Shown: positions 1 through 39,578, numbered from the stretch's first letter. The stretch is 39,578 nt of DNA from Acidobacteriota bacterium (GCA_031389065.1 JANMSG010000087.1:1-39578); one strand, 5' to 3'. Made by a program: numbers and translations. The notes: a model not told the origin generated them from the sequence alone.

Positions 1-418
1 TGAATTGTTTGGCGCGCTCGCGCCGGTAGCCGCGAACCTCTTTACGCAAGGCTTGCGTTTCAATGCCATTGCGGATGGTAACCTCAAGCTCTTCGAGATT
101 GATGGGCTTGGCAATGAAATCATAAGCCCCGCCGCGCAGAGCGGATATGGTGTTTTCTATGAATACATCGGAAGTAACCATAATGACGACAGCATCAGAA
201 TAGCGGTTTTTAATTTCGCGCAGAGCATCGAGTCCTGAGCCATCCGGCAGGTTGATGTCGAGCAGAACTACAGAGGGTTGATAAGAATCAAAAGCCGCGA
301 CCGCCGATAATACATTGCCGACAGCAAAGGATTCATAGCCCCATTCCTTCAATGCCTGGGCCAGCAAAGCACGGATCATATCTTCATCATCGACAATTAA
401 AATTTTTTCTTTAGGCAT
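1..418 (-). CDS. Response regulator, receiver (REC) domain. Only the N-terminal ~139 aa are visible; the gene runs off the left edge, so the output domain is unknown.
   Basis: Own translation of the reverse strand from ATG (complement of 416-418): [118 protein letters not shown]... It has the CheY-type acidic pair (DD), phospho-acceptor Asp (LLDINLPD), MVTS and AKP Lys. It is not in the ORF track because there is no stop inside the window. The 5..238 + ORF is its antisense shadow. Confidence 0.85.
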
Positions 419-686
419 CAGGTTTCATCCGACGGTTACTCTGGAATTCAATTCATGAAGTTACTGTGTTCAACTCATCATACAATGTGTGGTAAAGGTG
501 AGCAAGAAACAAAAAAACAACAATTTCAAAAAATGTTTTGAAAAAGGCTTAAATTATAAGCTTTTTCGCTCATGCGAGTTCGATTTTCTCTGCATAAAAG
601 CGTCAATCTACATTGAATGTCGGGCGCAAACTTGCCTCTATTTGAATCGAGGGTCAAAATAATTGCGGAGGTTCAATGAGGAAAAA

Positions 687-1322
687 ATGAGTAACAATAG
701 AATTTATCAAGCAAAGCAATTTCATTTAAGTGGACTGAATGGGATTTCTGATCAAACTCTGGAAGTGCACTTCAAATTGTATGAAGGATATGTCAAAGAG
801 ACCAACAACCTGATCGAAAAGATTGCAACGATTCGGGGCACAGGTCTTGTAGAATCCGACAACATGGCCGCCTACTCGGAACTCAAACGCTGGTTGGGTT
901 TTGAATACAACGGCATGGTTTTGCACGAGTATTATTTTGGTAATCTGAAATCAGGCGCTTCCGGCGACCCTGACAAATCATCAGCATTTTTGCAAGCCGC
1001 AGAGCAGTCCTTTGGCAGTTATGATAATTGGAAATCAGACTTCGTCAGCGTCGGCAAGATGCGCGGCGTTGGTTGGGCGATCTGTTATCAAGACCCGGCG
1101 ACCAGGAGTTTGTCTAATCATTGGATTACCCTGCATGAAGATGGCAACATCGCCGGCTTCAAACCCATCCTTGTGATGGACGTTTGGGAACACGCTTTCT
1201 TGCTCGATTATAAACCTGCGGAAAGACCCAAATACATAGAGGCTTTCTTCTCCAATATTGATTGGAGCGCCGTTGAAGGGCGACTTCAAAACATAGCAGT
1301 AGCTTTACCAGCCGCTAAATAA
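687..1322 (+). CDS. Fe/Mn-family superoxide dismutase (divergent N-terminal motif)
   Basis: The C-terminal signature VMDVWEHAFLLDYKPAERPKYIEAFFSNIDW matches the canonical D-V-W-E-H-A-Y-Y-L-x-Y block with Asp and His ligands. The N-terminal part has ISDQTLEVHFKLYEGYV (first His ligand) and GMVLHEYYF (second His ligand). ATG at 687 is preceded by GAGGA, so it is preferred over the TTG at 663 in the track. Confidence 0.9.
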   Translation: MSNNRIYQAKQFHLSGLNGISDQTLEVHFKLYEGYVKETNNLIEKIATIRGTGLVESDNMAAYSELKRWLGFEYNGMVLHEYYFGNLKSGASGDPDKSSAFLQAAEQSFGSYDNWKSDFVSVGKMRGVGWAICYQDPATRSLSNHWITLHEDGNIAGFKPILVMDVWEHAFLLDYKPAERPKYIEAFFSNIDWSAVEGRLQNIAVALPAAK

Positions 1323-1327
1323 CCGAT

Positions 1328-1370
1328 CGATGAATCGCGCAAAAGTCAGAACGCTTTGCGCGATTCATCG
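1328..1370. terminator. Perfect 16-bp inverted repeat (hairpin) just after the sod stop. Terminator-like, but with no U-tract.
   Basis: cgatgaatcgcgcaaa (1328-1343), an 11-nt loop, then tttgcgcgattcatcg (1355-1370). The arms are exact reverse complements. The sequence after it is aaacttcaag, not a T-run. Confidence 0.5.
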
Positions 1371-1642
1371 AAACTTCAAGCATCGGATATCTTTATGACT
1401 TCGAGGTTTTCTTCGAGCATAGGTCCTGATGGTTGAAGCGAATTTCTCATCAAATGTCTGCTCTCAGGTGCTTGAGCACCGTTCATTATAAAGTAGTTTT
1501 AAATGAAAGCCTCAACTTATATCTTGATTTCGCAAGGCGGTCTTTGTCACAATAGGGAATCATACGGCAATATTAGGAAGTATGCCCTTGCCTATTCCCC
1601 CCTTGATTGCAATGGGTACGCTTATGTTTAGGAGGCGAAGTC

Positions 1643-2662
1643 GTGAAAGTCGCAGCAAAATTTTTAGTTCTACTCATTCCCATGCTGGCATCTGTTCTCA
1701 GCACGGAAGCGCGGGCGCAAATTACCTCTATCACGCTTGGACCGGAACAAATCGGCACAGTGAAAACGGCTGCATCCATCACCACGAAAATTTCGTTTCC
1801 TGACAAAGTTACTTCGGTGATTTGCGGCGACCTCTATGACGGACAAAGCGGCAAAGGCACATTCGTTATTCAGCAAAGCGATAACGACGTTTTCATCAAG
1901 CCGATTGCTTTGAAAGGTCAGAGCAATATGTTTGTCAAAGTGGGCGACGGCAAGAAGACGTATAACTTCGATCTTCTGGTAGTGCCTTTCAATCAAGCGC
2001 ATCGCGTCATCAACGTACTGGATCCCACATTTGTCGCCACATCTTCGTCTGCAAACCCTGCGGCGACAAACGGCAATCCCACTGTGGCAAAAGAGCCTTG
2101 TATCTCCGAAGCTGATTTGGAAAAGAGAAAAGCTGAGATCGAACAAGCGGCGCAACTCAAAGCCGACGATATTATTCGTAAGGCTCGTGAAAGCGCCATG
2201 CGTATCACCAGTGAAGCGGAGACTCGTGCGGCAGAAATCGAGCGTCAATCGTCTAGTCGCGGCCCTCAAGAGGTAGAGCACAGATTTATTCAAGCCATGA
2301 TTGGCGGCGTGCAAAGAGCCGAGGTCAAAACCCTACGCGCCGAAGTCAAGAAGATAGTCGTTATGCTGGATGCCAACATGTTTACCTTTGACGGCAAATC
2401 TTATTTGCGCTACACGATTCAAAACGCCAGCGACAAGGGTTTTGCTTTTACGGCTATTGCGCTTGAGTCAGGAGCCGTGAAAGCTACGCAGCCGATTCCC
2501 GTTGAATTGACGCAATCGAAACCTGAAAACGCGCTTGCCCCTACGGAAACCTTGTCCGGAGTTATCACCTTCGACGCCAAGCTAATTACCGCAAAAGACC
2601 GCGTCGTACTGTACGTTCGTGGCGAGGATAATTTGGAAATCGCCAGATTGATCGTTCAATAA
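1643..2662 (+). CDS. Secreted protein: VirB9/TrbG-like beta-sandwich N-domain, Ala/Glu/Arg-rich coiled coil, and a second beta-rich C-domain
   Basis: GTG at 1643 lies 7 nt after AGGAGG. Signal peptide KVAAKFLVLLIPMLASVLSTEARAQ. The segment ISFPDKVTSVICGDLYDG...NDVFIKPIALKGQSNMFVKVGDGKKTYNFDLLVVP follows the VirB9/TrbG/CagX pattern (I..v..GD...w.v...n.vfiKP....tNl.v.t....Y.F.L). The central segment is EKRKAEIEQAAQLKADDIIRKARESAMRITSEAETRAAEIERQ. The function call is by eye only. Confidence 0.7.
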   Translation: MKVAAKFLVLLIPMLASVLSTEARAQITSITLGPEQIGTVKTAASITTKISFPDKVTSVICGDLYDGQSGKGTFVIQQSDNDVFIKPIALKGQSNMFVKVGDGKKTYNFDLLVVPFNQAHRVINVLDPTFVATSSSANPAATNGNPTVAKEPCISEADLEKRKAEIEQAAQLKADDIIRKARESAMRITSEAETRAAEIERQSSSRGPQEVEHRFIQAMIGGVQRAEVKTLRAEVKKIVVMLDANMFTFDGKSYLRYTIQNASDKGFAFTAIALESGAVKATQPIPVELTQSKPENALAPTETLSGVITFDAKLITAKDRVVLYVRGEDNLEIARLIVQ

Positions 2663-2667
2663 GTTTT

Positions 2668-3429
2668 ATGGCAAAGAGTTTCGCAACGATTTTTATACTC
2701 CTTATGGGAGCGTTTTCTGCGCCAGCGCAGGGACCGCTTTCACCACCTTTGCGTCCGCCTGTGCCGCTCACAAGCGAGCAACAAGAAAAGATTCGCGGCG
2801 AAGAAGCGGCGAAGATAGCTGGCACCAAGCAAATTCCTGCAACTGCAAATCCATTGAGCCTTGTTAAAATACCTGCGCTTGGCGGGCGCATCTCGTCTGG
2901 CAATGTGGCGATAGACGCGATGGTCACAGAAGCTGCGACCATACACGGACTGGATCCTTACTTGATTCTGTCCGTGATGCGGCACGAATCAGGTTTCAAT
3001 CGCAACGCCCTTTCACCGAAAGGAGCCTCTGGGTTGATGCAGTTGATGCCCGCAACGGCCGCCAGATTCGGAGTCAGGAACATCTTCGACGTCCGAGAAA
3101 ATATTTTGGGCGGCGCGAAATATCTGCGCTGGCTGTTGGAGAGATTCAACGGCGATGTAAGACTCGCGCTTGCCGGTTACAACGCCGGAGAAGGAGCCGT
3201 AGAATTTTACGGCAATCGCATACCGCCTTTCTTTGAAACGCAAAATTATGTGCGCGCCATTTACTCGCGTTACGCGGGCTTGCGCTCAAGTACTATGCCT
3301 CAGCCTGTAGCCGCTGTAGAGATGCCTAAGATGTTGGAAACGTCGAGAGAAAAGATTCCCACGTACAATCAAATTATTATTTTCAATTCTTCACGCCCGG
3401 TTGCAAATCTCAAAGGGAAGAATGAATAA
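2668..3429 (+). CDS. Soluble lytic murein transglycosylase (SLT domain, family 1 / VirB1-like)
   Basis: Signal peptide, then the three SLT motifs: SVMRHESGFN (catalytic Glu-Ser), GLMQLMPATA and AGYNAGEGAV. Starts 6 nt after the upstream stop. Confidence 0.9.
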   Translation: MAKSFATIFILLMGAFSAPAQGPLSPPLRPPVPLTSEQQEKIRGEEAAKIAGTKQIPATANPLSLVKIPALGGRISSGNVAIDAMVTEAATIHGLDPYLILSVMRHESGFNRNALSPKGASGLMQLMPATAARFGVRNIFDVRENILGGAKYLRWLLERFNGDVRLALAGYNAGEGAVEFYGNRIPPFFETQNYVRAIYSRYAGLRSSTMPQPVAAVEMPKMLETSREKIPTYNQIIIFNSSRPVANLKGKNE

Positions 3430-3613
3430 GTTAAATCGTGGCATTCAATAGGTGGAGTACATATTCTGCCCCAAAGTCTTTAGAGTCGAAGTAGCCCATC
3501 AAAGAAAAATATCTCTGTTAACTTTGTGTCGCTGGAATTTTGAGGCGAATGCAGATTTAGCCCTTGTCAGTTGACAAACACCACACAAAAAGTTTGATTT
3601 GTGGAGGAGAAGG

Positions 3614-4327
3614 ATGCTTATCCGTTTGATTATTTTTATGCTCTTGGTTGCCTTTATCGGCGCTGGGAATGCGCTCGGTCGGCAAACGATCAAAGATGAC
3701 ACGGAAAAAGAACGCGCCAAACGCGCTGCCGAGAATTCGCCAAATGTTGCAAGAGACGAGCCTGCAACGAAGCTTGAAAAATTTATGGCGCGAAAAAATG
3801 TGCTGATTATCAAAGACGCGTATGCGGTCGGAACAGTTCCGGGACAGCAAGGCAACGAGGTGAAAGTCGAAGCCATCGTTTTATCCGCCGTCGGAGAAGT
3901 GACGAAAATTTATGGACTCAGTTTCATTCGTTTCGCCAATCGCACAGGCGAACGTCAAAACGCCAAAGAGGCGATTAGCTTTGTTGATTTCGATGAAATC
4001 GCAGCTTTGCAAAACGCCCTTGAATACGTCTCGAAAATTGCCAATGACGCAAGCGCGGAAAGCAGTGTCGGAGCGCGCCCACCTGCGCCAAACGATTCGC
4101 GCGCTGATGAAACTGCTGTGGCGAATTCTGCAACGGAGTTTTCGCTGCTGACGCGCGGCGGTTTGAAAACCGGTATGCTGCAAGTTGGCAGACAGCAAAC
4201 CGGATTCATTCAATTTAGTGCGCCTGCACAAGACGCCGCGGTGTTTTTTGGCATAGGGGCGTTGGGGCGTTTTCGGAATCTGGTTTCGCAAGCGCGGACA
4301 AAACTTGTTGCGCTCGGCGCAAGATAA
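3614..4327 (+). CDS. Hypothetical secreted protein
   Basis: ATG at 3614 is preceded by GGAGGAG. N-terminal signal-like MLIRLIIFMLLVAFIGAGNALG. No recognisable motif in the rest. Confidence 0.65.
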   Translation: MLIRLIIFMLLVAFIGAGNALGRQTIKDDTEKERAKRAAENSPNVARDEPATKLEKFMARKNVLIIKDAYAVGTVPGQQGNEVKVEAIVLSAVGEVTKIYGLSFIRFANRTGERQNAKEAISFVDFDEIAALQNALEYVSKIANDASAESSVGARPPAPNDSRADETAVANSATEFSLLTRGGLKTGMLQVGRQQTGFIQFSAPAQDAAVFFGIGALGRFRNLVSQARTKLVALGAR

Positions 4328-4385
4328 GCAGTTTGCAGAAATGTTGAAGAAGAGAAATAAGCGAGCCTTTAGTAAAGAGCTGTGC

Positions 4386-4415
4386 TTGACGAGTGGTTCT
4401 CGCTGGAATTACAAT
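4386..4415 (+). promoter_or_regulatory. Candidate sigma70-type promoter (TTGACG, 18-nt spacer, TACAAT)
   Basis: TTGACG at 4386-4391 and TACAAT at 4410-4415, in the 640-bp non-coding gap. It would give a leader of about 550 nt ahead of the CDS at 4970. The promoter consensus for this unknown taxon is assumed, not known. Confidence 0.3.
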
Positions 4416-4816
4416 GCATACTTTATCACGCAAGGACTTCACCCCCAATTGAAAACTGAAATTTGTAACTGATTCGGCCTCAGACTGAATAAGAAAGAAA
4501 ATAATAGCGGATTGATAATCAAATATTCTTACAAAGATTAGGAGTGGGAGCCTCGCCAAGCGTTTCAGTCATAAACATTTTAGAATCGAAGCACGAGTTG
4601 TTTCCGCAGGATCAGTTTTTACAGCTTGAACTATGAGTTTGCACATGAATAAATGCGCTCGTCTACGGTAGACGAGAAGGCTGATTTACTAGCGAACTTG
4701 CTGTTCTGTAAAGTGGTTTAAGCAGCCCTCTTTTTCTCCTTCTTCATCCCAAGCCCTTTATAGATAATGCTGTCTTGTTCGCCAGCACAGGTGCGAGTTG
4801 TGCAGGAAGAATGCAG

Positions 4817-4853
4817 GCTTGCCGCACAAAGTTTGAAAAATCAGCTTGCCGCA
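4817..4853 (+). repeat. Direct repeat GCTTGCCGCA x2 with 27-bp period, upstream of the first polysaccharide gene
   Basis: GCTTGCCGCA occurs at 4817-4826 and 4844-4853. Extended context is ggcttgccgcacaaag versus agcttgccgcaaaag. TGCAGG x2 lies at 4801-4806 and 4812-4817 just upstream. Confidence 0.4.
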
Positions 4854-4969
4854 AAAGCGGTTTCCCTAAGGGGTTTAACACTGTAGCCCGTAGTCTGCCT
4901 ACCGCACAGTGGAGAAGTAAGGTTGGTGAATCAAAGAATTGTGAGCTCGACCAAAACACCTACAAATAG

Positions 4970-6439
4970 ATGACCGCCTTGATTGAAAAAATTATCATCG
5001 TCTTATTACTTCTCGCCGTCGTCTTTTCTGCTCTTGCTCATGGGGTTGTTGATGCGTGGTCAATTGCCGTTCTGGAAATCGTCGGCGTCATGGTTATTCT
5101 GCTTTGGGGGATTACGGTTGTCATTGAAAAGAGCTTGAAGATACACCTGCCGAATCTGGCACTTCCTGTTGTCGCGTTTTTTATTTTGGGGTTGCTCCAC
5201 TGCATAGCTTTCAAGAATGGCGAGGGCGAGTTGCAAAGTCTATCGGCAGATGTAGAAGCAACGCGCAAGACCGTCTTCTTACTTTTCTTTTTAGTCTGGT
5301 CTTTCCTCATCGCTGCGAATATTTTTGTTGGCAGAAAACGTCTGCATTCGCTGATGAATTTTTTAGTCGGTTACGGAATGGCGATGGCGATGTTCGCGCT
5401 GTTGCAATTTTTCACCTGGAACGGGCGATTTTATTGGGTAAAACCGAACACGCAAGGGATGTCACCTTTCGGTCCATTTGTCAGTCACAATCACTTCGCC
5501 GGTTATATGGAGATGCTGATTCCGCTGGCCGTCGCTATGACGCTGGTGCGCGGGATGAAATTGGAAGCGCGGCTGTTTTACGGATTTTCAGCGCTCTTGA
5601 TGTGTACTGCGTCAGTCGCTTCTTTATCGCGAGGCGGCATGATTAGCCTCGCCGGGATGCTTTTATTTATCGCTTTCTGCAAATTATTTATGAGCGCGAG
5701 TCGCAGAGTGGAAATCCTGAAAAGAGGTTCATCTTCGTTGCAAAGAGGCGCAGAATTGACAGCAATGCGTTATCCTTCGCCTTCGACTTCGCAGAATCGC
5801 CGGGTGACTTGGGTAAAAGGAGTTGGGCTGGTTGCAGCCGTTTCGGCAGCGATTTTTGTAGGCGTCATGTGGGTTGGACCTGACAGGCTTGCCGGGCGTA
5901 TAGCGAGCGGCACATTGACGGGGGCAAGTAGCGGAGAGGAATCTTTTTTTACAAGTAGAGGCTGGATATGGAGAGATTCGTGGGCTATGATAAAGGCGCA
6001 CCCCATATTCGGCGTCGGTATCGGAGCTTTTGAAACCGCTTACCCCCAATACAGTCACAGTGATGGCGCGCTCGTCGTAGGACAATCGCACAATGACTAT
6101 CTTCAAGTTCTGGCTGACGCTGGCCTCATCGGCGGACTGCTCGCTTTGTGGTTTATCGTTTTGGTTTTTCGAGAGATTTTTCGAGCCCTCAAATCAAGAG
6201 ATGCCCTTATATCTGCAATTGCTTTAGGCAGCGGCGCAGGCATCTTTGCCATATTGGTTCACAGCGTTTTCGACTTTAATCTTCAATTGCCCTCAAATGT
6301 TTTATTATTTCTGATTCTGGTTGCCATGTTATCGCAAGCTGTAAAGCTGGTTAGAAGCTATGAAGAAGATGCGCCGGTTGTTGAGGATTCGCCCCATCTT
6401 TTTGCATCGGCAAAGGCTGTGAAATCTCTGAGGCGATAA
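4970..6439 (+). CDS. O-antigen ligase / O-antigen polymerase family (Wzy_C domain) polytopic membrane protein
   Basis: More than 10 hydrophobic segments. It has a large loop followed by GVGIGAFETAYPQYSHSDGALVVGQSHNDYLQVLADAGLIGGLLALWF (the H-N-x-Y-L...G motif of WaaL/Wzy_C proteins). Confidence 0.85.
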   Translation: MTALIEKIIIVLLLLAVVFSALAHGVVDAWSIAVLEIVGVMVILLWGITVVIEKSLKIHLPNLALPVVAFFILGLLHCIAFKNGEGELQSLSADVEATRKTVFLLFFLVWSFLIAANIFVGRKRLHSLMNFLVGYGMAMAMFALLQFFTWNGRFYWVKPNTQGMSPFGPFVSHNHFAGYMEMLIPLAVAMTLVRGMKLEARLFYGFSALLMCTASVASLSRGGMISLAGMLLFIAFCKLFMSASRRVEILKRGSSSLQRGAELTAMRYPSPSTSQNRRVTWVKGVGLVAAVSAAIFVGVMWVGPDRLAGRIASGTLTGASSGEESFFTSRGWIWRDSWAMIKAHPIFGVGIGAFETAYPQYSHSDGALVVGQSHNDYLQVLADAGLIGGLLALWFIVLVFREIFRALKSRDALISAIALGSGAGIFAILVHSVFDFNLQLPSNVLLFLILVAMLSQAVKLVRSYEEDAPVVEDSPHLFASAKAVKSLRR

Positions 6440-6605
6440 GCCAGCTACCCTGAGTAGAAAAATAATATGCCTGAACGGATTGCAAAAGATTTGAATGACG
6501 CAATGGAAAGTGAAGTAACGCAACCATCTTTCTCCCTCAGTCGTCGTCTGAATGTGTTAAGATAAGGCAAGTTAAAATCAATCAACTGATAGTTGTGGGG
6601 CAGTT

Positions 6606-7808
6606 ATGAAAGTAAAATCCACCGGTAAGAAAAAATTCTTAGTTAAATTGAATGAAGGATTGAAGGCGGCGAATGTTGTCGCCAATCTCCTGGTATTTTC
6701 GATGATTGCAATGATTTGTTGTTTCACGCCAGTGAGCCTCAAGGCGCAGGACAGTCGTGCGCAAAAGTCGCAATCTGCAAACCATCGCGCTGATGATACA
6801 AAGAAACCCAATTCATCAGGCAATAGCGCATCTTCCAATGTCTGGATTGTTTCGCAAGAGGATTACTACATAGGGCCGTCCGATGTACTGGATATTAAAA
6901 TCGAAGACGCGCCGGAGTTGTCGCAAGCCTACACGGTGAGCGTCGCAGGTTTTATCGAGATGCAAGTCGCAGGGAAGTTACAGGCGGTCAATAAAACTCC
7001 CGAACAACTTGCAGTAACCATAAGAGAAGAACTCATCAAAGCCGATTATCTGAAGCGGCCTCGCGTCAGCGTCAACGTTGCCGAATATAACAGCCGCACC
7101 TTTTTCATTCACGGCTCGGTGCATTCGGCTGGCCCTTTCAAAATTCGCGGCAAAGTTACGATTCTCGATCTGATCGTTCTGGCTGGCGGAATGACAGAGA
7201 CTCACGGTCCGAACGCCTACATCATCAGACGCAAGCGACAGGCTGGCACAAGCGAAAGTGCTGGCAATCCAGTTTCCGTAACGCCCATTCAGGCGTCAAC
7301 GAGCGGGACTCCCATTCCAGATGCGTCCTCGGCGAGCGCTACGCAAACGACGGCTGACGTTGCGGTTGACAGTCCTGACTATGAAATGATCAAGGCGAAC
7401 ATCAACGGTTTGGAACGAGGCAGATTCAATCAGAATATCGTTTTGCAGCCGGGCGATGTGGTAAACATTCCGGCATTGAATGTTTTCTTTATTGGCGGAG
7501 AAGTAAATGCGCCGGGTCAGTTCCCTCTGAAAGAAGGAACCTCTTTGCGGCAAGCCATCACCCTGGCACAAGGCACGACGTTTAAGGCGGCTAAGAATCG
7601 CACAGTGATTTTTCGCGGCAATGTAGAAGACGGCAAACAGGTTGAAATCCCTGTGGACGTTGAGGCGGTGATGAGCGGCAAAAAGCCCGACATTCTTTTG
7701 CAAGCCGATGACCTGGTGGTCATTCCCAGCAGTCGAATGAAATCTATCGGCGGCACAGTTTTGCAGGCTTTCGGTATGAGCACGGTTCAACGTGGAGTTT
7801 TAAGGTAA
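6606..7808 (+). CDS. wza: Outer-membrane polysaccharide export protein (OPX; Poly_export + SLBB domains)
   Basis: YYIGPSDVLDIKIEDAPELSQAYTVSVAGFIEMQVAGKLQAVNKTPEQLAVTIREEL...RPRVSVNVAEYNSRTFFIHGSVHSAGPF is the Wza-type Poly_export block. It is followed by two SLBB-like segments (ILDLIVLAGG; SLRQAITLAQG). Confidence 0.9.
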   Translation: MKVKSTGKKKFLVKLNEGLKAANVVANLLVFSMIAMICCFTPVSLKAQDSRAQKSQSANHRADDTKKPNSSGNSASSNVWIVSQEDYYIGPSDVLDIKIEDAPELSQAYTVSVAGFIEMQVAGKLQAVNKTPEQLAVTIREELIKADYLKRPRVSVNVAEYNSRTFFIHGSVHSAGPFKIRGKVTILDLIVLAGGMTETHGPNAYIIRRKRQAGTSESAGNPVSVTPIQASTSGTPIPDASSASATQTTADVAVDSPDYEMIKANINGLERGRFNQNIVLQPGDVVNIPALNVFFIGGEVNAPGQFPLKEGTSLRQAITLAQGTTFKAAKNRTVIFRGNVEDGKQVEIPVDVEAVMSGKKPDILLQADDLVVIPSSRMKSIGGTVLQAFGMSTVQRGVLR

Positions 7809-7889
7809 TGTTGAATCCAGGAATTTTGGCGACAAATTATTTCTCGCTTCGGCATAGACCAGGCGTAGAAGTGGTTAGGAGAATGAGCT

Positions 7890-10298
7890 GTGGACGATAA
7901 AAGAGTTGAACTTGAGAGATTGAACCCGAAGGAAGAGAATCCTCTTGTGCGACCGGGGTATCCAACTTTGCCGGGCTATCCGTCGGATTCGCTTTCATAC
8001 GGGTATGGCTATCCGTCGAATGATAAAGGCTCGATAAATTTTCGCGCCATCTGGCGAACCATACTCAAACGCAAATGGCTGATTCTGGTCATCATCTTTA
8101 TCGTTACTTCGGCCGCGACCATCGAGGTATACAGAACGAAATCTATCTACAAGGCGACGGCTTCGATAGAGGTTCGTAAAGATGCTACGACGCTCATCAA
8201 AACGCAAAGCATCGTCGTGCAGACAGACGATTCCGACGCGATGAACACCTATATGTACATGATCAAGAGCCGTCCGCTGTTGTTAAAAGTGTCCGAAAGT
8301 CTTCGCCTCGATCAAAATCCTAAGTTCTTCGATGTCTCTTCGAGAAAATCCATCACAGAAGCTGTGCAAACAGTCTTCAACAGAGTGCGCTCGTCGAATG
8401 ATCCGAAACTTCCGACCGCGATAAAAGATATTCCCGCGACCGATTTGAATAAAGAGATGGTGCCGGAAGATAAGGCGAAGTGGTCGCCTTATGCCGGCGT
8501 AATCGCCGGCGGTTTAAGTGTCGAGCAACTGCCCGCCGCGCGTTTGATTATGGTCTCTTATATTCACACAGACCCGGAAACCGCCGCCGCTGTTGCCAAC
8601 ACGGTTTCGCAGCATTTCATTGAACAGAATTTCAAGAGCAAGACAGAGAATTTTACCAAGACCTCTGAATGGCTTGACCGCACAACGCGCGAGTTGAAAT
8701 CGAAAGTGGAGCAAGCCGAACAGGCGCAAGCCAATTATTTGCGCGACAACAATATGTCTTTTGTGGGCAAGACGGCAGACAGTTCAGGCAATTTGGGAAC
8801 CGACAAGTTTCTCCATTTTTACGCACAGGTGCAACGCGCCGAAGCCGAACGCACCCTCAAGCAGTCGCTGTATGAAGAGGTGAAAAAAGGCAATATTTTG
8901 ACGCTTCCTGAAATTTTTGCCGACACCCAGATGGGCGAACTGCAAAAGAATTTGCGCGAATTGCGAGTCCAAAAATCTCAGCTTGATGTCAACTACGGCG
9001 ACAAGCATCCGAAGATAATCGAAATCAACGACCAGATCGCCACCGTTGAAAGTCAGATTAACGCCAACGTCGGAACGCTCGAATCAAAACTCAAAGCCGA
9101 GTATGAAAAGGCTCTGCGCGAAGAGAAACAACTCAAGATGATTTTAGAGCGCAGCAAGACGGAAGCCACCCAGCAGAACCGTGCAGAGATTGAATACAAT
9201 ATGCTCAAGCAAGAGGTGGATACGCAACGCGCGCTTTACACAGAGTTTTTGACCAAGACCAGCCAGGTTGATCTACAGCGCGTCGAGCAAAACAACAATC
9301 TGCAATTGGCTGAACCTGCCGAAGCGCCGATGGCTCCGATCGGTCCTGACCGTTTGAAGACGATACTCACCTGGATGCTACTGAGTTTGGCTGGCGGCAT
9401 CGGTCTGGCGTTCTTTTTAGATTATCTCGATAACACGATCAAGACGGTCGAAGATGTGACCCAATACGCGCAACTCCCGGCGCTTGGCGTCATCCCTGCG
9501 ATGGGCGGACGCAATACTCGTAAACTGGCAGCCGTGAAAAAAGGCGGTGCCGCGCTCGCCAAAAGCAACGCCAACGGCGGCGCGCTCACCATGCCCGGAC
9601 AGATTTCCGCACTTGAATCGCGGTCTTCGGTAGCCGAAGCGTATCGCGTGCTGAGAACCTCTGTGATGTTATCGAACGCTGGCGGACCGCCAAAGATGAT
9701 TCTGGTTACCAGCGGACAGCCCGGCGAAGGCAAAACGACGACGACCGTCAACACCGCCGTTTCGTTGGCGCAGTTGGGCGCCTCTGTGTTGATCATAGAT
9801 TGCGATTTACGCAAACCCTCGACGCACAAAGTATTCGGCGTCGATCATTCACGCGGCATCTCAACCTATCTATCGCGCAATGTTGCGATTGATGAGTTGA
9901 TTCAAAAATTACCGATTCCCAATCTCTCGCTGCTTCCTTGCGGACCGATACCCCCGAATCCTGCGGAGTTGATTAGCTCCGAAAAGATGAAGGAGCTATT
10001 GGCAATGCTGGCAGAGCGTTATGATCATATCTTGATAGATTCGCCGCCTTTGATGCACGTGACAGACCCTGTGATTTTATCAACGATGGTTGACGGCGTA
10101 ATCATTGTAGTCCACGCGGGCAAGAGCACACGCGATGTGGTGCGACGCGCCAGACAGGAGTTGACAGCGGTTGGAGCAAAGATATTCGGCGTGGTGCTCA
10201 ACAATGTGGATTTCCGTAGAGGTGGATATGAGGACTATTACTACTCTCGCTACTACGAGAGCTACGGTGCGGACAGGAACGAAGCGAGCGGAGATTAA
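7890..10298 (+). CDS. wzc: Polysaccharide co-polymerase / BY-kinase (PCP-2a, Wzc-like tyrosine autokinase)
   Basis: Two TM segments flank a long coiled-coil periplasmic region. The C-terminal kinase has Walker A GQPGEGKTTT, A' LIIDCDLRKP and B ILIDSPP. The Tyr-cluster tail is RRGGYEDYYYSRYYESYGAD. GTG start at 7890 follows AGGAG. Confidence 0.92.
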   Translation: MDDKRVELERLNPKEENPLVRPGYPTLPGYPSDSLSYGYGYPSNDKGSINFRAIWRTILKRKWLILVIIFIVTSAATIEVYRTKSIYKATASIEVRKDATTLIKTQSIVVQTDDSDAMNTYMYMIKSRPLLLKVSESLRLDQNPKFFDVSSRKSITEAVQTVFNRVRSSNDPKLPTAIKDIPATDLNKEMVPEDKAKWSPYAGVIAGGLSVEQLPAARLIMVSYIHTDPETAAAVANTVSQHFIEQNFKSKTENFTKTSEWLDRTTRELKSKVEQAEQAQANYLRDNNMSFVGKTADSSGNLGTDKFLHFYAQVQRAEAERTLKQSLYEEVKKGNILTLPEIFADTQMGELQKNLRELRVQKSQLDVNYGDKHPKIIEINDQIATVESQINANVGTLESKLKAEYEKALREEKQLKMILERSKTEATQQNRAEIEYNMLKQEVDTQRALYTEFLTKTSQVDLQRVEQNNNLQLAEPAEAPMAPIGPDRLKTILTWMLLSLAGGIGLAFFLDYLDNTIKTVEDVTQYAQLPALGVIPAMGGRNTRKLAAVKKGGAALAKSNANGGALTMPGQISALESRSSVAEAYRVLRTSVMLSNAGGPPKMILVTSGQPGEGKTTTTVNTAVSLAQLGASVLIIDCDLRKPSTHKVFGVDHSRGISTYLSRNVAIDELIQKLPIPNLSLLPCGPIPPNPAELISSEKMKELLAMLAERYDHILIDSPPLMHVTDPVILSTMVDGVIIVVHAGKSTRDVVRRARQELTAVGAKIFGVVLNNVDFRRGGYEDYYYSRYYESYGADRNEASGD

Positions 10299-10503
10299 GA
10301 TTGACTGGCTCACCTGGTTTAACTGGTCTCGATAGGAGAGCTATCACCCGTCACCCTCTATTTTTTATCAACCTGCGGAGTAAGTGACAGTATAAAACCC
10401 AGTGCGTAAGTGCCAGGTAGAGAGTGATTCAAGAATTAGACAAACCAATCGAGCAATAGACATTTCCTATTTTCCCTTCATTTGAATTGCTACTAAAACT
10501 AAA

Positions 10504-11382
10504 ATGGAAGCCACAGCAAAGATTCCTACAACTAAGGCAGTCGAAGATTACTCACATCTTCCCGAAGATCCTATCGTCAGCATAACATCTGGTCGCAAAT
10601 GGTTTGATATAAATTTGCGCGAAGTTTGGCAATACCGAGAATTGCTTTATTTCCTGGTCTGGCGCGACGTCAAGGTTCTCTATAAACAGACTTTTCTCGG
10701 CATAACTTGGGTCTTGTTGCAACCGCTCCTGACCATGCTCGTGACCTCGCTTTTCTTCGGTAAATTGATAGGCGTCCCCTCGGACGGATTGCCATACCCT
10801 CTGTTTGTCTTTTCGGCTCTTCTTCCCTGGATGTTCTTTTCAAAGGGCATCACGCAAAGCGGCAACAGTTTGATCGGTAGCGCCAATCTGATTACGAAAG
10901 TCTATTTCCCGCGAATGATAATCCCGATGGCGGCGGTCTTTGCTGGCCTCGTTGATTTCGGCATCTCTTTTATCGCCTTTGCGTTGGTAGTGGCTTACTA
11001 TAAGGTTGCGCCAACCTTGAATATGCTATTTTTGCCTTTCGTCATATTGATGACAATACTGTTTGCGCTGAGTATGGGGATATGGCTTTCGGCCTTGACC
11101 GTGAAGTACAGAGATTTTCGCGTAGTCATTCCCATGATGCTCCAGATCTGTATGTTCGTTACGCCAATCTTTTATCCCATGAGCATTATTCCGGAGAGCA
11201 AGCGCTGGATGATGTCGCTCAATCCACTTGCCGGATTGATAGAAGGCTATCGCTCATCGCTATTCGGTTTGCCGTTTAACTGGGCAAGTATTTCCATATC
11301 AACTGTAGTGATCGTCGCTTTTCTTAGCTGCGCAGTATTCGTATTCCGTCGGATGGAAAATCATTTTGCGGACATAATTTGA
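10504..11382 (+). CDS. wzm: ABC-2 type polysaccharide/O-antigen exporter permease
   Basis: Six hydrophobic segments. N-terminal REVWQYRELLYFLVWRDVKVLYKQTFLGITWVLLQPLL is typical of Wzm/TagG/KpsM permeases. It lies directly upstream of the ATPase. Confidence 0.9.
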   Translation: MEATAKIPTTKAVEDYSHLPEDPIVSITSGRKWFDINLREVWQYRELLYFLVWRDVKVLYKQTFLGITWVLLQPLLTMLVTSLFFGKLIGVPSDGLPYPLFVFSALLPWMFFSKGITQSGNSLIGSANLITKVYFPRMIIPMAAVFAGLVDFGISFIAFALVVAYYKVAPTLNMLFLPFVILMTILFALSMGIWLSALTVKYRDFRVVIPMMLQICMFVTPIFYPMSIIPESKRWMMSLNPLAGLIEGYRSSLFGLPFNWASISISTVVIVAFLSCAVFVFRRMENHFADII

Positions 11383-11389
11383 TGAAACC

Positions 11390-12685
11390 ATGAAGCCAAT
11401 CATCAAGGTAGAAAACCTGGGAAAACAGTACCAAATTGGCGCGAGCCAGCAGCCCTATCTCACTTTCCGTGATGCGCTCTCGAAAATTGCGCGAGCCCCG
11501 ATGAATCTCTTTCGCCGCAACGGGCATTCTGATGAAAATACATTCTGGGCGCTGAAAGATGTGAGTTTTGAAGTCAGGCCTGGCGAAGTCATTGGCATCA
11601 TCGGCCGCAACGGCGCGGGCAAATCAACTCTACTCAAGATACTCTCGCGCATCACAGAACCGACAACAGGAAAAATTGATTTATATGGTCGCGTTGGCAG
11701 TCTGCTTGAAGTGGGTACAGGCTTTCACCCTGAACTGACAGGCAGGGAAAATATTTCATTGAACGGCGCAATACTCGGAATGAAGCGCAACGAGATTGAG
11801 CGCAAGTTTGATGAAATCGTAGAATTTGCGGAGATTGAGAAGTTCCTTGACACCCCCGTCAAACATTACTCAAGTGGAATGTATGTCAGACTTGCATTTG
11901 CCGTTGCGGCACATCTCGATCCGGAAATCCTGGTTGTCGATGAAGTGCTTGCAGTTGGAGACCTCCACTTTCAGAAAAAATGTTTGGGCAAGATGAGCGA
12001 TGTTGCAGAAGAGGGAAGGACGGTGCTTTTCGTCAGCCACAATATGACCGCGGTGCAAAGCTTTTGCACTCGCGCAATGGTTATCAATGAAGGCAAAGTT
12101 GTTGAGGAGGGAATGACAGCAAGTGTTGTCTCAAAATATTTGCAATCGTCTTTCTCGGCTTTGACAGAACAAGTTTGGGAGGACCTCAACAGCGCCCCAG
12201 GCAATGACAAAGTGCGTTTGCATCGCGTATGTGTGAGACCTGAAAACGGCTATGCTTGGGATTCCATCAGCATACGAACATCGCTTGTGATGGAATTTGA
12301 ATACTGGAACTTCGAGCCTAATTCGCATTTGAATCTCAGTGTCGTTGTCTTCGACGAAGCAGGAATCGTTGTCTTTAACACAGGTCCTTTATTTGAGCCA
12401 AATTGGGGCAACGGCCCTTTCCCTGTAGGACTCTTTCGCAGCAAATGTTATATCCCGGGAGATTTGTTGAACGACGGTATGCATAGAGTTTCGCTGCATC
12501 TTGTCAAAGATCAAAATAGCATTATTTTTACTCAAGAAGACGCGCTCACTTTTGATGTTCAAGACTCTGTAGAGATGCGCGGCAATTGGCATGGCAAATG
12601 GGTTGGTGCTGTTCGCCCAAACCTTGAATGGCGCACAGAACTTCTGGCCTCCGGAGACCGGTCAGCAATCGAGACAAAATCGTAA
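11390..12685 (+). CDS. wzt: ABC exporter ATP-binding protein with a C-terminal extension of about 185 aa (Wzt-type, putative glycan-terminus binding domain)
   Basis: Walker A GRNGAGKSTLLK, signature YSSGMYVRLAFA, Walker B ILVVDEVLAVGD, H-loop FVSHN. Residues ~246-431 form an extra non-NBD domain. Confidence 0.9.
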   Translation: MKPIIKVENLGKQYQIGASQQPYLTFRDALSKIARAPMNLFRRNGHSDENTFWALKDVSFEVRPGEVIGIIGRNGAGKSTLLKILSRITEPTTGKIDLYGRVGSLLEVGTGFHPELTGRENISLNGAILGMKRNEIERKFDEIVEFAEIEKFLDTPVKHYSSGMYVRLAFAVAAHLDPEILVVDEVLAVGDLHFQKKCLGKMSDVAEEGRTVLFVSHNMTAVQSFCTRAMVINEGKVVEEGMTASVVSKYLQSSFSALTEQVWEDLNSAPGNDKVRLHRVCVRPENGYAWDSISIRTSLVMEFEYWNFEPNSHLNLSVVVFDEAGIVVFNTGPLFEPNWGNGPFPVGLFRSKCYIPGDLLNDGMHRVSLHLVKDQNSIIFTQEDALTFDVQDSVEMRGNWHGKWVGAVRPNLEWRTELLASGDRSAIETKS

Positions 12686-12713
12686 TGACTTTTATTCAAG
12701 CGGAGATTTTTAG

Positions 12714-13514
12714 ATGACTTCTATTTATCGTTTTGGACAAGTCGTATTACCTAAGCCTTTCAAAAGGGTGATCAGAAAAGCGACTCAAGCATGGTACAAA
12801 GCGCAGCCTGAGCCTCTAAGGAGTGCCTTGAAGAATGTATGGGAAGAGATTCGAGTTGCCAGAGCAAGTCGTCAAGCGATTCCTCGTTTTCTTGAATTGA
12901 AAAATCATGCGCCACTGAAAGTTCACTTGGGATGCGGCGAAGATATAAAAATTGGTTGGCTCAACATTGATCATCCTTCTAATGAATTGGCCAATAGAAA
13001 GTTCGCCAATCAGCCAAACACCTGGTTTATCGCCTATGACTTACGCTTAGAATTACCGCTTGATGAGGAAAGCTGTGAGCTCATCTATTCATCTCATTTT
13101 TTTGAACATCTGGATTACTCTCAGGGATTACGATTAATGCGTGATTGTTACCGTGCGCTGACCCCTGGAGGCATATTCCGCATCTCTCTCCCGAATGGCA
13201 AAGGCATACTTGATGCGTATATTCGTGGCGATAAAGATTATATGGGATTGATTGACCAATTGAATCTACTCCCTGACGCGGAGGGAGAACCCAAAACATT
13301 GATTGATTACGTCAACTTCGCCGTCTATGAAAATGGCTCGCACAAATGTCTTTATGACGAGGAAAAACTCGTGTTGATGTTGAAACACTTAGGTTATAGT
13401 TCTGCATCGGTATCTTCTTTTCAACAAGGTATAGACTCTGACACGGCTGTTCGTCGCCGGTATTCTTTTTATGTGGAAGCCGTGAAGAATAGCCGCTTAT
13501 CAGAATTGGATTAG
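12714..13514 (+). CDS. Class I SAM-dependent methyltransferase (Methyltransf_11/23-like)
   Basis: Motif I KVHLGCGEDIKIGWLNID, then YSSHFFEHLDYSQGLRLMRDCYRALTPGGIFRISLPN. Same architecture as the CDS at 23275. Confidence 0.85.
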   Translation: MTSIYRFGQVVLPKPFKRVIRKATQAWYKAQPEPLRSALKNVWEEIRVARASRQAIPRFLELKNHAPLKVHLGCGEDIKIGWLNIDHPSNELANRKFANQPNTWFIAYDLRLELPLDEESCELIYSSHFFEHLDYSQGLRLMRDCYRALTPGGIFRISLPNGKGILDAYIRGDKDYMGLIDQLNLLPDAEGEPKTLIDYVNFAVYENGSHKCLYDEEKLVLMLKHLGYSSASVSSFQQGIDSDTAVRRRYSFYVEAVKNSRLSELD

Positions 13515-13557
13515 ACTTTGCAGAGAAGAGACAACAAAACGATTACGAGCGAAATGA

Positions 13558-14463
13558 ATGACTGGATATTTGAATCGTAAGTATGCGGAGTCACTGGTAG
13601 AGTTTGGGGAACCAGTCTACTTGCCGAAATGTAGAGGCTGGATTATAAAGCGAAAAATAGTGGATACAGATCTTTATGATGCGACAGGATGTTATCCATT
13701 ATTTTCCTGTGTCAGGTGGTCTGAGCTAGCGGCGGATATGGATGCCTTGGCAAAGGATTTTGTCACGCTTTCGCTAGTGACAGACCCATTTGGAGAGGTT
13801 ACGCAGAATATCCTTGAGCACAGTTTCAGAGATCTTGTTTCTCGCTTTAAGGAACATTATGTCACTGATTTGAGCCGTAATCCGGACGTATTGCTGGACA
13901 AACATCACAGATACTATCTGCGAAAGGCTGAGAGAAAGGTTTGGGTAGAATGCACGCTGACACCAATTCAATTTCTAAGCGAGTGGGAGAACCTCTACGA
14001 CAACCTGATCCTGAGGCATCATCTCGAAGGGATTAAAGCATTTTCCAGACAGGCGTTTGAGCGACAATTAAGCACTCCAGGGGTAGTAATGTTCAGAGCC
14101 ATTGCCGGTGGTAAGGCTGTCGCTGCGCATATCTGGTATGTGCAGGGAGAGGTCGCCTATAGTCACCTTGCCGCCTCCAGTCAAATTGGCTATGAACTAA
14201 TGGCTTCGTACCCCTTATATTGGGCAGCAATTACCTATTTTAGAGATAAGGTGCGCTGGCTTGATTTGGGGGGAGGTGCGGGGATTGGTAGAACTGAAGA
14301 GGACGGTTTGAGCAGGTTTAAGAAGGGATGGGCAACCGGAACCAGAACGGCATATTTTTGTGGTCGTATATTTAATGCACAACTTTACGCACGATTGGCA
14401 GAAATACACAAAGCCGGTTCAATCAATTATTTCCCTGCGTATCGGCTGAGAGAATTTTCATGA
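13558..14463 (+). CDS. FemAB/CelD-like GNAT-fold acyl- or aminoacyl-transferase (Acetyltransf_6-like)
   Basis: HRYYLRKAERK...MFRAIAGGKAVAAHIWYVQGEVAYSHLAASSQIGYELMASYPLYWAAITYFRDKVRWLDLGGGAG...GLSRFKKGW follows the pattern of FemAB-like GNAT proteins found in glycan loci. The stop overlaps the next start (ATGA). Confidence 0.65.
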   Translation: MTGYLNRKYAESLVEFGEPVYLPKCRGWIIKRKIVDTDLYDATGCYPLFSCVRWSELAADMDALAKDFVTLSLVTDPFGEVTQNILEHSFRDLVSRFKEHYVTDLSRNPDVLLDKHHRYYLRKAERKVWVECTLTPIQFLSEWENLYDNLILRHHLEGIKAFSRQAFERQLSTPGVVMFRAIAGGKAVAAHIWYVQGEVAYSHLAASSQIGYELMASYPLYWAAITYFRDKVRWLDLGGGAGIGRTEEDGLSRFKKGWATGTRTAYFCGRIFNAQLYARLAEIHKAGSINYFPAYRLREFS

Positions 14464-15155
14464 ACGGATGCCAAACAAAATTTGTAATTGTCGCCTCAAC
14501 GGGCGGGTCAGTTATGAATGAACTCTTGAAGAATGATTTTTTCAAGAGCCAGATTTATTCCGTAGTCTCCGACAGGCACTGTTCAGCTATTGAAAAAGCG
14601 AAAAGCCACAACGTCAAAACAGATATTCTGTTGGAGAAAGATCGAGTGAGCTTTTGCGCGCGCCTGCTTGAGTATCTCAAAGTGAATCAAGTCGTTTATG
14701 TCATAACATTTTTTACGAAACTATTGGTCGGCGATTTGTTGAAAGAGTATAAAGATCGAATCATCAATCTTCATCCTTCCATTCTCCCGGCATTCAAAGG
14801 AATGAATGGATTCGGCGATGCTGTGCAGTACAGGGCGCGATTCGTTGGCAGCACGATTCACTTCATTGATGAAAACATGGATGAGGGGAAGATTATTCTG
14901 CAAGCCATTTGCCCGCTGGATGTCAATAAACCTTTGGCCTTGGTCAGGCACAAAATCTTCGAGCAACAGTGCCGCTCATTGCTGCAAGTCGTAAAGTGGC
15001 TGATTGAAGATAGAATCAAAGTGATGGACGACGAAGTGGTTATCAAAAATGCAAAGTTCGATGACCTGGAGTTTTCTCCCAATCTTGATTTTGTCGAGTC
15101 GCTTGATTTGCGAATCCCCTTTCCAGAAAGGCTTATTGACTCAGGCGAAATATGA
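14460..15155 (+). CDS. Formyltransferase (PurN / sugar N-formyltransferase-like)
   Basis: IINLHPSILPAFKGMNG (the N-x-H-P-S-L-L-P motif) and STIHFIDENMDEGKIILQ (catalytic Asp region). ATGA overlaps at both ends (14460 and 15152). Confidence 0.85.
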   Translation: MNGCQTKFVIVASTGGSVMNELLKNDFFKSQIYSVVSDRHCSAIEKAKSHNVKTDILLEKDRVSFCARLLEYLKVNQVVYVITFFTKLLVGDLLKEYKDRIINLHPSILPAFKGMNGFGDAVQYRARFVGSTIHFIDENMDEGKIILQAICPLDVNKPLALVRHKIFEQQCRSLLQVVKWLIEDRIKVMDDEVVIKNAKFDDLEFSPNLDFVESLDLRIPFPERLIDSGEI

Positions 15156-16363
15156 AAAGGCACTTGTCTGACTTGGCCATCTTCGGGGGCAAGCCGGCGT
15201 TTGATGAAAAGCTTTATGTGGGGCGGCCCAATATAGGCGACCGCGAGCAATTCATCGAACGCATCAACAACATATTAGATAGTCGTTGGCTGACAAACAA
15301 CGGTCATTACGTTCAAGACTTTGAGCAACGCATAGCCGGGATGATCGGCGCTAAGCATTGCATAGCGATGTGCAATGCGACTGTGGCTCTGGAGATTGCG
15401 ATTCGCGCTCTGGAACTGACAGGCGAGGTCATCATTCCCTCGTTCACTTTCATAGCGACTGCGCACGCGCTGCAATGGCAGGAGATCAGACCGGTGTTTT
15501 GCGACATCAATCCGAACACCCATACGATTGACCCGAACCAAGTGGAGCGACTCGTCACAAAGCGCACAAGCGGCATCATCGGAGTTCATGTTTGGGGGCG
15601 AGCTTGCGAGGTGGAGGCGCTGGCGCAAATTGCGCGCGATCATCGTTTGAAGCTTTTGTTTGATGCGGCTCACGCATTCGGTTGCTCCTATAAGGGTCGT
15701 ATGATTGGTAACTTCGGTGATGCGGAAGTCTTCAGCTTTCACGCGACAAAGTTCCTGAATAGTCTTGAAGGCGGAGCCGTTGTCACGAACAATGACGAGT
15801 TAGCTGCGAAAATCAGGCTGATGAAAAACTTCGGATTCGCAGGCTACGATAATGTGATTTACATTGGCACAAACGGCAAAATGAATGAAATGGCGGCGGC
15901 GATGGGAATCACTTCGCTTGAAAGTATGGATGAATTTGTGTTTGCCAATCGGTTGAATTATGAATTCTACAAAAGAGAATTACTCGATCTCCCAGGCATC
16001 AAATTGTTCGTCTATGACGAAGCTGAAAAGTGCAACTATCAGTACCTTGTTCTCGAAGTAGATGAGCAGATAACGATATTGAGCCGTGATGAATTAATCA
16101 AAATTCTTTGGGCTGAAAATGTTATTGCGCGTCGCTATTTTTATCCAGGCTGTCACAATATGGAGCCCTATCGCACAGTTTACCCGGATGCAGGGACGAC
16201 GCTTGCGGCAACAAAGCAGATCGCTGAGCAAGTGCTGTTGCTGCCTACAGGAACAACGATTGCGGCCGAGACGATTAGCGGAATCTGCCAAATGCTTCGC
16301 TTTTGCGTGGAGCACGCAGTTGAAATCTGTGACAGCTTGCGAAGCGTTTTAGTCGAAGCTTGA
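15152..16363 (+). CDS. DegT/DnrJ/EryC1/StrS-family PLP-dependent sugar aminotransferase
   Basis: CNATVALEIAIRAL, DAAHAFG and FSFHATKFLNSLEGGAVVTN (PLP lysine). Length is 403 aa. Confidence 0.9.
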   Translation: MKRHLSDLAIFGGKPAFDEKLYVGRPNIGDREQFIERINNILDSRWLTNNGHYVQDFEQRIAGMIGAKHCIAMCNATVALEIAIRALELTGEVIIPSFTFIATAHALQWQEIRPVFCDINPNTHTIDPNQVERLVTKRTSGIIGVHVWGRACEVEALAQIARDHRLKLLFDAAHAFGCSYKGRMIGNFGDAEVFSFHATKFLNSLEGGAVVTNNDELAAKIRLMKNFGFAGYDNVIYIGTNGKMNEMAAAMGITSLESMDEFVFANRLNYEFYKRELLDLPGIKLFVYDEAEKCNYQYLVLEVDEQITILSRDELIKILWAENVIARRYFYPGCHNMEPYRTVYPDAGTTLAATKQIAEQVLLLPTGTTIAAETISGICQMLRFCVEHAVEICDSLRSVLVEA

Positions 16364-16460
16364 ATGGTACGAAGGCCTGAGGGGCAACAGGGAATGAGTG
16401 AAATGATTGCCAACCCTTCGCGAAGGCAGCAAATTTGATTCTGTGTGCGTAGGCTTGATT

Positions 16461-17447
16461 ATGTTAATTAGTGTTGCCATTCCGGCATGGAACGCCGCCG
16501 ATTATCTTCGTGAAGCGCTTGACAGTATTTTGGCGCAAACGCATAAGCCTCTGGAAGTGGTCGTTGTCGATGATGGCTCAACCGACCATACAAGAGAGGT
16601 GTGCCAATCTTACGGCGAGGCTGTGCGATACTTCTATCAAGAGAACGATGGCACGGCAGGCATAGGCGCACGCGAACGCTCGATACGCGAATCTCGGGGC
16701 GAGTGGATAGCCTTTATGGATCACGATGACCGATGGCTTCCGACCAAACTGGAGAAGCAGATTGAAGCCATCAAGGCTTTTCCTGATGCGGGCGTGGTCT
16801 TCACCAGATACAAACAAATAAACGCTCAAGGCAATGGCATAGCTGCGTCGAATTTGCTGCCTGTGTCGGGCAGCACCTTTCGTTTAGAGCCCCACGAAGC
16901 ATTTCATCATCTGTTGCACTCGAATCCTTATTGTCCATCCTCGGCAATTGTGCTGCGTAGCGCCCTGGAAAGCGTCAAGTTGCCGGACAAACAGGTGTGC
17001 GGTGATTGGTCGCAATGGTTCAGCCTCACTCGTCGATACCCCATGATCGTGGTGGATGAATATCTGACGGAATACCGAGTCACCGACTTTCACTTTTGCG
17101 CCAATAAAGAGCAACTGGCGACGAGAATGCGTGCGACCTTGCGACAACAGAAAAAATATTTACAGCAAGATTGCGCCAGTTGCCGAGAAGGTTACAGCGC
17201 GGGGCAAACACATATTGCCAATATTTTTGCTGTCGCTGCACGCACATTTCTGGATCGATACCATGCGCAAGCAAAGTTCGGACAACTCTCTAACGCGCTG
17301 CCTTTCCTGTGGCGCGCGCTGTGCGCTGCTCCTATGGAAGTCTTAAAACCACGTCGCCTTATGGCGGTGTCTAAGAATGGAACTTTAGGAGCATTTCGAA
17401 AAGGTAAGAGCGGTAAGGCAACCCCAAACACTCATGAAGAACGGTGA
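16461..17447 (+). CDS. Family 2 glycosyltransferase
   Basis: MLISVAIPAWNAADYLREALDSILAQTHKPLEVVVVDDGSTDHT and FMDHDDRW (DxD). ATG at 16461 is preferred to the TTG at 16407. Confidence 0.85.
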   Translation: MLISVAIPAWNAADYLREALDSILAQTHKPLEVVVVDDGSTDHTREVCQSYGEAVRYFYQENDGTAGIGARERSIRESRGEWIAFMDHDDRWLPTKLEKQIEAIKAFPDAGVVFTRYKQINAQGNGIAASNLLPVSGSTFRLEPHEAFHHLLHSNPYCPSSAIVLRSALESVKLPDKQVCGDWSQWFSLTRRYPMIVVDEYLTEYRVTDFHFCANKEQLATRMRATLRQQKKYLQQDCASCREGYSAGQTHIANIFAVAARTFLDRYHAQAKFGQLSNALPFLWRALCAAPMEVLKPRRLMAVSKNGTLGAFRKGKSGKATPNTHEER

Positions 17448-17470
17448 TTGATGCAAGGAAAATGTAGCCG

Positions 17471-17491
17471 CCAAGAATGTCTTGGGTTTTT
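17471..17491 (+). terminator. Rho-independent-terminator-like hairpin followed by a T-run
   Basis: CCAAGA (17471-17476), loop ATG, TCTTGG (17480-17485), then GTTTTTAT. It lies 24 nt after the GT2 stop. Confidence 0.45.
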
Positions 17492-17757
17492 ATCGGGACT
17501 GGCTTATGCAAGAACGTAATCTTTACAACCAATCTTCCGATATCTTTTAAGAGGAATTCAGTAGCGTTTACATAGGTGAATCCGCTTTGCCGCGCAAGGT
17601 GCGAATCAATTGGCAAAACTCAAGCAACAAATAACGGCAAACGCTGTGCAGGTGTTGTGGTGATGGTCGGCAGACAGGACGACTAGAGGGCTGACTCAGC
17701 CAAAGGCTTCACACGAGGATGGGTTAACAAGCCTGCTTATCGCTTTAAGTTCCAACT

Positions 17758-18537
17758 TTGCTTTTGAGAGAGGTAGGCGAATCCTGGAGCTGTGAGAGTC
17801 TTTTAGAGGAATTAAGATTGCGCCAGCTACTGAAAAAACTACTTTCGAATAAAAGCAAAAGGCAAATAGAGAAGCTCGTATTGGGGTATCATTCATTTGC
17901 TCCTTCCTTCTCGTCAGCAGGCGAAGACATGATTCTCAGGCATATACTAGGCGCTGATAAACGAGATGGTTTCTATGTAGATATCGGTGCGTTCCATCCG
18001 ATTCACGCCAGCAATACATACTTTTTTTATTTGAATGGATTTAGAGGAATTAATGTAGATGCACGGCCTGGCAGTATGGAATTGTTTAATAAAATCAGGC
18101 CGTATGACATAAATTTGGAATTCGGTGTGTCGAACAAAAATGAAAATTTAAACTATTACTTCATTGATGAAAACTCATCAATGAACAGCTTTTCCAAAGA
18201 GTTTCTAAGCAATCTTGGCATGCTCAAATATGTTAAAAAACAGATAGAAGTGCCAATGTACACATTATCGGAGATACTGGATAAGTATCTGCCGAGCGGA
18301 AAGCCCATAGACTTTTTAAATGTTGATGTAGAAGGATTCGATTACAATGTCTTAGTGTCAAACGATTGGGAAAGATACAGGCCGAAAATTATTGTCGTTG
18401 AGTGTGGCTGTCAGGATGAATCAGAAGCCAGAATATTGAATTATCTTAAAGATAATGAGTATGAAGTATGTGCCCAGAATGTAATCATAATCCACAAGAT
18501 CAATGAATATTTTTTAATAGACAAAAGGCAATCGTAA
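17758..18537 (+). CDS. FkbM-family methyltransferase (start uncertain: TTG 17758, or ATG 17929 as the minimal start)
   Basis: GFYVDIGAFHPIHASNTYFFYLNGFRGINVDARPGSMELFNKIR ... IDFLNVDVEGFDYNVL ... PKIIVVE matches the FkbM (Methyltransf_21) pattern. Very AT-rich: lines 18001 and 18121 each have 17 G+C of 60. Confidence 0.8.
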   Translation: MLLREVGESWSCESLLEELRLRQLLKKLLSNKSKRQIEKLVLGYHSFAPSFSSAGEDMILRHILGADKRDGFYVDIGAFHPIHASNTYFFYLNGFRGINVDARPGSMELFNKIRPYDINLEFGVSNKNENLNYYFIDENSSMNSFSKEFLSNLGMLKYVKKQIEVPMYTLSEILDKYLPSGKPIDFLNVDVEGFDYNVLVSNDWERYRPKIIVVECGCQDESEARILNYLKDNEYEVCAQNVIIIHKINEYFLIDKRQS

Positions 18538-18591
18538 ACGGTAGGACGTAACAGAAACATAGTCGAGCTGCTTTAGCATTTTTTCAGGCTT

Positions 18592-19515
18592 ATGAATCGA
18601 ATACTTGAGGGATTGAACTGGCGTTTCAATAGGATGCGTGACAAAGCCAGTAGAGCGAAATGGTATTGGGTAAACTTGACCGACCGTAAAAGCCCGGTTG
18701 ATAAAGACCCACGTGTAGCCCTTGTCGTGGTCGGGCGTAACGACAACTACGGAGGAGATTTTCGAGGCCGGTTGGATGCTATGCTCGAATGGAATTTGCA
18801 ATTTCCTTTTGCAGAGGCAATCTACATTGAATGGAATCCAATTCCAGATCAACCTTCAGATGCTCCGTGGCTAGTCGAGAAGTTTAAAAATTTGCGTGTC
18901 TATATTGTCAGCCCTGAGCGCCACAAAAAATGTTGCACAAATCTGCGCATGCCTATGATGGAATACTTTGCCAAAAATGTTGGTATTCGCAGGGCTGCCA
19001 GTCCCTGGATTGGCGTAATCAATGCTGATGTCCTATTAGGTTTAGACATGCTGAAAAGCCTGAAGACCTTAAGGACTAACTATGTTTATGGCAGTCACAG
19101 TGTAAATATTCGATGGAATGAAGGAAGCATCCGGCCTGATGATCTTCTTAGTAAAGCAACCCAAATCGGAGAGTTTAGCGCCGATCGTCAATTATTTTCA
19201 GTCAGCGGGAATTTTACCCTTGCTTCAAGAGCGTCCTGGAATCGGGCTCGCGGGTATGATGAGTCTTTGACTGGTGGAAGGGTTTGCTGTGATGCTCATG
19301 GACTGGCACAGTTATATCATTACGGCGATAAAGCACAAGTATTAGGAACGCATTATCATTTGGATCACCCGGAGTCTTGTAGAAATGCGGTACTCGAGCA
19401 TCAAGGACAATATTTTGATCCCTGGACCAATGTACCTTACAACAATAATGAGCAGTGGGGACAAGCCGATGCCCAAGAGCGACTGATCGGAGAACGGACC
19501 TACTATCTTGATTGA
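18592..19515 (+). CDS. Putative GT-A fold glycosyltransferase (galactosyltransferase-like C-terminal motif)
   Basis: VALVVVGRNDNYGGDFRGRL, VINADVLL and SGNFTLASRASWNRARGYDESL. The last resembles the GG-f-x-x-sr-x-x-f-x-x-v-x-G-y-D-E motif of GT2/GalT-like enzymes. Assigned by eye only. Confidence 0.55.
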   Translation: MNRILEGLNWRFNRMRDKASRAKWYWVNLTDRKSPVDKDPRVALVVVGRNDNYGGDFRGRLDAMLEWNLQFPFAEAIYIEWNPIPDQPSDAPWLVEKFKNLRVYIVSPERHKKCCTNLRMPMMEYFAKNVGIRRAASPWIGVINADVLLGLDMLKSLKTLRTNYVYGSHSVNIRWNEGSIRPDDLLSKATQIGEFSADRQLFSVSGNFTLASRASWNRARGYDESLTGGRVCCDAHGLAQLYHYGDKAQVLGTHYHLDHPESCRNAVLEHQGQYFDPWTNVPYNNNEQWGQADAQERLIGERTYYLD

Positions 19516-20785
19516 ATCTTCATCTCGAGTAAGAAAAGTCTCTACGCCTTCTCAGGAAGATCGCTGGCTTCCCCTGAAGCTTACTGCGCATCGCCTCATC
19601 AACTGGACACTTCGTGTCTTTGCCAGCCTGGTTCGCCTACTGCCAGGGTCTTCGCATTTTCTCGGGCTTCCCCAAAAACGAATCTCTGATTTGAAAAAAT
19701 GGGTAGCAGGCAATAGGCGGGAACTCGATTGGATGCAGCGCGTTAAAGGGGCTCATTGTGAAGTAGTGCAACCCTCAATCGCGATGCATCGAACCGTACC
19801 CTTAGGCAATAATGGGAGCGAAATTCATCGCGCTTTCAGCTTGGAACGTTTCCACATACACAATGAAATTACCATTGCCCGACTGCCTCAAGCGCGTATT
19901 CTAGGACCCAGTGGTGTGATCATCACGCAAGATGGCGGTGTTGTTGAAGAATCAACCTGGGGGAATGGTTGGCTGGAAAGAGACCGCCTTTTCACTTCAT
20001 GGAGACTGCCGAAAGTTCAATCCTTAGAAGGACATTATTACACCATTGCCAGTCTATTTGATGATGGTTATGCCCATTGGTTGTTGGATGCGTTGCCTAG
20101 ATTGTTTGCGCTTGAACATCTACCTGTTGATGAGATGAACATCATTGTTTCGCGGCCATTGAATAGCTGGCAACAAGAAAGTTTAGACGCTTTAGGCTTC
20201 AGCAACTTGAATTTAATTCCGCTCAATGATTCTCATTTACAATTAGAGGCTCTGTATTTCCCAAGCTTTGTCGGGGACCCCGGCAATCCACATCCCTGGG
20301 GATGTCAATGGCTGAGGCAGCAGCTGATTAAAAATAATGAGTGCGGTCGAGAGAAAAGACGTATTTACGTCAGTCGTCGCTCAGCGAAAAGGCGAATCTT
20401 GAATGAAGATGAGTTAGAGCCAATTTTACAGCTCCATGGCTTTGAGATTGTGGAACCAGAGCGAATGAATTTTGATGATGAGATTCGTTTGTTCAGCCAA
20501 GCCGAATTCGTAATTGGCCCACATGGAGCAGGCATCAGTAATATTCTTTTTGCTCCATCGGATTGTCGTGTGCTGGAAATTTTTGACCCGCGTCATGTGA
20601 AAGTCAATAATTATGCGTTGGCGAATGTCTTACATCAACCCTATTGGTATCTGCTTGGCAAGGTACCCGATGCGCCAACCTCCCGACATCAGACAAGCGG
20701 TCATGATAATTATTGCGTCTCAGTAAGGGATTTTGTCGGCGTTGTTGAAGCCTTACTAAATTCCAAGAGTTCCCATCGCGCATAA
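19508..20785 (+). CDS. DUF563 / GT61-family glycosyltransferase
   Basis: GYAHWLLDALPRL and RIYVSRRSAKRRILNEDELEPILQLHGFEIVEPERMNFDDEIRLFSQAEFVIGPHGAGISNILF are the hallmark DUF563 blocks. TTG start overlaps the upstream stop. The 75 codons upstream of the first Met are open. Confidence 0.8.
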   Translation: MIESSSRVRKVSTPSQEDRWLPLKLTAHRLINWTLRVFASLVRLLPGSSHFLGLPQKRISDLKKWVAGNRRELDWMQRVKGAHCEVVQPSIAMHRTVPLGNNGSEIHRAFSLERFHIHNEITIARLPQARILGPSGVIITQDGGVVEESTWGNGWLERDRLFTSWRLPKVQSLEGHYYTIASLFDDGYAHWLLDALPRLFALEHLPVDEMNIIVSRPLNSWQQESLDALGFSNLNLIPLNDSHLQLEALYFPSFVGDPGNPHPWGCQWLRQQLIKNNECGREKRRIYVSRRSAKRRILNEDELEPILQLHGFEIVEPERMNFDDEIRLFSQAEFVIGPHGAGISNILFAPSDCRVLEIFDPRHVKVNNYALANVLHQPYWYLLGKVPDAPTSRHQTSGHDNYCVSVRDFVGVVEALLNSKSSHRA

Positions 20786-20799
20786 AAGAAAGGTGATCA

Positions 20800-21753
20800 A
20801 TGGATTCAACGGTCTTGATTACAGGAGGCACTGGCTTCCTTGGTAAACGCTTAGGCTTAGCTTTGGAGAGCAGGAGCAAAGTCTTTTTGACGGGACGAAA
20901 TAATAAGCAAAATATGTTATCTCAACACCTCACAGGGTGTAGGGTTTTGCCTATGGATGTGTCGAATATTGAATCTGTGCGAGATGTTTTTAGCGAAGTG
21001 CAACCGAGTATAGTCATACACGCTGCCGCCACAAAATTTGTTGATCTGGCTGAGCAACAACCTATGGAATGTGTGGATATTAATGTAGTGGGTTCGCAAA
21101 ATGTCGCAAGAGTTGCCATTGAGAAAAAGGTCGAAACTGTCATCGGTATTTCCACAGATAAAGCGACTCCGCCAGTGAGAAATACCTACGGACTCACTAA
21201 AGCTTTGATGGAGAGAGTATTCTGTTCGATGAATGATAAATCGCCGACTAAATTTGCTTGTGTAAGATATGGAAATGTTGCCTGGTCAACTGGATCTGTT
21301 CTGCCGCTGTGGAAAAATATGCACGAAGAAACAGGGGTGATCGGAACCACGGGTCCAGAGATGCGAAGATTTTTCTTCACCGTTGAGGAAGCGGTGAATC
21401 TGGTATTGACCGCCATGAAGAACATTGAAGTTCTCCAAGGAAAGGTGCTTTCCAGATATATGAAAGCGGCTCAAATTAAAGATGTATTGGAATTGTGGGT
21501 GAAGCATAAAGGGGGATCGTGGCAACAGATAGAAGGTCGCCCTGGTGAACGCAACGACGAGTATTTGGTTGGAGAGCTGGAATTACCCTACACCCTAGAA
21601 ACCAGTTATGACGGGATCCGGCATTATGTGATCTCTTTCAACCAAAAAGTTTCTACCCCTATGTTGTCAGCGTTGTCGTCTGCAAATACAGAGCGATTGT
21701 CAGATGAGGAAATTCTACACATTATAAACAACCCGCCCGTTGAGGAACTGTAA
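20800..21753 (+). CDS. Polysacc_synt_2 family NAD(P)-dependent nucleotide-sugar 4,6-dehydratase (PseB/FlaA1/CapD-like)
   Basis: VLITGGTGFLGKRL, VIHAAATKFVDLAEQQPMECVDINVVGSQNV and GISTDKATPPVRNTYGLTKALMERVF (the S-T-D-K-A ... Y-G-x-T-K block). Confidence 0.85.
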   Translation: MDSTVLITGGTGFLGKRLGLALESRSKVFLTGRNNKQNMLSQHLTGCRVLPMDVSNIESVRDVFSEVQPSIVIHAAATKFVDLAEQQPMECVDINVVGSQNVARVAIEKKVETVIGISTDKATPPVRNTYGLTKALMERVFCSMNDKSPTKFACVRYGNVAWSTGSVLPLWKNMHEETGVIGTTGPEMRRFFFTVEEAVNLVLTAMKNIEVLQGKVLSRYMKAAQIKDVLELWVKHKGGSWQQIEGRPGERNDEYLVGELELPYTLETSYDGIRHYVISFNQKVSTPMLSALSSANTERLSDEEILHIINNPPVEEL

Positions 21754-22436
21754 TGTTAAAAATTCGCCACGCCATCATATTAGCTGCTGGCAGAGGTCAG
21801 CGCATGATGCCTTTGACAGAGACGCTGCCTAAACCGATGGCTCCTTACAATGGCTCCACGCTAATTGCGAGGGGCATAGCAGAGATTGCGCGGAAAATTG
21901 AGTATGTGCATATTACTGTGGGATACAAAAAGGCTATCCTTGCGCAACATGTGATTGAACACGGAGCCAGTTCTGTATTCAACACCGAAGGGCAGAGTAA
22001 TTCTTGGTGGATATACAACACTCCTCTCAAATATTTGAATGAACCAATGGGTGTACTAACCTGCGATAATATAGTGGATATAGATTTTGATTTGTTGGCA
22101 CAGGATTATTTAAAACTCGGTGAGCCAGCCTGTATGCTGGTGCCTGTAAAGCCGGTCTTTGGTTTAGAGGGTGATTATATTTTTCATGATCAGCAAGTCG
22201 TCTCAGAGATAAACCGCTTCAAGCCTTCCTCAATTTATTGCTCCGGTATTCAAGTGCTCAACCCACATAAGATTTATGCGATTACGCAGGATGAAGGCGA
22301 CTTTTATGCGGTCTGGAAGCAGCTGATTATTCAAAAACAATTGATGGTTTCATCGGTGTATCCCAAAAGATGGTTTGCGGTTGATACGTTACAAAATCTG
22401 TTTGAATTAAATAACCGGGCAATGGAGACTCAGTAG
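21753..22436 (+). CDS. Sugar-phosphate nucleotidyltransferase (NTP_transferase fold)
   Basis: AIILAAGRGQRMMPLTETLPKPMAPYNG (G-x-G-x-R ... K-P motif). The start overlaps the upstream TAA by 1 nt. Confidence 0.8.
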   Translation: MLKIRHAIILAAGRGQRMMPLTETLPKPMAPYNGSTLIARGIAEIARKIEYVHITVGYKKAILAQHVIEHGASSVFNTEGQSNSWWIYNTPLKYLNEPMGVLTCDNIVDIDFDLLAQDYLKLGEPACMLVPVKPVFGLEGDYIFHDQQVVSEINRFKPSSIYCSGIQVLNPHKIYAITQDEGDFYAVWKQLIIQKQLMVSSVYPKRWFAVDTLQNLFELNNRAMETQ

Positions 22437-22446
22437 CGGAGGAAGG

Positions 22447-23250
22447 ATGACATCCAGGATTACTGAATTAGTATTGGGTGGGCAAGGGCTGATTGGTTCT
22501 GAATTGGTTCACTCCTTACAGCTTGACGGACACAACGTAGTTTCACTTGATTTAAAAAACAACTGTGATTTGCGCCGCGTTGAGAATCACTCTTTTGAAG
22601 AATGTGATCGCGTTTGGTTTTTAGCTTGGGACACCGGCGGCGCAAAGTATATTGGAGCCATAGATAAACAGCATCAGATGTACAAACATAATTGCGAATT
22701 GTCTGCGCGCGTCTTTGATGCGCTGGCGCAAACTCGTCGCCCTTTTATGTTTGTGACTTCGCAGCTTGCAGGGCAACGAAACGCTTATGGTATGACAAAA
22801 CTCATGGCGGAACAATGGGCGTCGCAACTTGGCGGCAAAGTCGCGCGCCTGTGGAACACCTATGGCTGGGAGCATCCCGATACGCGCAGCCATGTTATCA
22901 CTGACCTTGTGCTTTCAGGTTTAACCGAAGGGAAAGTGAAAACGATGACAAACGGCAAAGAGCAGCGGCGATTTATCTACAAAGCCGATTGTATTGCCGC
23001 CTTGCGCAGGCTCTTTGATAGCGAGCAGGTGAGCGGTCACATCGCTGGGCCTGAATGGGTAAGCATCAAACGACTAGCCGATGAGATCGCACTTCAATTA
23101 AATATCGAAGTCGAGTTAGGGCAAAGCGAAGGCGAGGAAGTCCTGATAGACCCTGAGATATTGATACCCGATTGGCAACCTGCCGTGAGTTTGAGCGAAG
23201 GCATAGCGCTGGTGATAACCGAGGCTCGCCAGTACCTGAAGCAACGGTGA
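22447..23250 (+). CDS. Short extended-SDR NAD-dependent epimerase/reductase
   Basis: LVLGGQGLIGSEL (Rossmann), YGMTKLMAEQW (YxxxK), ARLWNTYG. Confidence 0.75.
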   Translation: MTSRITELVLGGQGLIGSELVHSLQLDGHNVVSLDLKNNCDLRRVENHSFEECDRVWFLAWDTGGAKYIGAIDKQHQMYKHNCELSARVFDALAQTRRPFMFVTSQLAGQRNAYGMTKLMAEQWASQLGGKVARLWNTYGWEHPDTRSHVITDLVLSGLTEGKVKTMTNGKEQRRFIYKADCIAALRRLFDSEQVSGHIAGPEWVSIKRLADEIALQLNIEVELGQSEGEEVLIDPEILIPDWQPAVSLSEGIALVITEARQYLKQR

Positions 23251-23274
23251 AGGATTTTGAGTGCGGAAGAAATA

Positions 23275-23991
23275 ATGATTAGCGCAGAGGTAGAAAATTC
23301 CTACAAACCAAAAACTATCTTTCAAAAGCTCAAGCACCTGACTGCCGAGTTGATCGGGCGCCAAAGAGCAAATCGAATCTCTGCGCCTTACTACAACTGG
23401 CTTGCGCGTCGGCAAGCCGAACAGCGATTGTTGACGCTGCCCGAATCCAATTTATTAATTAATCTCGGTTGTGGTTATAGCCCTCTGTCAGGCTGGGTTA
23501 ATGTGGACATCGCCCGAGGCTCGCAGGTTGATATTGTTTGGGATCTGCGAAAGGGCTTGCCTTTTGCGAAGGAGAGTTGTGCAGCGATTTTTAGCGAACA
23601 TGTTATCGAGCATCTTTCAAAAGAAGATGGCGAAAATTTATTGTGTGAGTGTTTCCGCATTTTGCAGCCCGAGGGGGTGTTGCGTCTATCCACTCCAGAT
23701 GCAGGAAAATTTTTGCGCTCGTATGCGAGCGATGGAGAATTTTTGCATCACCCGGAATTTCCCCAACCTATTGAAACGCCGCTCGACAGAATCAATCAAA
23801 TGATGCGCGAGTCCGGTCAACACCTTTGGGTTTATGATGTCGCGTCTTTGCAAGTGCTTTTGCGGCGCGTCGGATTCCACTCAACAACTGAGCAGAGCTT
23901 TGGCAAATCTAACCATCCGCAGATGCAGAGCATTGATAGCGCGGGGCGCGCTTTCGAGAGCTTATACATTGAAGCGGTAAAAGGCGTTTAA
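23275..23991 (+). CDS. Class I SAM-dependent methyltransferase (same architecture as 12714..13514)
   Basis: LINLGCGYSPLSGWVNVDI, FSEHVIEHLSKEDGENLLCECFRILQPEGVLRLSTPD. ATG at 23275 with GGAAG upstream is preferred to the TTG at 23257. Confidence 0.85.
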   Translation: MISAEVENSYKPKTIFQKLKHLTAELIGRQRANRISAPYYNWLARRQAEQRLLTLPESNLLINLGCGYSPLSGWVNVDIARGSQVDIVWDLRKGLPFAKESCAAIFSEHVIEHLSKEDGENLLCECFRILQPEGVLRLSTPDAGKFLRSYASDGEFLHHPEFPQPIETPLDRINQMMRESGQHLWVYDVASLQVLLRRVGFHSTTEQSFGKSNHPQMQSIDSAGRAFESLYIEAVKGV

Positions 23992-23995
23992 TTGG

Positions 23996-24955
23996 ATGTT
24001 GGAAACACCTGTTGCATTCTTAATCTTTAATCGTCCGGAGACCACCGCAAGAGTCTTTGCGGAGATTGCGCGGGCAAAGCCTAAGCGCTTACTGGTAGTG
24101 GCTGACGGACCACGTTCAGACGAAGAAGCAGAGAAATGTGCTGCTGCCAGAGCGATTATCGAAAGAGTAGATTGGGATTGTGACGTTTTGACCAATTTTT
24201 CTGAGGTGAATTTAGGGTGCGGGATTCGCCCGGCTACGGGAATCAATTGGGTTTTTGAAAACTGTGAAGAGGCGATCATCCTTGAAGACGACTGTTTACC
24301 TCACGCCACTTTTTTTCAGTATTGTCTGGAGTTGCTCAATCATTACCGTGAAGATGAACGGGTGATGGCAGTAAGTGGAAATAACTTTCAAAAGGGCAAA
24401 AAACGGGGAAGCCAAGGCTATTTCTTCTCTCGGTATCCACATTGCTGGGGATGGGCAACTTGGAAGAGAGCCTGGCAATACTATGATTATAAAATAGAGT
24501 TGTGGCAGCAAGTAAGAAATTCGACTTGGTTGGCAGATCTACTGGGAAGTCAACATAGCGCCAGCCATTGGGCTGAGGTATTAGACAAAGTATTTGATGG
24601 AGAAAAAAATGATGTATGGGATTATCAATGGATGTTTACTTGCTGGGTTCAACATGGATTGGCAATCATTCCAAACGTGAACTTGGTTTCTAATATCGGT
24701 TTTGGAAGTGACGCAACACACACAAAAGAAGATGCATATGAAATGGCTAATTTAGAAGTACAACCCATGGGATTTCCCTTGACACACCCTGCTTATATAA
24801 CTCCGGATTTTGAGGCAGATCGCTTTGCTTACAGTAATTATTTCGCTAAAGAAAGCTATCGCCTTGGCTTTCCTAAAATCGTGCTGAAGCGAATATTCAA
24901 TTTTCTCCCTGCTTCTTTTCAAGAAAAGGCACTTCAATTCAGATCAAGAAACTAA
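23996..24955 (+). CDS. GT-A glycosyltransferase, GNT-I (GT13)-like
   Basis: PVAFLIFNRPETTARVFAEI and AIILEDDCLPHATFFQYC resemble the GnT-I pattern (v-x-x-x-N-R-P ... E-D-D-l-x-x-x-P-D-F-F-x-Y). Confidence 0.6.
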   Translation: MLETPVAFLIFNRPETTARVFAEIARAKPKRLLVVADGPRSDEEAEKCAAARAIIERVDWDCDVLTNFSEVNLGCGIRPATGINWVFENCEEAIILEDDCLPHATFFQYCLELLNHYREDERVMAVSGNNFQKGKKRGSQGYFFSRYPHCWGWATWKRAWQYYDYKIELWQQVRNSTWLADLLGSQHSASHWAEVLDKVFDGEKNDVWDYQWMFTCWVQHGLAIIPNVNLVSNIGFGSDATHTKEDAYEMANLEVQPMGFPLTHPAYITPDFEADRFAYSNYFAKESYRLGFPKIVLKRIFNFLPASFQEKALQFRSRN

Positions 24956-25134
24956 TTCATCAAAATGATTACCCAACGGGCTGGATTTTTTTGCGGGATG
25001 GCGAACAGATGGCATGAAGTATCTGGCCGGCGAAAAGCTTATGAAAAGTATCCACAGTCTGAATTTCAGAAAGGGGCGCTGGCACATAGAGATTGCAAAT
25101 CTTATGGGTCGGGCAGATAACCGCGCGAGTGATT

Positions 25135-25986
25135 ATGATTAAGAATAGGGCAAAGACAATCCTCGAAATCTTGAATAGTATATTTCTTCAACCTCGAAAG
25201 AGCTTTAGGGTGTTGAGGGGGTTGCCATTGACTGCCCAGGGCTTTGACTATGGTCAAAGATGGCGATCTTCCTCTGAGGGACAAGGTGTATCTTCCGAGA
25301 TTACTAAGAAACCGTTATGCGATTCTTCAAATCCGATGAAGTCGTATTTTGATTCCCACACTGAGGGGAGAGGAATTTGGAAGTGGGCCCACTATCTGGA
25401 CATCTACCACCGTCACTTTAGTAAATTTATAGGGCGCGAAGTTCACGTCCTTGAAATAGGCGTATATAGTGGAGGAAGTCTCCAGATGTGGAAGGAGTAC
25501 TTCGGTCAGAATTGTCAGGTCTATGGTGTAGATATAGAAGAAGCATGCAGGGTATATGAAGATGATCGGACGAAAATTTTTGTGGGCGACCAGGAAGATC
25601 GCAACTTCTGGAAACTCATTAAAACACAAATTCCTAGGGTTGATATTCTAATTGATGATGGTGGTCACCAGCCTAACCAACAAATTGTCACACTAGAGGA
25701 AATGCTCCCGCACCTGCGTCCCGGAGGGTTTTATCTCTGCGAAGATGTGCATGGGAGCGTTAACCAGTTTCACTCTTATATCCATGGACTTGCTGCCCAT
25801 CTTCATTCATCTGTGCGGGGATCCAATGATGAGACGAAGGGAATCGCCTGTAAGCCAACGCCATTTCAAACGGATATTCATTCAATACATTTATATCCTT
25901 TTGTGACTCTCATTGAGAAAACCAATAGCCCGGTCATTCAATTCGTGGCTCCAAAACATGGAACGGAGTGGCAGCCATTTTTATAG
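25135..25986 (+). CDS. Class I SAM-dependent methyltransferase (CmcI / Methyltransf_24-like O-methyltransferase)
   Basis: GIWKWAHYLDIYHRHFSKFIGREVHVLEIGVYSGGSLQMWKEYFGQNCQVYGVDIEE ... ILIDDGGHQPNQQIVTLEEMLPHLRPGGFYLCEDVH. Start uncertain: the frame is open from 25093 (TTG), with in-frame ATGs at 25135 and 25336. The latter gives the usual family length. Confidence 0.75.
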   Translation: MIKNRAKTILEILNSIFLQPRKSFRVLRGLPLTAQGFDYGQRWRSSSEGQGVSSEITKKPLCDSSNPMKSYFDSHTEGRGIWKWAHYLDIYHRHFSKFIGREVHVLEIGVYSGGSLQMWKEYFGQNCQVYGVDIEEACRVYEDDRTKIFVGDQEDRNFWKLIKTQIPRVDILIDDGGHQPNQQIVTLEEMLPHLRPGGFYLCEDVHGSVNQFHSYIHGLAAHLHSSVRGSNDETKGIACKPTPFQTDIHSIHLYPFVTLIEKTNSPVIQFVAPKHGTEWQPFL

Positions 25987-26064
25987 GGATCTGGTGAACC
26001 CGATTTTTCGATCAGTGAAGGCCGCCTTTCGTTCAAACAATCCCTCCATACTCTGAGATTGCTT

Positions 26065-27114
26065 ATGGGGATAAATTTTGAACAGGTTCATCACTGTCCC
26101 ATATGCGGGCAAGAAGAATTTAGAGTAGAGCACGGAAATGTCAAAGACTATTTGTGTGAGGTGGAAGGCAGTTTCAGGTATGTAAGATGTAACAATTGCG
26201 AATTGGTTTTCCTTAACCCACGACCGATTGCCTCGGATTTAGCAAAATGTTACTTGGATTATCATACCCATCAGGCCGAGCCGCTTCCGAAAAGCTTTCT
26301 GGAACAATGGGGAAATCCTACCCGCTGGATTCGCGGCGGGATTCTGGCAAAAAAATACGGATATGCACACCTCGCGCCATCTTCTTTAGCAACCTTTGCT
26401 GCCTGCTTGCTGGATCTATTTCCGCCAATTAAGCAGAGAGCAAGGTGTGGTTTAGGGGTTGGTTCAGCTAGTGGTCTACCTCCTTTCACTGGCAACGGCC
26501 GAGCGCTTGATATTGGCACAGGAAGCGGAATCTATGCTGCAACGCTCAAGCGATTAGGTTGGGAAGTCTCAGGAGTAGATTTTGATGCTAAGGCGGCAGA
26601 AGTTGCTGCCGCTTGTCATAACATAACCATACATAGAGATCAATTAGATAGAATCGGTTTTAAAGACAGCCATTTCGATTTTATATCCATGTTTGATGTC
26701 ATCGAGCATCTGGCGAAACCCCTCCATGATTTGCGTGAATGTTACAGAATTTTACGTCCCGGTGGGCGAATCATGATAAGAACACCTAACTATGACAGCT
26801 TGACGAGAAAGCTGTTCGGCAGGTATTGGAGAGGCTTAGAGGCTCCGCGTCACCTGTGTCTTTTCAATGCTGATAATCTCAAATATGCTGTAGAAAGCGT
26901 AGGGTTTCGTATCCTGAATGTTGTCAGCCCCGACAAGGGAACTGCTTATTACTTTAACTCGAGTCGGCGGTTTCAACAAAAAGATAAAAATCATGAATTT
27001 GGCTCTCATTCTATCAATGCGCAAATCAGATCAACGAAATTGCGTATGAAAATATTGAGTGCTTTAGGGCAAACGGCAGGTGATGTCCTTCATTTAGAGG
27101 CCATACATCCGTAA
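26065..27114 (+). CDS. Class I SAM-dependent methyltransferase with an N-terminal Cys4 zinc-ribbon
   Basis: HHCPICGQEEF...RCNNCELVF, then ALDIGTGSGIYAATLKRLGWEVSGVDFD and FDFISMFDVIEHLAKPLHDLRECYRILRPGGRIMIRTPN. Confidence 0.85.
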   Translation: MGINFEQVHHCPICGQEEFRVEHGNVKDYLCEVEGSFRYVRCNNCELVFLNPRPIASDLAKCYLDYHTHQAEPLPKSFLEQWGNPTRWIRGGILAKKYGYAHLAPSSLATFAACLLDLFPPIKQRARCGLGVGSASGLPPFTGNGRALDIGTGSGIYAATLKRLGWEVSGVDFDAKAAEVAAACHNITIHRDQLDRIGFKDSHFDFISMFDVIEHLAKPLHDLRECYRILRPGGRIMIRTPNYDSLTRKLFGRYWRGLEAPRHLCLFNADNLKYAVESVGFRILNVVSPDKGTAYYFNSSRRFQQKDKNHEFGSHSINAQIRSTKLRMKILSALGQTAGDVLHLEAIHP

Positions 27115-27148
27115 CCGATTGAGGAAGACAAAAGTAGGTTACTAAGCT

Positions 27149-28132
27149 ATGGATCAGCATCCTTGCGTGCATGTAGTGATTCTGAATTGGAACGGATTGC
27201 ACGATACTTTAGAGTGTCTTTCTTCTCTAATCACTCAAGACTATCCGTCCGTCGTCATTCACGTAATTGATAACGGCTCAGATGAAAACGAACCTGAAAT
27301 TATCAGGCAGCACTATCCCGAGGTAAATGTTATTGAGTTGCCACAAAACTTCGGCTTTTGCGGCGGCAATAATGTGGGCATCAGGCAAGCAATAGATCGG
27401 GGAGCAGATTATGTAATGATATTGAACAATGACACGATTGTTCCTCCTACTCTAATACAAGATCTGGTGGAAACGATGAAAAGCTTATCCGATGTAGGCG
27501 CGATAAGCCCGTTAATTCTTCAGTACCCCGATAAAGAAAAGATTTGGTTTGCCGGTTCGATTTGGGAGCCGGAAACCGCAGGATTTAGACACCTCCTGTC
27601 GGGACATTCGCGCAAAGAAGTAAACAGCGTTGATCCTTATCTCACACAATATGCTTGTGGCTGCTGTCTTTTAGTCAGCGCTTCTGTTTTACAGGCGATT
27701 GGGCTTATGGATGAAAAATATTTTGCTTACTATGATGAAGCCGATTGGTGTTCGCGTATGTCGAAATTGGGACTGAACTGCTATGTTGTACCTAACGCAA
27801 CGCTTTATCATAAAATTTCTCGCTCAACACCCAGTATAATAGCGACCTACTTAATGTCCAGAAATCGCCTGATTTGGATGCGCGACTATCTTACATGGAA
27901 AGAAAGATGGAAGTCTTATCCGTATTTATTCAAGGAATCTGCTTGGAACTTAGTAAATACTCTCAAGAAAAATTCAATCGATAGCGCGATCTCAAAAGAT
28001 CACAGCAAGGCAATGTTGCAAGGCATTTTAGATTATTTACGACGCAAATTGGGAGGATGGCCAAACAATATTGAGAAGCTTGCCAAAAGCGCCAGCGGAA
28101 CCCATACCATTCACGTGCTTAAACAAGAATAG
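27149..28132 (+). CDS. Family 2 glycosyltransferase (WbbL/rhamnosyltransferase-like layout)
   Basis: VHVVILNWNGLHDTLECLSSLITQDYPSVVIHVIDNGSDENE, GFCGGNNVG, MILNNDT, YDEADWC. Confidence 0.88.
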   Translation: MDQHPCVHVVILNWNGLHDTLECLSSLITQDYPSVVIHVIDNGSDENEPEIIRQHYPEVNVIELPQNFGFCGGNNVGIRQAIDRGADYVMILNNDTIVPPTLIQDLVETMKSLSDVGAISPLILQYPDKEKIWFAGSIWEPETAGFRHLLSGHSRKEVNSVDPYLTQYACGCCLLVSASVLQAIGLMDEKYFAYYDEADWCSRMSKLGLNCYVVPNATLYHKISRSTPSIIATYLMSRNRLIWMRDYLTWKERWKSYPYLFKESAWNLVNTLKKNSIDSAISKDHSKAMLQGILDYLRRKLGGWPNNIEKLAKSASGTHTIHVLKQE

Positions 28133-28156
28133 TATGGCTTCTTGAATCGTGCATAA

Positions 28157-29041
28157 ATGAGCATGGAACGACCAGCAAAACTATCAATTATTACGCCTTC
28201 ATATAATCAGGGACAGTTTGTAGAAGAGACCATCCTCTCTGTTCTCAATCAGAATTACCCTCATCTTGAATACATCGTCGTTGATGGCGGAAGTCCTGAT
28301 AATAGCATTGAAACCATCAAGCGTTATGAAAACCGGCTTGCTTCCTGGAGCAGCCAAGCAGATCGCGGACAGGTTCATGCCATCAACAAAGGTTTAGCAC
28401 AGGCTACGGGTGAGATTGTCGCTTATCTCAACAGTGACGATGTCTATTTGCCGGGAGCCTTTGCCGCGGTCGCAGAATATTTTCGCGCCCATCCGGATTG
28501 CCAATGGCTCTGCGGCGACACGGTTTTATTCGGTGAAGAGCAGGCGACCGAATTGATTCGCGCAAGGGTTCCCAAGTCGGCGGCGCATTGTCTTTCGTGG
28601 GCTTACACAGCTCCGCAGCCCGCCATGTTTTGGCAGCGCGAATTGCTCCGCACAGGTTTCGACGAACAATGGCGCTACTGTTTCGATCACGATCTGTATG
28701 TCCGTTTATTATTGGACGGCTATCAATGCCATTACTTGCCCTTACCCTTAGCCGCCTATCGTTTGCACGGCAGCAGCAAGACGGTTGCCGAATCCGGCGG
28801 CTTTGACAAAGAGTTTGACGCGATTGCCGAGCATTACGAAGCGAAACTGCACGGCGCGGATCGTCGTTGGAGCGTGGCCACAAGATTTCTGCGCCGCTCC
28901 TATGAATTGAGCAAGATGGGCAAGACTCGCGAAGCCAGAACCTGGCTGTTGAAGGCTTTGCTCAAACACCCCGAAGGCTTGCGACGACGTCCGTTTTGGG
29001 GATGTTTGCGAATGGTTTTGAAGGGCGCTATCTCTCACTAA
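28157..29041 (+). CDS. Family 2 glycosyltransferase
   Basis: LSIITPSYNQGQFVEETILSVLNQNYPHLEYIVVDGGSPDNSIETIKRY and YLNSDDVY. Confidence 0.88.
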   Translation: MSMERPAKLSIITPSYNQGQFVEETILSVLNQNYPHLEYIVVDGGSPDNSIETIKRYENRLASWSSQADRGQVHAINKGLAQATGEIVAYLNSDDVYLPGAFAAVAEYFRAHPDCQWLCGDTVLFGEEQATELIRARVPKSAAHCLSWAYTAPQPAMFWQRELLRTGFDEQWRYCFDHDLYVRLLLDGYQCHYLPLPLAAYRLHGSSKTVAESGGFDKEFDAIAEHYEAKLHGADRRWSVATRFLRRSYELSKMGKTREARTWLLKALLKHPEGLRRRPFWGCLRMVLKGAISH

Positions 29042-29113
29042 AACATTGAGCAGCAGAATCCAAAACGAAACAGTATGCATTAGGGGCACTCCCATCACTC
29101 GGGAATAGACTGC

Positions 29114-30547
29114 ATGGTTTTTAATTCCATAACCTTTATTATTTTCTTCGCAATCGTTTTGTTTCTTCACAACCTGCCGTTACCTTGGAAGGTAAAAAAG
29201 TCAAATCTGCTGATTGCGAGCTACATATTTTATGCCGCGTGGAATCCGCCGTTTGTCGTCTTATTGTGGCTGACAACAGTCGTTGATTGGTTTGTCGCCC
29301 AAACCATCGCGAAAACGGCAAATCTCTCCAAGAGGCGAATGCTGCTTTTGATTAGCTTGGCGGGCAATCTCGGGTTGTTAGGGTATTTCAAATACGGAAC
29401 CTTTATTCTGGAAAGCTTCGTTGCGACGTTACATTACTTCGGGGTCAACTATCACCCCGCCGCTCCCAATATCATATTGCCGATTGGCATTTCCTTTTAT
29501 ACCTTCGTGACGCTTTCCTACACCATAGACGTTTATCGAAACGAGATTGCGCCTTGCAAATCTTTTCTCGATTTTTCTTTGTTGGTGACCTTCTTTCCGC
29601 ATTTGGTGGCGGGCCCCATTCTTCGCGCTGCAGACTTTCTTCCGCAATGTGTAAAGCCTCACGTTGCCAACTCGCAACAACTGGGGTGGGGTTTTTCACT
29701 GGTGGTATTCGGACTCTTCGAGAAAGTCGTCTTAGCTGACACGCTGATGGCTCCGGTTGCCGACAAAATTTTTATCGCCGCAAACGGATTGGGATTCTTG
29801 CAGGCTTGGATTGGAACTTTTGCATTCGCTTCGCAGATTTATTTAGACTTTGACGGCTATTCGATAACCGCTATCGGCGTGGCGATGTGTTTGGGCTTTG
29901 TGTTTCCCGACAATTTCCGTTTTCCCTATGCCGCTGTCGGGTTTTCGGATTTCTGGCGGCGCTGGCATATCTCGCTTTCCAGTTGGCTGCGCGATTATCT
30001 CTACGTTTCGTTGGGCGGAAATCGTCAAGGCGAAATCAGAACTTATGTGAATCTAATGTTGACGATGTTGATTGGCGGATTGTGGCACGGCGCAGCTTGG
30101 CGTTTCGTGGTGTGGGGCGCTTTGCACGGGATCTATCTGGTTGTTGAACGCTTGTTAAAAAACATTTTTTCAGAGGCGGCAATTTTCAAGCATAAATTTG
30201 CTCAGGTCTTAATGGCGTTGCTGACTTTCCTTCTGGTGTGTATTACCTGGGTTTTCTTCCGCGCAGATCATTTGTCGGACGCCTGGCGAATGGCTTTGTC
30301 CATGTTCGGCTTTGGCAAGGCGAGCAAATCATTTTATGAATTGGGTGTTGATACGGGAGAGATTCGCTCTGTGCTCTTGGTGATGCTGGCGTTGTTTGTC
30401 ATGCATTGGAAATTGCGCAATTCGTCGCTTGAAGGGGCGGCAGAAAAAATTCCTTTGTGGGCGCGGTCGGTCGTGCTGGCAGGGTTGCTTTGGTTTATTG
30501 TCATCGTTCAGGGAGACAATCGTGCTTTCATTTACTTCCAATTCTAA
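29114..30547 (+). CDS. MBOAT-family membrane O-acyltransferase (AlgI/DltB-like)
   Basis: Polytopic protein. FWRRWHISLSSWLRDYLYVSLGGNR and GGLWHGAAWRFVVWGALHG (the MBOAT His). Confidence 0.9.
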   Translation: MVFNSITFIIFFAIVLFLHNLPLPWKVKKSNLLIASYIFYAAWNPPFVVLLWLTTVVDWFVAQTIAKTANLSKRRMLLLISLAGNLGLLGYFKYGTFILESFVATLHYFGVNYHPAAPNIILPIGISFYTFVTLSYTIDVYRNEIAPCKSFLDFSLLVTFFPHLVAGPILRAADFLPQCVKPHVANSQQLGWGFSLVVFGLFEKVVLADTLMAPVADKIFIAANGLGFLQAWIGTFAFASQIYLDFDGYSITAIGVAMCLGFVFPDNFRFPYAAVGFSDFWRRWHISLSSWLRDYLYVSLGGNRQGEIRTYVNLMLTMLIGGLWHGAAWRFVVWGALHGIYLVVERLLKNIFSEAAIFKHKFAQVLMALLTFLLVCITWVFFRADHLSDAWRMALSMFGFGKASKSFYELGVDTGEIRSVLLVMLALFVMHWKLRNSSLEGAAEKIPLWARSVVLAGLLWFIVIVQGDNRAFIYFQF

Positions 30548-31598
30548 TGACAGAATTCCCTCTGCTGATTGGGGGAAGGTTTGGATTCTCGTACTTGTTC
30601 TGTTTGCCTTGACGCTTGTCGTGTGGGAAGGGTTTTGGCGTTGGCAAGGGTTTCACAGAGTCCCGAAAGAACAAGATGTAAAACATTGGGTATTGATGAG
30701 AAAAGAGGCTTCACAATTGGGCGAAAAAGCTGCTGTTCTCATAGGGAGTTCGCGCATCATGACTGATATTGATGCGGATGTTTTTGCTGCTACAGCAGGC
30801 GTACAACCCATCCAACTCGGCATTTCAGGCGCTTCCCCTATATCGGTTTTGCAGCATCTTGCCGATGATAAATCTTTTACGGGAACGGTCATTTGCGATT
30901 TTCACGAAGTCTTTGTTTACACCTCTGAAGCTTCACAGGCAGTGAGACTCAGCCCGGATGATTTTTTGAAAGAATACGAAGGGCGCTCCTTTCTTGAGGA
31001 CTTGCTGCCGAAACGGCTTGAGAGTAGCGGCAAGGCTTTGTTGAAAGAGACCTTCGTTTTTCAAATGCAAGAACTCTCTCTTTCTAACGTGCTACACAAT
31101 ATGGTTAGGGGGAAACTCCCGCCGAAGCCCGAAGACCCCTATATGATTATCAAAGACGGAAAGATTTCCAATTTGAAAAATATTAAGGACAGCGACAAAG
31201 ATTTGCTGACAAAACACTTTGAAGACCTGACCATGAACTTTATCAATAAAGGTTCGATGTCTTGGGATAAACTGCCCAAGATAATCGCAAAAATTGAACG
31301 AGCGGTTGAAAAAATTCAAGGACGAGGCGGCAAAGTCACTCTTGTTTGCCTGCCAGTGAGCGGAAAACTCTGGGAGATTAACGAACAGTATTTTCCCAAA
31401 AAAACATACTGGGATTTTCTAGCCGCGAATACAAAGGCTAGGACGATTCATTTCAAAGATTACCCGTCATTGGCTGCATACGAATGTGTTGACGGTTCGC
31501 ATTTAGGCGGCAATGATGTGAAGACGTTTACGAAAGCGCTTATTGAAATCTTGTACGACGATAAAAAAGTGGTTGAGCAGAGGACAAAGATAGAATGA
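30522..31598 (+). CDS. Membrane-anchored SGNH/DltD-like partner of the MBOAT acyltransferase
   Basis: GTG at 30522 lies 5 nt after GGGAGA (26-nt overlap with the MBOAT gene). One N-terminal TM (VWILVLVLFALTLVVW). LIGSSRIM is a Ser-nucleophile block similar to the DltD G-S-S-E motif. C-terminal CVDGSHLGGND is a D-x-x-H block. The track's ATG at 30396 would overlap the MBOAT gene by 152 nt. Confidence 0.6.
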   Translation: MLSFTSNSNDRIPSADWGKVWILVLVLFALTLVVWEGFWRWQGFHRVPKEQDVKHWVLMRKEASQLGEKAAVLIGSSRIMTDIDADVFAATAGVQPIQLGISGASPISVLQHLADDKSFTGTVICDFHEVFVYTSEASQAVRLSPDDFLKEYEGRSFLEDLLPKRLESSGKALLKETFVFQMQELSLSNVLHNMVRGKLPPKPEDPYMIIKDGKISNLKNIKDSDKDLLTKHFEDLTMNFINKGSMSWDKLPKIIAKIERAVEKIQGRGGKVTLVCLPVSGKLWEINEQYFPKKTYWDFLAANTKARTIHFKDYPSLAAYECVDGSHLGGNDVKTFTKALIEILYDDKKVVEQRTKIE

Positions 31599-31696
31599 CA
31601 AAAGCACTGCTTACGGGAATCACCCGACAGGGCGGCTCCTATCTTGCCGAATTCCTATTGGCAAAAGCTACGAGGTTTTCGGCATCGTGCGGCGTT
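31595..31696 (+). pseudogene. gmd: 5' remnant of a GDP-mannose 4,6-dehydratase gene (frameshifted duplicate of 33077-33179)
   Basis: Hand alignment shows 4 substitutions and a 1-nt deletion (aaaagctacg versus aaaaggctacg) over 103 nt, about 95% identity. Its ATG overlaps the upstream stop (ATGA at 31595-31598). It reads [42 protein letters not shown], versus [34 protein letters not shown] in the intact gene. Confidence 0.85.
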
Positions 31697-31715
31697 GCTC
31701 AAGAAGATATAAAAA

Positions 31716-32933
31716 ATGATTGAAAGAAGAACCAGAAGTGGGAAAACGATATGGTTCATATTAACTATCGGCGCTTCCATAGGGTTTGTTTCATCTACAA
31801 TAGTAAAATTGGTTAATAGATTACCTTATCCTCCTAACTCAGATCAGGATGGATATCTTGCTGCCGGAGCAAACTTTGCAGAGTACTTCACCTTTATGCA
31901 GCGAGCTCCTCTCTATAGTATGTGGGTAGGTATTATCTATTTTTTTAGTGGTAAAAATCTGGAGACAACCTTCTTTGCCGAGAAGATAATTTCTATTTTG
32001 CTCTTCAGTATGTTGATGATCTGGCTGGGATGGAGATTGTTTGACAAATGGGCTGGACTGTTAATGTTTGTTTGGGTTTGGAATTGCAAATACTTACTTT
32101 TCGAGACAAATGGCTCGCACACATTGGCTGCTTGTCTGTTTATATTAAGTATCCTCGGTCTCTTTTTGCCTGCTAACATCAGACTTCCTGCCGCTATGCT
32201 GATGCTGTTCTTTTCTGCCATGTGCAGGTCGGAAATGTGGGTAGTATTTATAGGAGTGGCTGGTTGTCTTACCATAAAAAGATTCAGAGATTGGCGCAAC
32301 AATCAGGAAATCGCACCGTCCTCAGCGCGATTACAAGTTCCATACTGGATTGCAGCGGTCTTGATTGGAGGCGGATTTTATTTTACGTCGGCAGTGAATA
32401 TCTCTGCGCCTGAACCTGAGCGTCTATCCATTGCATTTGAGCAGAATTTTGCGATCAATTATATCGAAAGAAAAGGGCTGGCTCATCAATACAAGAATCC
32501 TTGGGTTGAATGGCATTCTATATGGTCAACGGCTCTACCAGATGCGGAAACCCCGTTTGAAGGTTTGCGTAAATACCCTGGAGAAATACTTGAGCATGGG
32601 ATCTATAATTTGCGGCTATTTGTTTATGCCTTTCCAGCTATCATTTTAGGGTTTGATTATCCAATATTAATGGGCTTTGCCTTTGGTTTCTGGGCGTTAT
32701 CTTTTGTAGCTTTTAATCATCCTTACCGCACGAAGCAAATTGATGGAGAGCTAAAAGGACTGCTGACAATATGGTTTGTGGCGATTCTCTTATTGATTCC
32801 GATCAGTATTGTGTTACGTGTGGCAGCCCGTTATTACATTCAATTGATGCCAGTTCAAATGATCATAGCTCTTGCCGTGGGGCGAATGATTCTTTCACGC
32901 TTTCCTAATTTGCAACGGCCATTCTCGCTATGA
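31716..32933 (+). CDS. Polytopic membrane protein, GT-C-like glycosyltransferase or polymerase candidate
   Basis: About 10 hydrophobic segments. The first loop has PPNSDQDGYLAAGANF (an acidic D-x-D-like motif, as in GT-C enzymes). GC is much lower than its neighbours: lines 31801 and 32041 have 20 and 21 G+C of 60, versus 32 of 60 at line 33301 in gmd. Confidence 0.55.
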   Translation: MIERRTRSGKTIWFILTIGASIGFVSSTIVKLVNRLPYPPNSDQDGYLAAGANFAEYFTFMQRAPLYSMWVGIIYFFSGKNLETTFFAEKIISILLFSMLMIWLGWRLFDKWAGLLMFVWVWNCKYLLFETNGSHTLAACLFILSILGLFLPANIRLPAAMLMLFFSAMCRSEMWVVFIGVAGCLTIKRFRDWRNNQEIAPSSARLQVPYWIAAVLIGGGFYFTSAVNISAPEPERLSIAFEQNFAINYIERKGLAHQYKNPWVEWHSIWSTALPDAETPFEGLRKYPGEILEHGIYNLRLFVYAFPAIILGFDYPILMGFAFGFWALSFVAFNHPYRTKQIDGELKGLLTIWFVAILLLIPISIVLRVAARYYIQLMPVQMIIALAVGRMILSRFPNLQRPFSL

Positions 32934-33076
32934 TTTTTGCACCTTTCATCTATGTATTTTCGAACGATGAAGCAACTCATACAAAGATGCCTTTATTGCT
33001 TGGTGTTGCGAAGCACATGACAAAGGATCACTTGTTACCAATGTGAAACTTGGAAGAATCAACAGGTAATTTGAAT

Positions 33077-34123
33077 ATGACAAAAGCACTAATTACGGGA
33101 ATCACCGGACAGGACGGCTCCTATCTTGCCGAATTCCTATTGGCAAAAGGCTACGAGGTTTTCGGCATCGTGCGGCGTTCCTCTTCCTTTAACACCGACC
33201 GCATCGAACACATTTATCAAGATCCGCACGAACCGAACGTAAAACTCAGGATGTTTTATGGCGACCTCAACGACGCCAGTTCACTCAATAAAATTCTGCG
33301 CGATTTGCAGCCCGATGAGATCTATAATTTGGGCGCGCAATCGCACGTTCGCGTGTCGTTTGATGTGCCGGAATACACGGCCGAAATTACCGCGCTTGGC
33401 GCTGTGCGCCTGCTCGAAGCAATCCGCGATTTAGGCTTGAAGCCGAAATTTTATCAAGCGTCGAGTTCGGAATTGTACGGCAAAGTTTTAGAAACTCCGC
33501 AAACCGAAACGACCCCTTTCTATCCGCGCTCGCCATATGCCTGCGCCAAAGCCTACGCCTACCACATCACTGTCAATTACAGAGAGAGTTACGACCTCTT
33601 TGCCTGCAACGGCATACTGTTCAATCATGAATCGGAGCGTCGGGGCGAAACCTTCGTAACGCGTAAAATCACTCGCGCCGCGACGCGTATCAAAGTTGGT
33701 CTGCAAGACAAGCTCTACCTGGGCAATCTGGATGCAAAACGCGATTGGGGACACGCGAAAGATTACATCGAAGCGATGTGGCTGATCTTACAGCAAGAGA
33801 TGGCGGACGATTACGTGATTGCGACGGGCGAGCAACATTCGGTGCAGGAGTTTGTCGAAGAGACCTTCGGCTTGCTCGAATTGGACTGGCAGGAGTACGT
33901 CAGGATTGACCCGCGTTATTTTCGTCCGGCAGAGGTCGAGACCTTGCTCGGAGATGCTTCAAAAGCGCGGCGCGTTCTGGGTTGGGAGCCGAAGATTTCC
34001 TTCAAAGAGTTGGTTCGCCTGATGGTCGAATCCGACATGAAAATCGCCCAACGTGAACGCCTCTTGACGGATGCGCCCGAAGAGTTCGCAGTTAATAAAC
34101 AGCATGAAAATTATCAGATATGA
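33077..34123 (+). CDS. gmd: GDP-mannose 4,6-dehydratase
   Basis: [47 protein letters not shown]..., [46 protein letters not shown]. This is a near-textbook Gmd. ATG at 33077 is preferred over the TTG at 33050. Confidence 0.95.
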
Positions 34124-34154
34124 GGTTTGCAGTGAATCAATATCAGGGGAATGA

Positions 34155-35111
<957 letters not shown>

Positions 35112-35236
35112 TGCCCAGCTACGCTAAATACAATGTCTGGCTTTGTCTTTTTCAGCCAGCAGAGTTTCGCGCAAAGCCACAAAGACACGCAAAGAGAAAT
35201 CCCAGTTATCCATCCAGTTGAGTAAATCAGTTCTTC

Positions 35237-36256
35237 ATGCAAACTCAAGATGAAAATATGCTCAATTTTATTCGTGTCTCATTGGTCATTCCGGTTCGCG
35301 ATGAAGCCGCAAGCGTTCGAGTCTTGCTCACAAGCATAGAGGCGCAAACTTTTCAGCCCGATGAAATTTTATTCGTGGATGGCGGAAGTAAAGACCACAC
35401 CGTGAAGTTGTTGCGTGAAGCTGATCCACAAAACCCACGTTTGCGCGTCATTGAAGCCTTGGAAGCCTCGCCGGGCAAAGGTCGCAACCTAGGTATTGCC
35501 GAGGCGCGCAATGAATGGATCGCTTTGACGGACGCCGGTATTCATCTCGAACCCTCCTGGCTTGCAAACCTGATGGCTGCGGCAGAGCGTGATTCATCTG
35601 TGAAGGTTGTTTATGGCAACTATGAGCCGGTGACGGAAACCATATTTGAAAAGTGCGCCGCCTTGACTTATGTTCCGGCAAAGCAAAAAAGAGATGACGG
35701 ATTGATGCGCGGACCCTCAACGGCTTCGATGTTGATTCATCGGGATGTGTGGCAAGCGGTCGGCGGTTTCCCTGACAGTCGCGCCGCCGAAGATTTAATT
35801 TTCTTTGAGCGCATAGGCGAACAGAAAATCAAAACGGCATGGTCGCCAAAGGCTACAGTGTGGTGGCAACTTCGCCCGACCTTTGCCGCGACCTTTCGCA
35901 AATTCACTCTTTATTCCAAACACAATGTCTGGATAGGGCGCGAGTGGGATTGGCATTACGCCATCGCACGGCAATACGCTGTGTGGGGTATCTGCATTCT
36001 TCTCGCTGTGTTATTCAGATTTTGGTGGGTAGCGCTGCTGCCGCTTTTGGGTTTTCTCCTTCGCGTCGCAAAGACTATGTGGGTGAGACAAGCAGATAAA
36101 AATTGGTTCGAGATATTCAATCCAATTAAATTTCTTATCGTAGGAATGATTTTGTTGACCATAGATGCGGCGACTTTTTCGGGCTGGCTGCAGGCTTATT
36201 TGCAGCGTGGTTCGCGTCCTGCAGCATCTTCTTTTCATAATCAAAGTGCGCCTTGA
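35237..36256 (+). CDS. Family 2 glycosyltransferase with C-terminal transmembrane helices (polyprenyl-phosphate glycosyltransferase-like layout)
   Basis: VSLVIPVRDEAASVRVLLTSIEAQTFQPDEILFVDGGSKDHT and ALTDAG. The C-terminal ~90 aa have 2-3 hydrophobic helices (YAVWGICILLAVLFRFWWVALLPLLGFLL; FLIVGMILLTIDAATFSGWL). Confidence 0.8.
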   Translation: MQTQDENMLNFIRVSLVIPVRDEAASVRVLLTSIEAQTFQPDEILFVDGGSKDHTVKLLREADPQNPRLRVIEALEASPGKGRNLGIAEARNEWIALTDAGIHLEPSWLANLMAAAERDSSVKVVYGNYEPVTETIFEKCAALTYVPAKQKRDDGLMRGPSTASMLIHRDVWQAVGGFPDSRAAEDLIFFERIGEQKIKTAWSPKATVWWQLRPTFAATFRKFTLYSKHNVWIGREWDWHYAIARQYAVWGICILLAVLFRFWWVALLPLLGFLLRVAKTMWVRQADKNWFEIFNPIKFLIVGMILLTIDAATFSGWLQAYLQRGSRPAASSFHNQSAP

Positions 36257-37509
36257 TGATGGCGAAGAAAAAAATGCGATCTCTTTATATCTGCTATTTC
36301 GGACTGCGCGAACCGCTCGTGCAAACACAGGTTCTCACCTACTTGCGCCAATTGAGCGAGGAGGGAATTGAGATGAATTTGCTCACCTTTGAGCCGGATT
36401 TTCTGACTTCCTGGTCGCAAGAAGAGAAGCAAGATTGGCAAAAGCGACTCGCTTTGGACGGTATCAATTGGTTTGCTCTGCCTTATCACAAACGCCCATC
36501 CGCGCCGGCTACGGTTTACGATATTTTTACGGGAGCGCGTTTCGCGGCAAAGCTTATTCGTCAGCATTCGATAGATGTTTTGCACGCGCGCAGTCACATC
36601 CCTCTGGCTATGGGGTTACTGGCGCAAGCGTGGACTGATTGCCGGTTGATTTTTGATCTTCGCGGTTTGATGGCTGAGGAATACGTTGACGCAGGGATTT
36701 GGAAATTAGATTCTGTGGTCTTTCGCGCCATAAAACGATTAGAAAAAACCGGACTTCGCAAAGCCGATCAAGTTGTCGTATTGACGAATCGAATGCGCGA
36801 CTGGCTCGTCGAACAAGGTTTGGCAGGCGCAGATAAAATCGAAGTGATTCCGTGTTGCGTGGATTTTTCTCATTTTACCGATGATTGGATTAAAGATGTG
36901 GGTCAAAGGGAGAGCCGTTTTGAACTTGTATATGCGGGTTCTGTGACAGGCCGTTATCTTTTAGAGGAAATGGGGCGATTTTTTTTAGCCCTGCGAGCCA
37001 AAAGACCGGGTGCTTTTTTTCGAGTATTGACACGCGTTTCAGCGCAAGAGGTGGCTGATAGGCTCACCAATATTGGGTTGCAGCAATCCGATTTTTCGAT
37101 TGAGTATGTGCCGCCGGGAGATGTTTATTTGTGTCTTCGGAAAGCCAGCCTCGGGATTTTCTTTCTCAAACCTGCATTTTCACAAATTGCCGCCTCGCCA
37201 ACCAAAATTCCTGAGTATCTGGCCGCGGGATTGCCTATAGTTTGCAATGCAGGAACAGGCGACTTGGACAAGCTGTTGGAAGATAACTCGGTCGGAATTC
37301 TATTAAAAGAGTTCAGCTTAAACTCATACAGTGAGGCAGTGGAAAGAGTTCTCTCCCTTATGGATGACGATAGTTTATCTGAGAGATGTATAGAGGTTGC
37401 TCACAGGCACTTTGACTTGAACTTTGTCGGCGGAGCAGGCTATTGTAACGTCTATCATAATATTCAAAAAAACCTTTCGCCGGAAGCCACATATACAGCA
37501 ATATCATGA
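36256..37509 (+). CDS. Family 4 (GT-B, group 1) glycosyltransferase
   Basis: SLYICYFGLREPLVQTQVL, VIPCCVDFSHF and SPTKIPEYLAAGLPIVCNAGTGD (E-x7-E region). TGATG overlap with the upstream gene and ATGA overlap with the downstream gene. Confidence 0.85.
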   Translation: MMAKKKMRSLYICYFGLREPLVQTQVLTYLRQLSEEGIEMNLLTFEPDFLTSWSQEEKQDWQKRLALDGINWFALPYHKRPSAPATVYDIFTGARFAAKLIRQHSIDVLHARSHIPLAMGLLAQAWTDCRLIFDLRGLMAEEYVDAGIWKLDSVVFRAIKRLEKTGLRKADQVVVLTNRMRDWLVEQGLAGADKIEVIPCCVDFSHFTDDWIKDVGQRESRFELVYAGSVTGRYLLEEMGRFFLALRAKRPGAFFRVLTRVSAQEVADRLTNIGLQQSDFSIEYVPPGDVYLCLRKASLGIFFLKPAFSQIAASPTKIPEYLAAGLPIVCNAGTGDLDKLLEDNSVGILLKEFSLNSYSEAVERVLSLMDDDSLSERCIEVAHRHFDLNFVGGAGYCNVYHNIQKNLSPEATYTAIS

Positions 37510-38828
37510 ACGATTCAGGCATTCCTTTTAGTATTTTATTCTTCATTCTGCTGGCAGTTGGGGGAGTCCTGGCGATTAATTCGAGCCGAAATAATCGCCA
37601 CACGCTGATTTTTCAAACGAAGATTTTTTTGCAGGCCTTTGCTCTACGCTTTGCCTTTTCCCTGGCGCTTTATGGATTCGGTTTTTCAAAGGTAGTTGGT
37701 GATGAAGATTCCAGCGGATGGTTGATCGGCTCTTTTTTTTATGGACAATGGTCAAAGCAAAATGTAGGCATTTTAGGCTTGCCGGGTGTTTTACTGGGCG
37801 CTTTTGATGGCAATCATTTTGGCTACTCTTACCTGGTTGGCGCGTTGTTTTATTTGACAGGCGTTCCTGCGCGACTTCCGGCAGCCGTATTGAATGGTTT
37901 CTTTGGCGCTCTAACCGTCATCGTTGCTTATCGGGCTACGGCTACTTTGTTCTCTCATGATGTGGCAAAGCGAGTGGCCTGGATGACTTGTCTTTTCCCC
38001 TCGATGATTATCTGGTCGGCGCAAACATTAAAAGAGCCGATAACAATATTTATTGAAATAGTAGCTTTGTATGGCTGTTTACGCCTTAGAAAATATGGGT
38101 TTTCCGTCAGAGATATTCTCTTGTGTGCCATCGCCTTGGTTGTGGTGATTCCGTTTCGATTCTATGCAGCGTATATAATCGCTGCTGCCGTGGCTCTTTC
38201 TCTAATTCTGCCACAGATTGGAAAGCGCAAATTTACCTTTGTCTCAGCTGTTGTATTGGCGATATTGGTTGTCCCTGTAGTGTTGATGTCCGGGGTGTTG
38301 GCGCAACACGAAAAACGGTTTGAAAGTTTCGACCTTAAATATGTTGAGAAGTTTAAGAAAGATGTGTCTGTAGGTAGTTTAGGCACAGGTTCAGGGGTCG
38401 AATCAAACTATGATTTGGAAACCTCAAGCGGTTTTACCATGGCAATCTTAGTGGGGGGCGCACATTTGCTTTTAGCTCCATTCCCCTGGCAGTTAGGCGG
38501 GGGCAGTTTGCGAATGTTGCTGACGTTGCCCGAATTGCTTGCCTGGTGGGCGCTCTTCTTTGTTGGTGTGGTGCCGGGATTTTGGTACACGGTGCGGAAT
38601 CGCTTCGGTGATGTTATGCCGATTTTAATCTTCCTTTTCGGATTGGGACTGCTCTATAGCTTGATGTTTGGCAATGTCGGACTCATTTTCAGACAGCGCG
38701 CCCAGCTTTTGCCCTGGCTCTTTATTTTCGCAGCTGTAGGCTTAGAACTGCGACAGATGAAACGATTGACCGCACGTAAACCGAACAATGATATGAAACC
38801 CGGTGAAGTTGCACCCTTGACTTCATAA
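37506..38828 (+). CDS. Polytopic membrane protein, GT-C (PMT_2/ArnT-like) glycosyltransferase or polymerase candidate
   Basis: More than 10 hydrophobic segments. The first external loop has KVVGDEDSSGWLIG (acidic motif). AYRATATLFSHDVAKRVAWMTCLFPSMIIWSAQTLKEP resembles the GT-C core. Confidence 0.55.
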   Translation: MNDSGIPFSILFFILLAVGGVLAINSSRNNRHTLIFQTKIFLQAFALRFAFSLALYGFGFSKVVGDEDSSGWLIGSFFYGQWSKQNVGILGLPGVLLGAFDGNHFGYSYLVGALFYLTGVPARLPAAVLNGFFGALTVIVAYRATATLFSHDVAKRVAWMTCLFPSMIIWSAQTLKEPITIFIEIVALYGCLRLRKYGFSVRDILLCAIALVVVIPFRFYAAYIIAAAVALSLILPQIGKRKFTFVSAVVLAILVVPVVLMSGVLAQHEKRFESFDLKYVEKFKKDVSVGSLGTGSGVESNYDLETSSGFTMAILVGGAHLLLAPFPWQLGGGSLRMLLTLPELLAWWALFFVGVVPGFWYTVRNRFGDVMPILIFLFGLGLLYSLMFGNVGLIFRQRAQLLPWLFIFAAVGLELRQMKRLTARKPNNDMKPGEVAPLTS

Positions 38829-38889
38829 AGCCTGCCGGAGCGCAGAATAAAAATTGCTCTCAGCACAAATTATCGCCTTTTATTAAACA

Positions 38890-39578
38890 ATGCGCCTTCT
38901 CGCTATCGTTCCAAGTCTGTTTGATACCTCACCTGGGCAGAGATTTCGTGTAGAGCAATGGGAACCTCTGCTTCGCAAGCAAGGCGTGGAAATTGATTAT
39001 CTTCCATTCGAGAGTGCAGAACTGCATACGCTTCTCTACAAGCCCGGAAATATGTTTGGTAAGGTGAAGCTGATTTTTCAAGCGATAGTCCAACGCATCC
39101 ACGCCCTGCGCGCGCTTGAAAATTACGACGCAGTTTATGTTTTTCGCGAAGCTGCCTTGTTAGGCCCACCGATATTCGAGCGCTGGCTACAACGCGCAGG
39201 CTTGCCGATGATATTTGATTTTGATGATGCGATTTTTGTCTCTTATGTCAGTCCATCGAACGGCTACTTGAGCTATCTGAAATTTCCCACGAAGACACGA
39301 ACGATTTGCCGGCTGGCAACGCACGTCATGGCGGGCAATCCTTACTTAGCCGATTATGCGCTTCAGGTGAACGATCAAGTGACCATCGTGCCGACGACGA
39401 TTGACACGGAAAAATATACGCTTGAGCCGAAACCGCAATCGGACATTGCCATAATCGGTTGGAGCGGCAGTTACAGCACGGTTCAACATCTGGATACCTT
39501 GCGTGGCGCTCTGCAAAGATTAGCCAGGCAAGAGCGCTTCAAACTGCGAGTCATTGGTACGTCTCAATATGAACTCGA
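38890..39578 (+). CDS. Family 4-like glycosyltransferase, N-terminal 229 aa (runs off the right edge)
   Basis: Own translation from ATG 38890: MRLLAIVPSLFDTSPGQRFRVEQWEPLLRKQGVEIDYLPFES...YVFREAALLGPPIFERWLQRAGLPMIFDFDDAIF...IIGWSGSYSTVQHLDTLRGALQRLARQERFKLRVIG. This looks like a GT-B N-domain. It is absent from the ORF track because there is no stop in the window. Confidence 0.7.
   Translation, partial: MRLLAIVPSLFDTSPGQRFRVEQWEPLLRKQGVEIDYLPFESAELHTLLYKPGNMFGKVKLIFQAIVQRIHALRALENYDAVYVFREAALLGPPIFERWLQRAGLPMIFDFDDAIFVSYVSPSNGYLSYLKFPTKTRTICRLATHVMAGNPYLADYALQVNDQVTIVPTTIDTEKYTLEPKPQSDIAIIGWSGSYSTVQHLDTLRGALQRLARQERFKLRVIGTSQYEL

Follow-up and report, generated by a model that had tools for sequence, protein, structure and literature searches.

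The duplicated start of gmd as a probable recombination scar in a polysaccharide cluster of an uncultured acidobacterium

In an E. coli study of one-sided-homology integrations, the insert was most commonly flanked by a duplication of 109-950 bp of the homologous segment (PMC3240628). The O-antigen clusters of Yersinia carry gene remnants at module junctions, such as the tyv remnant of the Y. pseudotuberculosis Abe module (PMC5399914). Here we describe a comparable locus in an Acidobacteriota bacterium (GCA_031389065.1 JANMSG010000087.1); the whole stretch of DNA that was analysed, 39,578 nt long, is called the window. An earlier note on this DNA had proposed that a GT-C-like gene arrived by recombination anchored in gmd. 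Related loci agree with this, as three of them (L045-L047) have an empty site and another (L043) has the order membrane gene-spacer-gmd. A direct repeat at the start of gmd is probably a scar: a 1.38-kb piece from a closely related genome, pairing in gmd, would have been added to the polysaccharide cluster by recombination. The features of the locus are as follows.

29114 to 30547, plus strand: MBOAT-family membrane O-acyltransferase gene (Pfam MBOAT, 104.9 bits)
30522 to 31598, plus strand: SGNH-like partner gene, called at 358 aa by the public collection; the TGA stop and the remnant ATG overlap (ATGA)
31595 to 31700, plus strand: left repeat copy, a gmd 5' remnant covering codons 1-35 (106 nt, 1-nt deletion after 31667, 5 derived substitutions)
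31595 to 31723, plus strand: 42-codon remnant ORF, in ATGA overlap with the SGNH-like stop and ending 5 nt past the ATG (31716) of the membrane gene
31697 to 31701, no strand: novel joint, where the gmd similarity ends (alignments; BLASTN to L045 stops at 31696)
31716 to 32933, plus strand: enclosed gene, predicted GT-C-like fold; multi-pass membrane protein of 405 aa from an uncharacterised family
32934 to 33076, plus strand: spacer of 143 nt between the membrane gene and gmd
33077 to 33183, plus strand: right repeat copy, nt 1-107 of the intact gmd
33077 to 34123, plus strand: intact gmd, GDP-mannose 4,6-dehydratase (TIGR01472, 539 bits, cut-off 415; Pfam GDP_Man_Dehyd, PF16363, 491 bits)
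34161 to 35111, plus strand: fcl, GDP-L-fucose synthase-like (NF047922, 300 bits, below the cut-off of 500; Pfam Epimerase)

Self-BLASTN, a check proposed in the earlier note, returned a single internal repeat of note in the whole window, namely the pair 31595-31700 and 33077-33183 (107 columns, 5 mismatches, one 1-nt gap, 94.4% identity, E 9e-41). Alignment reproduced the coordinates given in the earlier note: 31595-31696 and 33077-33179 are direct repeats that differ by four substitutions, at columns 15, 16, 31 and 38, and by one G missing after 31667. The similarity can be extended to 31700/33183 at the cost of a fifth mismatch, and the trinucleotide CTC at 31698-31700, which matches gmd nt 105-107 after one mismatch, is a candidate microhomology. 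The identical core common to both copies is 35 nt long, and alignment of the sequence 5' of the ATG found nothing shared between them. The locus contains one new joint only, at about 31697-31701.

The right copy opens a gmd with a full-length family match and an unbroken N-terminal GxxGxxG motif ([10 protein letters not shown]). The left copy, which has codons 1-35 only and reads TGITRQGGSY at this motif, is not a member of the GDP-mannose 4,6-dehydratase family. All six differences between the copies are derived in the left copy when compared with the intact copy and five or six outgroups, and the right copy keeps the outgroup state at every differing site, position 15 being ambiguous. The left-copy substitutions fall at codon positions 1+2 versus 3 in a ratio of 4:1, against 17:89 for gmd between lineages (Fisher p = 0.004). 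The truncated left copy is no longer under coding constraint; the right copy is intact. It had been suggested that the deletion and the G-to-R change make the left copy non-functional; the motif change was found as described, but truncation after 35 codons suffices alone, and both lesions are later decay of an already truncated stub.

With five substitutions and one indel in 106 nt, the remnant shows 4.7% decay, about one third to half of the per-lineage neutral divergence between the window and L043. The event is therefore not very recent, and the earlier description of it as recent was overstated. The reading of the stub itself held: the left ATG lies in an ATGA overlap with the SGNH-like stop (31595-31598), and the frame stays open for 42 codons to a stop at 31721-31723, shortly after the membrane gene's ATG at 31716. 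If the deleted G were put back, the frame would end instead at TGA 31717-31719, and this stop and the ATG would overlap as ATGA. Ribosomes leaving the SGNH-like gene may plausibly still be passed on, by way of the stub ORF, to the membrane gene.

Comparison contigs came from public metagenomes (among them L005, L006 and L043-L047), the closest relative available being about 88% identical to the window at the nucleotide level. Collinearity with the window extends over positions 22465-39572 in three of them, L045, L046 and L047 (about 17 kb, on both sides of the insert), and the segment 31697-33073 has no counterpart in these three. In these contigs the stop of the SGNH-like gene and the start of gmd share an ATGA, just as the window has it, and the gmd 5' end can be aligned to each of the window's two copies. 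A BLASTN comparison with L045 gave collinear window blocks at 29113-31696 and 33074-35101, with L045 9998-10103 used twice. The 3' end of the window's SGNH-like gene aligns to L045 and L047 right up to the ATGA, which implies that gmd once directly followed this gene. The order MBOAT-SGNH-gmd-fcl, with no intervening gene, is also read in L005, L044 and L006. Since no gene lies between the second GT2 gene and the MBOAT gene in the window, as in L045, the window has the L045 order plus the insert. The earlier note had expected just this at the orthologous locus, with the insert absent and gmd abutting the SGNH-like gene.

A source-type arrangement is found in L043, a contig of only 1,486 nt that starts within the membrane gene. 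It corresponds to window positions 32737-34223 at 88.6% nucleotide identity and carries the 3' end of the membrane gene, the spacer, gmd and the start of fcl. Its 142-nt spacer is 83% identical to that of the window, and a comparison with the other loci retrieved (L001-L042) and with the rest of the window found nothing similar to the spacer; a scan for a promoter, terminator or structure gave no signal above chance. The spacer came in together with the membrane gene. Over 107 nt, the right copy has 5 differences from the left copy, 10 from L043 and at least 18 from every other relative, and both copies have derived states at positions 13, 21 and 30. These few differences and shared derived states indicate that the copies separated after the L043 lineage split off. 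The junction of membrane gene, spacer and gmd is older than this split and the copies are younger; it follows that the window arose by recombination between two forms that already existed.

The most likely route, as we infer it, is homologous pairing in gmd combined with one illegitimate join. The cluster would previously have read ...GT2-GT2-MBOAT-SGNH-like-gmd-fcl-GT2-GT4-membrane protein, and this form was presumably the recipient. The donor would be a closely related genome in which the cluster was already arranged as membrane gene-spacer-gmd. On one side, the incoming DNA would have paired homologously with the resident gmd; on the other, an illegitimate join would have been made after nt 103-107 of that gene. 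This could have occurred by homology-facilitated illegitimate recombination (HFIR) of a linear fragment or, if the fragment was circularised and ended at gmd nt 107, by a single crossover, and either route would leave the first ~107 nt of gmd on each side of the insert. By both routes, the repeat would start exactly at the ATG because the parental forms become homologous there. The right copy would have stayed a working gmd, and the left copy would have been a dead 35-codon stub from the outset and then drifted.

Independent, read-level support for the arrangement comes from Logan contigs of two sequencing runs, which match the window at 100% identity. The junction between the SGNH-like gene and the remnant lies within L007 and L008, which carry the left-copy variants; L001 spans both the remnant-to-membrane-gene joint and the spacer-to-gmd junction. 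All three end within the 35-nt core that is identical in both copies, as expected of short-k assembly, so that linkage across the core rests on the 39.6-kb contig itself. The metagenomic source might suggest a chimera of two strains or a mis-resolved repeat, and from the short contigs taken by themselves an alternative graph path would be possible. Such an artefact is extremely improbable, as both arrangement-specific junctions lie inside independent contigs of the two runs; the copies differ at 6 positions, which excludes a collapsed or doubled repeat, and the alternative path needs a 1.48-kb circle plus a gmd with Arg and Gly in its GxxGxxG motif. It is also very improbable that the locus was rearranged internally, from an L006-like ancestor, by tandem duplication of membrane gene-MBOAT-SGNH-gmd(1-107) and two deletions. 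L006 and L002 do have a membrane-gene homologue in the slot after the second GT2 gene, and the duplication joint would place gmd nt 107 beside sequence from upstream of the membrane gene. This scheme takes three events, however, with one deletion ending a few nt from the gmd ATG, and the GT2-MBOAT spacer has no excision trace. Furthermore, the membrane protein is 41% identical to that of L006, whereas the flanking proteins are 61-92% identical, and L043 shows the spacer-gmd junction to be older than the separation of the two copies.

The identical final sequence, with the identical single novel joint, would also result if the parental roles were exchanged. The resident would then be of the L043 type (membrane gene-spacer-gmd-fcl) and would have received MBOAT-SGNH-like-gmd(1-107) from an L045-type relative, by homologous pairing somewhere upstream and an illegitimate join 15 nt before the membrane gene. 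The MBOAT and SGNH-like genes are a portable pair in many unrelated contexts, and the SGNH-like protein is 78% identical to that of L005/L044 and 60% to that of L045, a nearest relative that differs from those of the flanking genes and suggests a separate module ancestry. We nevertheless regard this exchange of roles as unlikely: the window has the L045 order on both sides over about 17 kb, including the lack of a gene between GT2 and MBOAT; a 1.4-kb insertion is the smaller change; none of the five relatives that carry a membrane-gene homologue in sufficient context (L002, L003, L006, L041 and L048) has it immediately in front of gmd; and the resident form that is required is known solely as the short L043 fragment. 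The duplication might, alternatively, predate the split between the window and L043, the left stub having later been overwritten from gmd by gene conversion, which would hide its true age. L043 already has the membrane gene-spacer-gmd junction and could bear the same scar upstream of its membrane gene. Conversion would be possible between direct repeats that share a 35-nt identical core and lie 1.5 kb apart, and the per-lineage divergence of the spacer, 0.096, falls just inside the Poisson interval of 0.015-0.11 per site for 5 substitutions. An older event of this kind seems quite improbable, as it needs an extra event; that the L043 contig runs unbroken through the gmd 5' end suggests that no second copy sharing a 31-mer with this region was in that sample, which is weak evidence against a remnant there. 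An insertion sequence or other transposon was rejected as the agent, given a duplication of 106-107 nt, the lack of inverted repeats and an insert whose only gene has no transposase domain. No inverted repeats were found at the insert ends (31701, 33076), no tRNAs or Rfam matches were found, and no transposase or integrase families were present among the 30 window proteins scanned with Pfam.

The piece added by the gmd-paired recombination that we favour consists of a 15-nt leader, the membrane-protein gene and the 143-nt spacer. The earlier note had called the gene GT-C-like, and this appears to hold at the level of predicted fold, although there is no match to a curated family or PDB sequence: searches of the protein against Pfam, NCBIfam and PDB found none. 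We collected 27 homologues, the closest at 49% identity. No match to GT-C sequence families (for example PMT_2, PMT or STT3) was seen at E <= 1 among these 27 family members, and the family profile matched no PDB chain at E <= 10. The wider family has 383 representatives at E <= 0.001 and is without a curated model. All 22 invariant family residues are retained in the window's protein, and a nearly invariant Asp43 lies near the start of the first extramembrane loop (motif SDQDGYL in the window), a loop in which GT-C glycosyltransferases are expected to have a conserved acidic residue. The AF2 model (pLDDT 91, pTM 0.90) was compared with PDB structures using Foldseek, and the 12 best matches are all GT-C proteins (ArnT, AglB, STT3, ALG3, Pmt1/2 and EmbB); the scores are weak, with a probability of up to 0.99 but E 0.01-0.6 and TM 0.29-0.48. 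In two relatives, the homologue of the enclosed gene is beside a PMT_2-family gene. This family is a candidate for a new GT-C-like enzyme. Glycosyltransferases of the GT-C fold use polyprenyl-phosphate-linked sugars as donors, and the strain may now add a periplasmic glycosyl modification beyond O-acetylation and fucose.

The compositional case for a foreign origin is weak. The enclosed segment is lower in G+C than gmd, as had been noted (40.8%, with a mean of 24.5 per 60-nt line and a range of 18-31, against 51.4% and a mean of 30.7), but the contrast is about 10 points and not the roughly 19 implied by the sampled lines (20-21 versus 32). In GC and GC3 the enclosed gene lies just 1.5 SD below the window's genes, and gmd and fcl are themselves high-GC outliers. 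The tetranucleotide deviation proposed as a further check was unremarkable (insert distance z = +1.0).

The genes on either side belong to the cluster family as a whole. The gmd protein is 92-96% identical to those of L043, L005, L006 and L045, fcl is 87-90% identical to that of relatives, and this downstream flank is common to all cluster forms. The MBOAT gene, 80-86% identical to those of L005, L006 and L045, is the upstream half of an O-acetylation pair with the SGNH-like gene, and the two adjoin in more than 20 metagenome loci. The name SGNH-like, which we take over, appears to hold at the level of predicted fold but not for curated families, as the protein has no Pfam or NCBIfam match. 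For its AF2 model (pLDDT 78) the fold matches are SGNH/GDSL hydrolases, PatB among them (probability >= 0.97, E about 1e-3, target-normalised TM 0.5-0.57), and Ser77, Asp324 and His327 are invariant.

This cluster family combines a conserved GT2...GT2-GT4-membrane-protein frame with portable modules (MBOAT + SGNH-like; gmd-fcl; the GT-C-like enzyme), and gmd seems able to serve in it as a recombination handle. Public metagenomes yielded the product of one polysaccharide-changing recombination in an uncultured soil-type acidobacterium, along with its empty site and its source-type arrangement. A bolder proposal, which we consider doubtful, is that the membrane gene, the spacer and the first ~100 nt of gmd form a cassette that targets itself through the start of this highly conserved sugar-nucleotide gene, and that the stub ORF, overlapping both neighbours, is kept as a ribosome relay. 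If that were true, a single crossover before gmd in any related cluster would add the GT-C-like enzyme without a deletion, and conserved pathway genes would be portable 'attachment sites' for modular polysaccharide evolution in Acidobacteria.

Several known systems can be compared with this locus. The enclosed protein resembles ArnT, PglB/AglB/STT3, PMT, ALG3 and EmbB in being multi-pass and in its place in a polysaccharide cluster, and the best fold matches of its confident model are to this class; unlike most GT-C enzymes it is shorter (405 aa), lacks a large soluble domain and has no sequence-level match. The neighbouring pair resembles PatA/PatB and AlgI/AlgJ-AlgX, in that an MBOAT protein is accompanied by a single-anchor protein with a predicted SGNH fold and invariant Ser, Asp and His, although the window's SGNH-like protein, unlike these, falls in no curated family. 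As with the tyv remnant of Yersinia, a truncated sugar-pathway gene lies at one end of a recombination that changed the gene set, and conserved pathway genes provided the homologous ends. In contrast to Yersinia, the gene that the remnant duplicates survives intact at a distance of 1.48 kb, IS elements play no part, a gene was added with none replaced, and both phylum and cluster family are uncharacterised. As in HFIR or the crossover of a circularised fragment, homology is on one side and a direct duplication flanks the insert, without a transposase, inverted repeats or a short target-site duplication; linear and circular substrates would give the same product here and are indistinguishable. 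What sets the locus apart from those experiments is that the event is natural and fixed in an uncultured acidobacterium, and is reconstructed from comparative sequence. It is a known kind of event that left an ordinary scar and calls for no new mechanism, cleanly documented in this organism.

By Pfam and NCBIfam annotation, a single long polysaccharide cluster, with its genes on one strand, makes up the window; it encodes a Wzy_C-type protein, Wza- and Wzc-like export proteins and an ABC-2 transporter, alongside methyltransferases, a formyltransferase, an aminotransferase, several GT2 and GT4 glycosyltransferases and one GT61. The best named relatives of its gmd are from Acidobacteria (Blastocatellia, Pyrinomonadaceae). 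The genes around the repeat follow one another, all on that strand, in this order:

From 27149, GT2 gene
From 28157, GT2 gene
From 29114, MBOAT gene
From 30522 (public gene call; a 400-aa reading frame from 30396 is an over-extension), SGNH-like gene
31595-31700, gmd stub (left copy)
31716-32933, enclosed membrane gene, 405 aa
33077-34123, intact GDP-mannose 4,6-dehydratase gene gmd (TIGR01472, 539 bits, cut-off 415), whose start is the right copy
Next, fcl
35237-36256, GT2 gene
From 36253, GT4 gene
37506-38828, 440-aa multi-pass membrane protein gene, no Pfam or NCBIfam match, GDEDSSGW motif after the first predicted hydrophobic segment (residues 3-28)

Sequence reading and a repeat finder both gave a direct repeat of 31595-31700 and 33077-33183, which self-BLASTN found to be the sole internal repeat of note in the 39.6-kb window (107 columns, 94.4% identity, E 9e-41). 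Within 31595-31696, the four substitutions and the 1-nt deletion described in the earlier note were confirmed, the missing base being a G after 31667; the last four bases are GCTC against CCTC, and their membership of the repeat is ambiguous. Upstream of the ATG, alignment of the two copies showed no similarity. The left copy corresponds to gmd codons 1-35, and its ATG shares an ATGA with the stop codon (TGA) of the gene before it. Its shifted frame, as had also been noted, remains open over 42 codons, up to the TGA at 31721-31723, slightly beyond the ATG of the enclosed gene. When the deleted G is put back, the frame ends instead at the TGA at 31717-31719, in an ATGA overlap with the enclosed-gene start. 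The only other self-match (E 7e-4) was an imperfect 45-nt palindrome at 1327-1371, directly after a Fe/Mn superoxide dismutase gene (663-1322), which is probably a terminator hairpin.

We take the arrangement as real rather than as an assembly artefact, on the following sequence evidence. Logan contigs assembled from two sequencing runs match the window at 100% identity. Two of them (L007 and L008) run from GT2 through MBOAT and the SGNH-like gene into the stub, of which they contain the initial 64 nt with the left-copy variants, and a third (L001) spans 31638-33144, covering the joint between stub and membrane gene as well as the spacer-gmd junction with right-copy variants. All three end within a 35-nt stretch identical in both copies, which is what a short-k assembly would be expected to give. 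An alternative threading of the graph would require a 1.48-kb circle plus a gmd with a ruined GxxGxxG motif.

Scans of genome and metagenome collections returned distant loci only. Three loci, L045, L046 and L047, were reached through the gmd protein search; their genes keep the window's order one for one from 18592 (L045/L046) to 38828, and their proteins are 60-93% identical to those of the window. Nucleotide blocks aligned at window positions 22465-24968, 25135-28856, 29113-31696, 33074-35101 and 35264-39572. Positions 9998-10103 of L045 align twice, once with each copy, and window 31697-33073 has no counterpart there. In all three loci, the SGNH-like gene ends and gmd begins within the same ATGA, and the 3′ end of the window's SGNH-like gene aligns to them right up to it. 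Three further loci (L005, L044 and L006) have MBOAT-SGNH-gmd-fcl with no intervening gene. This uninterrupted order in relatives indicates that gmd once directly followed the SGNH-like gene, as the earlier note had proposed, and that the window is that order plus 1.38 kb. No gene lies between the second GT2 and MBOAT in L045-L047, as in the window, and reading the window's GT2-MBOAT spacer (29042-29113) beside the relatives revealed no excision scar. The SGNH-like-to-gmd junction itself is variable: the two genes overlap as ATGA in L045-L047 and are separated by 28 nt in L005/L044 (L005 10721-10748) and by 311 nt in L006 (11075-11385); this boundary appears to have been remodelled more than once.

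A likely counterpart of the other side was found in L043, a 1,486-nt contig encoding the closest gmd (96% protein identity), which aligns to window 32737-34223 at 88.6%. Identity is 87% over the last 197 nt of the membrane gene, 83% over the 142-nt spacer, 90% over gmd and 92% over the start of fcl, so the membrane gene-spacer-gmd junction is present in a second lineage. Over the 107 nt of the repeat, the two copies differ at 5 sites, the right copy and L043 at 10, the left copy and L043 at 13, and either copy and L045, L047, L005, L044 or L006 at 20-29. Derived states at positions 13, 21 and 30 are common to both copies and missing from L043 and all outgroups, pointing to a separation of the copies after the window/L043 split. 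Since the spacer-gmd junction is common to L043 and the SGNH-ATGA-gmd junction to L045/L047, both junction types predate the duplication, with 31697-31701 as the sole new junction. The simplest reading of these comparisons is that the window is a recombinant of two closely related genomes with a near-identical gmd 5′ end and different cluster forms.

One homologous interaction in gmd and one illegitimate join would give exactly the observed product. The donor could have been a linear fragment, through homology-facilitated illegitimate recombination, or a circular one, formed by joining gmd nt ~107 to the membrane-gene leader and integrated by a single crossover. By both routes the repeat would begin at the ATG because homology between the "SGNH-like-gmd" and "spacer-gmd" forms begins there. 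The mirror event, in which an MBOAT-SGNH-stub piece was incoming, yields the same sequence; we consider it less likely, given that the window and L045 agree in gene order on both sides of the insert. A transposon or IS origin was rejected, since the insert ends lack inverted repeats, no transposase is encoded and the duplication greatly exceeds the length of a target-site duplication. No RNA element or tRNA target was found either, with no Rfam match at gathering score and no tRNAs in the whole window. With the empty site in L045-L047 and the source-type arrangement in L043, the recombination anchored in gmd that the earlier note suggested is essentially right, refined here to a recombination between two pre-existing cluster forms.

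The event was nevertheless not very recent, contrary to that suggestion. Wherever the copies differ, it is the right one that agrees with the outgroups (position 15 being ambiguous), and the stub has drifted freely, by ~0.047 substitutions per site. Its five substitutions fall 4:1 at codon positions 1+2 versus 3, against 17:89 between window and L043 gmd (Fisher p = 0.004). Compared with neutral divergence per lineage between window and L043 of ~0.10 (spacer) to ~0.16 (third positions), this would place the event at perhaps a third to half of the age of that split, with a wide interval (0.015-0.11 substitutions per site).

Composition is compatible with a foreign origin and adds little; as proof of one, it was rejected as weak. 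The insert is indeed lower in GC than gmd (40.8% vs 51.4%), but the earlier note over-estimated the size of the contrast. Among the window genes, gmd and fcl are themselves at the high end (GC3 +2.0 and +1.4 SD), and both GC and GC3 of the membrane gene lie at -1.5 SD. Of 167 segments of the same length, only one is as low in GC. In tetranucleotide usage, the insert does not stand out from the window average (distance z = +1.0, rank 26/167). A membrane-gene homologue in another locus, L002, is likewise the lowest-GC gene of its own cluster. The only window region as AT-rich as the insert is its lowest-GC stretch, 17448-18537, where an FkbM-type methyltransferase gene (17758-18537, GC 0.372) follows a 310-nt gene-free gap; this may be another acquired cassette.

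The enclosed protein had no Pfam or NCBIfam match and, by profile search, no PDB sequence match. A 5.8-billion-protein collection held only 27 homologues, at ≤49% identity, with no relative between 100% and 49%, and a profile search gave 383 cluster representatives at E ≤ 0.001. Pfam searches of all 27 family members gave no assignment for the enclosed protein, and ten distant representatives (516-643 aa) had no Pfam match either. The protein defines a small family without a curated model. Its predicted structure is confident (pLDDT 91, pTM 0.90), and every one of its 12 best PDB fold matches is a GT-C enzyme (ArnT, AglB, STT3, ALG3, Pmt1/2, EmbB), with weak scores (E ≥ 0.01, TM ≤ 0.48). The label "GT-C-like" is a reasonable one for the predicted fold, but not for family membership, because these matches are weak and sequence matches are lacking. 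The gene is likely functional, as it keeps 22/22 invariant family residues and differs from L043 mainly at third codon positions (6, 3, 16). A 397-aa gene in the variable slot of L005 was rejected as a homologue (hhalign probability 0.5%). The 143-nt spacer showed no sign of a promoter, terminator or structured RNA: counts did not exceed those of shuffled sequence, and folding gave a z-score of -0.1. The spacer is shared with L043; BLASTN and TBLASTX against loci L001-L042 and the window gave chance-level short matches only, and its origin as a remnant of another gene was rejected.

The MBOAT and SGNH-like genes (29114-31598) overlap by 26 nt in the window and its closest relatives, and adjoin each other in more than 20 metagenome loci (L009-L035) of otherwise differing content. 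The SGNH-like gene has no curated Pfam or NCBIfam family match; its predicted model resembles SGNH/GDSL hydrolases, the peptidoglycan O-acetyltransferase PatB among them, and Ser77, Asp324 and His327 are invariant. We read the pair as a putative portable O-acetylation module. Protein searches found no relative of the SGNH-like protein between 100% and 77% identity; it is 78% identical to L005/L044 but 60% to L045. For the genes at 23996, 27149 and 36253, L045 is the closest locus. The cluster is mosaic in its ancestry (28157-31598 versus L005/L044 and L045), suggesting further, older exchanges of the O-acetylation module.

Across relatives, a constant frame (GT2 ... GT2-GT4-440-aa membrane protein) holds three modules that vary in place or are missing: MBOAT with SGNH-like, gmd with fcl, and the membrane gene, which a PMT_2 gene sometimes accompanies. 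Homologues of the membrane gene lie between both GT2 genes in L002, ahead of the PMT_2 gene in L006 and L048, and after fcl in L041, a planctomycete MAG; none is present in the stretch of L045 examined. The window protein is 41% identical to that of L006, against 61-92% for flanking proteins, which indicates that it is not the vertical counterpart of the L006 gene. In the related loci reaching that far, from Acidobacteria to the planctomycete MAG, the 440-aa membrane protein is conserved immediately behind GT2-GT4 with a single exception, L003, which has one extra gene in between. The GT2 gene at 35237-36256, downstream of fcl, has predicted C-terminal transmembrane segments, a layout also found in polyprenyl-phosphate sugar synthases. 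It could supply a lipid-linked donor to GT-C-like proteins; however, the gene also occurs in L045, which is without the enclosed gene.

The strain would keep O-acetylation and GDP-fucose synthesis and gain a periplasmic-type membrane enzyme. Because this predicted enzyme is added with existing functions kept, the polysaccharide has probably changed. Four-base overlaps between neighbouring genes are common in the cluster, and termination-reinitiation from the stub reading frame into the membrane gene is plausible because that frame overlaps its neighbours at both ends.

In an E. coli integration study, most products carried 109-950 bp duplications of the homologous segment (PMC3240628), and O-antigen clusters are known to carry pathway-gene remnants where modules meet (PMC5399914). 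The finding is confirmed, as a clean instance of an already known type of event with no new mechanism.
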